Assembly: GCF_965283995.1 (NCBI RefSeq)
Contig: NZ_CBDIQG010000001.1
Span: 3,725,858 to 3,789,857, forward strand
Length of the DNA: 64,000 bases
DNA from: Rheinheimera sp.
GTDB taxonomy: Bacteria; Pseudomonadota; Gammaproteobacteria; Enterobacterales; Alteromonadaceae
Reading direction: 5' to 3'
The translations under genes were made by a program, and so were the position numbers. Of this stretch, positions 1 through 64,000 are shown in pieces. The notes under the pieces were generated by a model. That model was not told where the DNA came from, searched no databases, and was given only the letters and a program-made list of their open reading frames with translations. Position 1 is the stretch's first letter. Each line of letters begins with the position of its first letter.

Positions 1-1853
1 AAAAACCGGGTCATTCGTTTGTGTTGGGTGCAGCAAGTGGCACAGAACTGGCTGGGCAGCTGGACTTGAGGATCTGGCAGAAATCGATTGGCCTCGATGC
101 CAACGAGATACCGAACAGCAGAATACATTTTGTCGATTTGACAAAAAGTGGTGCATCAACCACAACCCAGCACTGGCGATTGACGGAAGATGGCAAACTG
201 CAAAAATTCCGTTGTAAGGCAGAGTCATGCAGTTATACAAAATTGTCTGATCTAGAGCTGATCTACAGTTCTGAATCCCGTGAGTTGTCTTTTGATAACA
301 ATTTGCGTTACCTGACCTCCCCATTGCAGGTCAGTGCAGATGGGCTGTGGATCAAACCAAGACACCGTGTCACTGACTTATATTACGGCAACAATATATT
401 TAATGACTTATGGCAAAACGATGTGCTGGCATATACCCAGATTAAAGCCAGCCATCAGTGTGGCCCGCAAGCCAATTTGCTGAACGAGTTCAGAGCGAAT
501 CTCTGGTATGACGGCGCTAACGCCGCACATTTTCGAACTGACCTTATTCAGCCATATGATTGCAAAGAAAATGCTGTCTATCTGAAGTATCCGCTGGATG
601 GCCGTGACACACAGGGGCTGCTTGGCGAAGTCCGCTTCGATCAACTAAAAGCCGGTTTAGAATCGCCTTACTTTGTCGATTTAGCCACTTTCAACCGCAC
701 GAAACGTGGTGACACTATCAGCCGGATTGATAACAAATTCAGTGTCGAAGTTGCCTCGAAACAAGATCCGGTGAAAGAGTTTAAAGTCCTGCTAAAAACC
801 AAAGATGGCGAATGGAAGCTGGCATATCACGGTTATAACGCTGGCGTGCATCAGTTCCCGTTGCCGCTGCGTGCCGGTGAGCAGTGGCTGGACCTGCGTC
901 TGCAAGTGATCACGCAATCTGGCAATCAGTTGCTGAATACCATGCCTGAAGCGCTGCGTTTGGGTGCCAACGCCGGTGGCGATAACGATGTCGACAGCGA
1001 CGGGATCCTCAATAGCACTGACACGGATAACGACAATGATTCAGTGCCTGATGCCAACGATGCCATGCCATATAATCCATCAGAAACCTTGGATTCTGAT
1101 CAGGATGGCCTTGGCAATAATGCTGACCCGGACGACGACAATGATGGTACACCGGATGTCAGCGATGCCCTGCCGTTAGACCCAAAAGAAACTTTGGACA
1201 CTGACAAAGACGGCCTCGGCAACAACGCTGATCCAGACGATGACAACGACGGTGTTGCTGATACTGCCGACGCCTTCCCGTTAGATCCAAAAGAGACCAC
1301 AGACACCGACAAAGACGGCATCGGCAACAACAGTGACCCGGACGACGACAATGACGGTGTTGCTGATACTGCCGACGCCTTCCCGTTAGATCCAAAAGAG
1401 ACCACAGACACCGACAAAGATGGCATCGGCAACAATGCTGACCCAGATGACGACAACGACGGTACACCGGATGTCAGCGATGCCTTCCCGCTGGATCCAA
1501 AAGAAACGCTGGATACCGACAAAGATGGTATTGGTAACAATGCGGATCCGGACGATGACAATGACATTGTCGCGGATTCGGCTGATGCCTTCCCGTTAGA
1601 TGCAAACGAAACACTGGACACCGACAAAGACGGCATCGGCAACAACGCTGATCCAGATGACGATAATGACGGCGTGGCTGATGGCAGCGATAAATATCCG
1701 CTGGATGCCAGTCGCAGCAGCGACCCGGTGACGCCGAATGCCGGCAGCTCAGGTTCGGGTGGTGGTGCCGGTTTAGGGTTACTGCTGTTTGGCTTACCAC
1801 TGCTGGCCTGGCAACGCCACTATCGGCATAAAAAACAACATAATCCGGGTTAG
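1..1853 (+). CDS. C-terminal 610+ aa of a large secreted protein (5' end lies upstream of the window). Paralog of the two downstream S8 peptidases, with TSP type-3-like Ca-binding repeats and a GlyGly-CTERM tail.
   Basis: The frame is open back to base 3, with no stop upstream of the ORF-track start at 21. It aligns to an internal part of the 1919..5968 product ('LDLRIWQKSIGLDANEIP' vs 'IDLQIWYKTIGLKADEMP'). It has seven 32-aa D-rich units ('DTDKDGIGNNADPDDDNDGVADTADAFPLDPKET'). The C-terminus 'GSGGGAGLGLLLFGLPLLAWQRHYRHKK' is Gly-rich, then a hydrophobic helix, then a basic cluster. Confidence 0.85.
   Translation, partial: KPGHSFVLGAASGTELAGQLDLRIWQKSIGLDANEIPNSRIHFVDLTKSGASTTTQHWRLTEDGKLQKFRCKAESCSYTKLSDLELIYSSESRELSFDNNLRYLTSPLQVSADGLWIKPRHRVTDLYYGNNIFNDLWQNDVLAYTQIKASHQCGPQANLLNEFRANLWYDGANAAHFRTDLIQPYDCKENAVYLKYPLDGRDTQGLLGEVRFDQLKAGLESPYFVDLATFNRTKRGDTISRIDNKFSVEVASKQDPVKEFKVLLKTKDGEWKLAYHGYNAGVHQFPLPLRAGEQWLDLRLQVITQSGNQLLNTMPEALRLGANAGGDNDVDSDGILNSTDTDNDNDSVPDANDAMPYNPSETLDSDQDGLGNNADPDDDNDGTPDVSDALPLDPKETLDTDKDGLGNNADPDDDNDGVADTADAFPLDPKETTDTDKDGIGNNSDPDDDNDGVADTADAFPLDPKETTDTDKDGIGNNADPDDDNDGTPDVSDAFPLDPKETLDTDKDGIGNNADPDDDNDIVADSADAFPLDANETLDTDKDGIGNNADPDDDNDGVADGSDKYPLDASRSSDPVTPNAGSSGSGGGAGLGLLLFGLPLLAWQRHYRHKKQHNPG
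981..1712 (+). repeat. Seven tandem ~96-bp coding repeats (thrombospondin type-3-like, Asp-rich Ca-binding units)
   Basis: Periodic 'D.D.DG..N..DPDDDNDG..D..DAFPLDP.ET' units, counted by the PYNP/PLDP/PLDA anchors: 7 units. Confidence 0.9.
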
Positions 1854-1918
1854 TGACAAGAGCCAGTCGGTAAGTTGATGCTGATTTTATAACAAAATAA
1901 ATTATAGGGAGTTGTTCT

Positions 1919-4900
1919 ATGGCCCGGAAGCCGTTACTTGGGATTTGGGTTGGTGCATTGCTAAGCAATACAGTCTGTGCCGCAGTGCCTGACCTTGCTG
2001 CGATGATTGCCACAGAAGGTATGCCTTCTGGGACCTATCGGCAAGATTTGCCTGACGGTGCGCTTAGATTGGTTGAACCTGAACGATATTTGGTGCAGTT
2101 GGACCTGCCGGCTTTATATCCATTGCTTGAACAGGAATTACGCGCCCAGCAATCTATTCAGCTCGCACCGGAGCAGGTGCTAAACCACGAAAGCTGGCAA
2201 CAGCTCCGTTTCAGTCAAATCAGAGCCGCTCAGGCACGCATTCAGAACGAACAGCAGCTGGCTAAAGTACAAATCCAGAGTCGTTTTCCGAGGGTTCGGG
2301 TAACCGGACAGTTTGGTCAGTTGGAAAATGCATTAACTGTCAGCATTGCAACAGCAAACAGGCAACAAATCGTGGAGCAGCTGGCGCAGCTACCGGGCGT
2401 GAAAGCGGTATATCCGGAACAATTAGTGCGTGCTTATCTGACGCAAAGTGTACCCAAAATTAATGCACCAAAAGTTTGGGAAATGCAACGGGATGGCTTA
2501 CCAATAAAGGGGACTGGTATCCGAGTCGCAGTGTTAGACAGCGGCGTCGATTACACCCATGAAGCCCTGGGGGGGTGCTTTGGCGCAGGTTGCAAAGTAG
2601 CCGGTGGCTACGATTTTGTTGGTAATGATAGCGATCCAATGGATGTTTTCGGTCACGGTACGCATGTTGCGTCAATTATCGCCGGAGAGTCTGCAACTAT
2701 TGGCGGGGTCGCGCAAAAAGCCAGTATTTATGCTTACAAAGTGTTGGGTGATAACGGGTATGGCAGTACTTTTAATATTCTGGCTGCGCTGGAAAAAGCG
2801 CTAGATCCGGATGGCAACCCACTGACCCGTGATGGCGCGCAGATTATCAATATGAGCCTGGGCCATGACGGACGGGATCCACAAGACCCTGTGGTGGTCG
2901 CTGTGAATAACGTTGCCAAGGCGGGGGTTTTAGTGGTGGTCGCAGCCGGGAATTCTGGGCCGAATACTGAAACAATAGGGTCTCCGGGTGTTGCTGCGGG
3001 CGCATTGACTGTGGCCAACACGGAGAAAAATGATCAGGTATCGTACAGTAGCAGCCGGGGACCCGGAGTTGCTGGCGCTTGGTTTAAGCCGGAATTAGCG
3101 GCCCCTGGCAGTGACATCTATGCAGCAATACCCGGGAATAAGTATGCGCATAAAAGCGGTACCAGTATGGCGGCACCGCATGTTGCTGGTGCTGCTGCGT
3201 TATTACTGCAAGCTGAGCCAGAATTAACCGTCGCTCAGTTGAAACAACGCTTGGTGCAAAATACGACTCCATTGTCGGAAAACCTTTGGGATCATGGCAC
3301 CGGACGGTTAAATGTGCTGGAAGCTATGCGCAATTCGCTGACTACGGATCAAGACTTTTTATATTTAGGCCGGGTGAATGCTGCTGATTTTTCTAACCAG
3401 GGAATCCGCCGTGTTACAGTACAGAATACTTCGCCACAATCGGTTGAAGTCTCGCTGAGGGTCAAGGGAGCCCCCGCGTTTCTGACTGCAACTTTGGATA
3501 ATTCAACATTGAACTTGGCTGCTGGCGAAGCGAAAACAATTGAGTTGAATTACCGGGTCGACCCGGAAAAAGTACCGGCAGACCCACCCGCAGCAACGGC
3601 CTATCAAATTAGTCTTGTCATCACAAACCGGAATGAGCATCACTATTTGCCAGTTGTGCTTGAGCATTATTATCCGTTTCAGTTGAAGCTGCCAGATTCG
3701 ATGAACTCGGTTCAAATTTACACACCTGAGTGGCATCAGATCGCCTATCGTTTCAATATTTGGTACGAGTCGGCAGTTAAATTGAGACTAACGACCAAAG
3801 TTATTAACGTATTAGCCAATGCGGTGTCGATTCCGGCTCATTTGCTTCCCGAAGATACACGAAACAAGATCGTCAACAGAGATAACTGGATTATTCGGCC
3901 TGCAGTGGATGTTGTAACCACCCCCGAAATCACTGTTTCTAATAGTGAATTAAAGCACCGATTACGGATGAAAGCGCCGACCCGAGATGGTCAGCCATTC
4001 TGGCCATCCGAAAACTCGGATATGTGGATGCAGATTGAGTTGAAGGACGGCGAGCATTACATCGCTTTTCACAATAGTTACATGCTTTGCGGGAACAGGT
4101 GTAAAGAAAGTTCGCCACCAGAGTTCTATAGTAGCGACCTGGCACCGTCAGTAGCATTAAAGGTGCAACAAAACTTACTGAATGTTCACTCGAATCCCCA
4201 AACACTGATCATCAACAGCTACCGTTTTAATACACCGCTGCAAACTCAGGATATGACACTTGAGTACAAGGAGCAGGATATGGTGCGCCTACGTAAAGCC
4301 GGTAGTAGTATCTACGGGTTTAACATGATGGCTTTTGGCAATTATGTCCGAAGCGACGCGATTGATCTGCAGATATGGTACAAAACGATAGGATTGAAGG
4401 CTGATGAAATGCCGGATACCCGGATTAATTTTGAAAAATCAGGTCCATTTTGGGCAGACTCTTTAAGTACCTATCCTTGGCGCCTCACCGTAGACGGCAA
4501 ACTACAAAAGTTCCGTTGTAAAACAGAGCCCTGCGTGGCGACAAAAATCGCAGATCATGAACTGATCTACAGTTCAGATGTGCGGGAATTGTCTTTTGAT
4601 AATCATTTACGCTATCTGACATCGCCTTTGCAAGCGGATAGTCGTGGCTTTCAGATTAAGCCCCGTTATGCTGCGATTGACCTCTATAGCGGCAATAATG
4701 TTTTTAATGATTTGTGGCAGAACGATGCCCCAACCTTTTCTCAGCTGAGTGTCAGCCAGCTTTGTGATGGGCAGGTGAGCCCGTTGGCGGCTCTAAGCGC
4801 AAACTTAGATCCAAAAACGGAGCCAGCCAATTTTGGTACTAAGTTAATGCAACCTTTTGATTGTAAAGACAGTGGTATATTACTGCATTATCCACTGGAC

Positions 4901-5968
4901 GGTCGCGACAATAAAGGCTTGTTGGGGGAAGTGCGGTTTACACAAGTGAAAGCAGGCCTGGAGTCACCCTATTTTGTAAATCTGGCGACTTTTAATCAGG
5001 GGGGCCGTGGTGACACTATCAGCCGGATTGATAACAAATTCAGTGTTGAAGTTGCCTCGAAACAAGATCCGGTCAAAGAGTTTAAAGTCCTGCTAAAAAC
5101 CAAAGATGGCGACTGGAAGCTGGCTTATCATGGTTATAACGCTGGCGTGCATCAGTTCCCGTTGCCGTTGCGGGCTGGTGAGCACTGGCTGGATCTGCGT
5201 TTACAAGTGATCACGCAGTCTGGCAATCAGTTAGTCAATACCATGCCTGAAGCACTGCGTGTTGGGGCCAGCGCCGGTGGCGATAATGATGTCGACAGTG
5301 ATGGGATCCTCAATGGTTCCGACACGGATAACGACAATGATTCGATACCGGACAGCAGCGATGCCATGCCTTATAACCCAACAGAAACTTTGGATTCTGA
5401 TCAGGATGGCCTCGGCAATAACGCCGATCCTGACGATGACAACGACGGCGTTGCGGATCCAACAGACGCATTCCCGTTGGATCCAAAAGAAACGCTGGAT
5501 ACCGACAAAGACGGCGTTGGCAATAACGCCGACACGGATGATGACAACGACGGTGTGGCAGACACTGCTGATGCCTTCCCGCTGGATCCAAAAGAAACGC
5601 TGGATACCGACAAAGATGGCATCGGCAATAACGCCGACGCGGACGATGACAATGACACTGTGGCGGATACGGCTGATGCCTTCCCGTTAGATGCAAACGA
5701 AACACTGGACACCGACAAAGACGGCATCGGCAACAACGCTGATCCAGATGACGATAATGACGGCGTGGCTGATGGCAGCGATAAATATCCGCTGGATGCC
5801 AGTCGCAGCAGCGACCCGGTGACGCCGAATGCAGGGAGTTCGGGTGGTTCTGGCGGTGCTGGTTTGGGCGTGCTGCTGATAGTGTTACCGCTGCTGGCCT
5901 GGCGCAGAAAGACCTGTTTGAGCAGGCCGCGGCGGGATTTAGCCTTAGATCAGCAGATGCACCTTTAA
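1919..5968 (+). CDS. Secreted S8 (subtilisin-family) serine peptidase, 1349 aa, with a large uncharacterised middle module, TSP3-like repeats and a GlyGly-CTERM tail
   Basis: Signal peptide 'MARKPLLGIWVGALLSNTVCAA'. Subtilase motifs 'VAVLDSGVD' (Asp), 'HGTHVASIIAG' (His), 'AAGNSG' (oxyanion Asn) and 'GTSMAAPHVAGAAALL' (Ser). Five D-rich 32-aa units. Tail 'SGGSGGAGLGVLLIVLPLLAWRRK'. Confidence 0.92.
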   Translation: MARKPLLGIWVGALLSNTVCAAVPDLAAMIATEGMPSGTYRQDLPDGALRLVEPERYLVQLDLPALYPLLEQELRAQQSIQLAPEQVLNHESWQQLRFSQIRAAQARIQNEQQLAKVQIQSRFPRVRVTGQFGQLENALTVSIATANRQQIVEQLAQLPGVKAVYPEQLVRAYLTQSVPKINAPKVWEMQRDGLPIKGTGIRVAVLDSGVDYTHEALGGCFGAGCKVAGGYDFVGNDSDPMDVFGHGTHVASIIAGESATIGGVAQKASIYAYKVLGDNGYGSTFNILAALEKALDPDGNPLTRDGAQIINMSLGHDGRDPQDPVVVAVNNVAKAGVLVVVAAGNSGPNTETIGSPGVAAGALTVANTEKNDQVSYSSSRGPGVAGAWFKPELAAPGSDIYAAIPGNKYAHKSGTSMAAPHVAGAAALLLQAEPELTVAQLKQRLVQNTTPLSENLWDHGTGRLNVLEAMRNSLTTDQDFLYLGRVNAADFSNQGIRRVTVQNTSPQSVEVSLRVKGAPAFLTATLDNSTLNLAAGEAKTIELNYRVDPEKVPADPPAATAYQISLVITNRNEHHYLPVVLEHYYPFQLKLPDSMNSVQIYTPEWHQIAYRFNIWYESAVKLRLTTKVINVLANAVSIPAHLLPEDTRNKIVNRDNWIIRPAVDVVTTPEITVSNSELKHRLRMKAPTRDGQPFWPSENSDMWMQIELKDGEHYIAFHNSYMLCGNRCKESSPPEFYSSDLAPSVALKVQQNLLNVHSNPQTLIINSYRFNTPLQTQDMTLEYKEQDMVRLRKAGSSIYGFNMMAFGNYVRSDAIDLQIWYKTIGLKADEMPDTRINFEKSGPFWADSLSTYPWRLTVDGKLQKFRCKTEPCVATKIADHELIYSSDVRELSFDNHLRYLTSPLQADSRGFQIKPRYAAIDLYSGNNVFNDLWQNDAPTFSQLSVSQLCDGQVSPLAALSANLDPKTEPANFGTKLMQPFDCKDSGILLHYPLDGRDNKGLLGEVRFTQVKAGLESPYFVNLATFNQGGRGDTISRIDNKFSVEVASKQDPVKEFKVLLKTKDGDWKLAYHGYNAGVHQFPLPLRAGEHWLDLRLQVITQSGNQLVNTMPEALRVGASAGGDNDVDSDGILNGSDTDNDNDSIPDSSDAMPYNPTETLDSDQDGLGNNADPDDDNDGVADPTDAFPLDPKETLDTDKDGVGNNADTDDDNDGVADTADAFPLDPKETLDTDKDGIGNNADADDDNDTVADTADAFPLDANETLDTDKDGIGNNADPDDDNDGVADGSDKYPLDASRSSDPVTPNAGSSGGSGGAGLGVLLIVLPLLAWRRKTCLSRPRRDLALDQQMHL
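5282..5800 (+). repeat. Five tandem ~96-bp TSP3-like coding repeats
   Basis: Same unit as at 981..1712, counted from the PYNP/PLDP/PLDA anchors: 5 units. Confidence 0.9.
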
Positions 5969-6223
5969 CTCGCTGCCTATACAGAGTCGGCGAGCAAAAA
6001 GACTATATGAAACGGACGACAGCTGCAGCTCCCTAACGAGCTCAGTTCATGTCCGGTATGGCCAGTATGCAATGTAGCTCAAGTTGATTGAGATGCGTAC
6101 CTTCATTCTGTCTATCATGAAATTCATGCGGTATATTGTTGCACTTTAAAGTTGGAAGTTATTTCTTGTTGAAATTTGTTGCTGTGGTGTCTTTGCCAGA
6201 TGGCAGCTGAAAAGGATGTTGAT

Positions 6224-9200
6224 ATGTACCACTCCCGCCTGGATGTTGTCCTGTTTTTGTTTACCAGCCTGTTTGTTTTCAGTGTAAGTGCAGCGGATCT
6301 GTCCATGGCTGAGCGGCTAAGAGGGCTGGCACCGGGTTTGTATCAATTAGATCAAAGTTCTGCAGCGCTCAGCGTGCACCATGCAGAACAGTATCTTGTT
6401 GAATTAGAGCAGCCTGATATGCTCACGCAGCTTCAGGCGCCTCAATCGCAGGTTGCACCGGCGAGTTTGGCAGCAAAGAGCATACCGCGCACAGCTATCA
6501 GTCAGGGACAGTGGGCGAATGCACAGTTAAAGGTGCGGGACAGCCAGCTCAATGTTGAAATAGCCTTGCTTAGCCGGATTCCTCAGGCGGTGGTGAAAGC
6601 ACGGCTGCAGCAAGTATCAAACCTGTTAGTGATCAAAATGACGGCAGAGCAGGCCAGCCAGGTCGCGCAAATCCCCGGGGTCAAAGCGGTGTGGCCGGAC
6701 GGTGTAGTGCAGGCGAACAACAATCTGGCTGAAGTTCACCACGTCCGCAAAGCTGCAGCTATTGCCACCACCAATTCCAACCGCCCGGCCAATGCCGGGA
6801 GAGGAGTCCGGGTCGCCGTACTGGACTCTGGGGTCGATTACCGCCATCTCGCGTTAGGCGGTTGTCTGGGCAGCAATTGCAAAGTCAGCAGCGGTTATGA
6901 TTTCGTCGATAATGATGCTGATCCGATGGATATTTCCGACAATAACTACGCGCATGGCACTGCAGTTGCCGGCATTATTGCGGCTAAATCAGCAGAATTT
7001 AACGGCTATGCGCCAGAAGCAACTTTGCTGGCGTACCGGGTGTTGAATTCGCTTGGTTATGGCAGTGTCAGCAATTTGCTGGCAGGTATGGAACGGGCCA
7101 TGGATCCGGATGGCGATCCTACGACCAAAGACGGCGCGCATATTATGGTACTTAATAGCCGGACATTCATTGACTCTGATTCACAATTACTAAACCATGC
7201 CGTCGACAATATCGCCAAAGCTGGAGTTCTAGTTGTCGCTGAAGTCGGGGATAGCGGCACTATAAAGGCGCCAGCCGCTGCCCGCGGCGCATTGGCGGTC
7301 GGAGGTGCTTACCAGGGGATAGTCGATTCTGACAGCGCCCGCGGCCCGGGGTCTGATGCAACGGTGCTTAAACCTGAAATGGTCGCTGAAGGCTGGGGAG
7401 TTGAAACCACCAGACTCAATCAGTACATAGGGCCTTATTATGATTATTCTGTTGCTGCAGCACAGGTCGCCGGCAGTGCTGCTGTTCTATTATCGGTCGA
7501 CCCGCAGCAGTCGTTGCAGGCGCTGCGTAGTAAACTGATCAACCATTCGAAAGCTATGCAGCAAACCGTGTTTGAGCATGGTGTCGGTGAGCTGAATCTG
7601 GAGAATGCACTGCAGGCGAAAATTGAATTGGAGCAACATGCGCTGATGTTTGGCCGGATTAATCAACCGGGCTACAGCCTGACCGGACAAAAACAGTTTG
7701 TGGTGAAAAACCCTACCACAGAGCGGCGGCAATTAAATCTGAAATTGACAAACAGCCCGACATTTTTTACCGGTAGCCTGCAGCCTGCGTCGTTTGAACT
7801 TGCACCAGGTGCCAGCCAGACCGTAACACTGCAATATCAGCTCGACTCCAGTAAATTTACCACTGTTTCATCCACAACCGGTGCGGCACATGCAGATATA
7901 CAAATTGAAACTGATGGCATCACAGCCCGATTGCCGGCGGTATTTGAGCTATATAACAGCTTAACCTTAACAACCGACGGCAATGTTCATGAACTGCGGG
8001 TCTTTAATGCCGAGTGGCGGTTACTGACACGACAAATAATTCACAGTACAACAGAACAAATCCGGGTCAACAGTGCTGGGCCCGTGCATTTGCTTGCAGT
8101 CGTGAACAATATCCCGCCGCAGTTAGTTCCGGCAGTGCCGGAAGGCCAACGAGTGCCGCTTCAATTTGGGCTGGTACTGCATACCAATGTGGATGTTGTG
8201 ACCAAACCTGAACTCAGTATCCGCAATACAGATTTAATTTATCGTCTGATGCTGGATACGCCGACGCTGAATAACCAGTCGATTAGTGCGGGTCGTTTTA
8301 AAACATCAGGCCAGGCTGAATTGCGGATCGGTGCAGCCAATTTGTTTGCAGTAGGCATATATAACAGCTGTGACATCGACTGCGCTTTTGTTGCGCCGCA
8401 GCCAATGTATACCAATGCGCTGCCGGATAATGCTGTTGTACAAATTTCCCGCAATTATTTATCGCAGGACTTGTCGGGTGATGTACAGGGTTTAGTGCTG
8501 GATAGTCAGTTTTCACCTGTGACGGCAACAGAAACGCGGCGCATCAATCTGACTGAACAATCCCGGCTTGATGTCAGATACAAGGCCAGTACGTTTCAAC
8601 CGATTCGACTGGCGTTGGATTGGGACATGGTTGGGCCTTTGACGGAATCTGGTTACTTGCGACTTTATCATCACGCGACAGCTGGCATTGCTGATAAGAC
8701 TGCGCTGCACCGGGTCCGCTTATTGGCCGATAAATATGGGGCGTTAAGCTTTGACTCAGGGTACTGGCAACGCACGGCGGCCGGCCTACTGGAGCGATAC
8801 CGTTGTCCGGAACAGGGCATTTGCCGGACCAGTGGTCTACTCAATAACCTGATTAAATTCAGCAGTTCAGCGGAAATGGACTTGTCGTTTGACAGCAGCT
8901 TGCGTTACTGGAGTACTGCCCTGATCCGTACGCCCGAGTTTATTGGTTATAAATCCGAAGACGCCATGTTTATGGATAGGCGGCAAAATCTGATCGCTCC
9001 TGAATATTTTGGTTATCCGGTTACGCTGACTTGCCCGGATCAGTTTAGGAAGGTCCAGACCAGCATTCAAAGCAGGTTATCGCCGGCAGAGGGTATGCCG
9101 GACACACGATGGTATAGTCACATCGAGAAACAGTGCAGCAAAGTCCAAATCGATCTGGGGTATGGGCTGATCAATCCGACGCTGAACGGCACAGTGGCAG

Positions 9201-10105
9201 CCGAGTTACGAAGCACTAACTTGCTGACACCTTTCTGGCGCGGTCTGCGGTTGTTCAACCGGTCCAGCGAGGCAGAGACTATCAGCCGTATTCAGAACCT
9301 AATACAGATTGAACTGGTTGCCGGACAGCTGGAACTCAATGAATTCCGTATCGAGCTACGAGCGCCGGGTGAGAGCTGGCAACAGCTGTACAGCAGTAAT
9401 AAAACCGGCCTGCATCAGATCTCCATTCCGCAGCGCCAGGGCGAACAGCAGATGGACTTAAGGCTCAGTATGTTCCTGCAGGATGGCAGTTTTGTGATCA
9501 ACACAATACCGCAGGCATTCCGCCTGGGAGCCAGTGCCGGCGGCGACAACGACGTTGACAGCGATGGCATTTTAAACAGCGATGATAAAGACAACGATAA
9601 CGACGGCGCGCCGGATGCCAAAGACGCCTTTCCATATGATCCGAACCGTGGCGTCGATACCGACAACGATGGCATTGATAACAGCTTAGATCCGGATGAT
9701 GACAACGACGGGTCCCCGGATGCAGCAGACGCCTTTCCATTAGATGCCAAAGAGTGGCTGGACACCGACAAAGATGGCATCGGTAATAACGCTGATCCAG
9801 ATGACGATAATGACGGCACGCCGGATGTCAGTGACGCCTTCCCGCTGGATCTAAAAGAAACTACGGACACCGACAAAGATGGCATCGGCAATAACACCGA
9901 CCCGGATGACGACAACGATGGCGTGGCTGATGGCAGCGATAAATATCCGCTGGATGCCAGTCGCAGCAGCGACCCGGTGACGCCGAATGCCGGCAGCTCA
10001 GGGGCGGGTGGTTCTGGCGGTGCTGGTTTAGGAGTGTTATTGATAGCGTTACCGCTGCTGGCCTGGCGCCGGCAGCACGTGAAGCCACAACGTAAAGTGG
10101 TCTGA
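6224..10105 (+). CDS. Divergent S8-peptidase-like paralog (possibly catalytically impaired) with the same unknown module, TSP3-like repeats and GlyGly-CTERM tail
   Basis: Start moved to ATG 6224, giving signal peptide 'MYHSRLDVVLFLFTSLFVFSVSAAD'. 'VAVLDSGVDYRH' and 'AHGTAVAGIIAA' are retained. 'AAGNSG' is replaced by 'EVGDSG' and 'GTSMAAPHVAG' by 'DYSVAAAQVAG'. Four D-rich units. Tail 'GAGGSGGAGLGVLLIALPLLAWRRQ'. Confidence 0.85.
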   Translation: MYHSRLDVVLFLFTSLFVFSVSAADLSMAERLRGLAPGLYQLDQSSAALSVHHAEQYLVELEQPDMLTQLQAPQSQVAPASLAAKSIPRTAISQGQWANAQLKVRDSQLNVEIALLSRIPQAVVKARLQQVSNLLVIKMTAEQASQVAQIPGVKAVWPDGVVQANNNLAEVHHVRKAAAIATTNSNRPANAGRGVRVAVLDSGVDYRHLALGGCLGSNCKVSSGYDFVDNDADPMDISDNNYAHGTAVAGIIAAKSAEFNGYAPEATLLAYRVLNSLGYGSVSNLLAGMERAMDPDGDPTTKDGAHIMVLNSRTFIDSDSQLLNHAVDNIAKAGVLVVAEVGDSGTIKAPAAARGALAVGGAYQGIVDSDSARGPGSDATVLKPEMVAEGWGVETTRLNQYIGPYYDYSVAAAQVAGSAAVLLSVDPQQSLQALRSKLINHSKAMQQTVFEHGVGELNLENALQAKIELEQHALMFGRINQPGYSLTGQKQFVVKNPTTERRQLNLKLTNSPTFFTGSLQPASFELAPGASQTVTLQYQLDSSKFTTVSSTTGAAHADIQIETDGITARLPAVFELYNSLTLTTDGNVHELRVFNAEWRLLTRQIIHSTTEQIRVNSAGPVHLLAVVNNIPPQLVPAVPEGQRVPLQFGLVLHTNVDVVTKPELSIRNTDLIYRLMLDTPTLNNQSISAGRFKTSGQAELRIGAANLFAVGIYNSCDIDCAFVAPQPMYTNALPDNAVVQISRNYLSQDLSGDVQGLVLDSQFSPVTATETRRINLTEQSRLDVRYKASTFQPIRLALDWDMVGPLTESGYLRLYHHATAGIADKTALHRVRLLADKYGALSFDSGYWQRTAAGLLERYRCPEQGICRTSGLLNNLIKFSSSAEMDLSFDSSLRYWSTALIRTPEFIGYKSEDAMFMDRRQNLIAPEYFGYPVTLTCPDQFRKVQTSIQSRLSPAEGMPDTRWYSHIEKQCSKVQIDLGYGLINPTLNGTVAAELRSTNLLTPFWRGLRLFNRSSEAETISRIQNLIQIELVAGQLELNEFRIELRAPGESWQQLYSSNKTGLHQISIPQRQGEQQMDLRLSMFLQDGSFVINTIPQAFRLGASAGGDNDVDSDGILNSDDKDNDNDGAPDAKDAFPYDPNRGVDTDNDGIDNSLDPDDDNDGSPDAADAFPLDAKEWLDTDKDGIGNNADPDDDNDGTPDVSDAFPLDLKETTDTDKDGIGNNTDPDDDNDGVADGSDKYPLDASRSSDPVTPNAGSSGAGGSGGAGLGVLLIALPLLAWRRQHVKPQRKVV
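9545..9958 (+). repeat. Four tandem ~96-bp TSP3-like coding repeats
   Basis: Same unit type, anchored by FPYDP/FPLDA/FPLDL/YPLDA: 4 units. Confidence 0.85.
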
Positions 10106-10128
10106 CTGTTGGCTTAAACTCCAAATGT

Positions 10129-10155
10129 AAAAAAAAGCGCCTAGGCGCTTTTTTT
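10129..10155. terminator. Bidirectional rho-independent terminator
   Basis: 'aaaaaaaaGCGCCTAGGCGCttttttt': a GC palindrome flanked by an A-run and a T-run, between convergent genes ending at 10105 (+) and 10190 (-). Confidence 0.8.
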
Positions 10156-10189
10156 GTCTGGCATTGCGGACAACGCCGCCATCCAGCGG

Positions 10190-10939
10190 CTATTTCGCTG
10201 AAAGCCTTACCAGATTATCCACAATCACTGCACTGGCGATGCCGACATTTAAGCTCTCAGCCTGACCAAAGGCCGGGATCGTCACCCGACGGTTGACGTG
10301 AGCGGCAATACTGTCGCTGATACCGTTGGCTTCATTGCCCAAGACGATAAAACCACCGGCTTTGGGCAAGGCCAGCTGATGCACGGAATCGCCGTTTAAA
10401 AAAGCGCCGTACACCGGTTGCTGTGCCTTTTCCAACCACGGCGTTAAATCGCCGTAATGCAGTTTGACGCGTAAAAACGAGCCTTTGGCACTGGCAATCA
10501 CTTTGGGGTTAAAGGCATCGACGGTGTCGGCTGAGCACAGCAGATGCCGGATGCCATACCAATCGGCGATGCGGATGATAGTGCCGAGATTGCCCGGATC
10601 GTTGACGTTATCCAGCACCAGCGTCCAGTGGCCGTCGGTCTCCACAAAAGGTGCATATTGCGGGATAGCCACTACGGCGAGCGCGGCATTATTGCTGGTA
10701 AAAGTGCCAACCTGCTCCAGCGAGCTGGCGGAGCAGGGCTGACTCATTTCGGCGGCATATGCCGTTTCCGGATAACGATCAAAAAAATCTGCCGTACCAA
10801 ACAAGGCTTTGACCGGCCAGTGCGCGGCCAACACTTCCAGCACTGCTTTTTCACCTTCGACAAAAAACAGTTGTTCTGCTTTTCGAAACTTCTTTAAATG
10901 CAGTGACTTAATCAGTTTTGACCACTTCTGGCTAATCAT
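10190..10939 (-). CDS. TrmH/SpoU-family RNA 2'-O-methyltransferase (RlmB-like)
   Basis: SpoU motifs 'LDNVNDPGNLGTIIRIADWYG', 'VLGNEANGIS' and 'IPAFGQAESLNVGIASAVI'. Confidence 0.85.
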   Translation of the reverse strand: MISQKWSKLIKSLHLKKFRKAEQLFFVEGEKAVLEVLAAHWPVKALFGTADFFDRYPETAYAAEMSQPCSASSLEQVGTFTSNNAALAVVAIPQYAPFVETDGHWTLVLDNVNDPGNLGTIIRIADWYGIRHLLCSADTVDAFNPKVIASAKGSFLRVKLHYGDLTPWLEKAQQPVYGAFLNGDSVHQLALPKAGGFIVLGNEANGISDSIAAHVNRRVTIPAFGQAESLNVGIASAVIVDNLVRLSAK

Positions 10940-10950
10940 AAAAGACCTTG

Positions 10951-10992
10951 TTTATTCACGGACGATTTATTCACGGACGATTTATTCCCGGA
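10951..10992. repeat. 15-bp tandem repeat (2 full units plus a partial one) overlapping the stop codon of the amidohydrolase gene
   Basis: 'tttattcacggacga' at 10951-10965 and 10966-10980, then 'tttattcccgga' at 10981-10992. Confidence 0.8.
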
Positions 10993-12661
10993 ATTGGTAT
11001 TTCAGTTCGCCGCCGACATAGGTCGCCAGCACTTTAGTTTGCCACAGCTGTTCCGGCGCGACTTTGACGATGTCGCGGTCGACCAGAATAAAATCAGCCC
11101 ACATACCTGGCGCCAGGCTGCCCATGCTCTGATCCTGGAAGGCGCCATAGGCGGCATCGACGCTAAAACTGCGTAAGGCCTCAACCAGCGTCAGTTTCTG
11201 CTCTGGTAACCAACCACCGGCCGGTTGATTTTGCTGGTCTTGTCTTGTTACAGCGGCATGGATGCCGAAAAATGGATTGGCCAGTTCCACCGGATAATCT
11301 GAGCCACCGACAATGCGGTTGCCGTCATCGACCAATGAGCGCCAGGCATAAGCACCGCGTAGCCGCGCCACGCCTAACCGATCTCCGGCCATGTTTTTGT
11401 CGGACGTCGCATGCGTCGGTTGCATCGATGGCAGCACATGCAATTTCGCAAACCGGGGTAAGTCTTTAGGGGCAACGATTTGCGCATGTTCAATGCGGTG
11501 ACGACCAGCTTTGCGCTGCACTTCGGTTTGTAAGCTTTCAAAGCGATCTAACGCCAGCTGGTTGGCATAATCGCCAATCGCGTGCACGTTGGCCTGAAAA
11601 CCGGCGTCTATGGTCAGTTTCATCACGGCGGTCAGTTTATCCGGCTGTGTCACTAACAAACCGGTTTCTTTTGGCTTGTCGCTGTAAGGCGCGAGCAATG
11701 CCGCGCCGCGGCTGCCGAGCGCACCGTCGCCATATATTTTCACCGAGCGCACATCGAGCAGGTCGAGCGGGTCGTCCACCGGACCGGCTTTTAGCCATGC
11801 TTCGAGCGCCGGATCTGTCGCCGACAACATCGGATAGAGCCGCAGCGGCAGTTGTTTTGCTGCACGTAATTGCTGGTAAGTAGCCAGATTGGCCGCGTCG
11901 ATACCGGCATCATGCGTGCTGGTGATGCCCAGCGATAACAGATGGGCAAATGCGGCATTCAGCGCACTGACGCGTTCGGCTTCATTGATAGCGGGGATTT
12001 GTTTCTCTAACAATAACATGGCGTTATCAATCAGCACGCCGGTCGGCTCGCCATTGGCGTCGCGGATGATTTGGCCCCCCGGCGGGTCAATACTGTCTTT
12101 GCTGATACCAGCCAGTTGCAATGCTTTGCTGTTGGCCCAGCCGGCATGACCGTCGACGCGGCTCAGCCACACCGGTTTATCTTTGATCACTTCATCGAGC
12201 AGCTGCTTGCCGGGAAATTGCTGGCTTGGCCATAACACCTGATTCCAGCCGCGGCCTAAGATCCACTGCGCTTGCGGATTGGCTTTGGCAAAAGCGGCGG
12301 TTTTAGTGACGGCCTGTGCTTCTGAGCTGCTTTCGCGTAAATCAACCTGACTCAGGTTCTGACCGAGGCCCAGCACATGGCCGTGGCCGTCAATCAACCC
12401 GGGCAGCAAGGTGCGGCCCATGCCATCGATTTTGCTGGCATCCGGATAGTCTTTGGCGATGCCCTGGCCGCGTGCCAACACTTTGCCACTGGCATCATCA
12501 AACACCAGTTCACTGAATGACAGCAGCTGGCGCTGATCGTCAAAACCGTAGCCTTTAATATTAGTAATGAGCACTGGTGCAGCGCTGGCGGTCGCAGACA
12601 AGGTAAAACAGCCGGAAATCAACAAGGCCAGCAGGGACTGCCGGCGGGACAGACAAGACAT
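10982..12661 (-). CDS. Secreted metal-dependent amidohydrolase (amidohydrolase-3 / YtcJ-like)
   Basis: 'LLPGLIDGHGHVLGLG' metal-binding motif. Start set at ATG 12661 (GGAG 7 nt upstream), giving 'MSCLSRRQSLLALLISGCFTLSATASA', a possibly Tat-type signal peptide. Confidence 0.8.
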   Translation of the reverse strand: MSCLSRRQSLLALLISGCFTLSATASAAPVLITNIKGYGFDDQRQLLSFSELVFDDASGKVLARGQGIAKDYPDASKIDGMGRTLLPGLIDGHGHVLGLGQNLSQVDLRESSSEAQAVTKTAAFAKANPQAQWILGRGWNQVLWPSQQFPGKQLLDEVIKDKPVWLSRVDGHAGWANSKALQLAGISKDSIDPPGGQIIRDANGEPTGVLIDNAMLLLEKQIPAINEAERVSALNAAFAHLLSLGITSTHDAGIDAANLATYQQLRAAKQLPLRLYPMLSATDPALEAWLKAGPVDDPLDLLDVRSVKIYGDGALGSRGAALLAPYSDKPKETGLLVTQPDKLTAVMKLTIDAGFQANVHAIGDYANQLALDRFESLQTEVQRKAGRHRIEHAQIVAPKDLPRFAKLHVLPSMQPTHATSDKNMAGDRLGVARLRGAYAWRSLVDDGNRIVGGSDYPVELANPFFGIHAAVTRQDQQNQPAGGWLPEQKLTLVEALRSFSVDAAYGAFQDQSMGSLAPGMWADFILVDRDIVKVAPEQLWQTKVLATYVGGELKYQFRE

Positions 12662-12744
12662 CGCAAACTCCGTGTACGTGGGCCACAGCCGGAGGCTGAC
12701 CAAAGGGGGTCATTCTGCAGATGTGGCGAACCTGGGTCAGGGCG

Positions 12745-13680
12745 TCAGCGACGGTTTTTCTTGGTGCGGCGCGCCCGTTCTTTATCACGCTCCGCTTTTT
12801 CTTTGGTTTTGCGGGCTTCTTCTAACTTAGCATTGGTCACTTCGGCTGTCACCATATCAGGGGTTTCCAGCGTGATCGGGCCAAACAGACCGGCGCGCAG
12901 TTCGTTAATCAGGATAGCGCCGGCTTTGGTCACATCAACGATCCCGCCTTTCACCATACAACCGCGACGCTCACCAATGGCGTCGAGCAGCGCCAGGTCA
13001 TTTTCCGGTTTTTCTTTCAGCTGATAACGGCTTAACACCTGATCGGCATAATGTTCCAGCAGATATTCGGCCGCGAACATCGCGATATCGCCGTAATCAA
13101 AGGCAGTTTCTTTAATCGCGCCGGTGATGGCGAGGCGATAACCACAGCTGGCCGGACTCAGTTTGGGCCAGAGGAATCCCGGCGTGTCGGTCAGGATCAC
13201 GCCGTTGTCGAGTTTAATCCGTTGCTGCGATTTAGTGACACCGGCTTCGTTACCGGTTTTGGCAATAATCCGGCCGGCTAAGGTATTGATCAGCGTTGAT
13301 TTACCGACGTTTGGAATGCCCATAATCATCGCGCGTGGACCGCGTACATCGAAGTTACGGTCTGGTAATAAGGTGGTGCACAGGTCGAGCAAAGCACGGA
13401 TCTGCGCCGGATCCTGCTGACTGATTGGAATGGCTTTGACGCCGGCTTCCTGCTCAAAGTGCGCCTGCCAAATCGCCGTGATGGCAGGATCAGCCAGGTC
13501 CGCTTTATTCAGCACTTTAATACAAGGCGTGTCGCCGCGCAGTTCCGGCACCAATGGGTTTTCACTGGAAAATGGAATTCGGGCGTCGAGCATCTCGATG
13601 ATGACATCAACCTGGGGCATCACCTCCGCAATTTCTTTGCGGGCTTTATGCATATGACCCGGGAACCAGTTAATTGACAT
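12745..13680 (-). CDS. rbgA: Ribosome-biogenesis GTPase YlqF/RbgA (circularly permuted GTPase) with a K/R/E-rich C-terminal tail
   Basis: 'MSINWFPGHMHKARKEI', 'DARIPFSS', 'LNKADL' (G4 before G1) and 'GIPNVGKSTLIN' (G1). Start at ATG 13680. Confidence 0.88.
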   Translation of the reverse strand: MSINWFPGHMHKARKEIAEVMPQVDVIIEMLDARIPFSSENPLVPELRGDTPCIKVLNKADLADPAITAIWQAHFEQEAGVKAIPISQQDPAQIRALLDLCTTLLPDRNFDVRGPRAMIMGIPNVGKSTLINTLAGRIIAKTGNEAGVTKSQQRIKLDNGVILTDTPGFLWPKLSPASCGYRLAITGAIKETAFDYGDIAMFAAEYLLEHYADQVLSRYQLKEKPENDLALLDAIGERRGCMVKGGIVDVTKAGAILINELRAGLFGPITLETPDMVTAEVTNAKLEEARKTKEKAERDKERARRTKKNRR

Positions 13681-13883
13681 CACACATCTCCAGAACGACA
13701 ACAAAGCCGGTTATTTTAGCCCGAACCGGCGCTGACCGGAAATCTTTCGCAAGGTTGCGACCTATATTCATCGAAAAAAATGCTTTAACGACTGAATTTG
13801 TTACACATTTGTTGGTCTTTGAACTGTGATGCAGCGTATGCTGCTTTGTAATTTTGTATTGGTCTAAGATGAGGAACCACAGG

Positions 13884-15371
13884 ATGGCCCCGGCGCTGCG
13901 CTCGTTTTCTGTTTATCACATCCCATCAGGCAAACTGCTGACCGCATGTCTGGCCGGCGCGTTAGTGCTGACGCCGGTGCAGGCGCTGCAACTCAAAGCG
14001 ACCACGATCGAACTGGCACATCCGGCCAACGGCAGCGTGCTGCGCTTGCCTGGTCAAGCGGTATTGTTGGTATCTGGCCACAATCATGAATTCCGTTGGC
14101 TCAGCCTTGTGGACTATGCCAACAACAGCACTGAACAAATTGCCTTGCCGGTGCAGGTGCAATTTTTCCAGCCGGCGACATTAGCCGGCCATAGCGGCAG
14201 TCAGCTGGTGGCGATGGGGCAGGACGCACTGTGGCATTATCAGACCGACAGTAAAAAATGGCGGCAACTTACCAGCGCACCTTCTGCCTATCCGGTGACG
14301 GATGCCAAACGGATGCTGGAGCTGGAATTCGCTGCCGATTTGGACCAAAACGGCCTGACCGACTTTCTAGTGCCGGATTTTCGCGCCCTGCAGGTGCTGA
14401 TGCAGCAAAAAGACGGCACATTCCGCACTTATTCTCTGCCAATTGCTGCACAAATGCAGATTTTCCAGAAAGATCCGGACTTTTTACTGAAAACGCCGCG
14501 TCAGGTCGATTTCACGCTGGACGGTCGCACCGACATTGTTTTTAACGTCGATGACAGTCTGTGGGTTTATCCGCAGCAGGCCGACGGCAGCTTTGCCACC
14601 ACGGCCACTGTGGTGCCGTTGGGGCTCGGGCTGACACCGGACGTGCAGGCACAACAGCGCGGCGGTGATGGCCGCAGCTATGAAGGCCTGACCATTACAA
14701 GGCTGGAACGGTTACTCGACTTAAATGGCGATAAAGTCACCGATTTAGTCGTGCAACAACAGCATTATGTTGATGTGATGGAGCAGAAATACAGCTACCG
14801 CATCCACTATGGCCGTAACGACAACGGCAAGCTGGTATTCCCAACGACCGCTGATCAGCAAATCAACACCACCGGCGTGCAGTTTGACGTGCAGTTCGCA
14901 GATTTAGACGCCGACGGCCGCTTAGATTTTTACACGCCGGCGGCGGATATCGGCATCAGCAAAATCGTGTCGGCGCTGTTAACCGGCTCTGCTTCAGTCG
15001 ACTGGTTGTTCTACAAACAACAGGCCGACGGCAGTTTTGGTACTAAGCCTGTGCATCGTCAGGAAGTGGATGTGGGCATTTCGCTTGGCAGTGGCCAGTT
15101 TAACCTGCCGGTGACCGCGGTGTTAAAAGGTGCCGACGGCAAAGCGACGCTGGTCAAAGCAGAAGACGACGATACTTTGCGTAGCTACGCACCGGTTGGC
15201 GCGAAGCTGTTTTCGGATAAAAGCACGCGGCAGAATATTAAGCTGCCAAAACGCGCCATTAACTTGCTGGTCAATGACTTAAACGATGATGGCAAAGAAG
15301 ATCTGGTGCTGCCGTTTGGTGCGCAGGAAGCCAAAGGCCAGACCAATCAAATCACTATTTTATTGCAATAA
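13884..15371 (+). CDS. Secreted FG-GAP/VCBS-like repeat protein
   Basis: Recurrent Ca-binding loops 'DLDQNGLTDFLV', 'DFTLDGRTDIVF', 'DLNGDKVTDLVV', 'DLDADGRLDFY' and 'DLNDDGKEDLVL'. Signal peptide 'LLTACLAGALVLTPVQA'. GAGG lies 9 nt before ATG 13884. Confidence 0.7.
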   Translation: MAPALRSFSVYHIPSGKLLTACLAGALVLTPVQALQLKATTIELAHPANGSVLRLPGQAVLLVSGHNHEFRWLSLVDYANNSTEQIALPVQVQFFQPATLAGHSGSQLVAMGQDALWHYQTDSKKWRQLTSAPSAYPVTDAKRMLELEFAADLDQNGLTDFLVPDFRALQVLMQQKDGTFRTYSLPIAAQMQIFQKDPDFLLKTPRQVDFTLDGRTDIVFNVDDSLWVYPQQADGSFATTATVVPLGLGLTPDVQAQQRGGDGRSYEGLTITRLERLLDLNGDKVTDLVVQQQHYVDVMEQKYSYRIHYGRNDNGKLVFPTTADQQINTTGVQFDVQFADLDADGRLDFYTPAADIGISKIVSALLTGSASVDWLFYKQQADGSFGTKPVHRQEVDVGISLGSGQFNLPVTAVLKGADGKATLVKAEDDDTLRSYAPVGAKLFSDKSTRQNIKLPKRAINLLVNDLNDDGKEDLVLPFGAQEAKGQTNQITILLQ

Positions 15372-15388
15372 ACCACAAGGAAAAGCGG

Positions 15389-15949
15389 ATGAAGCTGGTA
15401 AAAAGTGCGGTGTTGTTATTAGGTTTGGCTGGAGTTGGTGTTTTGCAGGCGGCGCCAACCGCCGTGATTGAAACCACTATCGGCACTATGAAGTTTGAGT
15501 TGCACCAGCAAGCGGCGCCGCAAACCACCGCGCGTTTTATCGAATTGGCCAAAGCCGGCTGGTACAACGGCAAATCCTTTTACCGCGTGGTCAAAGGCCA
15601 CGTCGCCCAGGCCGGCATCAATGACGACAATCATCCGGACCATCAGAAGTACCGCGTCCCGGCCGAGTTCTCCGACAAGTTACCCCACATCCGCGGCAGC
15701 CTCGGCATGGCCCGTGATGAAGACCCCAATAGCGGCAGCACCGAATTTTTTATCTGTTTAGAACGCCGCGCGCACTTAGACGGCAAATACACCAATTTCG
15801 GCCAGCTGACCGACGGCGACAAAGTACTGGATGCCTTTGCCGCGCTGCCGGTCGAAGAGAAATGGATCGACAATCCGGGCGCAAAACCTATTGCCTTCCA
15901 TAGCCCGAAACAGCCGGTTTTGATTAAGCAGATTCGGATTGAGCCTTGA
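15389..15949 (+). CDS. ppiA: Periplasmic cyclophilin-type peptidyl-prolyl cis-trans isomerase
   Basis: Signal peptide, then 'GTMKFELHQQAAPQTTARFIELAKAGWYNGKSFYRVVKGHVAQAG' and 'GSLGMARDEDPNSGSTEFFI'. Confidence 0.88.
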   Translation: MKLVKSAVLLLGLAGVGVLQAAPTAVIETTIGTMKFELHQQAAPQTTARFIELAKAGWYNGKSFYRVVKGHVAQAGINDDNHPDHQKYRVPAEFSDKLPHIRGSLGMARDEDPNSGSTEFFICLERRAHLDGKYTNFGQLTDGDKVLDAFAALPVEEKWIDNPGAKPIAFHSPKQPVLIKQIRIEP

Positions 15950-16096
15950 GTGGTGCTATTGATTCAAAGGCTCTGATAGCAGTGCGGTATCACCACTGCG
16001 AACCAGAGCTTTCATAACTTCAATGTCTAAGGGATCCGCAGCAAACGGCACAGTCGCTTACACAGCAGACACGCCGTAGATACGTCCTTGTAGGCT

Positions 16097-16122
16097 CCTC
16101 TGCGGCATCCCTGCCGCAGAGG
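16097..16122. other. Perfect 11-bp-stem hairpin in an intergenic region
   Basis: 'CCTCTGCGGCA tccc TGCCGCAGAGG'. Confidence 0.7.
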
Positions 16123-16146
16123 GTCTGCTTTAATAATCGACCGGCC

Positions 16147-16285
16147 GTTTTGCGAGTTCTTTTGAATCATCGTGTTGTGCCAATAGCGGACGATTTTTAA
16201 TCGTCATGTACGGCGGCGCTTCGCTTGCACGTACCTACTCGCTAATTGAGATCGTAGGTACCGGCAAGCGCAGCGTCGCCGTACA
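16147..16285. repeat. REP/BIME-like palindromic element, copy A
   Basis: Leader '..gagttcttttgaatcatcg..ttgtgccaatagcggac..', then inverted arms 'GTACGGCGGCGCTTCGCTTGCACGTACCTAC' / 'GTAGGTACCGGCAAGCGCAGCGTCGCCGTAC'. Confidence 0.8.
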
Positions 16286-16544
16286 ATCCCGCAATGTTCG
16301 ATGACTGCTTTTCGCTCGTAATAGCCATTAAAAGCCCCAACAAGACTTGGGTCCAGAACCCCATCGATTGCAATGACAAGCTTTTGCGTCGGTTGCGGAG
16401 ATGTTAACTTCTGAGCATTTATAAAATCGGATGGGTGTCCAGAGAGTGCAGCACTTTACTGCCATATTATACGCATCAAGATTCGACTAGAACTTTCAGT
16501 CTGTTCACCGAAATGCGTGAGGTATGAATTGATAGGAGTATTTA

Positions 16545-16751
16545 ATGTTTGACTCTGGTTATGTTACACCATGGTTTTATAGAGGCTGGATGTTTCTAGC
16601 ATCAGAAAACTATCGATATGTCGTTCGAAAAATATGGACAACAAAGCCAGATTGGTACAAGTATGTTGATATCGCAGGCTCAATTGCTGTGATGATTCTG
16701 GAGATTGTTATTATAGTTTCTGCGTACACAATTCACTCTACGGCCACTTAA
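16545..16751 (+). CDS. Hypothetical small protein (68 aa) with a C-terminal TM helix, inside an AT-rich islet
   Basis: AGGAG lies 8 nt upstream of the ATG. 'IAGSIAVMILEIVIIVSAYTI' is a hydrophobic helix. No family recognised. Confidence 0.35.
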   Translation: MFDSGYVTPWFYRGWMFLASENYRYVVRKIWTTKPDWYKYVDIAGSIAVMILEIVIIVSAYTIHSTAT

Positions 16752-16844
16752 TTTGGATGAGGACAAGGCCCGGATGGATATCTTTGCAATGCGTTAGGTT
16801 AACGAAAAAACGAATGCCCGCAAATCAGGAAAAGCAGACAAACG

Positions 16845-16976
16845 GTTGTTTCGAGTTCATTTGAATCGTCGCTTTGTGCCAATTGCTGACATTGTTAAAT
16901 GTACGGTGGCGCTTCGCTTACCGTACCTACCTTTGGGAACCGATCGTAGGTACGGCAAGCAACGCGCCGCCGTACA
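16845..16976. repeat. REP/BIME-like palindromic element, copy B (same orientation as copy A)
   Basis: '..gagttcatttgaatcgtcgctttgtgccaattgctgac..GTACGGTGGCGCTTCGCTTACCGTACCTAC..GTAGGTACGGCAAGCAACGCGCCGCCGTAC'. Confidence 0.8.
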
Positions 16977-17156
16977 ACAAACACCCTTTCTTATGTCCGT
17001 AATTCGCTCAAAGCTTCTATCCCCAAACCCCAACAAACCCAGCATCGGCATCCACGGAGTGAGCGGTTAAGAGTGAGCGCGGGAGGCGCGAACGGGCGAA
17101 CGCAGTGGTGGCGGTGTTGGGTTTGCCACGATGTGCCAACTACTCAGAAAGCTAGA

Positions 17157-17567
17157 CTAAAGCACCTTGCTCATAAAATATTTGGCGCCGCCGGCAAACG
17201 GATAGTCCTGCTGCGTCCACTCCACTTGATAGCCGTGTTTTTCGTAAAAAGGCCGCGCCTGAAAATCTAAAGTATCCAGCACCACATAACGGCAACCACG
17301 TTCGCGGGCGATCTGCTCGGCGCGGTTTAACAGTGCTGTCCCCTGGCCTTTGCCACGCAGTTCTGACGTGAGCCAAAACGATTCCAGATAAAACCAGTTG
17401 CCAAAAGTGCGGCCGGCTAAGGCGCCGAGTAAGGTGCCGTCGTCAGCATGGATAGCGAGGCCAAGTGGCTGGCGCAGGCTGGCGTCCCAGTGTAAGGCAT
17501 TGAATTCGGCGATTTTTTGTTTGGCGGTGTCGCCAAACTCAGGGTGATGTTGTTCAGTCAGCTGCAT
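17157..17567 (-). CDS. GNAT-family N-acetyltransferase
   Basis: 'RGKGQGTALLNRAEQIARERGCRYVVLDTLDFQARPFYEKHGYQ' (acetyl-CoA binding motif A region). Start at ATG 17567 ('MQLTEQ'). Confidence 0.8.
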   Translation of the reverse strand: MQLTEQHHPEFGDTAKQKIAEFNALHWDASLRQPLGLAIHADDGTLLGALAGRTFGNWFYLESFWLTSELRGKGQGTALLNRAEQIARERGCRYVVLDTLDFQARPFYEKHGYQVEWTQQDYPFAGGAKYFMSKVL

Positions 17568-17652
17568 TGATGCGACAATCCGCGCGGAAAAATATGCGGT
17601 TGTTATACGGGATTTCGTTTTCAGCGCCAAGCCAAACACGGGCAGTTAGCGG

Positions 17653-17698
17653 GTAGGTATCGGCAAGCGAAGCGCCGCCGTACATGAGTCGCCGTACA
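17653..17698. repeat. Half REP-like element (right arm only), copy C
   Basis: 'GTAGGTATCGGCAAGCGAAGCGCCGCCGTACatgagtCGCCGTACA'. This matches the right arm plus tail of copy D. Confidence 0.7.
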
Positions 17699-17738
17699 TT
17701 TCCACCATATAGGCAATAACTCAACAAGGACGCTCTCA

Positions 17739-19208
17739 TTGTTCAGCAAAATTTTATGGTTAAGCCTCGGTGGTGCGCTGGCCTACTGGCTTTGCACTGA
17801 ACTGGCAACGTTGTTGCTGTCCTGGCTGACACCTGCGCTGGGCGTAGTCGACGCTTTGTTATGGACTCAACTGACGCAGCTGGTGCTGCTGATTTTGCTG
17901 GCGTTTGGTTTGCTGCAACTGGCGCGCCGGCAAAAGGCGCTGCATACGCTGGCGGGCGCTGTGTTATTGCCGCTGGCGGTGGTGGTGAGCTGGAGCGGCA
18001 CTTTGTCGCTGTATCGCGCAGAACTGGATCTGGTGTTGACGCCGGCGCTGGCGCAGGCCAAAACGGTCGAGATGCAGCCCGCGCAGCAGCTACAACTGGC
18101 GCTGCAGTGGCAACAACAGCAAGCGCCTGCTGCGGCGCAGCTGTATGTAGAATTTGCCTCAGCGCGCAAACCTTATCTGACGCTGCATCTGCAACAACCC
18201 GGTAGCTGGACCTTGACCCGTCACTGGCTGCAACTTCCCACAGATCCTGCACAGAGCAGTCTCACCGCACTCGGTGAACCGCTGGAGCTGAAGCCCGGCA
18301 ATAGCCGGCACAGCATCGGTGAATTGTTTTTCTCGCTGCATTATCAGCTGGCGGGCTTGTTGAAACGCGCCGCCCAGCCGCTGCTGATTGGGCTGTCGAT
18401 TGCGGTGCTGGCGCTAACTTTTTCTGGCATGTATCTGCTCTGGCAGCGCTGGCGACAAGCCGGCAGGGCACAGCCATCTGGCCACTTATTCGGCCGCGGC
18501 CCGTTGCGTTGGCATTTAACAGGTGCGCTGCTGAGCCTGCCGTGGTTCATGTGGTTTTTTGGCTCGGCGCTGCTGACACAATACGGCAACTGGCAGCCTG
18601 ACCTCATCAAACAACACAGTGCGGCTTATTATCAGGCTCTGTTTCCACAGCCGCTGCCGGCTGCAAGCGTCCATGCCACGGCAACATCAGACCTGGCGCA
18701 GTTGCTGAACACGCCCGGCTGGCCGGTGGCCAAAGTGCAGCTGGATCTGACCACAGGGACATGGCTGTTGACAGAACAGCCGGCCTGGCCACAAACCGCG
18801 CCTTATCAGCTCAGACAACAAACATTAAATGCCAATTTACAGGTGCTGCCGCAGGCTGATTATTGGCAAAGTGCGCCCTGGTCGCTCAGAAATCTCGGTT
18901 ATGCTGCGCATCAAAGTCTGTACGCCGGACCTGGGTTACGCGCCTTGCTGGCCTTCGGCGGTGTGCTCGCCGTCCTGATGCTGTGCGGGGCGGCAGAATC
19001 TTATGGCCGCAAACAACGCTGGTGGTTATTTGCTGTGCTGCGCGCGCTGACCAGCGGCTTTGTGCTGGCCACGTTGTTGCTGATGTTGCTCAGTGCGGTG
19101 ATGCCACAATCCAGCACCGCCTTACTGACGCAGCTGGGCCTGTGCTGGGCATTTTGCGCCGTGGTGCTGATTGGCTGGACCTGCTGGCAGTACCGGTTGC
19201 AGCGCTAA
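17739..19208 (+). CDS. Multi-pass inner-membrane protein, PepSY-associated TM helix (PiuB-like) family
   Basis: 'GTLSLYRAELDLVLTP' and 'FFSLHYQLAG...LIGLSIAVLALTFSGMYLLWQRW' resemble the PepSY-TM signatures. Several TM helices are present. Confidence 0.55.
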   Translation: MFSKILWLSLGGALAYWLCTELATLLLSWLTPALGVVDALLWTQLTQLVLLILLAFGLLQLARRQKALHTLAGAVLLPLAVVVSWSGTLSLYRAELDLVLTPALAQAKTVEMQPAQQLQLALQWQQQQAPAAAQLYVEFASARKPYLTLHLQQPGSWTLTRHWLQLPTDPAQSSLTALGEPLELKPGNSRHSIGELFFSLHYQLAGLLKRAAQPLLIGLSIAVLALTFSGMYLLWQRWRQAGRAQPSGHLFGRGPLRWHLTGALLSLPWFMWFFGSALLTQYGNWQPDLIKQHSAAYYQALFPQPLPAASVHATATSDLAQLLNTPGWPVAKVQLDLTTGTWLLTEQPAWPQTAPYQLRQQTLNANLQVLPQADYWQSAPWSLRNLGYAAHQSLYAGPGLRALLAFGGVLAVLMLCGAAESYGRKQRWWLFAVLRALTSGFVLATLLLMLLSAVMPQSSTALLTQLGLCWAFCAVVLIGWTCWQYRLQR

Positions 19209-19357
19209 TATTTGAATCATAACTTTTGGTTATAGCTCCGCACTTTTTGATTCTTTTTATCTTGACCGAATTGTTTTAGTCTTACTCCCATCAAGAGATG
19301 TTCAGACGTCTGTATATCTGAAACTGCCGGAGCCTGGCGACCGGTGGTCAGTACTGA

Positions 19358-20467
19358 TTGCGGAGTAAACCGTTGCAATTATTCACTTTTCCCCTGCAGG
19401 TTAGCGCGAAACGGCGCCACTTGCAGCCATCAACGCGGGCCAGCGGAACGCTGAGATCTTGGCTGCGGTTGCCTGCGTTGTTGCTGCCAACCCTGTTTTT
19501 GCTTGCAGCGCCACAGCTGCAGGCCAACCCTCAGCAGCCAGCGCAAAAAGAAGTGCGGCTGCTGAACGTGTCTTATGACCCAACCCGCGAGTTTTACCGC
19601 GATATCAATCAACATTTTGCCAAAGTCTGGCTGGAAAAAACCGGCCAGAAGCTGATTGTCGAACAGTCGCATGGCGGCTCCGGTAGCCAGTCTCGTGCTG
19701 TGCTCGATGGCCTGCGCGCTGATGTGGTCACTTTAGCGCTGGCAGCGGACATCGACCCACTGGCGCGCGTTGGGAAGCTGATCGCGCCAGACTGGCAACA
19801 GCAGTTGCCGCATAACAGCGCGCCTTACAGTTCGACCATTGTGTTTTTGGTGCGCAAAGGCAATCCGCTGAAAATCCATGACTGGAATGATTTGGCGCGC
19901 GACAACATTGATGTGATCACGCCCAATCCGAAAACGTCCGGTGGCGCGCGCTGGAACTATCTGGCGGCCTGGGCTTATGGCCTGAAAAGCAGCGGCACCG
20001 AAGCTGGCGCCAAAGCCTTTGTACAAAAGTTATATCGCAATGTGCCGGTGCTCGACAGCGGTGCGCGGGCGTCGACCGGCACCTTTGCCCGCCGCGGTAT
20101 TGGCGATGTGTTATTAAGCTGGGAAAACGAAGCCTATCTGGCGGTGAAAGAACTGGGCGCTGATCAGTTTGAAATTGTGGTGCCGTCGATTTCGGTGCTG
20201 GCCGAGCCACCGGTTGCCGTGGTACAGAAAAACACCGAACGCAAAGGCACCACTGCGTTGGCGCAGGCTTACTTAGAGTTTTTATACACGCCAGCGGCGC
20301 AAAAGTTAGCGGCTGAGCACTATTTCCGGCCTATTCAGCCGGTGCCTGGCGTGCCGGCGCTGCCGCAGCTGGAGCTGAAAACCATCGCTGATTTTGGCGG
20401 CTGGGATTTAGTACAAAAGCAGCATTTTGGCGAAGACGGTATTTTTGATCAGATTTATGCGCGCTGA
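19358..20467 (+). CDS. cysP: Sulfate/thiosulfate ABC transporter periplasmic binding protein
   Basis: '[24 protein letters not shown]', '[33 protein letters not shown]' and '[20 protein letters not shown]'. The start is uncertain (TTG at 19358, no in-frame ATG before the signal peptide). Confidence 0.88.
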
Positions 20468-20498
20468 GCCTTGGCTGCCTGTGACATGAGGAACCGCT

Positions 20499-21341
20499 GT
20501 GTTATTTAAGAAATCATCGCAAAAACCGGTCTTACCGGGTTTTGGCCTCAGTATGGGCTTTACCACCTTTTACCTGAGTCTGCTGGTGTTCCTGCCATTG
20601 TCCGCGCTGGTGCTGAAAAGCTTTGAGCTGGACTGGGCCGGTTTTGTCAAAGTGGTCGCCAGCGAGCGCGCCATCGCCAGCTATCAGCTGACTTTTGGCA
20701 GCTCCTTTATTGCCGCACTGATCAACCTGGTGTTTGGTTTGTTGGTGGCCTGGGTGCTGGTGCGTTACAGCTTTCCGTTTAAGAAAATCATCGATGCGCT
20801 GGTCGATTTGCCGTTTGCGTTGCCGACGGCTGTGGCCGGCATTGCGCTGACTGCCATCTATGCGCCGAATGGCTGGATTGGGCAGTACTTTTATCAGTGG
20901 GGCATCAAAATCGCCTACACGCCGATTGGTGTCACACTGGCGCTGGTGTTTATCGGCCTGCCGTTTGTCGTGCGTACCGTGCAGCCGGTGCTGGAAGATT
21001 TAGAACAGGAACTGGAAGAAGCTGCGGCCAGTTTAGGCGCCAACCGCTTGCAGATTTTTTGCCGGGTGATTTTTCCGGCGCTGATCCCATCCTTGCTGAC
21101 TGGGTTTGCTTTGGCTTTCGCCCGCGCCATTGGCGAATACGGTTCTGTGGTGTTTATCAGCGGTAATATGCCATTTCGCACTGAGATCACGCCGCTGCTG
21201 ATTATGTCACGCCTGGAAGAATTTGATTATGCCGGCGCAGCCGCGCTTGGCACAGTGATGTTATTGATTTCGTTCATTTTGTTGTTATTGATTAATGCGT
21301 TGCAGCACTGGAGTCAGCAGCGGCACGGAGGTGGACGGTGA
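20499..21341 (+). CDS. cysT: Sulfate ABC transporter permease CysT(U)
   Basis: GTG start with GGAA upstream. Permease EAA-type loop '[23 protein letters not shown]'. Six TM helices. Confidence 0.9.
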
Positions 21342-22216
21342 GTGCAGGTTCAGGTCAGTTCCAACCCAGACGCGCGACAACAGAACCACTGTGGCTGCGG
21401 GCTGTATTATTAACTTTTGCACTGGGGTTTCTGGCGTTATTTCTGCTGTTACCGCTGGTGATTGTTTTTGGCGAAGCTTTCAGCAAGGGCTGGCAAGTGT
21501 ATGTTGCCGCGGTGACTGAACCTGCGGCCGCCCATGCCATTAAGCTCACATTGATCGCGGCCGTGATTGCAGTGCCCTGTAATGCGATTTTCGGCCTCGC
21601 GGCAAGCTGGGCTATCGCCAAATTCCAATTCCGTGGCCGGCAGTTCCTGATCACCTTGATTGATTTGCCGATTGCGGTGTCGCCGGTCATTGCCGGCTTA
21701 AGCCTGATGCTGATTTTTGGTGCGCGTGGCTGGTGGGGCGAGTGGCTGAACGACCACGATTTACAAGTGATGTTCGCGGTGCCGGGTATTGTGCTGGCGA
21801 CCATCTTTATCACTTTTCCTTATGTGGCGCGCGAGCTGATCCCGATGATGCAACAGCAGGGCCGCGAAGCTGAAGAAGCAGCACTGACGTTAGGCGCAAG
21901 CGGCTGGCAGACCTTTATCCGCGTGACTTTGCCTTCAGTAAAATGGGCGCTGCTGTACGGCTTGATCCTGTGTAACGCGCGGGCTATGGGGGAATTTGGT
22001 GCTGTGTCTGTGGTGTCCGGCAAGATCCGCGAACAGACCAATACGATGCCGCTGCATATTGAAATTCTATACAACGAATATCAGTTTGCTGCTGCGTTCG
22101 CCGTGTCTTCACTGCTGGCGTTGTTAGCACTGCTCACGCTGGTGCTGAAAAGCAGTCTGGAATGGCGGGCTGCCAAGGATTTAGCCGAAGCCGAAGCGTG
22201 CCGCCGGCCTGAATAA
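21338..22216 (+). CDS. cysW: Sulfate ABC transporter permease CysW
   Basis: GTGA start/stop overlap with cysT. '[30 protein letters not shown]'. Confidence 0.9.
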
Positions 22217-22286
22217 GCGCGGACTTGCCGGGTCAGGCGCGCTCGCTATACTCATTTTTGGTGTATCCGCTGAGTGAGTAAGCGTT

Positions 22287-23108
22287 ATGAAGTTTGTTCT
22301 GCTGCTGGCTGGTCTGCTGCTGCCAGATTTACTGGTTCCAGCGGCGTTGGCGGCCACGCCACTGCAAGTGACCATGTTACTGGAGTTCAGTGAAAAAGGC
22401 GCAGAGGCCTTTCAGCTGCAACGACAGCAGTGGGACTTGTTGCGGGCATCTGCCGGTGACCAACTCGACGTCAAGTATGAACATGTCAGCCTGCAGCGCA
22501 GTCTGGATCTGGTACAACAAGACGGCTTTTGCAGTCTGAATAAACGTAAAACCCCACAACGTGAGCAGCATCTGCTGTTCTCCCGCTATCCGCTGAATAT
22601 CGGCGCATCACTGAAACTGATCCACCCGGCTTCCAAGCCATTGCCAGCAGAAGTTGATCTGGCCGATTGGCTGCTTAGTTCACCGCGCAGTAAAATCGGC
22701 ATTGCGGCAGGGCGCAGCTATGGCCCGGTGCTGGATGAACTGATCCAGCAGCACAGTGCGCGTTTTTATCAGCTTGCCGGTGAAGATGCCCATAGCAAAC
22801 TTTGGCAGATGCTGCAAAAAGGCCGGCTGGACGCGTTGATTGACTACAGTGCGCGCAGCAGTGTGTTGGCAGAGCATAGCGTGGCATTGCGGACCAGTGC
22901 GATCCGCGGTGAACCTGCACTGATCGCCGGCTATCTGGTGTGTAATCGTAGTCAGCAAGGACAAGAGCTGATCAACTTTTTTGACACTTTGCTGCAGCAA
23001 CCGGCTTTGCAGCAACAATTGCGGGCCAGTTATCAGCAATACTTCAGTGCGGATGAATGGCAATTGCTGCAAGATGATTTACAACAGCTGTTGCCGGCAC
23101 CGTTGTGA
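22287..23108 (+). CDS. Orphan periplasmic solute-binding-protein-like protein (family-3 SBP-like fold), paralog 1
   Basis: Signal peptide 'MKFVLLLAGLLLPDLLVPAALA'. Clearly similar by eye to the next gene ('TMLLEFSEKGAEAF' vs 'TILLEFSEQNAAAY'; 'YEHVSLQRS' vs 'FEHVSLQRS'). No adjacent permease or ATPase of its own. Confidence 0.55.
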   Translation: MKFVLLLAGLLLPDLLVPAALAATPLQVTMLLEFSEKGAEAFQLQRQQWDLLRASAGDQLDVKYEHVSLQRSLDLVQQDGFCSLNKRKTPQREQHLLFSRYPLNIGASLKLIHPASKPLPAEVDLADWLLSSPRSKIGIAAGRSYGPVLDELIQQHSARFYQLAGEDAHSKLWQMLQKGRLDALIDYSARSSVLAEHSVALRTSAIRGEPALIAGYLVCNRSQQGQELINFFDTLLQQPALQQQLRASYQQYFSADEWQLLQDDLQQLLPAPL

Positions 23109-23176
23109 GCCGATGCGATGACAGACTGTTCAAACCCTTCTGATTAAATGCCGGCACCTTCAGGGCAAGGAGTGAT

Positions 23177-24001
23177 ATGCGTTATTGGCTGGTACTTTTC
23201 GCCGCATTGTGCTGGCTGAGCCCATTACAGGCTGCGCCGCTGACCGTGACCATCTTGCTGGAATTCAGCGAACAAAATGCCGCCGCATACGCTCAGCAGA
23301 TGTTGCATTGGCGACTGTTGCAACGCCATGCCGGCGAGGCGCTGGATGTGCGGTTTGAACACGTTAGCCTGCAACGCAGTTTTAGTCAGGTGCAGCAAAG
23401 CGGATATTGTGCGATCAATAAAATGAAAACACTGGAGCGGGAAGCGCGGTTATTGTTCAGTGAAAAACCGCTGAATGTATCGCCATCTATCCGCTTGATC
23501 CGCAGCGGCGCAGCAACGCTGGAGCCCGGTATTGATGTGGCCGCCTGGCTGGATGACGCGCCGAAACGCCAAATCGGCGTGGCTGCCGGGCGCAGTTATG
23601 GTAAAGCGCTGGATGCAGTGATCCAAAGCCACGCCAAGCAGGTGTACACGGTAGCCGGTGAAGATGTGAACCTGAAGTTATGGCAAATGCTGCAAAAAGG
23701 CCGGGTGGATGCGGTGCTGGATTACGTGGTGCGGATTGAATATTTGCGTTGGTTACAACAAGACCAGACCCCTTACCACGCTACTGCGATCCTGGGTCAG
23801 CCTTTGATCCTCGAAGGTTTTATTGTCTGCAACCGCAGCGCACATGGCCAACAGCTGATGCAATATTTTGATCAGCTGATGGCCACCCCGGCATTACAAC
23901 AAGCCCTGTACCAGAGTTATCAGCAGTATTTCTCTGTTGCTGAATGGCAGCAGGCACGGCCGTATTTCCAGAAGACATTTCCGGCTGCGGTTTTGCAATA
24001 A
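23177..24001 (+). CDS. Orphan periplasmic solute-binding-protein-like protein, paralog 2
   Basis: Signal peptide 'MRYWLVLFAALCWLSPLQA'. Tandem paralog of 22287..23108. Confidence 0.55.
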   Translation: MRYWLVLFAALCWLSPLQAAPLTVTILLEFSEQNAAAYAQQMLHWRLLQRHAGEALDVRFEHVSLQRSFSQVQQSGYCAINKMKTLEREARLLFSEKPLNVSPSIRLIRSGAATLEPGIDVAAWLDDAPKRQIGVAAGRSYGKALDAVIQSHAKQVYTVAGEDVNLKLWQMLQKGRVDAVLDYVVRIEYLRWLQQDQTPYHATAILGQPLILEGFIVCNRSAHGQQLMQYFDQLMATPALQQALYQSYQQYFSVAEWQQARPYFQKTFPAAVLQ

Positions 24002-24018
24002 AGTATTGCGTTTCTTCG

Positions 24019-24046
24019 AGTAAGACAGCTGAAAAGCTGTCTTACT
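24019..24046. terminator. Hairpin between convergent genes (weak T-run)
   Basis: 'AGTAAGACAGC tgaaaa GCTGTCTTACT ttag'. Confidence 0.5.
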
Positions 24047-24065
24047 TTAGCGGTCTGACCGCAGC

Positions 24066-26690
24066 TTAATTGACCTGACGTCTGCGCCAGGCCAACGCAC
24101 TCAGCAAGATCAAACTGAAAAAGCCAGTACTGCCACCACCTGAACTTTCAGTTTTTGCCGGTTCAGATGTGGAACCACCGGTCGATGTGCTGGCACTTAC
24201 TTTAATACTGACTTGGGTCTTACTCTCGCCGCCGTTGCCATCGCTGACTTTAATTTCAAAGCTGTCATCCCCGCTTTGACTGGGCTGGTAGCTGAAACTG
24301 CCATCGTTATTGAGAGTAAGGAGTCCCAGTTTGGGCTGAGTCAGTGCGGTGAAACTAAGCTTATCACCGTCAACGTCAGTCGCTTTGAACTGGCCGCTGT
24401 ATTTTTCATTTTGGCTGACCGTAAACTGCAAAGCGTCGATCACAGGCAGGTCATTCAGCGGAGTGATGGTGATATTTACATCCTGTTCGGTCACATTGCC
24501 GACAGCATCTGTCGCTTTGACCCCGATGATATCATTGCCGTGGTAATTGGCTTTCGGTGCGTAGCTGATTTGATTACCAACAATACTGGCATTGCCCTGA
24601 GTGGCTGGTTTGGTGATCTGAAGCGCCAGCGTATCGTTTTCAGCATCGTTCAAAGCGATCAGTGATGATGAGTTACTGTCTTCTTTCACTGTGACATTGG
24701 TTGCAAAAGTTGGCGCAAAGTTTTGTTGATAGTGGAACAGACGACCGTCATTGCCGATGACACCGTACAAATCTCTCCCTTTCATGTTAAAAAGGCTTTC
24801 ACCAGTGGCTGCAGTTGGTATTTCTAATTGAGTTTCAAATTTTATTAGTGAATTGCTTAAATCGTAAATACAAAGAAAATTGCGGCGTGCCTTTAACTGA
24901 GTATTCGCTTCGTACATAACAACAAAGGCTTTGTCTTCACTAACGCTTAAGCCAGACACTTTTGCGGTTAGAGCGCAACCTGTCCCTGTCAATGATTCAG
25001 TTTCTATATATGAGTTGTTCTGCCAATTGTACTTTCTTAAGCTGTTGTTATAAGCAACAAAAAGAAAATTGTTATATGTAGCAAATTTTTGAGCATTTTG
25101 GATCTGCTGTGCTGTAATGGCATCAGATGCTTGGGCATGAAAATAGTTTAGCCTGCTATCCTGATCAATAAATATTATGTTGTCTAGGTGTGTCCCTGAT
25201 TGGTCTATTGTTAAACTATCGAGTCCTTTGTTTTGCTGCGTTTTTACTTTGCTCAGCGGGATTTCATTGTAGAAACCGCGTTTTTTGTCGACGCCATTAA
25301 TTTTTATGGTGTTGAAAGTTGATATGTAATAATCATCACTGTAAATGATTCGGCCTGGGACTTGTGACCCCTGTTCTGTTAATATATGACTGTCAGTCAA
25401 TGTGAAAGATCCATTAGAAAATGTATAAGTGCTTCTTTTGACGTTTGGATAGTAATACTCGAAGTGAGAAACTTTATCGCCATTAAAAAACGCTTTTTGG
25501 TGTTTATTTTGCAAGTTCAAATTCGTATTCATAACCCTGAGTAGCTCAGTTGTTTTCTTCGTTGAATCCGTAAACAGTACATAGGAATTTTCTGTTAAAC
25601 CAACCAGTTGTCCATCTAGCCAACCAAATTGACCTAAACCTGATTGCACGTCTGCTACATAGCTGATGCTAGAATTATCTGGGTCAAAGTAATACAGCGC
25701 GTTGTCAGCGATGTAAGAAAGATCATTTCCCATACTACTCACGTGGCTATTTGTTCGGAGTGAAATATTATCAGCGTTGAGGCAAGAAACTTTGTTAAGG
25801 CCTGAGATTCCAATTTGTGATAGGCATAATTTTTTTTCGGAATCATCGGTATGATAAAAATTTCCATTGAATACGGTAATTATTCCCCCACCATCAAAGG
25901 TGAATTTTTCTTCTATCTTATTATTCTTTAACTCCACCAATATTTGGTTGTAGATACTCTCTGTCGTTCGGGTGATGAATTTCGAATTACCTACGTAAGT
26001 AAGGCTTACATATTTTGATTCTATGTTTGTTGTACTGAACGTATTATTGTCGTCTAGCGTATGAATAACACTCTGCGTGCATGACTGGCAGTCTGGGCTG
26101 GTTCTGTCTCTCAGTATTATATAACTGTCATCCATAACTATTGTGGAATTCGCGCCGCCCGAGTTATATGTAAATGACTGTTTCAGTTTTGGCTCATCAG
26201 TAACTGTATATGCTTCTATGGTTACCTTTCCGGGTAAGGATGCTGCAATCCGTTCACTGACTCTCGTAGCAACTTTGTTCTTGTGAATAGCTGCCGAGTA
26301 CGAAAAACTTGCTGTAGCATTGACAGGTATACGTCCAATGACTTTTTCACCAATATCGTCAAGACGCATCAAGGTAATATGACTGGCGTGCTCTATCATC
26401 AGCAAGTCTTCACTGACTTTCAGAAAGCGAGCTTCTGAGTCTAACTGGATACGCTTGGTCTTTTTATGTTGTGATGGCTCTTTAAGATTATAAACATCTA
26501 TAAAAAATCCATTGGTGGAATATGCGGACTTTCCAAGTAGATACAGTCGGCCTTTGAAGATCACTCCTGAACCTGTTGTTGCACCAATCTCTTCTTTTTT
26601 TACATAGCTGTATTTAGCGGCTGCCACAACATTTTGAGTGAAGCACGTTGTAATCAACAAGAAAATTATCCCAATCCTATAAAACATCAT
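24066..26690 (-). CDS. Large secreted protein (874 aa): AT-rich N-terminal ~640-aa domain of unknown function (possibly beta-propeller-like), two cadherin/Ig-like domains and a GlyGly-CTERM tail
   Basis: Signal peptide 'MMFYRIGIIFLLITTCFTQNVVAA'. C-terminal 'NDLPVIDALQFTVSQNEKYSGQFKATDVDGDKLSFT...DGSFSYQP' is cadherin/VCBS-like. Tail 'SSGGGSTGFFSLILLSALAWRRRQVN'. Confidence 0.8.
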   Translation of the reverse strand: MMFYRIGIIFLLITTCFTQNVVAAAKYSYVKKEEIGATTGSGVIFKGRLYLLGKSAYSTNGFFIDVYNLKEPSQHKKTKRIQLDSEARFLKVSEDLLMIEHASHITLMRLDDIGEKVIGRIPVNATASFSYSAAIHKNKVATRVSERIAASLPGKVTIEAYTVTDEPKLKQSFTYNSGGANSTIVMDDSYIILRDRTSPDCQSCTQSVIHTLDDNNTFSTTNIESKYVSLTYVGNSKFITRTTESIYNQILVELKNNKIEEKFTFDGGGIITVFNGNFYHTDDSEKKLCLSQIGISGLNKVSCLNADNISLRTNSHVSSMGNDLSYIADNALYYFDPDNSSISYVADVQSGLGQFGWLDGQLVGLTENSYVLFTDSTKKTTELLRVMNTNLNLQNKHQKAFFNGDKVSHFEYYYPNVKRSTYTFSNGSFTLTDSHILTEQGSQVPGRIIYSDDYYISTFNTIKINGVDKKRGFYNEIPLSKVKTQQNKGLDSLTIDQSGTHLDNIIFIDQDSRLNYFHAQASDAITAQQIQNAQKFATYNNFLFVAYNNSLRKYNWQNNSYIETESLTGTGCALTAKVSGLSVSEDKAFVVMYEANTQLKARRNFLCIYDLSNSLIKFETQLEIPTAATGESLFNMKGRDLYGVIGNDGRLFHYQQNFAPTFATNVTVKEDSNSSSLIALNDAENDTLALQITKPATQGNASIVGNQISYAPKANYHGNDIIGVKATDAVGNVTEQDVNITITPLNDLPVIDALQFTVSQNEKYSGQFKATDVDGDKLSFTALTQPKLGLLTLNNDGSFSYQPSQSGDDSFEIKVSDGNGGESKTQVSIKVSASTSTGGSTSEPAKTESSGGGSTGFFSLILLSALAWRRRQVN

Positions 26691-26744
26691 TAACTCCTTA
26701 TGAAATATATTTACATCATAACCTGAGTTAAATGAATAATGGAA

Positions 26745-26774
26745 TAAGCTGCCCGTATCTGGTAGGGCAGCTTA
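26745..26774 (-). terminator. Candidate terminator downstream of the CoA-transferase gene
   Basis: 'TAAGCTGCCC gtatctggta GGGCAGCTTA', followed on the minus strand by a T-rich tract. Confidence 0.45.
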
Positions 26775-26861
26775 AGCTACTTGGTAGGACGGAATGTGGG
26801 TGATACTTTTGATGAAAACAAGGGAGTCACGACGGCCGTAGGCCGATCCACACAGTGATTT

Positions 26862-28139
26862 CTACACTCTTAAACCCCAATCCTCAAATGCCTGCCGCGC
26901 CAGCTGTTCACGAAATTGTGGCGCAGCGATGTCGATCAGCGCCTTGGCGCGCTCGGTCAGGCTGCGGGCGCGTAAGTTGGCGACGCCATATTCGGTGACA
27001 ATATAGTGCGCATGAGCGCGGGTGGTGACGACGCCGGCGCCCGGGCTTAGCAAAGAACTGATTCGTGACACAGTGCCACCGGCGGCGGTGCTTGGCAGCG
27101 CAATGATGGCGCGGCCGCCTTCAGATAAACCGGCGCCGCGGACAAAATCCATCTGACCACCGACACCGGAGTAAATCTTAGTACCCAGTGAATCGGCACA
27201 GATCTGGCCGGATAAATCGACCTGCAGCGCACTGTTGATCGACACCACCTGCGGGTTTTGCCGGATCACGGCGGTGTCGTTGGTGTAAGCCACATCCAAA
27301 AACACCACTTCCGGGTTGTCGTCGACAAAGTCGTACAGCGCCTGGCTGCCCATGGCAAAAGTGGTCACCACTTTGCCCGGATGTTTTTTCTTATTGCGAT
27401 TGTTGATGACGCCTTTGGCCAATAGCGGCAGCACGCCATCGGAGAACATTTCGGTGTGAACGCCAAGGTTCTGCCGGTCGCCAAGGCAAGCCAGCGCCGC
27501 ATCCGGAATAGCACCAATCCCCATTTGCAGGCAGTCGCCGTCACGAATAAGGCTCGCCACATTGGCGCCGATTTGTTGTGTCACCGGATCCTGTTCCGCC
27601 GGCAGATGCAGTGGGATCTGCGATTCCAGTTCGACATAAGCCGCAAAATCCTGCAGGTGGACAAAAGAATCGCCGTGGGTGCGTGGCATGCGCGGATTGA
27701 TTTGGGCAATGACGCGACGGGCGTTTTGCATCGCAGCGCGGGTAGCTTCGACCGACACGCCGAGGCTGCACAGACCGTGTTTATCCGGCGGCGACACCTG
27801 CACAATCGCCGTATCGACGCGTTGCTCTTTGCTTCTGAATAACTTCGGAATTTCTGATAAAAAACACGGCACATAATCGGCAAGACCACAATTCACGGCA
27901 GGGCGGGTCGGGCCACCAACAAAAAACACCCGTTGGCGTAAATGCCCGGCCAGTTCAGGTGCGCACAACGCACCGCTTTTTTCGGTATGCAGGCTCAGCA
28001 ATGTCAGGTTCTGTTTATCACGCGCCACCTGGGCTAAAGCGTCCAGCATGCTGTAAGGGGTGGCAGCCATCGAGTGGCTCCAGATAAATTCATTGTTGCC
28101 AATCAGGTTCAGAGCGGATGCAGCATTGGGATGTTTCAT
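26862..28139 (-). CDS. Acetyl-CoA hydrolase/transferase family protein (4-hydroxybutyrate/acetate CoA-transferase-like)
   Basis: 'LQMGIGAIPDAAL', 'GVHTEMFSDG' and 'YSGVGGQMDFVRGA', characteristic of this family. Confidence 0.85.
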   Translation of the reverse strand: MKHPNAASALNLIGNNEFIWSHSMAATPYSMLDALAQVARDKQNLTLLSLHTEKSGALCAPELAGHLRQRVFFVGGPTRPAVNCGLADYVPCFLSEIPKLFRSKEQRVDTAIVQVSPPDKHGLCSLGVSVEATRAAMQNARRVIAQINPRMPRTHGDSFVHLQDFAAYVELESQIPLHLPAEQDPVTQQIGANVASLIRDGDCLQMGIGAIPDAALACLGDRQNLGVHTEMFSDGVLPLLAKGVINNRNKKKHPGKVVTTFAMGSQALYDFVDDNPEVVFLDVAYTNDTAVIRQNPQVVSINSALQVDLSGQICADSLGTKIYSGVGGQMDFVRGAGLSEGGRAIIALPSTAAGGTVSRISSLLSPGAGVVTTRAHAHYIVTEYGVANLRARSLTERAKALIDIAAPQFREQLARQAFEDWGLRV

Positions 28140-28217
28140 GGTCGGTTCCGTGGCTTAAAGAGCCCATAGTGTAGCGGGTCCACAACGACGGAACTCTGAC
28201 CTTGATCAAGAACCGGC

Positions 28218-29102
28218 TCAGTTAGTTTGCAAGGCCAGCCAAATCCGGGTTTGTGCCTGATGCGCCGGCACGTCGGGGAAAAAACTGACCCGCTCCAGTA
28301 ACAATGGAACATCGGCAGGAACCCAGCCTTTTGCCGGCAACAGTTCGGTATACAAAGCCCGGATGATAGGTTCGAGCTGCGCATCCGGTCCTGTGTGGTC
28401 AAAACGGGCATACAGACCGGCTGGTAGCTCGACATAGCTCAGCTCGGGTGATTGCAATAATTCCGGCTGCACTGTGTTCAGTTGCAGCGCCAGACCAAAC
28501 CGGTATTGGTCCGGAGCGGTATCCTGCGGGTCGTCATAGAGCAGGTTAAAAGTAGCGAAACGGCTCGGGTGCAATTTGTGCGTGCGGCGAAACTCGATAA
28601 AACGCCGGATACTGTTGCCAATACTGGCCGGGTGGCCCTGATGTAGCCATTGTAGTAACAGAGTACCGCTGCGTGTTTCAGCCCGCACCGCTGCGATGGC
28701 CGCAGCAGAAAGTGTCGGTGCGTCTGAAGCTGCGATTTGGTTGAGCTGTTCAGTTTGTTCAGCCCAATACAACCAATCCGGTTGCTGGCGGAACTGCGCC
28801 GGCGCCTGACCTAACCAACGGGCAAAGGCGCGGCTGAAGCTTTCTGCATGCTGATAACCGGCTTCCAGTGCTAATTCAGTCACCGGGGTTTGCCGGTAGG
28901 CCAGCGCTGTCGCAGCGCGCTGCAACTTCAGTAAGCGCTGATAACTCTGTAAGGGCATGCCGCAATAAAACCGGAACTGACGGTGTAAATGCCAGGCAGA
29001 ATAACCGCTCCGCGCACTGAGCTCGGTCAGCGTCAGCGGTTCATCGGCAGCTTCAATCAGGGCCAACAGCTGCGGCAGCAGCGCTAAAAAGGGTTCAGAC
29101 AT
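28218..29102 (-). CDS. AraC-family transcriptional regulator with a C-terminal GyrI-like effector domain (Rob-like architecture)
   Basis: N-terminal dual HTH 'LTELSARSGYSAWHLHRQFRFYCGMPLQSYQRLLKLQRAATAL...LALEAGYQHAESFSRAFARWLGQAPAQFR'. About 170-aa C-terminal domain. Confidence 0.8.
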   Translation of the reverse strand: MSEPFLALLPQLLALIEAADEPLTLTELSARSGYSAWHLHRQFRFYCGMPLQSYQRLLKLQRAATALAYRQTPVTELALEAGYQHAESFSRAFARWLGQAPAQFRQQPDWLYWAEQTEQLNQIAASDAPTLSAAAIAAVRAETRSGTLLLQWLHQGHPASIGNSIRRFIEFRRTHKLHPSRFATFNLLYDDPQDTAPDQYRFGLALQLNTVQPELLQSPELSYVELPAGLYARFDHTGPDAQLEPIIRALYTELLPAKGWVPADVPLLLERVSFFPDVPAHQAQTRIWLALQTN

Positions 29103-29174
29103 CAGTAAGTTCCTTAAACAGAAGTGGCCTTACTGTATCAAAGTCATACCGGTGCTGCCTGACCGTTCTTGCGG

Positions 29175-30473
29175 TCAGGGTTTCAACCGTTCCACCACAG
29201 CCACAAAGTTCGCCACGCCCTGGCCTACGTCGGCGAGGCCTGTGGCAACATCCTGAATATTATGTTGTCCTTGCTCTGCGATGCTACTGACCGCATTCAG
29301 TTGATTGTCGATGGTTTTGATCAGTTCAGCATTGGTATGAACCACCCGGGCTATTTCTGCTGTGGCTTCGGCGGTACGGCCGGCCAATTTGCGTACTTCA
29401 TCGGCGACTACGGCAAAGCCACGGCCAGAATCACCGGCGCGGGCGGCTTCAATGGCAGCATTTAACGCCAGTAAATTTGTTTGTTCGGCTATGGAGCGGA
29501 TGGTCGTGACGATTTCACTGATACTTTTTGCCTGCAGGCTCAGTTCATTGCCATTGATAGTTGCTTGTTGCACCTGCTTGGCAATTTGGACTGATGTCGC
29601 TACGGCATCTTGCAGATTTTGCACTGCGTTGCTGGTGATCTGAGACGTTTGTTCTGATGTGGCACTCGCCATTTCAACTGCTTCTCTGGCGGCATTGACT
29701 CTGGAGCTGATATCCGACGCGAATTTTATGATCTTATAAACCTTGCCTGATTCATCTTTAATAGGGTTGTAGGTCGCTTCCAGCCAAATGCTATGGCAGC
29801 GTGCGTGTTTGCGCTCAAAACGCCCTGAAAATACTTCCCCTTTACTCAGCTTGCTCCAGAAATCCGGATTTTTCCGGTAGAAATCGTCAAAGCAAAACAT
29901 CTTGTGATGCTGGTGAACAATGCTTTCCAGCCGGTACCCGACGGTGTCGAGAAAGTTTTGGTTCGCAGTCAGGATCTGGCCGTCAGGACTGAATTCAATG
30001 ACAGCAAGCGACCGATCTAACGCTTCGAGCACGGCATTTTTTTCACGCAGAGCCAATTGATCCGCTGTGACATCGCAGGCGATTTTAAAAATCTTGCTGA
30101 CTTTCCCGTGGTCATCCTGCACCGGGAAATAGCTCGCTTGCAGGTACAGCACAGTGCCATCTTTACGATGCCGCTTGAAAGTACCGTTTTGTGCTATGCC
30201 GGCAGCCAAATCGCGCCAGAACTGCTGATAGGCAGCGCTTTGGGTATATGCAGCGTCACAAAACATCCGATGATGACGGCCCACCACTTCGGTATATTGA
30301 TAGCCCGTTGCTTCAAGGAATATTTTATTGGCGTCAAGAATATCGCCGTCCGGGCTAAAGCTGATAAATGCTGTATTGCTGCGGATCGCGTTCAGTTCGT
30401 TTTCAAGATTTGCCAGATTAGCGTTAAATAAGGCAGGTTGTGATTCGGACGTTTTGTGTCTAGAAAAAAACAT
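29175..30473 (-). CDS. Soluble methyl-accepting chemotaxis protein with two PAS domains
   Basis: Two PAS-like segments ('[22 protein letters not shown]', '[22 protein letters not shown]') and the MCP signalling hairpin '[37 protein letters not shown]'. No TM helix. Confidence 0.88.
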
Positions 30474-30829
30474 AATATTCCCTCCAGCGGGGGGCCGCTT
30501 TTTGAAGCATTACAGCGTGCGTATAGTTCCTACGTTGTACTTGCTGTTTGGATCTCAAATTTTTTTGACTCCATCTTGTCACTGCAAAAAAACAGGAACA
30601 GCAATAAATGCAGCGGTTTCTGGAGGCGCCGGAGGGCGCTCTCTGAGGCTGTAGCATTGGGTAATGTATTGATTTGTCTAATGTTGTCCTGCTAATGCCT
30701 ATCGTGCTTTCGCCAATTAGCGATTGTTTGCGACCGATCGCAGGGTCATGCATCGAAAGTGCTGACTCATAAAGATAGTGTTGAATTGGCGACTCGCCAA
30801 AAAGAATTGTTCCTGTTGTTTTACCCGAT

Positions 30830-31669
30830 TCAGTGCACCGACAAACCGAATTTGCGTTTCAGGATCCGGTGTAGCAGGTTGCTCGGTAACACCGCTTTGA
30901 GCAGCGGTAACAACCAACTGCCGCGGCCAACCCGGATGTGTAACTGACGTTGTGGTATTTGCAGTGCCTGTACCAGTTCGCGCGCATACTCAGTGGCGGG
31001 GGTCGGGAAATCCTGCGAGGCACGGGCGCGGCGCCGCACGCCATCGCGATAGGGCCACCAGCTGGAATCTTCGGACAACACCTGTTCAGCCAACTGACTG
31101 GCGCGGTCGGCAAAACCGGTATCGACAGCGCCGGTCACGGCTAATAGCACCTGCACACCCAATGGCTCCAGTTCCATCCGCAGCGCTTCACTAATGGCAT
31201 GCAAGGCGGCTTTCGATGCGCAATAGACGCCGGCAAAAGGCGTGACCAGACTGGCACTGACACTGCCGATATTCAGCACAGTGCCGTGGCTTTGCTGCAG
31301 CAGCGGCAAAGCAGCTTTGGTCATCGCCACCACCGAAAACACATTGGTTTGAAACTGCAGCGCTAAGCGCTCCGGGCTGATATCCAGCACCGGGCCAATA
31401 GCGCCGTAGCCGGCATTGTTGACCAATAAATCGAGCCGGCCTTGCTGGGCCTTGAGCTGCTGGATCATGGCATCAATTTGCAGCTGGTCGTTGACATCTA
31501 GGCCAAACACTGCAAAACCTTCCGCCTGTAATCGCGCCAAGTCACCCGCTTGCCGGGCTGTGGCGAACACCTGATAACCACGGCTTTTCAGCTCCCGTGC
31601 CACAGCCAGACCGATGCCGCCGGAGCAACCGGTAACCAGGGCAATCAAAGGCGAGGGGGCTTGCGACAT
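30830..31669 (-). CDS. Short-chain dehydrogenase/reductase (SDR)
   Basis: Start at ATG 31669 (GGAG upstream). 'ALVTGCSGGIGLAVARELKSRGYQV' (TGxxxGxG), 'NNAG' and 'YCASKAAL' (YxxxK). Confidence 0.88.
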   Translation of the reverse strand: MSQAPSPLIALVTGCSGGIGLAVARELKSRGYQVFATARQAGDLARLQAEGFAVFGLDVNDQLQIDAMIQQLKAQQGRLDLLVNNAGYGAIGPVLDISPERLALQFQTNVFSVVAMTKAALPLLQQSHGTVLNIGSVSASLVTPFAGVYCASKAALHAISEALRMELEPLGVQVLLAVTGAVDTGFADRASQLAEQVLSEDSSWWPYRDGVRRRARASQDFPTPATEYARELVQALQIPQRQLHIRVGRGSWLLPLLKAVLPSNLLHRILKRKFGLSVH

Positions 31670-31790
31670 CAGAGACTCCGGCAGACAAAACATGAACTTC
31701 AGCGTCACCTTAACTGCTTTTTTCATTGACAGGAAGGGCTGTGGCCAGTTATCACAGCGGCGGTAATTAATCAGGTGGTACAGCACAGCG

Positions 31791-33185
31791 ATGCAGAAGA
31801 TTGCGATTGTAGGTGGTGGGTTGGCTGGCGCTGCAGTAGCGATGCAGCTGATTAAACAGGCTGTTAAGCCTTTGTCTTTGGTGATCTTTGACCAATCCGG
31901 CCAGTTTGGCCGCGGGCTGGCATATCAGCCAAGGCAAGTGGCGCATTTGTTGAATGTCGCCGCCGGCAAGATGAGTCTGGACCCGGCGCTGCCGGAAGAC
32001 TTTCTGCAATGGTTGCAGCAGCAACCTCAGTTTGCCGGTGATGAGCGCGCGCTATTGGCACAGGCCTATTTACCCCGGGCTGTGTTTGGCGACTATGTCG
32101 CACAGCGTTGGCAAGAAGCGATGGCGCTGGCCGCACAAAAAGGTCTGCAGGTCAGCCTTCGCCCTGTCACAGTGACGGCGCTTGATTTAGCGGACCGGAC
32201 CGCGCCGCGACTGCAAAGTGCAGGGCAGTGGCAAAGCTATCACCAACTGGTGCTGGCCTGTGGCAATGAATTACCGCGCCATCCGACCGGTTTTGCTGCG
32301 CTTTGCGACCATCCGGCTTATGTCCACAATCCCTGGTCTGACGCCTGGCTGAAAAAACTCAAACCGGACAGCCAAGTCGTGATCCTCGGCAATGGTCTGA
32401 CGATGGTCGATACGTTGTTATCGCTGCGCGCTGCTGGCCTCAAAACACCGGTGCTGTCAGTTTCTCCGCATGGTTATGGCATGTTACCGCACCGCCATCC
32501 GGGTCTGCAGCTGAACCAGTTCAGCCAGGCGTTGCCGCAGCAGGCCAGCCTGCGGCAGTTACTGCGCTTGTTTAACCGGGCGCGTCATCAGGTACGGCGC
32601 TTAGGCGTGTCGGCAGAACCGCTGATTGATGCATTAAGACCGCACACGCAGCGCTACTGGCAGCAGTTCAGTGGCGCAGAAAAAACGCTGTTTATGCGCC
32701 GGCTGCGGCATTTATGGGGCGTGGCGCGCCATCGGGTGCCACTGCATTTACATGACCAGCTGCAGCAACAGCGTTTACATGGCTTACTGGAAGTACATGC
32801 CGGCAAAGTGTTGAGTGTCTGCCCGGCAGGCGAGCAGCTTATACTGCAGATCAATAGCCGGGTGCATCGTGATATGCCGGTGCATGAATTTGATTACAAA
32901 GCAGATTTAGTGCTGAATTGCACCGGGCCAGAGCAGGATTACCGCAATTTGCCGGGCCATCTGCTGCAACAGGCTATCGCAACAGGTGCTTTAGCGGCAG
33001 GGCCGTTGGGCTTAGGCTTGGCGGCGGATGTGGCCAGTTTGCGGGTTAAGAATGCGGCTGGCGCTGTAAAGCCGACAGTTTATGCCATCGGTTCGTTATT
33101 GCGTGGCGAGTTGTGGGAAAGTACTGCACTGCATGAAATTCGCCAGCAAGCCCAGCAGATCGCTGCGGGAATTTTGGCACACTGA
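31791..33185 (+). CDS. FAD/NAD(P)-binding domain protein (function unknown)
   Basis: N-terminal Rossmann motif 'KIAIVGGGLAGAAVAMQL' and a second dinucleotide-type motif 'VVILGNGLTMVD'. Confidence 0.7.
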   Translation: MQKIAIVGGGLAGAAVAMQLIKQAVKPLSLVIFDQSGQFGRGLAYQPRQVAHLLNVAAGKMSLDPALPEDFLQWLQQQPQFAGDERALLAQAYLPRAVFGDYVAQRWQEAMALAAQKGLQVSLRPVTVTALDLADRTAPRLQSAGQWQSYHQLVLACGNELPRHPTGFAALCDHPAYVHNPWSDAWLKKLKPDSQVVILGNGLTMVDTLLSLRAAGLKTPVLSVSPHGYGMLPHRHPGLQLNQFSQALPQQASLRQLLRLFNRARHQVRRLGVSAEPLIDALRPHTQRYWQQFSGAEKTLFMRRLRHLWGVARHRVPLHLHDQLQQQRLHGLLEVHAGKVLSVCPAGEQLILQINSRVHRDMPVHEFDYKADLVLNCTGPEQDYRNLPGHLLQQAIATGALAAGPLGLGLAADVASLRVKNAAGAVKPTVYAIGSLLRGELWESTALHEIRQQAQQIAAGILAH

Positions 33186-33186
33186 C

Positions 33187-33346
33187 GCAATAAAAAAATT
33201 GCCTGGAGCAATTTTTAACAACGCATAGCGTTGGCCTGAAAGGTGAGCGCCATGGACGGGGCGAATAAAAAATTGCCTGGAGCAATTTTTAACAACGCAT
33301 AGCGTTGGCCTGAAAGGTGAGCGCCATGGACGGGGCGAATAAAAAA
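33187..33346. repeat. Perfect tandem duplication of a 74-bp unit (2 copies plus 11 bp of a third), each carrying a terminator-like hairpin
   Basis: The unit 'cgaataaaaaattgcctggagcaatttttaacaacgcatagcgttggcctgaaaggtgagcgccatggacgggg' starts at about 33187 (with one extra A) and 33262. 'cgaataaaaaa' recurs at 33336. The hairpin is 'AAAAATTGC ctgga GCAATTTTT'. Confidence 0.9.
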
Positions 33347-33381
33347 CCGCCTCAGGCTATTAAAGGCCGGGCGGTTTTTTT
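33341..33381. terminator. Bidirectional terminator-like hairpin between convergent genes
   Basis: 'aaaaaaCCGCCtcaGGCtattaaagGCCgGGCGGttttttt'. Confidence 0.55.
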
Positions 33382-33398
33382 ACAGATGTGGCCGTGTC

Positions 33399-33647
33399 TT
33401 AGCGGTAATAAGCTTCGACAGTGCCTTTCATCGTCATCAATAGCGGTTGGCCACGACGGTCCACGGCTTTGCCGGCTGGCACTTTTACCCAGCCTTCGCT
33501 GATGCAGTATTCTTCAACGTCAAAACGTTCTTTGCCATTCAGGCGGATGCCAATGTCATGTTCAAACACGGCTGCATTGTAATGCGGGCTGCGTGGTTGG
33601 ACTGACAGGCGGTCTGGTAATTCCGGGCGAGCGGTGGTGTCGTTCAT
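33399..33647 (-). CDS. DUF3297-family small protein
   Basis: 'PDRLSVQPRSPHYNAAVFEHDIGIRLNGKERFDVEEYCISEGWVKVPAGKAVDRRGQPL' matches the conserved DUF3297 pattern. Start at ATG 33647. Confidence 0.75.
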   Translation of the reverse strand: MNDTTARPELPDRLSVQPRSPHYNAAVFEHDIGIRLNGKERFDVEEYCISEGWVKVPAGKAVDRRGQPLLMTMKGTVEAYYR

Positions 33648-33744
33648 GCTGAGATTCTGTGCAAAAAAAAGAGCGCTATTGTAGGCAATTGCGATGGGAT
33701 GGCTCAAGTGTTAACGGCAGAAATGTCGGGAGGCATTTTTTGAA

Positions 33745-33778
33745 AATCCCGGGCTTTGTGCAAAAAAAGCCCGGGATT
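33745..33778 (-). terminator. Candidate terminator after the 33802..34185 gene
   Basis: 'AATCCCGGGCTTT gtgcaaaa AAAGCCCGGGATT', a 13-bp perfect stem. Confidence 0.5.
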
Positions 33779-33801
33779 ATCTTGATTCAGCGGTGGCCGG
33801 C

Positions 33802-34185
33802 TTAACCCGCAACCTGATTAAACCATTGTTGCTGGCGGCTAGAATCCAGCATTTTCAGCTTCTCTACCGTAGCGTTTGGCAACTTGCGCACTGAACCCTG
33901 TTCAAATTGTTTAATGGCGCTACCCAGTTCAAACACTGGTGTCGTCACAGCGCGTTGTTGTTGCAGGCTGCGGCATTCACGTTGGCTTGGAACGTAGCCC
34001 AGTTTGCCGGCATAAGCGGCCAGTACATTGCGCTGATATTGTGAGGTGCCTTTGGCAGCCAGCTGGCAGTAACCGCTATTGCTGTAGCTATGTTGTTGTT
34101 CTGCAGCATTTGCAGCGCCGATATTCATCAGACCCAGGGCAAACAGGCCGGCCAGCAGTGTTGGAGTGTGAGTCAGCAGTTTCAT
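33802..34185 (-). CDS. Hypothetical secreted protein (127 aa)
   Basis: AAGGAA RBS. Signal peptide 'MKLLTHTPTLLAGLFALGLMNIGAANA'. No family recognised. Confidence 0.6.
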   Translation of the reverse strand: MKLLTHTPTLLAGLFALGLMNIGAANAAEQQHSYSNSGYCQLAAKGTSQYQRNVLAAYAGKLGYVPSQRECRSLQQQRAVTTPVFELGSAIKQFEQGSVRKLPNATVEKLKMLDSSRQQQWFNQVAG

Positions 34186-34366
34186 CCGATTTTCCTTCTG
34201 AGATTTAGGCACAACAGGGATTGGTGTTGGTGCTCGTTCAGCAACGGGCGTCAGATTAATGGTCATGCGTGACAGGGCTATGGCGGAAGCACGAGAAGAA
34301 TTGTGACAGAAGGATTAGATTTATTTATGCATCATGCCTGATGCGGGATTCATGTTGTTCAGTTGG

Positions 34367-34462
34367 TTTGTGCCAAAAGCGGATATTTGATGAACCGTAG
34401 GGGTAGGCCTTGCGCCTACCCGAATTCAGCGGATTGCGGGCGACCGCAAGGGTCGCCCCTAC
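34367..34462. repeat. Compound palindromic REP-like element, copy E (variant core)
   Basis: It shares the leader 'tttgtgccaaaagcggatattt' with copies A and B. The core is 'GTAGGGGTAGGCcttgCGCCTACCC....GCGGGCGACCgcaaGGGTCGCCCCTAC'. Confidence 0.7.
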
Positions 34463-34499
34463 AAGTTTACGAATTTCCGCAATTCGCGCTAAACAGAGA

Positions 34500-35564
34500 T
34501 CAAATCCCTTCGCCTAAAAACACCCGGCTGTAGCGGGGTTTTAACCAGGTGTGCTGGCCGACGGATAACCCCAGCTGTTTAAAGCGGGTTTTATCCAGTT
34601 CGACGTGGATGATTTGGTCGGCGTGTTGCGATTGCAGTTCGAGCCGTACCGTCGGGCCTACGACTGTGATGAGGTCGAGGCGGGCGGCGATGGCGTCGTC
34701 TTCTTTGGCATGCAGCACGTCGATTTCATGTGGGCGCACGTAGGCGAGGCCTGGTTGCTCCAGCTGTTCGGCGGCGGCTGGTAAGTCTGCGCTGCTTGGT
34801 TGCACCAGCTGGTCGCCGTCACGTACCCGGGCGTGGAACAGGTTCACCGTGCCTAAGAATTCGTAAACAAATGGATTGGCCGGATGGTCGTAGACCTGCT
34901 CCGGCGTGCCGTCCTGCTCAACGCGGCCTTTGTTCATCACGACAATCCGATCGGCCACTTCCAGCGCTTCTTCCTGATCGTGTGTAACAAATACCGAGGT
35001 GACATGAATTTCGTCATGCAGCCGGCGCAGCCAGCGGCGCAGTTCCGCACGTACCTTGGCATCCAGCGCGCCAAACGGCTCGTCTAGCAGCAGGACTTTG
35101 GGCTCCACTGCTAAGGCGCGGGCCAGCGCGATGCGCTGACGCTGACCACCGGATAACTGAGATGGATAGCGATCTGCGGTCCAGTCCAGTTGCACCAGCT
35201 CCAGCAGTTTATGCACTTTCTGCTTAATTTCTGTATTGGAAGGGCGGAATTTCTTTGGCTTGACGCTGAGACCAAAACCGACGTTTTCCGCCACTGTCAT
35301 GTGTTTAAACAAGGCGTAATGCTGGAACACAAAACCGACGCCACGTTCACTGACATGGCGGTCGCTGATATCTTCATCATTAAACAAAATACGGCCACTA
35401 TCGGCCTGTTCCAGACCGGCGATCAGGCGCAATAACGTGGTTTTGCCGGAGCCGGATGGGCCGAGCAATGCAGTCAGTTCACCGCTTTTAATCGACAGAC
35501 TGACATCATCAACGGCTTTAAAATCGCCGAAATTTTTTCGCAATTGCTGGACTTCAATACTCAT
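34500..35564 (-). CDS. cysA: Sulfate/thiosulfate ABC transporter ATP-binding protein CysA
   Basis: Start at '[15 protein letters not shown]' (35564). Walker A 'GPSGSGKTT', signature 'LSGGQRQR', Walker B '[11 protein letters not shown]', and a CysA-type C-terminal regulatory domain. Confidence 0.9.
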
Positions 35565-35867
35565 AGCTGCCCCGGTGAGGTGGTGGTGTCGTGGCGGTCT
35601 GCTGCGGCATTTGCCTGCCAGGGGCCCAATTCTGCGCGGATTAACGCCTGTTGCAGCCATAAGCTGTAGCGTTGCCACCAGGTCAGTTGAGTCTGTTGCA
35701 TGCAAATCTCCGTTTAGACATCTATATGCCTAATATCTAAGAGCCTGCATTAAAACAGAGCGCATTAATAACTTTAAATACTTTTTCGGAGCAGGATATA
35801 ACTGAAAAGTTATATGAAGGGATTTGGTAAGGAGAACATGGAGCGCGTGTGATGGACGGCGTGTGAC

Positions 35868-35989
35868 GTACGGCGGTCTTTGTTTGGTGAGAACATGTAC
35901 GGCGGCGCTTGCGCTTGCGCGTACCTACGACCCCGATAAGTTCGTAGGTATCGGCAAGCGCAGCGCCGCCGTACGATAGTCGCCGTACA
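35868..35989. repeat. REP/BIME-like palindromic element, copy D
   Basis: 'GTACGGCGG..GTACGGCGGCGCTTGCGCTTGCGCGTACCTAC..GTAGGTATCGGCAAGCGCAGCGCCGCCGTACgatagtCGCCGTACA'. Confidence 0.8.
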
Positions 35990-36004
35990 ACAATTGTGTA
36001 ACGA

Positions 36005-38002
36005 TTACCGCTTCAACACCGCTTCCAATTGCTGCAATGGCACCAGTTTCAGGTTCTGACCCGCTTCCGGCATCCGGTTGCGGCCATCCTGGATCGCGAT
36101 GGCGCCGAATGGAAACGCCGGTCCCAGACTTTTCACGGTCAGATCCAAGCCGTCGGTTTCTGAGCTGCCGTCGATGCCAAGCTGCGGATTAGTGCCGACG
36201 CGAAAACGCTGCAGAAATGCATAAGGCGCCGTCGCTTCATACAACACATAACTGTCATTGCCCTGGCTGGAGATCAGTAACAAGGGTTTGTTTTGTGTTG
36301 TAAAAGTGCCGGCCGGCAATAACGCCATGCCTTCAACGTCCGCGACCAGCGGGCCTTGTTCATCGTTGGCGGTGATCACCAGCTGTCCGGCCACAGGAGC
36401 TGCTGCATCGGCGGCAAAGGTCCAGACGCCGACATCTTCTTCCCCGACATACAGCTGGTGGTTTTGATCATCCGCCACACACCCTTCCGGCTGCGATGGT
36501 ACTGTGAGCGTGCGCACCAGCTTCCCTTGCCATTGGGTGCCGTCTGAACTCAGGCGGAACTGATCGATGCGGCCACTTTTATCATTAACGAAGGCATAAA
36601 GCTGGTCCGCCGCCGGTTGATACAGACACATGCCATAAATATCCGGCAGCGCGGTCGGGACTTGTCCGGCGTCGTGTAACTTGCCGCTGGCATCAATCGC
36701 AAACAACTGCAGGCTGTTATTGTTGCGCAGGCTGGCCACGGCGATATCGTGTGGTTTGCCCTGCCAATGCAGGCCATAGCGCACGTCGACATTGTTCAGC
36801 CGGCCGACTGGCAGCTGCTGCACCCGTTCCCCTTGCAGGTTATACACCTCGAGACCTGAGCGTTTATCGGTGGCCAGAATACGGCTGCTCGCCGGGGTGG
36901 TGGCGTGATGCCAAAACGCCGGGTCGTCAATCACATCACCGCGCGTGGCGGTTGACGCGGTTTCCAGCGTGGCTTGTAGCTGCGGAAACACGACAGCCGT
37001 TGCGGTTTGTTGCGGCTGCAACTGGATGGGCAGCGTCGCGCTCTGCAGCGGCTGCACATCGAGTAAATGCGCCGGCTCGACAGCGAACTGCAGGGCAATC
37101 TGCTGATTGTTGTGCTGCAGTGACATACTTTGCAGAGCAAGCTCAGTCGACAGTGGGGATGCCGTCGCACTGAAACTATCGTCGGAAGCTGGGGTAAAAC
37201 GCAGCAGCCGCGCTGGTTCAGCTTCCAGCGCCAGCAACTGGCCGTCTGGTAACAGCTGCAGCACGCTGATCTCGCTTTGGATTGCACCAAACGGCTGGCG
37301 GGCCTGCATCAGCGTGCCAGCTTCATCCGATTCTGCTTCGGCGTTAAAGCGCCATAAGCCCTGTGGCTCACTGACATACAACACACCTTTGCTGCTATCG
37401 ACCGCACAAGATTTGGCGTCATACGGCAGGTTCAGCACGCGCATCGGCACTGGTTGTGGCAACCACTGGTCCTGCTGTTGCAGCAACAACTGGTCGGCAC
37501 CGCCGCGGTCGCCAATAACAAATAAGCTAAGCTGCTGATTTTGTTTGCTTTGATAAAAACACAGGTCTTCGGCGACCCGGCTGGTCAGGGTGTAGTTGAA
37601 CCGAGGCGTGAGCACTCCTGCCTGATACTGCCACAGCCATAACTGTTGCGTTTCTTTATCAACGGCAGTGATGAGCAGTTGATCGGCTTGCTGCTGTAAC
37701 AAAGTCAGCCGTTCAAAGCGGCCGGCAGCGCTCGCCAGCACTTTGCCGTCAGCGTCCAGCACTTGCAGTGCTGTGGCGTCAGTGCGTAGCTGCAGAGCCT
37801 GATCCGCGACAGTGGCTGTGGCGCTGTAAGTGCCGGTCAGCCGCAGTGGCTGCACAGCGAGCGGCGTATCAGCGCCGTGCTTGCTGGCATCCGTTGGCGC
37901 CGTTTGTAGTTGTTGCTGACAACCAGCCAGACCGAGCAGCACAGCGCTGCTCAGTAACGAGCAAACAAAGCGGGCCTTGTTTGTGAAGACAGGATAATTC
38001 AT
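36005..38002 (-). CDS. Beta-propeller phytase (3-phytase), two-domain lipoprotein
   Basis: 'GDVIDDPAFWHH..SRILATDKRSGLEVYNLQGE' is the BPP signature in the C-terminal half. Lipobox 'LLGLAGC'. Start at ATG 38002 (GGAG 8 nt upstream) avoids overlap with the receptor gene. Confidence 0.8.
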   Translation of the reverse strand: MNYPVFTNKARFVCSLLSSAVLLGLAGCQQQLQTAPTDASKHGADTPLAVQPLRLTGTYSATATVADQALQLRTDATALQVLDADGKVLASAAGRFERLTLLQQQADQLLITAVDKETQQLWLWQYQAGVLTPRFNYTLTSRVAEDLCFYQSKQNQQLSLFVIGDRGGADQLLLQQQDQWLPQPVPMRVLNLPYDAKSCAVDSSKGVLYVSEPQGLWRFNAEAESDEAGTLMQARQPFGAIQSEISVLQLLPDGQLLALEAEPARLLRFTPASDDSFSATASPLSTELALQSMSLQHNNQQIALQFAVEPAHLLDVQPLQSATLPIQLQPQQTATAVVFPQLQATLETASTATRGDVIDDPAFWHHATTPASSRILATDKRSGLEVYNLQGERVQQLPVGRLNNVDVRYGLHWQGKPHDIAVASLRNNNSLQLFAIDASGKLHDAGQVPTALPDIYGMCLYQPAADQLYAFVNDKSGRIDQFRLSSDGTQWQGKLVRTLTVPSQPEGCVADDQNHQLYVGEEDVGVWTFAADAAAPVAGQLVITANDEQGPLVADVEGMALLPAGTFTTQNKPLLLISSQGNDSYVLYEATAPYAFLQRFRVGTNPQLGIDGSSETDGLDLTVKSLGPAFPFGAIAIQDGRNRMPEAGQNLKLVPLQQLEAVLKR

Positions 38003-38018
38003 TCGATGTGCTCCCATC

Positions 38019-40787
38019 TTAATGGCTGATTTGCAGACCAAGCGCGAAGCTGCGGCCGTATTGTTCGTATTGGAAATTGGCATAACGCTGTCCGGTATAG
38101 GCGTAATAAGGCTCGTCATTCAGGTTGACGATGTTGAAGTACAGTTGCACTGAGTCTGACCACTGATATTTACTGGAAAAATCCAGCTGCAGATGGTCGT
38201 CGGCAAAGACGTCATAGGCCGCGTCATCCAGTGCGCCGACTTCAGCTAAATAAGCCGATTTATAGTTGGCCGCCAGGCGCAGGCTAAGTGCCTCGGTTTC
38301 ATAGCCAATCGCAATATTGGCGGTGCGGTCTGACTGACTTGGCAACGTGATGTCGCGTTGTTGCCATTTGCCGTCATCGAGATAACCCAGGCTGGCATCC
38401 GAGCGGGTCAACGTCAGGTTGGCCGACAGCAACAGCTGATCCAGCCAGTTACCAAAGCCAGAAAGCTGATGCACCGCATTTAGTTCAAGGCCGCTTAAAC
38501 GGGCTTTGTCGCCGTTGCGATAGGTTTCTGCCACGGCAAAGTTTTCATAGCCTGCGCTGCCAGCCAGGTCGGCCTGGTAAATAAAGTGCTGAATATCTTT
38601 GTAAAACACCATGGCCGATAACACGCCAAGGCCGTCAGCATAGTGTTCGATACCCAGGTCGAGGTTGTCTGAGGTCAGCGATTTGAGATCCGGATTGCCA
38701 AAACTCGCTTCCAGTTCACCATCGTCTTCTTCCAGCAGATACGCCGGCGCAAGCTGGGCAAAATTCGGCCGGACCAAGGAGCGGCTGTAAGAGGCGCGGA
38801 TCTGCGAATTGTCATTGAGCTGATAGCGGCTGATCAGCGCCGGCAACCAGTCGCCATGGCTGGTATCGGCGTTGGTCGCAGTGAACGTGTCCTGTTCGCC
38901 GTCATAACGGATGCCGCTGCTGTCGCGTTGTTCATGCTCATAACGCGCACCCGCCACTAAATGCCACAGGTCGCCTTCCCATTGCGCCATCAGATAGCCG
39001 GCGCTTAACTGCTCGTCGGCTTTGAAGTTATTGATGGCCGATTCGACGTCATCGATATAATCATCTCTGTCTAAGCTATTGACCAGGCTATAAATACTGC
39101 TCGCATTGATGGCAGGACCAAAACGAGCAGGCGCAAAGTCGACCATGCTGTTGCTGTATTGGCTCAGGCTCAATGCTTTGACGCCGGCATCGGCGAAATC
39201 TTCAAAGGCCCACACCGTTTCACGAGCCGTTTTTTCGCGCTGACTGATTTTCACACCGGTTTTCAGCTGCCAGACACCGTCGGCAGCAATAAATTCGCGG
39301 CTGAGATCGGCCCGCACATTGTGCTCCTGCTCTTTGGTGTAGGTGTCGCCCATCTCGACTTCGTCAATGCTGTAACCGTCGGCCAGATAAGCCGCATCCG
39401 GTGCGATCAGTTGCAGCATATCGCTGCCCTGGAAGCCAAGGCCCGCTTTGAACTTCTGTGTAAAGGCTGCACCGGAAATACTAAAAGGCGTGTCTTCGTC
39501 AGCCTGGCTGCTGCCGGCTTCGAGTTGCCATTCATAAGCGCCTTGCTGCTGTTTGGTGCCGAGTACCAGCGCGCTGATGCTTTGCTGCTCTTCGCGTTGC
39601 TTCAGCTCCCGCACCAATTTGCCTTTGCCGGTTACGCCGGCCAGCTGCGCTTTGTCGAGCTCGGTGATCAACGCCTGCCGGCTCTCATCGTCGGTAAAGC
39701 GGCTATACAGCGTGCGGACATAATATTCAGTCAGACTGTCGGGTCTGTAGTCGGCGTTCAGCGCCAGACCTAAGCGTTCGCGGCTGATTTGATAATCGCG
39801 TAGTTCAAACTCTTCGAGGCCGTCCGGGAAATCCCATTTGCCACCGGTTTCGCTGTTGTCGGAACCAAATTTACGTTTGGCCAGGCTACCGGCGAAGGCG
39901 ATACCCAGACTGTCGCTGTTATCACCGACATCAAATAACCGGGTCACGACGCCGGACAGTTTTGGGCTTTGTGCATCAACCAGGCTGTTATGGCCGGCTT
40001 CTGCCGTGAAGCTATAGAAATCATGGCTGCGGTCAAACGCAGATAAGCTCTTGATTTCAATAGTGCCGCCTAAAGAGCCGGCCGGCATATCCGGCGTCAG
40101 TGTTTTGCTGACTTCGACCGATTCCAATAAATCGGATGGGATCACATCAAGCGCAACCGCACGGCGGCCCGCTTCCGGAGCTGCCAGCGAAGTCCCGTTG
40201 TAGGTCACGGCGTTGTAATCCGGTGCCAGACCGCGCACGCGGACAAAACGGCCTTCGCCCTGGTCGCGCTCGACCGACACACCAGCCAGGCGTTGCAAGG
40301 CTTCACTGGCGTTGCTGTCCGGGAACTGGCCCATTTCGTCGGTGCTCGCCACGGTGACGATGCCGGCCGCATTGCGCTGGCGGCTCAAGGCTTTACTGAC
40401 GGCGCCGGACTGGCCGGTGACTTCCACGTGTTCGAGGCTGTTATCGACCGCGCGTAATTTGATATCACCGAGTTGCAGTGGGTCGGCTGCGATGATCACG
40501 GCTTGCTCGGCCAGCGCCGCGCCGACATAACGCACCTGCAGCGTGTAGCTGCCTGCCGGCAGTTTCGGAAACACAAACCGGCCATCGGCGGCGGTGGTGC
40601 GGCTTAAATTCAGTTCGCGGATCACCACTTCAGCGCCGGGCAACAGCCGCTGCTGGTTGTCGGTGATGCGGCCACTCAGTGCGGCATCGGCGTATGCCGC
40701 AGTCGTGGTCGCAGCAGCAGTTAAACAAAGGCCAAGCCAGATAGCCCGGCTGAGCCGGTGCGGATGGAATAAAGGTGCAGAAGTCAT
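38019..40787 (-). CDS. TonB-dependent outer-membrane receptor with an N-terminal carboxypeptidase-regulatory-like domain
   Basis: Signal peptide. 'GRITDNQQRLLPGAEVVIREL...GSYTLQVRYVG'. Plug 'DSNASEALQRLAGVSVERDQGEGRFVRVRGL'. Terminal beta-strand '..RSFALGLQISH'. Confidence 0.9.
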   Translation of the reverse strand: MTSAPLFHPHRLSRAIWLGLCLTAAATTTAAYADAALSGRITDNQQRLLPGAEVVIRELNLSRTTAADGRFVFPKLPAGSYTLQVRYVGAALAEQAVIIAADPLQLGDIKLRAVDNSLEHVEVTGQSGAVSKALSRQRNAAGIVTVASTDEMGQFPDSNASEALQRLAGVSVERDQGEGRFVRVRGLAPDYNAVTYNGTSLAAPEAGRRAVALDVIPSDLLESVEVSKTLTPDMPAGSLGGTIEIKSLSAFDRSHDFYSFTAEAGHNSLVDAQSPKLSGVVTRLFDVGDNSDSLGIAFAGSLAKRKFGSDNSETGGKWDFPDGLEEFELRDYQISRERLGLALNADYRPDSLTEYYVRTLYSRFTDDESRQALITELDKAQLAGVTGKGKLVRELKQREEQQSISALVLGTKQQQGAYEWQLEAGSSQADEDTPFSISGAAFTQKFKAGLGFQGSDMLQLIAPDAAYLADGYSIDEVEMGDTYTKEQEHNVRADLSREFIAADGVWQLKTGVKISQREKTARETVWAFEDFADAGVKALSLSQYSNSMVDFAPARFGPAINASSIYSLVNSLDRDDYIDDVESAINNFKADEQLSAGYLMAQWEGDLWHLVAGARYEHEQRDSSGIRYDGEQDTFTATNADTSHGDWLPALISRYQLNDNSQIRASYSRSLVRPNFAQLAPAYLLEEDDGELEASFGNPDLKSLTSDNLDLGIEHYADGLGVLSAMVFYKDIQHFIYQADLAGSAGYENFAVAETYRNGDKARLSGLELNAVHQLSGFGNWLDQLLLSANLTLTRSDASLGYLDDGKWQQRDITLPSQSDRTANIAIGYETEALSLRLAANYKSAYLAEVGALDDAAYDVFADDHLQLDFSSKYQWSDSVQLYFNIVNLNDEPYYAYTGQRYANFQYEQYGRSFALGLQISH

Positions 40788-40918
40788 AACAGTTTCCAGT
40801 GCTGAAGAAGAAAGTCCGGTCTTTATTGTGCGAAGGCTGTGTGACAGCTACGCGGACAAAAAATCGATTCTGTGTGCCGGGCGGACCCGGGTCTTTGCAG
40901 CACAAGCTGGGGCAGCAT

Positions 40919-40947
40919 TTGTCATCCGACTGTCACGGCACTGTCAC
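40919..40947 (+). promoter_or_regulatory. Pho-box-like triple direct repeat (candidate PhoB site)
   Basis: 'TTGTCAT ccga CTGTCAC ggca CTGTCAC': three 7-mers at exact 11-bp phasing (40919, 40930, 40941), 59 nt upstream of ATG 41006, in the divergent region shared with the receptor-phytase operon. Confidence 0.55.
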
Positions 40948-41005
40948 AGGGGCTGCCGAAAATAAGAGGTTTAGATATTGCGAATTAGCGCAGAGGGCAA
41001 AGCGG

Positions 41006-41908
41006 ATGTGGCGATATCACCGGCAAAAACTCAGTGTCTGCCTGCTCTTATTGCTGGCGGTGCTGGTGCTGGCATTTCATCAGGGCGAACTGAAAGACTG
41101 GGCGTTACGCGACAGCGTCGATAGTCTGGGCGAAGCCGTGACGCTGGCAGTCTGTGGCGCCTGGTTGAGCCTGATCATCAGTAGCCGGCCAGTCGGGCGT
41201 ATTACCAACTATCTGTTTTTTGGCAGTTTTTTACTGCTGTTTTCCGCCACTTTAGATTTGGCGGACGAAGTGCTGGATTACCCGCCAGAGCAGCGATTGC
41301 TGAGCTGGCTGGAATCTTTCCCGGCACCGGTCGGCATGGTGTTATTAACCATCGGCTTGTTTGGCTGGCATCGGGAACAACAAGTGATTAGCCGTCAGTT
41401 ACAAGGCCGCGAAGGTTTTCTGCGTGACCATCAGCTGATTGACCCGCTGACTCAGCTCTATGGCCCGGTGTATTTGCATGCGGTGCTGAACCGGGAAATC
41501 AAGCTGCGCCGGCCGGGTCAGACCTTATCGCTGCTATTACTGGATATTCAGGGCTTCGCCGCCTACAACCGCCATTTTGGTGTGTCAGCCGGGGACGAGT
41601 TACTGCAGCGTCTGGCGATTTGGTTTGCCGGCCAGCTGCGGCCGCAGGATGTGATTTGCCGCTATAGCGGTGATTGTTTTGTTGTGCTGCTGCCAGACAC
41701 ACCACCAAGCAGCGCTGAACTGCTGGCGCAGCATTTACAAAGTCAACTGCAGCATATCTGCACTGAACCTTTGGTGCTGCAGACGGTGGTCCAGTCGGTA
41801 CAGGATCAAAGCGCAGCGGCGGCTTTGCAACAGCTGGAGCAATGCTTGTTGCAGGCAAAAACGCAGCCTGCGTCGCGACATGCCGCGTACTCCAGGGTGT
41901 GGTACTGA
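41006..41908 (+). CDS. Membrane protein with a degenerate GGDEF domain (A-site 'SGDCF', I-site RxxD retained)
   Basis: Start at ATG 41006 ('MWRYHRQKLSVCLLLLLAVLVLAF'). About four TM helices, then 'DPLTQLYGPVYLHAVLNREI...LLDIQGFAAYNRHFGVSAGDELL...RPQDVICRYSGDCFVVLL'. Confidence 0.8.
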   Translation: MWRYHRQKLSVCLLLLLAVLVLAFHQGELKDWALRDSVDSLGEAVTLAVCGAWLSLIISSRPVGRITNYLFFGSFLLLFSATLDLADEVLDYPPEQRLLSWLESFPAPVGMVLLTIGLFGWHREQQVISRQLQGREGFLRDHQLIDPLTQLYGPVYLHAVLNREIKLRRPGQTLSLLLLDIQGFAAYNRHFGVSAGDELLQRLAIWFAGQLRPQDVICRYSGDCFVVLLPDTPPSSAELLAQHLQSQLQHICTEPLVLQTVVQSVQDQSAAAALQQLEQCLLQAKTQPASRHAAYSRVWY

Positions 41909-42852
41909 TGCGTCGGCCGGGCGGATATCAGGATAAACAGCTTTTGGTCGCGCATGGCGTGCCTGAACTGCTGCAGGCCGCACAGCGCCGTGGTGCTTCT
42001 CTGCATCAGCTGCTTGCCGGTACGACTTTGTTTGAAGCCGACCTGCAAAAACCGCAATTTCGGATCCATGCCGGCGCGCTGCAACGCCTGCTCTGTAACC
42101 TGAATAAAGTACCGAGTCCGGAACTGCCGGCGGTGATCGCACAGGCGATATTGCTGAACCCGCAGATCCCGGTCTGTCGGCTGATCCTCTCGGCACCAAC
42201 CCTTGGCAAAGCGCTGCGTTATCTGTGGTTTTATCGTCAGCAGTTGTGGCCATTATGCCTGCCGGTGTTGCAATGGCAGGGCGCGACGCTGCGGCTGACG
42301 TTATTGCCGGCGGTTGGCATGGGCGCTGTGCAGGAACTGGCGCTGGCGGTATGTCAGCAGTTTGTGCTGGCGCTTTGCGCTGCCCGCCAGGTGCGTTGTG
42401 GGAATGCAACTCAAAGCGTAGCGCCGTTATTGTTACAGCTGACTTCGGCGCAGTTGGCGCAGCGCTTGGAGCAAGAGCAACGGGCGGAATGCCGGCACTG
42501 GCGGCAGATTTGTTGTCAGCAGGCGAAGTTATTACCGCGTCAGCCCGGTTTACTGGAATGGCTGAGTCGGCAGCAGCTGCGGCGTTTACCGGATTGGTTG
42601 AGCCCGGATGAAGCTGCGGCTATTTTGCAACTGCATCCGGCAGCGCTGAAACGTTTGTTGGCGGAACAACATTGCAGTTTTAGTCAATGGCAGGATCTGT
42701 TACGCAATCAGCTGGCGCTGTTCTGGTTGTCGCAACCAGAGCTGTCGAATCGGCAGCTGGCAGCGCGGTTGGGTTATTCAGATGAGCACAACTTTCGCCG
42801 GGCGGTGAAACGCTGGACAGGTTTATTACCCAGCGCGTTCAGGCCTGGCTGA
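41908..42852 (+). CDS. AraC-family transcriptional regulator
   Basis: ATG 41908 overlaps the upstream stop (cTGATG). C-terminal HTH 'LAARLGYSDEHNFRRAVKRWTGLLPSAFR'. Confidence 0.8.
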   Translation: MRRPGGYQDKQLLVAHGVPELLQAAQRRGASLHQLLAGTTLFEADLQKPQFRIHAGALQRLLCNLNKVPSPELPAVIAQAILLNPQIPVCRLILSAPTLGKALRYLWFYRQQLWPLCLPVLQWQGATLRLTLLPAVGMGAVQELALAVCQQFVLALCAARQVRCGNATQSVAPLLLQLTSAQLAQRLEQEQRAECRHWRQICCQQAKLLPRQPGLLEWLSRQQLRRLPDWLSPDEAAAILQLHPAALKRLLAEQHCSFSQWQDLLRNQLALFWLSQPELSNRQLAARLGYSDEHNFRRAVKRWTGLLPSAFRPG

Positions 42853-42883
42853 ATCACCAGGCACTATTAGCCCAAAACACCGG

Positions 42884-43087
42884 TTAGCGTTGGGATTGAC
42901 GGTGACCAAATTCCTGATCAGGCAGCTTGGCCGATAAATCACCAAACTCGGCCAACAGGGTCGCGATCTCACGATCGCTAAAACCTACCCGGTCAAAATG
43001 ACTGGCCAACTCTTCCATACTGGCGCCTTTGGCCAGCATACGCTGACCGGTTTGCAGATGAATATTGCGGACAAAATCTGAAGTCAT
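42884..43087 (-). CDS. Hypothetical small protein (67 aa)
   Basis: ORF 'MTSDFVRNIHLQTGQRMLAKGASMEELASHFDRVGFSDREIATLLAEFG..' with a weak AGGAA RBS. No family recognised. Confidence 0.4.
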   Translation of the reverse strand: MTSDFVRNIHLQTGQRMLAKGASMEELASHFDRVGFSDREIATLLAEFGDLSAKLPDQEFGHRQSQR

Positions 43088-43206
43088 AATCGGTTCCTGC
43101 ATAGTTAAACCATTGCAGGCCGCATCATGCCGGCTGAACAATACAGGCAGATGACATTTATTTTACAAATCGACCAAATACGGGCTGCACAGGATGAGCG
43201 GCCTGA

Positions 43207-44262
43207 TCAGTCGCCCAGCAGCAGTGCGCTTTTGGCCTGTACACAGCAAGTTAGTACTTCGCCGGCGGCCAGCGGCACCGCCGGATCCAGCATTTGGATC
43301 ACTTCACCTTTAAGCAGGCGCTTTTTGCATAAGCCGCAGGAGCCACCGCGGCAATCGGACGGAATGCAGGCACCGGCTTGATTTAACGCGTCCAGCACGG
43401 AACGAAAACCGGCCGAATCGGTGCGGATCTCGCCATATTGCAGCAAAAAGCTCTGTTTACTGACCGCGGCACTAAAGAGTTCAGACTGCAGTGACACACC
43501 GGATGGCGCCAGTTCATGGCGCAGCTGCGCTGTCATCGCCGCATTGGCGCAGCAATAATAATCCGCCTGCCGGCCCCCAAGCGCTAATAGCTGGGCGGCA
43601 TTGATGCGACCTTGTCCGCCCAGCCAGTCGACCGGAGGCTGTGATAAAACCGGCACATAATGCAAGCCCGGCAGTCGGTTCAATACACGATGAAATAACA
43701 AGTCCGCCGCTGTGCGCGCCTGATACACCAACGTGACAGGTCGGCGACTGCGCAGTGCCTGATAGACCATCGCAATCATCGGGGTGATACCAACGCCGCC
43801 GGCAATCAACACCAGTGGTCTGCGCCAGCCCCGCAACACAAAATGGCCTTTGGGCCGGCTGCTGTGCAGCACATCACCAATTTTGAGCTGACGAAACAGC
43901 TGTGAACTGAGCCTGCCACCTGGTTCCGCTTTAATCACCAGCCGGTAAAAATGACTATGCCGGCAATCCTGCGCCAGCGAATAAGCGCGGCTGACTGGTT
44001 GGCCAGTCGCATCAGTGCCAAATAACTGAATATGCTGACCGGCCCGCGCCTCAGGCAGTGCACGCCCGTTAGCACTGACCAGCGTCAGATGCAAGTATTG
44101 GCGCTGACGGTGCAGCCGGCTGATCCGCAGCTGCAAAGACGGCTGGTGGCGCAGGTACGTCCGACGCTGCTGCCACCAGTCAAAACCTGCCTGCAGCAAG
44201 CGCAATGTGGGTAAAAACAGTATCAGGACCAGCGCGAGAGTCGTAATCATCAGAGTAACCAT
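43207..44262 (-). CDS. Membrane-anchored ferredoxin-NAD(P)+ reductase-type oxidoreductase (FAD-binding, NAD-binding and C-terminal 2Fe-2S ferredoxin domains)
   Basis: 'RAYSLA' (RxYS FAD motif), 'LIAGGVGITPMIAM' and the C-terminal 'CRGGSCGLCKKRLLKGEV....LTCC' cysteine pattern. N-terminal TM 'MVTLMITTLALVLILFLP'. The start is uncertain. Confidence 0.75.
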   Translation of the reverse strand: MVTLMITTLALVLILFLPTLRLLQAGFDWWQQRRTYLRHQPSLQLRISRLHRQRQYLHLTLVSANGRALPEARAGQHIQLFGTDATGQPVSRAYSLAQDCRHSHFYRLVIKAEPGGRLSSQLFRQLKIGDVLHSSRPKGHFVLRGWRRPLVLIAGGVGITPMIAMVYQALRSRRPVTLVYQARTAADLLFHRVLNRLPGLHYVPVLSQPPVDWLGGQGRINAAQLLALGGRQADYYCCANAAMTAQLRHELAPSGVSLQSELFSAAVSKQSFLLQYGEIRTDSAGFRSVLDALNQAGACIPSDCRGGSCGLCKKRLLKGEVIQMLDPAVPLAAGEVLTCCVQAKSALLLGD

Positions 44263-44339
44263 CAGGTCTTGCTGGCGCTCACAAGTGGCAGCAAGCAGTT
44301 TATTCAGGGGCAACAGTATATCACCACTCCGGCATTGAT

Positions 44340-44358
44340 GAGAATGATTATCATTTGT
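44340..44358. promoter_or_regulatory. Fur-box-like site
   Basis: 'GAGAATGATTATCATTTGT' matches GATAATGATAATCATTATC at 14/19 positions, with the core inverted repeat AATGAT-T-ATCATT. It lies 78 nt upstream of ATG 44262. Confidence 0.5.
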
Positions 44359-44583
44359 TTGATGGGGTGATAAAGTGGACACAGTAAACCGCGTTCTTGC
44401 ATATTTCGGTGCTGCAACTTCAGTACGACCAAAATTTTTTCTCAGCAATGATGCAATTACTGCTAATACTTAGAACTCGTTCCACTGGAGCGAATGTTGA
44501 TTCTGTTCATAGAGTTAGTTGGCATTTGGTTTGTACTTATTGCAGAAAATCTCGGTGGTACAAACGGTTAGCACAGGAAAATT

Positions 44584-45684
44584 ATGATGGCACAATCTGA
44601 TAATCAGCCCGTTCTCCCGTCAATTGTGCTGGCTGCAGCACTGTTGGCATTGACGGCGTTTTTACTGATCAATCCAGCGGCGTTTGCCGTCCGTCTGGTT
44701 GTCGCTGGCGTTGGGCTGGCCGCTGCATTTTGGGCCTGGTCGCAGTTACGCGGGGCAGTAGCGCAGGCACAGCAACAATCGGTAGCACAGCAGGACACCA
44801 AACGTGAACTGCAGGAACAACAACAGGATAAACTCGGGCAACAGCAGCAGTTTTTACAAGCCGTCTTGCCGGTTTGGCGTGACCAGCAACAGATGGCGTC
44901 ACAACAGTTGGAAACTGCAGTCAACGCGCTGATCAGCCAGTTTCATGGCATTCATGATCAGCTGCAGCAATCCATTCAATCATCCCGCTCCGCCACTGGC
45001 GGGCAAACTGGCCTCGCGGATGTGGTAAAGCAAAGTGATCACAATCTGACAGCTATTGTCAGTTTGCTGCGTGAAGCCATGAGTAATCGCGACGAATTGC
45101 TGAATGAAATCAATGCATTGGCTGCTATCACTGATGAGCTGAAAACGATGGGCGCTGAAGTCGCCGGCATAGCTTCACAAACCAATTTATTGGCGCTGAA
45201 TGCCGCCATTGAAGCGGCCCGGGCCGGTGAGCAAGGCCGCGGTTTTGCCGTGGTTGCTGACGAAGTGCGCACTTTGTCATCCCGCTCCGGCGAAACCGGT
45301 GCCCGCATCACCAAACGCATTGATGACGTCAATGAAATGCTGAAGCGTACGCTGGCGCGCACCGCACAATTTACCGAGCAGGACGAGCAGCGGTTACAGC
45401 ATTCGGAAGTCTCAATCCAACAAGTCCTTAGTGATTTTAAACAAGTCGCCAGCGCTATCCTCGCATCATCTGGCCAGCTGGAAAGCAGTAGCCTGCATGT
45501 GCAACAAGAAATCAGTGCTGTGTTGACGTCGCTGCAATTCCAGGACCGTATAAGTCAGATCCTGGCGCATGTCAGCGCTGATATCGACAAACTGCAACAA
45601 AGCCTCAATCGGGCGGATAGTCTGAGTCAGCTGGATCAACAACAATGGTTGCGTGACATGGCCAGGAACCGTGCTGCGATCTAG
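44584..45684 (+). CDS. Methyl-accepting chemotaxis protein (short, membrane-anchored, no recognisable periplasmic sensor)
   Basis: Two N-terminal hydrophobic helices, a Q-rich coiled coil and '[37 protein letters not shown]'. Confidence 0.85.
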
Positions 45685-45925
45685 CCGGCGGCGACACGGC
45701 ACGATCTCCCGGAAAGCTTCGCCGCAACAGATTCGGAGAACAGGTTTTTCCAGCAGCGGCGCAGCGGGGCACTTGGCATAACATGTGCGGTGATGCGTGT
45801 TGTGGGCGGGGGGTTTTATACCTACGGCTTTGAAGGCTTGCAGTTTCTGCTGCAATTTTTGCGCTCGCCGCTATAATAGCCCTCCATTTTTTAAGGCTAT
45901 TTAGCCAGTCCACAACGGAGCCCCG

Positions 45926-46264
45926 ATGAGCCAGTTACCACCATGTCCACAATGTCAGTCCCCTTTTGCCTATGAAGACGGCGCGCAGCTGGTCTGCCCT
46001 GAGTGTGGCCATGAATGGCAACCGGGCGCTGAAGCTGCAGCCGAAAGTAGCCGAGAGATCCGCGATTCAGCCGGCACTGTGTTACAGGATGGTGATACCG
46101 TCACAGTGATCAAAGACTTAAAAGTCAAAGGCTCTTCGCTTGTGGTGAAAATTGGCACTAAAGTGAAAAACATCCGGCTGGTTGATGGTGATCACGACAT
46201 CGATTGCAAAATTGATGGTTTTGGTGCGATGAAGTTAAAATCGGAATTCGTCAAAAAGGTCTGA
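45926..46264 (+). CDS. yjdM: Zinc-ribbon protein YjdM (PhnA family)
   Basis: '[27 protein letters not shown]' and the C-terminal '[42 protein letters not shown]'. Confidence 0.9.
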
Positions 46265-46276
46265 ATGGACCCTAAT

Positions 46277-46305
46277 AAAAATGGCGCCAAGGGCGCCATT
46301 TTTTA
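46277..46305. terminator. Bidirectional rho-independent terminator
   Basis: 'aaaaATGGCGCC aag GGCGCCATttttt' between convergent genes. Confidence 0.8.
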
Positions 46306-46318
46306 TGCTGTTGCCACG

Positions 46319-46549
46319 TCAGTAAGCGCGGTTTTTAAAAGTCGCTGCATCTAAAATCGACCACAGATGTACCAGTCCTGCGATGACCGCCGGAATAAAA
46401 ACCAGCCACCACATGGCATAACCAGCCATACAAACGACAAAAAACAGAATGGCTGGCAGCAAACGGCCTTGCACCAGCTGGCCCAGCCCCGGAATAAACA
46501 CACTGCATAATGCGGCGATTACATTACCGCCTGACCCTTGTTCTGCCAT
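46319..46549 (-). CDS. Small inner-membrane protein (76 aa, two TM helices), unknown function
   Basis: 'NVIAALCSVFIPGLGQLVQGR' and 'LPAILFFVVCMAGYAMWWLVFIPAVIAGLVHLW'. Confidence 0.55.
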   Translation of the reverse strand: MAEQGSGGNVIAALCSVFIPGLGQLVQGRLLPAILFFVVCMAGYAMWWLVFIPAVIAGLVHLWSILDAATFKNRAY

Positions 46550-47023
46550 AGCCGGCTCCTTACTTTCAACGATTTGGCCTTTGAACTGACTCTATCTCAA
46601 AACTTTCTTGTCCACAGCATAATTCTGTAAGCAAATTTATAAGCAGGTGACGTCTTCGTTATGCTGCGATAGGCTGTTGGCGGTTTGCCATGGTGGAGTT
46701 AACAGGTGGATGCTAAATCGCAACAGACACAACACGCTAATCTGTGAGTCCGGCTGAAACTAAACCAGCTGCTGCCCGAATTGTTAATGGTGTTTGTTGG
46801 TGTATTTTCGGCGTGATTTTCAGCGACTATTGGCATCTTGAAGGCGTCAATATGATGCTGGCTTCGGGCCGGCTAAATGATATTGATTTAGCGCTATACC
46901 GCAGTATGGCGCCGTGATATGAATCTATTGCGATGTACCCGGAACAACTGCAAAGGTTCAGCGAAGTCACTGTGCAGATTGCGCAGGAGTTACTGGGCGA
47001 AATCGATAAAAAATACCCGGAAC

Positions 47024-47437
47024 TCAAGCCCCCGGTTCCGTCAGAAACCCCAGCTGAGTAATACCGGCTTGCTGCACGGCCGCCAGTGTCGATACGACGT
47101 GTTCATAGGCGACCGCGCGGTCACCTTTGAGCTGAAAGGTGGGCTGCGGTGTTTGCAGCGCGGCCTGCTGTAGTCGTTGCGTCAGTTCGGCGCGGCTCAG
47201 TTTGTCGCGGTTCCAATACACAGCACCGTCGGCGGTGACGGCCAGCGTGACAGTGTCCGGTTTGGTCTGACTGGGCTGATGGCTGACCTGCGGCAGTTCC
47301 AGCGGAATAGAGTGGGTTAGCACCGGCACTGTGATCATAAAAATAATCAGTAGCACCAGCATCACGTCGACCAGCGGCGTCATATTGATTTCGCTGATCA
47401 CGCCGCTATCCTCATCAAAATCATTATGAAAAGACAT
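47024..47437 (-). CDS. exbD: Biopolymer transport protein ExbD
   Basis: 'ISEINMTPLVDVMLVLLIIFMIT' and the periplasmic domain. ATGA-type overlap with exbB. Confidence 0.9.
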   Translation of the reverse strand: MSFHNDFDEDSGVISEINMTPLVDVMLVLLIIFMITVPVLTHSIPLELPQVSHQPSQTKPDTVTLAVTADGAVYWNRDKLSRAELTQRLQQAALQTPQPTFQLKGDRAVAYEHVVSTLAAVQQAGITQLGFLTEPGA

Positions 47438-48174
47438 CAGGCGGCTCCGTTCATCGGGTTGGTGTGCGTATGCGACACCGTCGCTTTTGGCGCGGCGCCG
47501 GTAATGAAATACGCATGCAGCTGAAAAGCAAAGCGGTTTAACTGCGACACAATGCCCTTGTTGCTGCGGCTAAAGGCGTTGAAGGCCAACGTGGCCGGGA
47601 TCGCCACTGCGAGGCCAAAAGCCGTCATGATCAGCGCTTCACCGACCGGACCAGCAATTTTGTCGATGCTAGCCTGACCGCTGGCGCCGAGGCTCACCAG
47701 TGCATGATAAATACCCCAAACCGTGCCGAACAGACCGACAAATGGCGCAACCGAGCCGACTGATGCCAGGATCGCCAGACCGCGTTGCAGCTGCTCAGAA
47801 CTTTCATCAATCGCGCCTTTTAAATTCGCCGTCAGCCAGTCGGAGAGTGGCAGATGACCATGTAGGTCATCTCGGTGCGTGCTGTGATGCGCTAACGCCT
47901 GCTGGCCCTGATCTGCCAGATAAAAAAACGGATTCGCAGGGCCATCCACCGGCCGGGCTTGTTGTAATAAACTCAGGCCCGCCTGAAAACTTTGCGCATG
48001 CCAAAATTCGCGGCCGGCTTGCTGCAAACGGCGCAGTTGCCACAACGCATAGCTGCGCCGGGCAATCACAGTCCAGCTGGCGACCGACATCAGCAGCAAT
48101 AAAAACGCCACGGTTTTGCTGACCATATCGCCTTGTTGCCATAACAGCGCGATGCCATAAGGATTGTCTTGCAT
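47437..48174 (-). CDS. exbB: MotA/TolQ/ExbB proton-channel protein ExbB
   Basis: Start at ATG 48174 (AAGGAG 6 nt upstream). 'LASVGSVAPFVGLFGTVWGIYHAL' and 'GEALIMTAFGLAVAIPA'. Confidence 0.9.
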   Translation of the reverse strand: MQDNPYGIALLWQQGDMVSKTVAFLLLLMSVASWTVIARRSYALWQLRRLQQAGREFWHAQSFQAGLSLLQQARPVDGPANPFFYLADQGQQALAHHSTHRDDLHGHLPLSDWLTANLKGAIDESSEQLQRGLAILASVGSVAPFVGLFGTVWGIYHALVSLGASGQASIDKIAGPVGEALIMTAFGLAVAIPATLAFNAFSRSNKGIVSQLNRFAFQLHAYFITGAAPKATVSHTHTNPMNGAA

Positions 48175-48221
48175 GATGTACTCCTTTAAATAATGCGGCG
48201 CGTAGCACCAAAAATCCGCGG

Positions 48222-48878
48222 TTAACCCTGCTGCAATGAAAATTTCAGCGGCAGCTCGTACCAATAATCAATTGGCTGGCCTTCTTTGCGTGCCGGCTGG
48301 AATTTCCATTTTTTCACCGCCTGCAGCGCGGCGTGATCCAGCCGGTCAAAACCACTGGTTTTTTTCAGCTTCAGTTGGGTGACCAAGCCGTCTTTACTGA
48401 CCAGTAATAACATCCAGACCGTGCCCTGTTCTTTGCGTTTGCGCGACAACATCGGGTAGACCGGTGCTTTGTTATTCAGGCCTGCGGCATCGGCGCTGGG
48501 CAGCTGTGTGCTCGGCTCGGTGGTTTTTGCGCTGCTGCTGGCCTGTGCTTGTCGCGTGACAGGCTTGGTCAGCGTTGGGGCCGGTGCTGCCGCTGCTGCT
48601 TTGGCGACCGGCGGCGGTGTCTTTTGCTTGGGCGTAGTCTGCTTCAGCGGCGGTTGTTTCGTGCTGGGCTTCGGCTGTGGTTTCACCGATTCCGGCTCAG
48701 CTTTAGGTGGCGGCGGCGCCACTTTGGGCTCAGGTGCGATCAACATGCCCTGTAGCTTGGGTGGTTCCATGTCGATTGTCGGTTCTGTAATGGCTGCATC
48801 CGCCTGCACCAGCGCGGCAATAGCGCCGAGATGCAGCGACAACAACAACAAAAAGACTCCGGCAGATCCGCGCGACAT
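48222..48878 (-). CDS. tonB: Energy transducer TonB
   Basis: N-terminal anchor, Pro/Lys-rich spacer 'PEPKVAPPPPKAEPESVKPQPKP' and C-terminal domain 'PVYPMLSRKRKEQGTVWMLLLVSKDGLVTQLKLKKTSG..LDHAALQAVKKWKFQPA'. Confidence 0.9.
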   Translation of the reverse strand: MSRGSAGVFLLLLSLHLGAIAALVQADAAITEPTIDMEPPKLQGMLIAPEPKVAPPPPKAEPESVKPQPKPSTKQPPLKQTTPKQKTPPPVAKAAAAAPAPTLTKPVTRQAQASSSAKTTEPSTQLPSADAAGLNNKAPVYPMLSRKRKEQGTVWMLLLVSKDGLVTQLKLKKTSGFDRLDHAALQAVKKWKFQPARKEGQPIDYWYELPLKFSLQQG

Positions 48879-48897
48879 GATAAAACTTAAGGCATAT

Positions 48898-48916
48898 GAG
48901 AATGATTCGCATTATG
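48898..48916. promoter_or_regulatory. Fur-box-like site upstream of tonB-exbB-exbD
   Basis: 'GAGAATGATTCGCATTATG' matches the 19-bp Fur consensus at 14/19 positions. It lies 20 nt upstream of the tonB ATG. Confidence 0.5.
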
Positions 48917-49047
48917 CATCAGTGTAAAGGTTTTGTCAGCAGCTTTTTGCTTTAAGCGAGGATCCCGCGAATGGCGCGTTTGGCAGTAGTGGCCTGTTGC
49001 TCAGACTATGATGCAGCTGAAGAGTCGGGGCAGGTGCAGTGAATGGG

Positions 49048-49830
49048 TTAATACAGCACTGTATTGCCCAAAATGCGCTGTAAAGAACCGTCTTGTTTCA
49101 TTTGAGCCAGCGCTGTCTTGATCTTTTGTTCCGCATCAGAATGTTTCAGATGGCGAGACAAACCGATAAAAATATCTTCCGGTTGCAGGTCGTCATGTGG
49201 GAATTGCGTACTTTGCAATTGACTGGCGATATCTGGATGTTGGTCCAAGACAGTTTTCACAATATTGGGTGACAGCAAAGCCGCTTCAGTCCTGCCCATC
49301 GCGACCAATTTCAATGCGTTTAATGCCGAATCCACGTATTGAATTTGGTTGGCTGGCAGCGCGTCAGCAATTTTCTGTAGTTTGGGATGTAAGCGGAAAC
49401 CCCTGACGATCACGATGCTCATGCTGCTGATTTGCGACAGCAGTAACACAGGTTTTGCAGCAGTGACGGGTCTGTACAGCTGGTCCGGCAGCCGCGAGGC
49501 GAACCTGATCAGGATAAACTGTCTGGCACGCTCCTCGCTATAGAGCAAATTGACCATGATGTCGGTGTCGCCTGCAGCGAGATCTTTCAGGCAACGGGCG
49601 ATGGGTGTCTGACGCGAGAGCTCTAAGCTGAAGCCGGCTCTGTCTGCGATTGCTTGCATCATTTGAACAGAAGGGCCAGTCGCGGTCCTGCCTTTTGCAT
49701 CAAATTCGTGTAAGCGCGGAAAATGATCCAGACACCAGCGCATCGTAACAGGCGCGGCCTCTGCATTTTTGCTACCGGCAGCGTTGCCAAGCAGCGCCAA
49801 GAGTAACCAAAGAAATGAAGGAAATTTCAC
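49048..49830 (-). CDS. Orphan periplasmic solute-binding-protein-like protein (family-3 SBP-like)
   Basis: Signal peptide 'MKFPSFLWLLLALLGNAAG'. Layout typical of SBP_bac_3-like orphans ('PSVQMMQAIADRAGFSLEL....ARCLKDLAAGDTDIMVNL'). No transporter partner nearby. Confidence 0.55.
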   Translation of the reverse strand: MKFPSFLWLLLALLGNAAGSKNAEAAPVTMRWCLDHFPRLHEFDAKGRTATGPSVQMMQAIADRAGFSLELSRQTPIARCLKDLAAGDTDIMVNLLYSEERARQFILIRFASRLPDQLYRPVTAAKPVLLLSQISSMSIVIVRGFRLHPKLQKIADALPANQIQYVDSALNALKLVAMGRTEAALLSPNIVKTVLDQHPDIASQLQSTQFPHDDLQPEDIFIGLSRHLKHSDAEQKIKTALAQMKQDGSLQRILGNTVLY

Positions 49831-49934
49831 TATTGCGCTGTCAGGTAATGGCGATTGTTAACAGCATAGCGCAGTAGCAGGGGGCACTGGCGCAAACTTT
49901 TGCGCCAGCCCGAGGAAAAGTATGTAGCGTCGAA

Positions 49935-51113
49935 TTAACCAGGTACTTTGGCAGGCGCCGCGTGTTCAGGCTGCGTCGCAGGACGAAAGATATCCGGATA
50001 AACGCGGTCCCGTAACGCCATCGCCGGTGCTTCCAGCAGTTTATATAACAGCGCGCTGACACCGAGCGATACGGCAATATTCAGCAGCAGCACTGTGCTG
50101 TCTGACCAACCATACTGCGGCGCCTGCTGTTTAATGATAAAGCCAATCGGTTTATGCACCAGATACAGTGAATAGGACCATAACGCTAAAGTTGCGGCGC
50201 CGGGGATCTGGTAGCGCGCCAGCAAACTGCCCGGCTGCAGCGCACTCATCAGTAATAAAGCAAACGCCATCGCCAGTAAGGAATAGCCGAACACAGTGGC
50301 AAAAAAGCCATAACCTTCGCCTCTGATATAGCCATAGTTCAGCAGCAGATAGCACATCACTGCCACGGCGCCAAATGCCAGCAGCTGCAGCTTGGTCTGA
50401 TGTTGCGCCAAGGCTGCCCAGCGTGCCGGATAGGCATTTTTAAACAAGGCCACGGCGAGTCCAGGCAGCAATTCGTCCATCCGGGCGAAGCTGGAATAAT
50501 AAATAAATGCATTAAAATAGCGGGTCTGGCCATCGGCTTCATTCCCATACAACTGCCACATCTGATAACGATAACAAGTGGCCGCCACAATCAACGCGCC
50601 CATCAGCCAGAAGGCATGCTGCACTTTGCTGCCAACCCGCAGGCAGAGCCAGACCACCAATGGCAGCAAAAAATAGAATTGTTCTTCAATACATAAAGAC
50701 CAGGCATGCGAAAAGGCGGTGCCGGGCATCAGCTGATAATTTTGTGTGAAAGTCAGAAAGCGCCATAACGGTGGCGGTGTGTTGCCGCCCATCAGCTGTG
50801 GCAACAGGAAGAAGGCGGCCAATACCAGCCAGAACACCGGCCAGGTCCGCAGGGCGCGTCGCCAGTAAAAACGCCGGAACGACAGCTGCTTGCCTTGCGC
50901 CAACCCTTTAAACAGCTGATTACCGATTAGATAACCGGATAAAACAAAAAACAAATCGACGCCAACCCAACCGATTTGACTGAGCCAGCCAAAGGTCGGT
51001 TCGCCACTGACAAACACCATATAGTGATACATAAACACCAGCGCAATAGCGCAAGCCCGCAGCAGGTCCAGCCCGCTGTGGCGAGAAGAGTGGCGCGACG
51101 ACAACACGTTCAT
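49935..51113 (-). CDS. Acyltransferase family 3 (OafA-like) integral membrane protein
   Basis: Start at ATG 51113. 'GLDLLRACAIALVFMYHY', 'GWVGVDLFFVLSGYLI' and 'HAWSLCIEEQFYFLLP'. Confidence 0.88.
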   Translation of the reverse strand: MNVLSSRHSSRHSGLDLLRACAIALVFMYHYMVFVSGEPTFGWLSQIGWVGVDLFFVLSGYLIGNQLFKGLAQGKQLSFRRFYWRRALRTWPVFWLVLAAFFLLPQLMGGNTPPPLWRFLTFTQNYQLMPGTAFSHAWSLCIEEQFYFLLPLVVWLCLRVGSKVQHAFWLMGALIVAATCYRYQMWQLYGNEADGQTRYFNAFIYYSSFARMDELLPGLAVALFKNAYPARWAALAQHQTKLQLLAFGAVAVMCYLLLNYGYIRGEGYGFFATVFGYSLLAMAFALLLMSALQPGSLLARYQIPGAATLALWSYSLYLVHKPIGFIIKQQAPQYGWSDSTVLLLNIAVSLGVSALLYKLLEAPAMALRDRVYPDIFRPATQPEHAAPAKVPG

Positions 51114-51362
51114 TAAAACCCCGGAAATTGTGACGGAAACACGAATGAGAGCAGGCAATTGCATTGAAATTACCATCCTGTCCGGGGATTGTCGTCAGAA
51201 TGTTCGGCCCGACCTGCCAGCGCTGGGATGAGTGGGGCACGGCATGGGATAGCAGATTGCTGTTTGCTGGTTTTCTGCCCTGTGGGCGGGTGTTTTCGCT
51301 GATGCTGAGTCTTTGTCCTACGGGCGGTTTTTATTCAAATTTCATTTTTGCCTGTTGCCGCA

Positions 51363-51587
51363 AGACCGCTTAGCAAAGATGTCACCTGACGGTGAGTTCC
51401 TTTCTTTTGTCTTGCCAAAAGAAAGGAACCGAAAGAAAAGGCGCCACCCGGTTCCGCTCTAAAGCCCGTCTGAAAAGTCGCCGTCCAAGGCGAAAACGTA
51501 ACTCGCACGGCGCTAGCGTCGCCGTGCTCAGACACCCGTTTTCTTAAAACCTTGGCCAACGATTTTCAGCCGGTTCGCTCCAACGGG
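51363..51587. repeat. Left copy of a ~225-bp structured element (inverted relative to 51664..51885)
   Basis: It aligns base-for-base with the reverse complement of 51664..51885, roughly three quarters identical by eye. It contains hairpin 51396-51429 'GTTCCTTTCTTTT gtcttgcc AAAAGAAAGGAAC'. Confidence 0.85.
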
Positions 51588-51663
51588 CAGCCGGTCTCAA
51601 TTAGTGGTACTTGCTTTTAATTCTCTTTGGTTAAAATCAAAAACAACTAAAAAAGCCAATCCC

Positions 51664-51885
51664 CCCGTTGGAGCGAGCCGATGCAAATCAGCGGTTTGAG
51701 GTTTTAAGCTGGGGAGTGTTTGAGTGCGGCGACGGTAGCGCCGTGCGAGTTGCCCCAGCGCCTCAAATTGTTGATTTTCATCGGTCTTTCGAGCGTAACC
51801 GGGGTCGGTTTTTCTTTGGTTACTTTCTTTTGCTGAAACAAAAGAAAGTGACTCACCAACAGGTGAAATCTTTGCTAGACGGTCT
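51664..51885. repeat. Right copy of the ~225-bp structured element (inverted)
   Basis: It contains hairpin 51819-51852 'GTTACTTTCTTTT gctgaaac AAAAGAAAGTGAC'. The arms are separated by a ~76-bp AT-rich spacer. Confidence 0.85.
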
Positions 51886-51951
51886 CATCGTGAAGGTAAA
51901 AACGAGAAATAAGCCAAGTGCCGCCCGCAGGGCAAAAAACAAAGGCAATCG

Positions 51952-52908
51952 TCAGGCGACTTGCTTCTCAGCCAGATGCAATTCCATCGTGGCTTTCAGC
52001 AGGCGGAACAGCAAGACTGATGCGTCGATTTCTTCGCGTCGGTTGGTCAGGCTTTCCACGTTGAGGCCAAGCGGAATATCCAGGCTGGCGCAGTGCTGCA
52101 GAATTTGTTGCAGGTTGTCGCGGCAGAGGCGGATGGATTCGTTCAGCGGGTTTTCTGCGTCCAGAATGCGGTAGCGTGCTGCTTCCGGCACTGAAATGCC
52201 CAGCCACTGCATAAATTCTAACGTTTGTTCGCCGCCACAAGGCGTGAACGTCAGGATCACGCGGTTCGGTGTCAGGCCTTGCTGGCGGCAGCTGCGGGCG
52301 TAGCTAGTCAGTAAATCAATGGTGGCCTGCGCGTTATAGACCGCCTGGGTGATAAAAAACTGACACCCTTGTGCCGACTTTTCGATCAGGCGCTGGTGTT
52401 CATTGCCTTTGCTGGCATGACGCTCAGCAATGGCGACACCGCCAAGATATACATCGGCCGGATGTTCCGCTAACTCGCGGTAAGCGTCGGCCAGACTCAG
52501 TTTGATCGTGCCGTTGGACGAAGGGCTGCCGACCAACACCAGATTCTGCAGCTGATAATCGCGCGCTGTTTCACCCAGCCAATCACGAAATTCGGCGGCA
52601 TCGCGCTGCGCCACGGACTTGTAGGTGATCACATCCCGACGCGCCAGCTTACGCAGCAACAGGCTGTACTCACGCGGGTCCAGCGTGGCGTGAAACGGGA
52701 AAGGCCGTTCGCTGCTGACCCGGCTGCTTTCGTCCTGAATGTCATAAACAACTAAACCGTCGAATTCGATTTCGTTTAAGCGCTTTAGCAGCTTGCTAGC
52801 AATGCGTTCGGTTTTATCCGTTGCAGTGCCGGCTTTTGGCGGAGTAGTGCCAATCAGGTACACACCCTGGTTTGGGTCCTGAATTTTTTGCTGCAGACTG
52901 AGCGGCAT
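51952..52908 (-). CDS. Methylenetetrahydrofolate-reductase-like (MetF/MTHFR family) protein, distant member
   Basis: The pattern 'GVAIAERHASKGNEHQRLIEKSAQGCQFFITQAVYNAQ....ILTFTPCGGEQTLEFM' parallels E. coli MetF 'AAYPEVHPEA....KVDAGANRAITQFFFD....IIPGILPVSNFKQ'. This is an eye alignment only. Confidence 0.5.
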   Translation of the reverse strand: MPLSLQQKIQDPNQGVYLIGTTPPKAGTATDKTERIASKLLKRLNEIEFDGLVVYDIQDESSRVSSERPFPFHATLDPREYSLLLRKLARRDVITYKSVAQRDAAEFRDWLGETARDYQLQNLVLVGSPSSNGTIKLSLADAYRELAEHPADVYLGGVAIAERHASKGNEHQRLIEKSAQGCQFFITQAVYNAQATIDLLTSYARSCRQQGLTPNRVILTFTPCGGEQTLEFMQWLGISVPEAARYRILDAENPLNESIRLCRDNLQQILQHCASLDIPLGLNVESLTNRREEIDASVLLFRLLKATMELHLAEKQVA

Positions 52909-53088
52909 CGTCGAAATCTCTTATAGCAGTTGATGCGGCTAAGTATACAGATGTTTGGATGGCTGGCCATCTAAATTTAATTGAATTTTTTCGAATCTTC
53001 AGTTGAGAAAAACTCAAACTAACTGGTCGAGATGGGGAAAGTGCAGAAAAATCACCTTAGATCGATTATCTTCATACAGGTATTTTGC

Positions 53089-53823
53089 ATGGATCTGGCC
53101 GGGAGTATTTCAGTGCGAAGCGTCGTTATTTTACTGTTGATATTGTCCTGCATGGTGACGCCGGCTGCAGAGGCCAACGTAACGGCAACGGTATATCCAA
53201 AGCTGGATATCTACCTCATTACAGATGAGGCGCCGGCCCCCGACGGCCGGGAAACTGAGGCAACCCTGCGCTTACGTAGTATCATGGCGAAAGTACCGGA
53301 ACTGCGTTACCAACTGCACTATGTGTCCTGGCCCAAAGCGATGCGGCAGGTCGAACAGCGACATGATGCACTGATTTTCCAGATATTACGCACGCCGCAG
53401 CGTGAAGCACGATATCGTTGGTTGGTTGCCGACCAGCAAGTGCCGATCAACCTTGTGGCATTGAACCGGAATCCGAAAAAAAACTGGCCTTTGTCACGTT
53501 TGAAACAGGACAAAGACCTCAGGATCGCTTGCCCGGCAAATACCGCGCAGTGTGAAATTCTGTTACAGCAGGGCTTCGATGAGAATCAAATTGTGCAAAT
53601 CAGCCCGCAACAACAACAAAGCCTGGAGCGGGTTTTGCTGGCCGAGCGGGTCGATTTTATTGTGGTGGCGCCGGTCGATTTACAGCGCAATATGCAACGA
53701 TTGTCTGTGGCAGCTTCGGCCTATCAAATCAGCCATAAACTCACTTCAACTGACGACTATCTGGCCGGTGGTTTGTTCTTAGAACCGGCGGTACGCCAGC
53801 TGTTTCAGCAAAAATTTCCATGA
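53089..53823 (+). CDS. Orphan periplasmic solute-binding-protein-like protein
   Basis: Start at ATG 53089 gives signal peptide 'MDLAGSISVRSVVILLLILSCMVTPAAEA'. Same general architecture as 49048..49830. Confidence 0.5.
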   Translation: MDLAGSISVRSVVILLLILSCMVTPAAEANVTATVYPKLDIYLITDEAPAPDGRETEATLRLRSIMAKVPELRYQLHYVSWPKAMRQVEQRHDALIFQILRTPQREARYRWLVADQQVPINLVALNRNPKKNWPLSRLKQDKDLRIACPANTAQCEILLQQGFDENQIVQISPQQQQSLERVLLAERVDFIVVAPVDLQRNMQRLSVAASAYQISHKLTSTDDYLAGGLFLEPAVRQLFQQKFP

Positions 53824-53920
53824 CCAGCCAGTCAGGCGCCGCAATCCTTATAGTTTCTTTATAAAGCCGTGCGCGTCACAGTTTTACAATAAACACCTCT
53901 GATGTTGAAGGTGTTTGCTG

Positions 53921-55399
53921 ATGTCCAGCCTCACGTTGTCGGCGCCACGCCAGAGTGGTCGCCTGCTGATTTACAAAGTCCTCGGTTACTTGCTGTTATT
54001 GTTGTCGGTGGTACATCTGAGCGGCGCCGCGGTGTCGGTGTATTTTAACGAAAACACTTTTTGGACCTTCCTCGGTACTGCAGCGACCTGTGTCATTGTC
54101 GGCTACAGCCTGACGTTAATGGGCCGCGATGCGGTTGCGATGAAGCAGCGACAGTTGTTTTTGTTGACCACGTTAAGCTGGTTGGTCATTTGTGTTTTTT
54201 CTGCCTTGCCGTTCTGGCTGATTATTCCCAATTCAAGTTTTACCAATGCCTGGTTTGAAACAGTTTCCGGTATCACCACTACCGGCGCGACTGTCTACTC
54301 GGGCTTAGATAATCTGCCAAAAGGTATTTTGTACTGGCGCGCGATCCTGAACTGGATTGGTGGGATCGGCATTATCGTGATGGCCATCGCCATTTTGCCA
54401 GCGCTGAAAATCGGTGGCATGCGGCTGTTTAAAACTGAAAGCTCCGACACTTCAGAGAAAATCCTGCCGCGTAGCTCCTCGATGTCGGCGGCGATTGGCG
54501 GTGTTTATCTGGTGCTGAGTCTGGTCACGGCGATTGCGTATTATCTGGCTGGTATGAATGGCTTTGATGCCATTACTCATATGATGGCGACTGTTGCAAC
54601 CGGTGGTTTTGCTAATTACGACGCCTCATTTGGTGTTTACAAAGAGATGCCACAGATTTATTGGCTCAGCAGCTTTTTTATGTTGCTGGCGGCGATGCCT
54701 TTTGTGTTGTTTATCAGCATGGTGAAAGGGGATCGCAAAGCGCTATGGAAAGATCCACAAGTCCGGGCTTTCTTATTAATTGTGGCTTTTTGCACTGCGC
54801 TTCTGACTTATTATCAGGTAGCGCATAATGCGCGGGGCGCTTTTGATGCACTGACGCATAGCCTGTTTAATGTGGTCTCGATCATTACCACTTGTGGTTT
54901 TGCCTCCGAAGATTACACGCTGTGGGGCAATATGGCCGTGATGCTGTTTTTCTATATCACCTTTGCCGGTGCTTGTTCCGGCTCGACTTCGGGCGGCCTG
55001 AAAATTTTCCGTATTCAGTTGTCAGCGATGTTACTGGTCAAACAGCTGAAATTGCTGATCCATCCTAAAGCGGTTTGGAGCCAGAAATATGGCGGCAAGT
55101 CGGTCGACGACCAGTTGCTTGGCAACGTGCTGGCGTTTTGCTTTATCTATTTCGCCAGTATTGGTTTCATTGCGTTGATGTTGTCATTTTATGAATTAGA
55201 TCTGGTCACTGCGGTGACAGGCGCAGCAACAGCTGTGGCAAACGTAGGGCCGGGTCTTGGTTCTATTATTGGCCCCGCCGGCAATTTTTCCAGCTTGCCA
55301 GATGGTGCCAAGTGGTGGTTAAGTTTAGGTATGTTATTGGGCCGGCTCGAAATTCTGACGCTGGTGGTGTTATTTTCCCCGTCGTACTGGCGGTATTGA
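53921..55399 (+). CDS. trkH: TrkH-family potassium uptake protein
   Basis: Pore-loop motifs 'SGITTTGAT', 'ATGGFANYDAS', 'IITTCGFAS' and 'CSGSTSGGLKIFR'. About ten or more TM helices. Confidence 0.9.
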   Translation: MSSLTLSAPRQSGRLLIYKVLGYLLLLLSVVHLSGAAVSVYFNENTFWTFLGTAATCVIVGYSLTLMGRDAVAMKQRQLFLLTTLSWLVICVFSALPFWLIIPNSSFTNAWFETVSGITTTGATVYSGLDNLPKGILYWRAILNWIGGIGIIVMAIAILPALKIGGMRLFKTESSDTSEKILPRSSSMSAAIGGVYLVLSLVTAIAYYLAGMNGFDAITHMMATVATGGFANYDASFGVYKEMPQIYWLSSFFMLLAAMPFVLFISMVKGDRKALWKDPQVRAFLLIVAFCTALLTYYQVAHNARGAFDALTHSLFNVVSIITTCGFASEDYTLWGNMAVMLFFYITFAGACSGSTSGGLKIFRIQLSAMLLVKQLKLLIHPKAVWSQKYGGKSVDDQLLGNVLAFCFIYFASIGFIALMLSFYELDLVTAVTGAATAVANVGPGLGSIIGPAGNFSSLPDGAKWWLSLGMLLGRLEILTLVVLFSPSYWRY

Positions 55400-55408
55400 G
55401 GCAACACG

Positions 55409-56422
55409 ATGGCCTTGGCTTATCTGCAAAAGAATAGCGGGTGGCGTCATTCACTGCTGTGGTCGGTCAGCGGGATCCTGCTGCTGCCGGTACTGGGGTG
55501 TCTGCTGCTGATACCGCTGCGCGAGGCCATCAGTCCGACTGATGTCGCGATGCTGTTGTTATTGTGGATCAGTGCAATGGCTCTGCAGTTTGGCAAAGCA
55601 CCGGCGATGCTGACGACGATCTGGTCGGTGTTATTGCTGAACTGGTGTTTTGTGCCGCCGTATTACACGCTGAACGTGCATGATATCAGTAACTTTATCA
55701 GCTTTTTTGTCATGGCTGCGTTTGGGGTATTTATCAGCTATTTGTCTGATCGTTTGCGTCAGCAACTGCAGACCAGCGCGCAGCAACAACTGCAGGTGGA
55801 ACTGGAACAGCAACGCGCCGTGTTACTGCGCAGTCTGTCACATGATCTACGCACACCACTGGCGACCATCATGGGCGCGTCCAGTATGCTGGCGGATACT
55901 GATTTGCAATTGTCGGCTGAGCAACGGCAGCAACAGGCGCAGAATATCTATCAGCAAAGTCTGCTGCTCAATCAACATTTTGAAAAAGTGCTGGAATTAA
56001 GTAAAGCCCAGCTGATGCGCGATTCGTTGCGGATCAGTGTATTCAGTGCAGATGATTTAATTGCCGGCGCGCTGGCGCGGCGCAGTGACGATGCCGGCTT
56101 AATGCCGGTTTGCCTGCGACCGGAGGGCGCGGCGCAGCAGCTATCCGGCGATTTGGAGTTATTAGAAATGGCGCTGGCGAATTTACTGGAAAATGCCCAT
56201 CGACACGGTGCTCCGCCTTATCAGCTGGTGTTCAGCGCGGCGGACGGGCATTACCAGTTGCGACTGCACAATGCCCCCGGCGAGAAACGTCAGACGCAGC
56301 GCGACAGCGGCACCGGGCTTGGACTACGGATCTGTCAGACTGTCGCGGCACTGCATCGCGGCCGCTTTGTGCTGGAACACAGCGCGAGCGGCGTGACGGC
56401 GTTGCTGGAGTGGCCACAATGA
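55409..56422 (+). CDS. Short KdpD-like sensor histidine kinase (DUF4118 membrane domain + HisKA + HATPase, lacking the N-terminal KdpD/Usp sensor domains)
   Basis: 'LLLNWCFVPPYYTLNVHD' (DUF4118 signature), H-box 'LRSLSHDLRTPLATIMG', N-box 'LANLLENAHRHG' and G-box 'DSGTGLGL'. Only 337 aa. Confidence 0.8.
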   Translation: MALAYLQKNSGWRHSLLWSVSGILLLPVLGCLLLIPLREAISPTDVAMLLLLWISAMALQFGKAPAMLTTIWSVLLLNWCFVPPYYTLNVHDISNFISFFVMAAFGVFISYLSDRLRQQLQTSAQQQLQVELEQQRAVLLRSLSHDLRTPLATIMGASSMLADTDLQLSAEQRQQQAQNIYQQSLLLNQHFEKVLELSKAQLMRDSLRISVFSADDLIAGALARRSDDAGLMPVCLRPEGAAQQLSGDLELLEMALANLLENAHRHGAPPYQLVFSAADGHYQLRLHNAPGEKRQTQRDSGTGLGLRICQTVAALHRGRFVLEHSASGVTALLEWPQ

Positions 56423-57120
56423 AAAGTACCACGCCAACATTAACGCCAGCACAAAATCGGGTCCTGCTGCTGGAAGACGACGCGGGCATGCAGAGTTTTC
56501 TGCAGGCGTTGCTGCAAAGTCAGGGTTATCAGCTACAGATCTGTGCCGAAGGGCTCAGCGGTCTGGAACTGCTGGCGCACCAGCAATTTGACGTGTTGTT
56601 GCTGGATTTGGGTCTACCTGACATCGACGGCATTGAGCTGTTGCGCCAGTTGCGGCAATGGTCCGAGATCCCGGTGATTGTCATTTCGGCCCGCGGCAAA
56701 GAGCAGGACAAAGTAACGGCTCTGGACTGCGGTGCCAACGATTATGTCACCAAGCCGTTCAGCGCCGGCGAACTGCTGGCGCGCTTGCGTGCAGCGCTGC
56801 GACCGCGGCATGGTCACACGCCGGTCCTGGGCTTTGGCACAGTGCGGATTGACCCGGTGCAGCGGTTGGTCCACAAAGATGACGTCGCAGTCCATCTAAC
56901 CAAAACCGAATACGAAATGTTGTTATGTCTGCTGCGTCACGCCGGATCTGCATTGACCCACAACCAGATCCTGACCCAGGTCTGGGGCGCTACTTATCAG
57001 GACAGACCCGAATATATCCGCGTGCATATGGCAGGGCTGCGGCAAAAACTGGAAGACAACCCGGCCGCCCCGCAGCATCTGAAAACTGAAGCCGGCGTCG
57101 GCTACCGCTTGTGTTTGTAA
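56419..57120 (+). CDS. OmpR-family response regulator, KdpE-like
   Basis: ATGA overlap with the kinase stop. 'RVLLLEDD', 'DVLLLDLGLPDIDG', 'DYVTKPF' and winged helix 'LTKTEYEMLLCLL....YIRVHMAGLRQKLE'. Confidence 0.88.
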   Translation: MKSTTPTLTPAQNRVLLLEDDAGMQSFLQALLQSQGYQLQICAEGLSGLELLAHQQFDVLLLDLGLPDIDGIELLRQLRQWSEIPVIVISARGKEQDKVTALDCGANDYVTKPFSAGELLARLRAALRPRHGHTPVLGFGTVRIDPVQRLVHKDDVAVHLTKTEYEMLLCLLRHAGSALTHNQILTQVWGATYQDRPEYIRVHMAGLRQKLEDNPAAPQHLKTEAGVGYRLCL

Positions 57121-57172
57121 CATCACTTCGTTTGCTGGTTATGTACGCCCGTTATGCCATTGTGTGACAGAA

Positions 57173-57186
57173 GTGCGTCAGCGCAC
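57173..57186. promoter_or_regulatory. Palindromic box GTGCG-N4-CGCAC, copy 1 (perfect)
   Basis: 'GTGCGTCAGCGCAC', 79 nt upstream of ATG 57266 (DUF883 operon). 'CATAGT' lies 23-28 nt downstream of the box. Confidence 0.5.
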
Positions 57187-57265
57187 CGAAGTCCTGCGCT
57201 GAAACAGGCATAGTTACAGCTCCTGCCCCGCACTGCTGCGGATCTGGCAGAGTTCTGAGGTAGCT

Positions 57266-57598
57266 ATGCAAACGTCAACCGACCCGCTCAAAATGAATAC
57301 CAGCGCCGATGCCAAAGCATCAGGTTTTAATCATGTGATTGACCAGGCGTCTGCTGCCGCCCATCCGGTAATTGATCAGTTCAGTGTTAAAGCGCATGAC
57401 ACCGTTGATCGGCTGGCCAGCGCCGCCAGTCATAGTGCCGAGAATTTTGATGTACGTTCCGAACAGCTGACTGCTGCCGGGCAACGTCTCGGTAACGCGG
57501 TCAGAGGCCAAATCCGCCGCCGGCCTGTGGCTGTACTTGGCGCTGCTGTGGCCACAGGTTTTGTCATCAGCTGGTTGCTGAAATCCCGTGCCGGCTGA
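57266..57598 (+). CDS. DUF883 (ElaB/YqjD/YgaM) family membrane-anchored stress protein
   Basis: GAGG RBS. C-terminal anchor 'RRRPVAVLGAAVATGFVISWLLKSR' after a helical region. Confidence 0.8.
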   Translation: MQTSTDPLKMNTSADAKASGFNHVIDQASAAAHPVIDQFSVKAHDTVDRLASAASHSAENFDVRSEQLTAAGQRLGNAVRGQIRRRPVAVLGAAVATGFVISWLLKSRAG

Positions 57599-58064
57599 AC
57601 CGGCCGGACCTGCCGATACTCCCGGCGCTGCTCCGGTCCATGCCGCAGCGCCGGGTCTGGTGGATCAGCTGAAAGAGTATCTGCAGCTGATCCGCAGCCA
57701 GTGGCGGCAACAATTGCAGTTACTGACTCTCGAGACACAGCGCGCTGCCGAAAGTCTGGTGGCGATCTGTGTGCTTGGGCTCTTTGCCGCATTGCTGCTG
57801 CTCAGTAGTTGGGTGATTATGCTGTTGTTAGTGTGGACCGGTTTGGCTGCGCTTGGCTGGTCAGCCTGGCAGGGTTTGCTGGTGTTATTGCTATTACAGC
57901 TGCTGGCGCTGGCAATTTGTTTGCGGCAAATCCGTTATCACAGTCACTTTCTGCGTTTTCCGGCGACGTTACAGAGCTGGAGCGAGCATTCATCCGGCGA
58001 CACCGTCAACGGATCTGAACCACCAGCAGAGGCAGCACCATGTCCTTCACATCCAGTCAGTTAA
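57588..58064 (+). CDS. YqjE-like (DUF1469 / holin-3_6 family) membrane protein
   Basis: Gene order after DUF883. 'LLTLETQRAAESLVAICVLGLFAALLLLSSWVIMLLLVW' and a second TM helix. GTG start, uncertain. Confidence 0.6.
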   Translation: MPAEPAGPADTPGAAPVHAAAPGLVDQLKEYLQLIRSQWRQQLQLLTLETQRAAESLVAICVLGLFAALLLLSSWVIMLLLVWTGLAALGWSAWQGLLVLLLLQLLALAICLRQIRYHSHFLRFPATLQSWSEHSSGDTVNGSEPPAEAAPCPSHPVS

Positions 58065-58372
58065 ACCAGCAAATCCAGCGCTGTGCCGGTTCATTGCAAG
58101 CTCGCCGGACCCAGCGCCAACAAGTACAGCACCGGTTGATCGTCCGCTTGAAAACGCCACTGCTACTGGCTGGCGGATTGGTGCTGACCCTGAGTCTGCT
58201 GCAGCACCTGTCGGTCGGCGCTGCCGAAAGACGTAAAGGCAGATCGTCGTGGCTACAACAACTGCCGGTCTGGTTGTTCGCGTTGTGGCAGAGTGCACAG
58301 CATGTGCGTGTTCTGCCACAGCAACGCACCAAGTCGCAGCAACGCGCCGCTGCCAAACAAGTAAACGCATAA
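58040..58372 (+). CDS. YqjK-like protein
   Basis: 'LQARRTQRQQVQHRLIVRLKTPLLLAGGLVL' and its position as the third gene of a yqjD-yqjE-yqjK-type operon. Confidence 0.6.
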   Translation: MSFTSSQLNQQIQRCAGSLQARRTQRQQVQHRLIVRLKTPLLLAGGLVLTLSLLQHLSVGAAERRKGRSSWLQQLPVWLFALWQSAQHVRVLPQQRTKSQQRAAAKQVNA

Positions 58373-58376
58373 AAAA

Positions 58377-58419
58377 ACGGCGGGTGCACAGGTGATTTAC
58401 TATCACCGGCACCCGCCGT
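58377..58419. terminator. Bidirectional terminator hairpin
   Basis: 'aaaaaaACGGCGGGTGC aca GGTGAtttactaTCACC g GCACCCGCCGT' between convergent genes. Confidence 0.7.
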
Positions 58420-58427
58420 CGCAGCGA

Positions 58428-58847
58428 TTAATTCAGGTTGCTGCCGTAAAAGCTATGTAGTGATTTTTCCCATTCCACATCTTTCATATTGGGCCAGTGG
58501 CCTTTGTCAAAACCCGGCGCGTTTTTCAGCCGCTCGGGTGACAAATCCATGACAAAACATTTTTGCAGCGGGTCCAGTTTCAGCATCTTCCAAGGTACGG
58601 CGAACAGTTTCTCGCCGAGGCCAAAGTAAGTACTGAACGACAACACGGCATAGCCGACGCGGCCGGTTTCCACTTCCAACATGATTTCTTTGATGTCACC
58701 CAGGGTTTGACCTGCATGATTCAACACGTTGTTGCCAATCAACGTTTCGGCACCCATCAAATGTGGACCCGGGCCTTGTGCCATTAGCGGCGGGGAAAAC
58801 TGTGGGTTGTTGTAAATGCCATAAATATCGCGTTCGTGATAATTCAT
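58428..58847 (-). CDS. PRC-barrel domain protein (copy 1)
   Basis: 'LIGNNVLNHAGQTLGDIKEIMLEVETGRVGYAVLSFSTYFGLGEKLFAVPWKML'. Confidence 0.8.
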   Translation of the reverse strand: MNYHERDIYGIYNNPQFSPPLMAQGPGPHLMGAETLIGNNVLNHAGQTLGDIKEIMLEVETGRVGYAVLSFSTYFGLGEKLFAVPWKMLKLDPLQKCFVMDLSPERLKNAPGFDKGHWPNMKDVEWEKSLHSFYGSNLN

Positions 58848-59049
58848 CTGATGAACCTTCTGTGGTTGCCGGCGAACCGGGCAGTGACGATAACGCCGCG
58901 TTGGAGCCGCGGGCGGCGGATGTGTCCTGTAATGGACAGTTCATTGAGCATGCGCTGTCAGCGTGCGGTTCTCTGTTCGGCGGAGCACTTATCCCGCCGA
59001 CGGCCGGGCTATTGCGCTGTATGTAAATTAGCCATTACTACGGTATTGA

Positions 59050-59063
59050 GTGCGCCAGCGCAC
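59050..59063. promoter_or_regulatory. Palindromic box GTGCG-N4-CGCAC, copy 2 (perfect)
   Basis: 'GTGCGCCAGCGCAC', 74 nt upstream of ATG 59138 (DUF3309-BON) and 202 nt from the divergent PRC-barrel ATG. Confidence 0.5.
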
Positions 59064-59137
59064 CGATCGTCTGTACTGAACCGGGCACACTTGGGTTATC
59101 CGGGACCTTCTGTGCTCCGGCGCCACGGAGGCCACCC

Positions 59138-59299
59138 ATGTCCATTTCGACAATTTTGCTGATCATTCTGATCTTGTTGTTTCTGGGCGCTCTGCCCACC
59201 TGGCCGCATAGTCGTAGTTGGGGTTACCGCCCCGGCGGAGCCATCGGCATCATGCTGCTGGTGTTGATTGTGCTGCTGCTAACCGGTCGCGCCGGCTGA
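59138..59299 (+). CDS. DUF3309-family small membrane protein (53 aa, below the ORF-track cutoff)
   Basis: GGAG RBS. 'MSISTILLIILILLFLGALPTWPHSRSWGYRPGGAIGIMLLVLIVLLLTGRAG' matches the conserved 'LLGALPTWPYSRGWGY' pattern. Confidence 0.85.
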   Translation: MSISTILLIILILLFLGALPTWPHSRSWGYRPGGAIGIMLLVLIVLLLTGRAG

Positions 59300-59342
59300 T
59301 GCGGCAAGGTGATTTTTTCTGCTAAACCACGGAGTGTATGTG

Positions 59343-59654
59343 ATGAAAACCCATCAAGTTCTGCGTATTTTTCTGTTGACGCTGAGTCTGGCGACCGTTG
59401 CCGGCTGCAGCTCTGAACACAATAAAGAAGGCACTGGTGAGTATCTGGATGACAGCGTGATCACCACCAAAGTGAAAGCCGCGATCCTTGGCGAAAAAAC
59501 GCTCAGCGTTGCCGAAATCAACGTCGAAACTTTTAAAGGCGTGGTGCAGCTCAGCGGCTTTGTCAATTCACAGCAGGATATCAATACCGCGATGCGGCTG
59601 ACGCGCGATGTGGGCGGCGTGCTGTCGGTGAAAAATGATATGCGGGTTAAATAG
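59343..59654 (+). CDS. BON-domain lipoprotein (OsmY-like)
   Basis: GGAG 8 nt upstream of ATG 59343. Lipobox 'LATVAGC'. 'DSVITTKVKAAILGEKTLSVAEINVETFKGVVQLSGFVNSQQDINTAMRLTRDVGGVLSVKNDMRV'. Confidence 0.85.
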   Translation: MKTHQVLRIFLLTLSLATVAGCSSEHNKEGTGEYLDDSVITTKVKAAILGEKTLSVAEINVETFKGVVQLSGFVNSQQDINTAMRLTRDVGGVLSVKNDMRVK

Positions 59655-59747
59655 TCATCCGTGCCGCCGTGACCGTTGCCGCAGGAAAGGCAACGACATG
59701 CTGGCAACCCTGCTACCTGTTTCCTCATGCGTTCAGAAAGGAGTCTT

Positions 59748-60446
59748 ATGCCAGTCGTGATCCCTGCCACTCAAAGACCACAGATCCAGAACCGGCTGCT
59801 GCGACATCTGCCGGAAGCCGAACAAACCGCGTTATTGGCACAGGCGGAGCTGGTGCAACTGGAGTTTGCTGAGGCGCTTTGTCTACCCGACGAACAATAT
59901 CAGCATTTGTATTTCCCGCTGACTGCGTTTATCTCGCTGATCGCCAAACTGCCGGGCCATCCGCCGCTGGAAATGGGCCTGGTCGGCTACGAAGGTATGT
60001 TGGGGGTCACCACATTGCTGCAAACCCGGCAAGTGCCGTCAGAAGCGATAGTGCAGGGCGCAGGCCTCGCCTGGCGCTTCCCGGTTTCGGTGATTGAAAC
60101 TGCGTTGGCGCAAAGTGAGCACTTGGCGCCTTTGCTGCGCGTGTACATGTATCTGTTGTTGCGTCAGCTCAATAAAAACGCGGTGTGCGCCCATTTTCAT
60201 CAGGTGGAAGCACGGTTAGCAAGATGGTTACTGATGAGTCATGACCGGATCCAGACCGACGAATTGTATTTAACCCATCAGTTTCTGGCCGACATGCTCG
60301 GCGTGCGCCGCAGCAGTATCACGGTCGCCGCCGGCGATTTACAGGCCAACGGCATCATTTTGTATAACCGGGGCCGGCTGCATATTCTCGACCGGCAAAG
60401 CCTGCTGGCACGCAGTTGCAGCTGTTATCAGCCTCTGAGTGGTTAG
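59748..60446 (+). CDS. Crp/Fnr-family transcriptional regulator, paralog 1
   Basis: AAGGAG RBS. cNMP-binding-like N-domain and HTH 'THQFLADMLGVRRSSITVAAGDLQANGII'. C-terminal 'CSCY'. Confidence 0.85.
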   Translation: MPVVIPATQRPQIQNRLLRHLPEAEQTALLAQAELVQLEFAEALCLPDEQYQHLYFPLTAFISLIAKLPGHPPLEMGLVGYEGMLGVTTLLQTRQVPSEAIVQGAGLAWRFPVSVIETALAQSEHLAPLLRVYMYLLLRQLNKNAVCAHFHQVEARLARWLLMSHDRIQTDELYLTHQFLADMLGVRRSSITVAAGDLQANGIILYNRGRLHILDRQSLLARSCSCYQPLSG

Positions 60447-60468
60447 AACAACAACTAAACACCGCTAT

Positions 60469-60482
60469 GTGCGTTACCGCAC
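60469..60482. promoter_or_regulatory. Palindromic box GTGCG-N4-CGCAC, copy 3 (perfect; core of a 26-bp perfect palindrome at 60463-60488)
   Basis: 'CGCTATGTGCG ttac CGCACATAGCG', followed by 'ataaatttttt', so it could double as the terminator of paralog 1. It lies 70 nt upstream of ATG 60553. 'TATACT' lies 22-27 nt downstream. Confidence 0.5.
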
Positions 60483-60552
60483 ATAGCGATAAATTTTTTC
60501 TCGTATACTACAGCTGTATCTTTTTAGGTACGCTACCGCATAAGGATCTGCT

Positions 60553-61329
60553 ATGACGATTGACCCGCCGGCAGTTAAAGCTATAACGGAACAACCGAAC
60601 ACCAAAGCTATGCAGCCTCCTCCAGAAGCAAACCGCCTGTTATGTGAACTCCCTGAAGACGTCAAACACCGGATTAACCCACACCTGGAACTGGTGGAAC
60701 TCAAACTGGGTCAGGTGATTGGTGAAGCTGGCTGCAAGATGCGTTACGTGTATTTCCCGGTCGATTCGATCATTTCACTGTTATATGTGATGGAAAATGG
60801 TGCTTCGGCAGAAATAGCCGTCGTTGGCAATGATGGCATGGTCGGTGTGGCGCTATTTATGGGCGGCGAAAGCACCACCAGCCGGGCCGTAGTACAAAGT
60901 GCAGGTTATGCCTACAAGTTGTTTGGTCAGCGCCTGAAAGATGAATTTAACCGCCACGGCGCTTTGTTATATTTGCTGCTGCGTTATAGCCAGGTGTTGT
61001 TAACGCAGATGGCGCAAACGGCGGTGTGTAACCGCCATCATAGTATCGAACAGCAGCTGTGCCGCTGGTTGTTGTTGTCGATAGACCGGCTGCCGAGTGA
61101 TCATTTGCTGATGACGCAGGAACTGATTGCCAATATGCTCGGCGTGCGCCGGGAGGGCGTTACCGACGCTGCCGGTAAACTGCAGCGAATGGGTATCATC
61201 AATTACAGCCGGGGTCATATCGAAGTGGTGAATCGCAAGCTGTTGGAAGACACCTGTTGCGAATGTTACAACGTGGTCAAACATGAATCGGAACGATTAA
61301 TGCCACCGGGGCATTGCGGTAAATTCTAA
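60553..61329 (+). CDS. Crp/Fnr-family transcriptional regulator, paralog 2
   Basis: 'YVYFPVDSIISLLYVMENGASAEIAVVGNDGMVG' and HTH 'TQELIANMLGVRREGVTDAAGKLQRMGII'. C-terminal 'CCECY'. Confidence 0.85.
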   Translation: MTIDPPAVKAITEQPNTKAMQPPPEANRLLCELPEDVKHRINPHLELVELKLGQVIGEAGCKMRYVYFPVDSIISLLYVMENGASAEIAVVGNDGMVGVALFMGGESTTSRAVVQSAGYAYKLFGQRLKDEFNRHGALLYLLLRYSQVLLTQMAQTAVCNRHHSIEQQLCRWLLLSIDRLPSDHLLMTQELIANMLGVRREGVTDAAGKLQRMGIINYSRGHIEVVNRKLLEDTCCECYNVVKHESERLMPPGHCGKF

Positions 61330-61335
61330 TAAGTG

Positions 61336-61378
61336 ACAGAAAAAGAACAGCGGCATTAGCCGCTGTTCTTTTTTCTGT
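61336..61378. terminator. Bidirectional rho-independent terminator
   Basis: 'ACAGAAAAAGAACAGCGGC atta GCCGCTGTTCTTTTTTCTGT'. Confidence 0.85.
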
Positions 61379-61391
61379 CGTGCGGAAGTCG

Positions 61392-62597
61392 TTATTGTAA
61401 CAGCAAGCGAAACAGCACGCGCATATTGGCCATTGCTGCGCTGGAGCGCAGTTCAGACGGCGTATTTTCCACTTCGGCCGGCGACGCTTCGCCATAGCCG
61501 ATACTGGTCAGCCGGGCTGGGGTTAGCCCGCCTTCATTGGTCAGATAGTCCTGCACTGCTTGTGCCCGGCGCTCGCTAAGCTGCTGATTGTAAGCTTCGG
61601 TGCCACTGGCCGAGGTGTAACCGGCTATCTGTACCTGTGTATCCGGTTGTGTTTTTAACGTTGCAACATGCTGCGCCAGAATAGTTTTGGCGGCAGGCGT
61701 CAGCGCAGACTGGTTAAACTCAAAATGTACGTCGGCCAGTTCTATCAATACCGGCGCAGCGTCTGGCGCTGCAGGCGATGGCGCTGGCGGATCGGCGTAC
61801 GGTTCCGGTGCTGCAGTTGGCTCGGGTGCTGCCGTGGGCTCAGCATAAGCGGTGCGCTGACCATATTGGTACACCAGGCCCAGCGACAGCAGCTTCATAT
61901 CGCCCTGGTCGCCCCAGAGATCATCCAGCCGGTAGCGTTCCAGTTCGAGCCGCATGCCCCAATCCGGCGTCAGCTGATATTCCAGACCTGCACCAAATTT
62001 ATGTTTCAGATAGTGCTTACTGCGGTCGTACTGATCCAGATTGATCGGCCGCTGATACTCAAGCCGCGAATCAGTGTCGTTATAGGTCAGACCCAGTCGC
62101 GCCGTGACAGCAAAGGCACTGCCTAATAACATCCGCGCCACCAAATCCAGATTGGCCCCCTGATCACGCAAATGACCAGCGAGCGGATACGTGCTGCCAG
62201 TCGGCGTGGCGGCTGTGACAGCGGAGAAATCCACTTCACCGAGGCGAAAATAACCGCCCTCCAGTGCCAGATAATCATTCAGCGCGAATCCGGCAAACAG
62301 TTTATAGCCGGTGTCATTGGTATTGCGCGACAACGACGCCAGCGGTAAACCTTGCGCCTGCATATCACGTTCAAGTTGTGAGGTATCGAGACTAAGCCGC
62401 GATTCGCCAACACTGGCACCGACATACCAGGAAGGTGTTTCCATCCGGTAGCTGTCGGCCATTACGAGCTGTGGCAAAACTAAAACGCAGCCGCTGCAGA
62501 ACCACAACGCCAGTGTTCGCGGCGTCAACCGTGGGCAAGATGCAACAGATGCGTCAGCGGGCAGTGCCGGGGCGACGCCTTTGGATTGTATTAACAT
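61392..62597 (-). CDS. OmpA-family outer-membrane protein (N-terminal beta-barrel, Pro-rich linker, C-terminal OmpA peptidoglycan-binding domain)
   Basis: Linker 'AEPTAAPEPTAAPEPYADPPAPSPAAPD'. OmpA-C 'FEFNQSALTPAAKTILAQHV....GYTSASGTEAYNQQLSERRAQAVQDYL'. Start at ATG 62597 (GGAG 6 nt upstream). Confidence 0.85.
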   Translation of the reverse strand: MLIQSKGVAPALPADASVASCPRLTPRTLALWFCSGCVLVLPQLVMADSYRMETPSWYVGASVGESRLSLDTSQLERDMQAQGLPLASLSRNTNDTGYKLFAGFALNDYLALEGGYFRLGEVDFSAVTAATPTGSTYPLAGHLRDQGANLDLVARMLLGSAFAVTARLGLTYNDTDSRLEYQRPINLDQYDRSKHYLKHKFGAGLEYQLTPDWGMRLELERYRLDDLWGDQGDMKLLSLGLVYQYGQRTAYAEPTAAPEPTAAPEPYADPPAPSPAAPDAAPVLIELADVHFEFNQSALTPAAKTILAQHVATLKTQPDTQVQIAGYTSASGTEAYNQQLSERRAQAVQDYLTNEGGLTPARLTSIGYGEASPAEVENTPSELRSSAAMANMRVLFRLLLQ

Positions 62598-62661
62598 AAT
62601 CATCTCCAACAAATCCGGACCCGCCTTACGGGGGCGGAACCGGCAATAAACGGGACCGTCT

Positions 62662-62805
62662 CTAACTGCGGGCCTGAAAGACATCAACCAGCAGCAGGAT
62701 CAGCGCAAATACCAATAACGCGTGGATCAGGCTGCCAATCCCTATCGGCGCTAACAGCCCAAGCAGCCACAGCACCAGCAATACCAAAGCGACGGTTCTT
62801 AACAT
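62662..62805 (-). CDS. lmo0937-like small membrane protein (47 aa, below the ORF-track cutoff)
   Basis: GGAG RBS. 'MLRTVALVLLVLWLLGLLAPIGIGSLIHALLVFALILLLVDVFQARS' matches the 'LLVLWLLG....G.LIH.LLV.A' pattern. Confidence 0.75.
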   Translation of the reverse strand: MLRTVALVLLVLWLLGLLAPIGIGSLIHALLVFALILLLVDVFQARS

Positions 62806-62862
62806 GTCAGTTCTCCTATGGGTTGTTGGCCAGCTGACGGCGCGTCCGCGCTGGCCACACTG

Positions 62863-63336
62863 TCAGTCACTGCTGTAAAAGCCATCTACCTTGCGCTGCC
62901 ACTGCGGATCGGCCATCGCCGGCCACAGGGCACGGTCAAAACCCTCCTGACGCTGTAATTCGGTATGTTCAGCTTCAACGCTAAAGTGGCGCTGGTCAGC
63001 ATCCAGCACTAATGCATGCCAGGGCAGGGCGAACAGGCGCGGCGGTGCGACAAACGAACTGGGATAAGCCAGCACTGCATAGCTGATCCGGCCGGTTTTC
63101 AGGTCCAGCACTATGCTGTCTAGCGTGCCTAATATCTCACCGCGATGATTCTTCAGCCGCTGGCCGACCAGCTTTTTACAGCCAAGCAGCAAAGTGTCGG
63201 GATTGTCCGAGTTGACCGGATAAGGCTCGGCCTGCCCGGCATGGATTGCACCATGGTTTGCGGTATTGTGCCGCTGCGGGTTAGCGCCGTAACTGGACCC
63301 TGGTGCTGATAAGGTGGCTTTGTGGTGTTTGTTCAT
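62863..63336 (-). CDS. PRC-barrel domain protein (copy 2)
   Basis: AGGAG 7 nt upstream of ATG 63336. 'LVGQRLKNHRGEILGTLDSIVLDLKTGRISYAVLAYPSSFVAPPRLFALPWHAL'. Confidence 0.8.
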   Translation of the reverse strand: MNKHHKATLSAPGSSYGANPQRHNTANHGAIHAGQAEPYPVNSDNPDTLLLGCKKLVGQRLKNHRGEILGTLDSIVLDLKTGRISYAVLAYPSSFVAPPRLFALPWHALVLDADQRHFSVEAEHTELQRQEGFDRALWPAMADPQWQRKVDGFYSSD

Positions 63337-63398
63337 CGGACGCTCCTGTGTCATGACATTCACTCCCTGCAACATGGCGGGTTTATCTGCGTTGATCT

Positions 63399-63412
63399 GT
63401 GCGCTGCAGCAC
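63399..63412. promoter_or_regulatory. Palindromic box, copy 4 (9/10)
   Basis: 'GTGCGCTGCAGCAC', 62 nt upstream of the minus-strand ATG 63336. Confidence 0.4.
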
Positions 63413-63476
63413 CCAGTCCGTAAAAGCCCCGGCAACAACCCCGATTTGCTAACAGCATTGCCACAATTGATGCCAT

Positions 63477-63490
63477 GCGCGCTAACGCAC
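63477..63490. promoter_or_regulatory. Palindromic box, copy 5 (9/10)
   Basis: 'GCGCGCTAACGCAC', 80 nt upstream of ATG 63571. It shares the 3' extension 'CGCACCGA' with copies 1 and 2. Confidence 0.4.
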
Positions 63491-63570
63491 CGACTACAGC
63501 CTGCTGACTTGCCAAGCTGCACGTCCGGTTCCTGCAACTCTGCAAGGCGCCGAATTACCCTGAGGTCCTT

Positions 63571-63987
63571 ATGAATAAGTTCACCGAACAGAATAAAGCT
63601 GCTGCAAAAATCGACCCGAATACCACCACTGCAAAAACCGACGCGCTGGCCAAAACGGCCAAAGATGACTCTAAGGCTGCGGCCAGCGACACCACCAACA
63701 TGAGCAAAGCGGTTGCCGCCGACAAAGCTAAATTGGACGCAACGACACGCACACCGGCCGAAAATGGCAAACCGGCGGACAGCGCGAAAAAAGACGCCTT
63801 TAACGGCAAATGGCACAGCCAGATCCAGGCGGCGAAAAGTAACTGGAGCAAAATCAGTGAAAGCGAATTACTGAAATCCGGTGGTGTGGAAACCAACCTG
63901 ACTGATTTGGTGCAACAGCGTTATTCGCTGAGCCAGGACATGGCCAGCAAACAGGTAAAAAGTTTTATTGATAAATGTCATTGCTAA
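63571..63987 (+). CDS. CsbD-like general stress protein with a K/A/D-rich N-terminal extension
   Basis: GAGG RBS. C-terminal 'GKWHSQIQAAKSNWSKISESELLKSGGVETNLTDLVQQRYSLSQDMASKQVKSFID' matches the CsbD pattern. Confidence 0.75.
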   Translation: MNKFTEQNKAAAKIDPNTTTAKTDALAKTAKDDSKAAASDTTNMSKAVAADKAKLDATTRTPAENGKPADSAKKDAFNGKWHSQIQAAKSNWSKISESELLKSGGVETNLTDLVQQRYSLSQDMASKQVKSFIDKCHC

Positions 63988-64000
63988 GTGAAATTGCACC

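Follow-up and report, generated by a model that had tools for sequence, protein, structure and literature searches.

Results

A palindrome recurs between the genes of a stress-type island

The window, a 64-kb stretch of Rheinheimera sp. DNA, carries between 57.1 and 63.5 kb an island with genes for two Crp/Fnr paralogs, two PRC-barrel proteins, and DUF3309, BON, OmpA-like, and CsbD-like proteins. A KdpD/KdpE-like pair lies directly 5′ of the first palindrome (box 1).

The palindrome GTGCG-N4-CGCAC (GTGCGNNNNCGCAC) occurs in exact form at 57173, 59050, and 60469, with no further copy in the 64 kb. These three copies span 3.4 kb, whereas shuffled sequences average 0.24 copies per window and none of 100 shuffles reaches three, in line with the view of the initial annotation that chance does not account for them. 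Considered as a class, one-mismatch matches show no enrichment in the 64-kb window (seven observed versus 5.8 expected). A 22-nt matrix derived from other genomes gives the two such copies at 63399 and 63477 scores of 19.2 and 18.1 bits, respectively; both persist as footprints in Rheinheimera texasensis (L001) and on a contig of 93% identity (L201), and each has a -10-like hexamer at the spacing typical of the family. These features mark both 9/10 copies as genuine, as originally proposed, while the remaining one-mismatch matches (31026 and 36504) score below 8 bits each. Seven matrix sites of at least 10 bits fall in 57.1-63.5 kb and none in the remaining 57 kb. With its flanks, the full element is a 20-bp palindrome, TcTGTGCGcTAgCGCACAgA, written TnTGTGCG-N4-CGCACAnA, and the extension CGCACCGA is indeed common to boxes 1, 2, and 5.

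All five boxes of the initial annotation are intergenic, and the gaps it gave from box to start codon (79, 74, 70, 62, and 80 nt) are correct. The sites in the island belong to six promoters, since the five boxes are joined by a site at 58975 that had been overlooked. No promoter with consensus -35 and -10 elements was found in the box-bearing intergenic regions of the window. The features are listed below, with distances to hexamers measured from the centre of the site.

57173-57186, plus strand: box 1, GTGCGTCAGCGCAC, exact match, 14.4 bits, kept in R. texasensis and L201
57209-57214, plus strand: -10-like CATAGT of the box 1 promoter, starting 29.5 nt from the box centre
57266-58372, plus strand: putative three-gene target operon (ORFs 57266-57598, 57588-58064, and 58040-58372)
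58428-58847, minus strand: PRC-barrel protein 1, 139 aa, putative target (Pfam PF05239, E = 2.5e-10)
58947-58952, minus strand: -10-like CATGCT for PRC-barrel 1, at +29.5 (58975 site)
58975-58988, minus strand: additional putative operator, GTTCGGCGGAGCAC (plus-strand sequence), 15.6 bits, predicted to serve PRC-barrel 1
59050-59063, plus strand: box 2, GTGCGCCAGCGCAC, exact match, 20.7 bits, footprint in R. texasensis
59086-59091, plus strand: -10-like CACACT of the box 2 promoter, at +29.5
59138-59299, plus strand: DUF3309 protein, putative target (Pfam PF11752, E = 8e-23)
59343-59654, plus strand: BON-domain lipoprotein, putative target (Pfam PF04972, E = 4e-19)
59748-60446, plus strand: Crp/Fnr paralog 1, 232 aa (HTH_Crp_2, E = 9e-15)
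60469-60482, plus strand: box 3, GTGCGTTACCGCAC, exact match, 26.7 bits, the top score in the window
60504-60509, plus strand: -10 TATACT for paralog 2, at +28.5 (box 3)
60528-60541, plus strand: weak second site, GTACGCTACCGCAT, 10.8 bits, just 5′ of the paralog 2 ribosome-binding site
60553-61329, plus strand: Crp/Fnr paralog 2, 258 aa, proposed binder (Pfam cNMP_binding and HTH_Crp_2)
61346-61367, both strands: terminator-like hairpin between paralog 2 and the convergent OmpA-like gene
61392-63336, minus strand: probable operon from box 4
61392 to about 62600 (start uncertain), minus strand: OmpA-like protein (Pfam and NCBIfam)
62662-62805, minus strand: lmo0937/DUF5670 membrane peptide (Pfam and NCBIfam)
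62863-63336, minus strand: PRC-barrel protein 2 (Pfam and NCBIfam)
63371-63376, minus strand: -10-like CATGTT of the box 4 promoter, at +29.5
63399-63412, minus strand: box 4, GTGCGCTGCAGCAC, 9/10 match, 19.2 bits, R. texasensis footprint TGATCTGTGCGyTrCAGCAC
63477-63490, plus strand: box 5, GCGCGCTAACGCAC, 9/10 match, 18.1 bits, in a 27-nt block identical in R. texasensis
63513-63518, plus strand: -10-like CAAGCT of the box 5 promoter, at +29.5
63571-63987, plus strand: CsbD-like protein, 138 aa, putative target (weak NCBIfam PRK10428 match, E = 8e-5)

Box 1 is the putative operator at the promoter of the first three genes, whose overlaps suggest a single transcript. The first ORF encodes a 110-residue protein with a C-terminal membrane anchor; its former label, DUF883, finds neither a Pfam match nor BLASTP similarity to a true DUF883 protein. 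The second is Phage_holin_3_6/holin-X-like, and the third (110 residues) has no Pfam match. The 58975 site sits within a block, TCTCTGTTCGGCG..GCACTTATC, that is conserved in the R. texasensis alignment; the site itself is identical in L201, and PRC-barrel 1 has a 91%-identical ortholog in R. texasensis. Box 2 is the candidate operator for the DUF3309 and BON genes, whose families are recurrent targets in other loci too, and probably for paralog 1. Because no matrix site is present 5′ of paralog 1 in 59655-59747, this gene is probably co-transcribed from box 2. The hexamer here, CACACT, is the most frequent one in the family at the +29.5 position.

On the far side of the island, box 4 is the putative operator for PRC-barrel 2 and the genes downstream. 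Together with the lmo0937/DUF5670 and OmpA-like genes, PRC-barrel 2 forms a probable operon, with no site between the genes and the same order in R. texasensis and L201. Box 5 is the putative operator for the CsbD-like gene. That name stands with the qualification that it derives from the weak NCBIfam match and from a 54-residue stretch 43% identical to a protein encoded at another locus, one grouped with CsbD-family targets; CsbD is the most frequent small-protein target across the family.

Box 3, the putative operator of the paralog 2 promoter, scores 27.8 bits in its R. texasensis ortholog. Once described as the core of a 26-bp perfect palindrome, it is an inverted repeat whose 11-nt arms (60463-60473 and 60478-60488) pair perfectly, and the TTAC spacer between them is not palindromic. 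With the 4-nt loop and the T-run that comes next (ATAAATTTTTT), the arms receive a terminator score on both strands and look like a terminator of the upstream operon as well. One could argue that box 3 is merely the intrinsic terminator of the DUF3309-BON-paralog 1 operon and, more generally, that the boxes are hairpins without a protein partner. We consider this very unlikely, given that the other five sites have 5-bp arms only, lack a T-run, and lie 5′ of a -10 in divergent or promoter-side intergenic DNA. Moreover, the R. texasensis ortholog of box 3 has no T-run, and conservation is base-specific, including spacer and flanks (T at -2, central TA), rather than merely complementary. In this lineage, box 3 possibly serves as both operator and terminator.

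The weak site at 60528 reaches 17.2 bits in L201, the closest relative, and has lost its right half in R. texasensis; family-wide, no second site was found at a fixed offset near paralog 2-type genes. The autoregulation suggested earlier from box 3 and this site would rest on box 3 rather than on the 60528 site. The latter is possibly a negative-feedback site in this lineage only.

The motif accompanies one Crp/Fnr clade

Among 80 loci from Gamma- and Betaproteobacteria, selected solely by similarity to paralog 2, the motif is present in 78; the two siteless loci include L064, where the Crp/Fnr homolog has a divergent helix. Exact copies number 47, versus 0-10 for composition-matched palindromes, and matrix sites of at least 12 bits number 384, versus 20 in a reversed-sequence control. 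Sites are intergenic in 358 of 385 cases (93%) and coding in 27, whereas the DNA is ~21% intergenic and 79% coding. Their density is maximal in the 1 kb 5′ of the regulator gene (71 sites, 56 loci). Unselected flanks are conserved in the 47 exact sites, all from other genomes, with T at -2 in 78 of 94 half-sites, and so is a central cTAg in the spacer. The outer half-site base is G in 98% of sites, and the third is the least conserved core position (57-60% G).

Where the intergenic DNA of R. texasensis has diverged, the boxes rank among the blocks that are best preserved. The motif is conserved 5′ of orthologs of the stress genes and in front of the regulators' own genes. A reverse search with the DNA pattern TNTGTGCGNTANCGCACANA alone against metagenome contigs returned 120 loci, mostly of 1-5 kb. 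This Crp/Fnr subfamily is carried by 36 of these short contigs, in 22 cases directly downstream of the match, and a regulon family is present on 60. Intergenic enrichment, footprints in orthologous islands, and recovery of the regulator from the pattern alone all agree with the initial reading of the palindrome as a Crp/Fnr operator.

The association of the motif with the Crp/Fnr clade of paralog 2 proved exclusive. A transcription factor from outside the Crp/Fnr family might nevertheless bind the boxes, an example being the KdpE-like response regulator whose gene pair lies directly upstream of box 1. This idea is hardly credible: Crp/Fnr is the only DNA-binding family common to the 80 loci, the KdpDE-like pair is missing from the syntenic R. 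texasensis locus, and a 20-bp GTG-N8-CAC palindrome would suit a Crp/Fnr dimer.

The putative targets in these loci are CsbD, BON, DUF3309, PRC-barrel, lmo0937-type, and DUF883 proteins, PAS-GGDEF cyclases, and the regulators themselves. PAS-GGDEF is the most frequent non-self target (27 genes, 21 loci); the window itself has no GGDEF target.

Sites keep a fixed distance to -10-like hexamers

For sites with a gene on one side only (n = 206), a hexamer with A2 and T6 begins at exactly +29.5 in 121 cases (59%) on the gene side versus 33 (16%) on the other side, against a background of 4.7% (Fisher p = 1e-19). The spacing is exactly +29.5, to the base pair, in 185 of 244 cases. It would place the site centre at about -41.5 relative to starts predicted from the -10-like signal, the position of class II CRP/FNR activators, as the initial annotation had surmised. 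Its -10-like hexamers 22-28 nt downstream are present, except that TATACT starts 21 nt past box 3, one base closer than at the other five promoters. TATACT at +28.5 is typical for regulator-gene promoters across the family. The other window hexamers are C-initial (CATAGT, CACACT, CATGCT, CATGTT, and CAAGCT), which is unusual for sigma-70, and the promoter of the regulator gene itself frequently carries CTATACT, which is sigma-S-like. The site system and the sigma-S regulon may be linked.

The same geometry bears on whether the boxes are instead repressor operators, at which a Crp/Fnr protein over the -35 region would block RNA polymerase until a signal releases it. The overlap with the -35 region would allow this, the regulator's own strong -10 (TATACT) may need no activator, and a weak second site lies 3′ of the likely paralog 2 start in this lineage. 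We judge repression improbable, since target promoters with a weak -10 and no -35 bear the hallmark of activator dependence, and class II activation needs the precision seen in 185 of 244 cases, whereas steric repression does not.

The data favour paralog 2 as the putative binder

The two paralogs share 36% identity. Paralog 2 has the recognition helix GVRREGVTDAAGK, beginning with GVRRE and so containing the "RRE" noted earlier, and retains the equivalents of CRP R180 and E181. Its AlphaFold model (pLDDT 85) has a Crp/Fnr fold (TM 0.67-0.79). Orthologs across the 80 loci are 63-83% identical, with C159, H162, H163, C170, C236, and C238 invariant. The helix is essentially invariant among the orthologs found, which matches the stability of the motif. 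A point of counter-evidence is that the base expected to be read by the conserved Glu is the most variable core position, and the proposal that "RE" reads GTG is weakened accordingly by a third base that is G in just 57-60% of sites.

Could paralog 1 occupy the boxes, whether by itself, as a competitor of paralog 2, or paired with it in a heterodimer? It might, for example, be an antagonist induced by paralog 2, creating a pulse or a feedback loop. Its helix, GVRRSSITVA, has Ser in place of CRP Glu181, and the variable third base would suit such a Glu-less protein, which also retains both GVRR arginines, the probable readers of the best-conserved bases. A paralog 1-type gene adjoins the paralog 2-type gene in 43 of 80 loci, with 32 sites 5′ of such genes. 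In addition, masking the motif left no second palindromic motif in the loci, and hence no visible operator of paralog 1's own. We nonetheless regard binding by paralog 1 as rather unlikely. Sites occur in 35 of the 37 loci that have only the paralog 2 type within 10 kb, although a paralog 1-type gene may sit elsewhere; third-base usage is identical with or without paralog 1 nearby; and the paralog 1-type helix varies (RRSS, RRSG, QRSA, RRVG, RRAG), whereas the motif does not. The data point to the paralog 2 type as the putative binder.

Discussion

From sequence, we infer physical binding, activation rather than repression, and the identity of the binder. The boxes are quite likely operators of a dimeric Crp/Fnr factor whose gene lies in the island, with paralog 2 the most probable candidate. 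Its dimer would dock on the 20-bp palindrome centred 29.5 nt upstream of a weak -10 ([T/C]AnnnT), where, with no -35 hexamer present, a factor at about -41.5 would replace the -35 contact in class II activation. On receiving its signal, the regulator would activate six island promoters: those of the three-gene membrane-protein operon, two PRC-barrel units (one with lmo0937-type and OmpA-like genes), the DUF3309, BON, and paralog 1 unit, the CsbD-like gene, and the regulator's own gene. The last would be a promoter of another grade, whose near-consensus TATACT one base nearer the site is compatible with a basal level of expression combined with autoregulation.

The E. coli CRP consensus site is AAATGTGATCTAGATCACATTT, and the family consensus TGTGCGCTAGCGCACA equals it except that CG replaces AT at positions 8 and 9. 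The 5-N4-5 notation fits both the FNR box (TTGAT-N4-ATCAA) and the motif described here; the FNR-type geometry of the initial annotation is equally CRP-like, with GTG-N8-CAC in the register of TGTGA-N6-TCACA. TGTG, the central CTAG, the R180 and E181 equivalents, the fold, and a site centre ~41.5 nt from the predicted start are likewise shared with CRP. Unlike CRP, paralog 2 (only 14-16% identical to E. coli CRP structures) has R185 changed to D/E, K188 to G, and S179 to R; its alignment shows no conservation of the cAMP contacts E72 and R82, and the putative regulon comprises small stress proteins rather than catabolic genes. With FNR it shares the conserved Glu (E209 equivalent) and the predicted class II position at -41.5. 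Unlike FNR, it lacks the N-terminal Cys cluster and has T and D in place of S212 and R213, the half-site has an outer G rather than T, and no anaerobic-respiration genes are among the targets.

CsbD/YjbJ, BON/OsmY, DUF883/ElaB-YqjD, PRC-barrel, Transgly_assoc/YmgE-YeaQ, DUF1328/YtjA, and ferritin/Dps-like proteins are classic members of general-stress regulons (sigma-S, EcfG/PhyR). The target families overlap by Pfam with the regulons of sigma-S in E. coli and EcfG/PhyR in Alphaproteobacteria, but control here would act through an activator site at -41.5 rather than an alternative sigma-factor promoter. Xanthomonas Clp and Burkholderia Bcam1349 are c-di-GMP-responsive Crp/Fnr proteins. The present family may likewise be tied to c-di-GMP signalling, through its putative PAS-GGDEF targets, which does not imply c-di-GMP binding; the Clp structure is a distant fold match to paralog 2 (TM 0.59/0.72, 14% identity).

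NnrR, an alphaproteobacterial Crp/Fnr protein, has the consensus ctTTGcgnnnncgCAAag (PMC1274295). Its inner core, TGCG-N4-CGCA, is identical to ours, whereas its outer base is T rather than the G of 98% of our sites, its nir/nor/nos denitrification genes are absent from the targets, and the taxa differ. RedB of Rhodobacter capsulatus offers a precedent, as it belongs to a widespread Crp/Fnr subgroup that was uncharacterised until recently, and many subgroups are reported to be still unstudied (PMC9603854). RedB is from a different subgroup; its 12-bp motif is AT-rich and not palindromic, and it acts as a repressor of energy metabolism.

We found no description of this regulator-operator pair in the searchable literature. 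Paralog 2 and its orthologs appear to form a new Crp/Fnr subfamily, one that has an operator of its own and a stress-type regulon. Regulator and site are found together again in many Gamma- and Betaproteobacteria.

Copies of the palindrome in the window

Three exact copies of GTGCG-N4-CGCAC, at 57173, 59050 and 60469 (boxes 1 to 3), are present in the window, as the initial annotation had claimed. Dinucleotide-preserving shuffles of the window contain an average of 0.24 exact copies, and 0 of 100 shuffles reach three. Chance as the origin of the motif is effectively excluded. Matches with one mismatch number 7 versus 5.8 expected, and copies of this kind are meaningless as a class. The two 9/10 copies singled out earlier, at 63399 and 63477 (boxes 4 and 5), are both genuine, being recovered by the 22-nt matrix described below and conserved in Rheinheimera texasensis and in a 93%-identical contig (L201).

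The distances first given from each box to its downstream start codon (79, 74, 70, 62 and 80 nt) are correct, and the earlier gene map agrees with the present annotation, which gives the following order.

KdpD/KdpE-like gene pair
57173, box 1
57266-58372, three-gene operon
58428-58847, minus strand, PRC-barrel gene 1
58947-58952, minus strand, -10-like hexamer of the site at 58975
58975-58988, predicted sixth operator GTTCGGCGGAGCAC, serving the minus-strand PRC-barrel gene 58428-58847 (15.6 bits; conserved in R. texasensis and L201)
59050, box 2
DUF3309 gene, BON gene and, at 59748-60446 on the plus strand, Crp/Fnr paralog 1
60469, box 3
60553-61329, plus strand, Crp/Fnr paralog 2
OmpA-like, lmo0937-type and PRC-barrel 2 genes, all on the minus strand
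63399, box 4
63477, box 5
CsbD-like gene

Three descriptions need revision. The label 'DUF883' for the first gene of the 57266-58372 operon is not borne out, as this gene has no Pfam match and its product no BLASTP similarity to a true DUF883 protein. The label 'CsbD-like' can be kept as a weak one, given a weak NCBIfam match and 43% local identity. Finally, what was called a 26-bp perfect palindrome at box 3 is actually an 11-N4-11 inverted repeat.

The matrix recovers the five boxes, the weak site already noted at 60528, and the new site at 58975, which had been missed because its half-sites read GTTCG and GTGCT. The other 57 kb of the window contain no matrix site of at least 10 bits.

Several other features of the window were recorded. 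Directly upstream of the island, a short KdpD-like kinase with a KdpE-like response regulator adjoins a TrkH-family transporter gene (55409-57120 and 53921-55399). The kinase has 337 aa and matches the C-terminal part of the KdpD model only; the pair is present in L201 and absent from the syntenic R. texasensis locus. An imperfect inverted repeat of ~520 bp (51363-51885) makes up the greater part of the 780-bp intergenic stretch that two minus-strand genes flank, with arms that are 72-81% complementary, meet near 51625 and match no Rfam family. Indeed, an Rfam scan of the whole window gave no matches. Positions 24001-26000 have a G+C content of 0.41, versus 0.50-0.58 elsewhere in the window, and may represent acquired DNA.

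Conservation of the element in related loci

We collected 80 genomic loci (±10 kb; 1.44 Mb) solely by similarity to paralog 2. The relatives are 63-83% identical to it, with those of Rheinheimera closest, and belong to many genera of Gamma- and Betaproteobacteria (including Rheinheimera, Pseudomonas, Halomonas, Pseudoalteromonas, Colwellia, Photobacterium, Dyella, Nevskia, Nitrosomonas, Undibacterium, Methylobacillus and Noviherbaspirillum), in addition to many metagenome-assembled genomes. These loci hold 47 copies of the exact motif, versus 0-10 for composition-matched palindromes. Positions outside the search pattern are conserved as well, with T at -2 in 78 of 94 half-sites and a central cTAg. 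Thus, the element is a 20-bp palindrome, TcTGTGCGcTAgCGCACAgA.

An iterated 22-nt matrix finds 384 sites of at least 12 bits in the 1.44 Mb, versus 20 in reversed-sequence controls. Although 79% of this DNA is coding, 358 sites are intergenic and 27 are coding. At least one site occurs in 78 of the 80 loci, and site density is maximal within the kilobase upstream of the regulator gene.

Conservation upstream of orthologs, a check proposed at the outset, is evident in R. texasensis, where the same island is found and the boxes and the 58975 site are among the best-conserved blocks in intergenic DNA that has otherwise diverged. All sites are kept in L201; the second one upstream of paralog 2 reaches 17.2 bits there, more than in the window. 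The 60528 site is confined to the lineage of the window. A conserved second site that would act in repression, at a constant distance from the main one ahead of the regulator gene, was sought at the family level and rejected. L201 also lacks ~280 bp of the PRC-barrel 2 gene (L201 7833-8060 versus window 62873-63153), leaving a 75-aa remnant flanked by intact operators.

The reverse approach begins from DNA alone. A search of metagenome contigs with the pattern TNTGTGCGNTANCGCACANA yielded 120 loci, mostly of 1-5 kb. The Crp/Fnr subfamily is encoded in 36 of them, directly downstream of the match in 22, and 60 of the 120 encode at least one regulon family. On contigs without a recognised regulon gene, 49% of matches have a -10 hexamer beginning 29.5 nt from the site centre (+29.5), versus 0-9% at control offsets. 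It follows that the regulon is large and dispersed.

Promoter architecture

When sites are aligned on their centres and oriented toward the downstream gene, A at +30.5 and T at +34.5 each occur in 57%, corresponding to a [T/C]AnnnT -10 hexamer from +29.5. Among 206 sites flanked by a gene on a single side, a hexamer with A2 and T6 begins at exactly +29.5 on the gene side in 59% and on the other side in 16% (Fisher p = 1e-19), against a background of 4.7%. In the window, five of six promoters have their hexamer at exactly +29.5 (CATAGT, CATGCT, CACACT, CATGTT and CAAGCT), and the sixth, that of paralog 2, has TATACT at +28.5. Each divergent region therefore contains a pair of sites, one for either direction.

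Should the hexamer occupy -12 to -7, the site would be centred at -41.5, where CRP and FNR bind in class II promoters. The initial annotation had guessed this position, and the -10 spacing agrees with it for the inferred starts, both at the family level and at five of the six promoters of the window. A sigma-70 scan of the island found no -35/-10 consensus promoter in the box-bearing intergenic regions. A site with a predicted position near -41.5 lies beside a -10-like element and, by the consensus scan, a functional -35 hexamer is absent, as in class II promoters. The predicted architecture matches classic class II activation by CRP/FNR and reveals no new mechanism of transcription control. 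Repression in place of activation is conceivable but unlikely, since the -10 elements are weak, a -35 element is lacking and the spacing is exact to the base pair.

Promoters of the regulator genes (paralog 2 orthologs in the 80 loci, and at 60504-60509 in the window) differ from those of the targets. Their -10 elements are near consensus (TATACT, TATCCT, TATGCT) and lie one base nearer the site, at +28.5 in 17 of 32. T occupies -12 in 27 of 32 and C occupies -13 in 17 of 32, resembling a sigma-S-type CTATACT. Target promoters have [T/C]AnnnT at +29.5 and do not favour C at -13. In its 5' leader, the CsbD-like gene carries two blocks conserved with R. texasensis, CTGCAACTyTGCA and CGCCGAATyACCC (63520-63565; 12860-12915 in the R. 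texasensis locus), both located 3' of the inferred start.

A possible second role for box 3

Box 3 might have a function in addition to regulator binding. Its inverted repeat forms 11 pairs around a 4-nt loop, is followed by ATAAATTTTT and lies 17 nt past the stop codon of paralog 1. The region 60463-60500, in which the repeat is followed by ATAAATTTTTT, has an intrinsic-terminator score on both strands. A G+C-rich hairpin with a T-run 3' of a gene is thus found at box 3 and at none of the other boxes. The R. texasensis ortholog of box 3 has no T-run and does not have the features of a terminator. Box 3 may therefore be a terminator of the upstream operon as well as an operator, and because the R. 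texasensis ortholog lacks the T-run, this dual use may be lineage-specific.

The candidate regulator

Crp/Fnr is the sole DNA-binding family common to the loci, and a regulator of another family is effectively excluded. In the orthologs found, the paralog 2 type has an essentially invariant recognition helix, GVRREGVT[DE]AAGK, and that of the paralog 1 type is variable (RRSS, RRSG, QRSA, RRVG and others). A gene of the paralog 1 type is adjacent in 43 of the 80 loci, and sites are present in 35 of the 37 loci that have the paralog 2 type alone.

Paralog 1 could act at the boxes as a binder, a competitor or a heterodimer partner, which we regard as possible but doubtful. No second motif exists for this protein, and its own gene is under the motif. 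Dividing the sites by the third half-site base, with G assigned to the Glu-bearing paralog 2 and A or T to paralog 1, was rejected at this resolution; usage of this base does not differ between loci that have paralog 1 and loci that lack it, nor between target classes. A separate paralog 1 operator was also rejected. With the motif masked, an enumeration of every palindromic half-site of 4 or 5 nt, at gaps of 0-10, returned only terminator-like GC hairpins.

Paralog 2, the proposed binder, has the expected domains. A beta-roll domain of the cNMP-binding type (Pfam PF00027, 29.5 bits against a cut-off of 27.5; beta strands 46-124) is joined by a long dimerisation helix (136-162) to a C-terminal Crp-type winged helix-turn-helix (Pfam PF13545, E 3.5e-13; helices 189-196 and 200-212), as placed in a confident AlphaFold model with a pLDDT of 85. 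Foldseek gives TM scores of 0.67-0.79 to M. tuberculosis CRP, GlxR and FNR; fold matches, which include Clr and NtcA, range overall from 0.6 to 0.8 at only 11-22% identity. No solved structure is closer by sequence than E 2e-7, no NCBIfam model fits either paralog, and no record of the exact paralog 2 protein sequence was found. Paralog 1 matches HTH_Crp_2 (E 9e-15), has no Pfam cNMP_binding match, and is 36% identical to paralog 2 over 222 residues that include the N-terminal domain. The clade is very large; matches at E <= 1e-30 number 5,655 clusters at 50% identity.

A hinge Cys and His and a C-terminal CxC are 100% conserved in both paralog types (76 paralog 2 and 41 paralog 1 sequences). 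The conserved residues are C159, H162, H163, C170, C236 and C238 in paralog 2 and C147, H151, C224 and C226 in paralog 1. This set could be a metal or redox site, and we know of no such site in Crp/Fnr proteins.

Comparison with known regulators

Paralog 2 was aligned with E. coli CRP and FNR; identity to CRP is 16%, and the alignment of the cAMP region is approximate. Equivalents of CRP R180 and E181 are kept, whereas R185 is replaced by D or E and S179 by R. The cAMP contacts of CRP are not matched, with E72 in a gap and R82/S83 aligned, approximately, with T/T. The CRP operator TGTGA-N6-TCACA has TGTG in common with the element, but positions 8 and 9 are CG (84-94%) rather than AT. The consensus TGTGCGCTAGCGCACA equals the CRP consensus TGTGATCTAGATCACA except at positions 8 and 9, where CG replaces AT, and the helix changes at 179, 185 and 188 are plausible causes of this operator change. 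The earlier suggestion that the RE residues read GTG is tempered by the base read by CRP E181, which is the least conserved position of the core here (57-60% G).

The N-terminal cysteine cluster that holds the [4Fe-4S] of FNR is absent from paralog 2, whose invariant cysteines are at 159, 170, 236 and 238. FNR reads TTGAT-N4-ATCAA through E209, S212 and R213; here the outer base is G in 98% of sites, and the residues aligned to S212 and R213 are T and D. Among operators, the NnrR box, ctTTGcgnnnncgCAAag (PMC1274295), is closest in sequence; it has the inner TGCG-N4-CGCA in common but differs in the outer base, here G. Its nir/nor/nos regulon also differs, as no denitrification genes occur among 123 target clusters. 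RedB, a recently characterised Crp/Fnr subgroup with a non-palindromic motif (PMC9603854), is distinct from the paralog 2 subfamily. No description of the motif or regulon was found in the open-access literature, including the family-wide surveys PMC3590769 and PMC8510549, and such absence is not proof of novelty. As far as this literature shows, the Crp/Fnr subfamily is previously undescribed.

The predicted regulon

Genes downstream of sites in the related loci most often encode the regulators themselves.

Target genes by family
Crp/Fnr genes themselves: 95 genes, 64 loci
PAS-GGDEF diguanylate cyclases: 27 genes, 21 loci
CsbD: 20 genes, 19 loci
BON: 11 genes, 11 loci
DUF3309: 11 genes, 11 loci
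PRC-barrel: 9 genes, 6 loci
DUF4398: 9 genes, 9 loci
~2,900-aa proteins with GH94 domains (cyclic-glucan-synthase-like): 8 genes, 8 loci
lmo0937-type peptides: 8 genes, 8 loci

Further target families are glycine-zipper, Transgly_assoc, fatty-acid desaturases, DUF883, DUF1328, DUF3096, ferritin-like, fasciclin and PLD. Small conserved proteins typical of a general stress regulon (CsbD, BON, DUF883, Transgly_assoc, DUF1328, ferritin-like, PRC and glycine-zipper) thus lie downstream of the sites. Many of these target families are established, classic members of two known regulons, that of sigma-S in E. coli and that of EcfG in Alphaproteobacteria. Outside the window, in the full set of loci and metagenome contigs (L001-L200), PAS-GGDEF proteins are the commonest target after the regulators. 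Together with the cyclic-glucan-synthase-like targets, they suggest a link to c-di-GMP signalling and envelope glucans.

Implications for general stress control

The initial reading of the boxes as a Crp/Fnr operator is supported, and the finding is real. The element is very probably the operator of a Crp/Fnr subfamily with class II architecture that would control conserved small stress proteins. The target genes encode CsbD, BON/OsmY, DUF883, DUF3309, PRC-barrel, lmo0937-type and YmgE/YeaQ-type proteins, which rank with the most widespread stress proteins of unknown function in bacteria. To our knowledge, their regulation is poorly understood outside enterobacteria and Alphaproteobacteria. 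The analysis provides a precise and testable operator, a named candidate regulator, and a promoter architecture that holds in many uncultured lineages as well as in Rheinheimera, Pseudomonas, Halomonas, Nitrosomonas and Dyella. A large set of proteins annotated as 'Crp/Fnr family transcriptional regulator' becomes a defined subfamily with a predictable regulon, and its conserved Cys/His signature is a place to seek the signal. This breadth and the regulon make the biological interest moderate to good.

We tentatively raise a wider proposal, whose parts taken together are rather unlikely all to hold, in which the clade would serve many Gamma- and Betaproteobacteria as a master activator of a general-stress-type regulon. 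Sensing would occur through a site new to the family, both paralog types keeping the invariant hinge Cys/His and the C-terminal CxC. Output would pass into c-di-GMP synthesis through the PAS-GGDEF targets, and the response would be tuned by the partner paralog, which lacks the specificity Glu. If true, the clade would stand next to sigma-S and EcfG as a third way to switch on the same set of small stress proteins.
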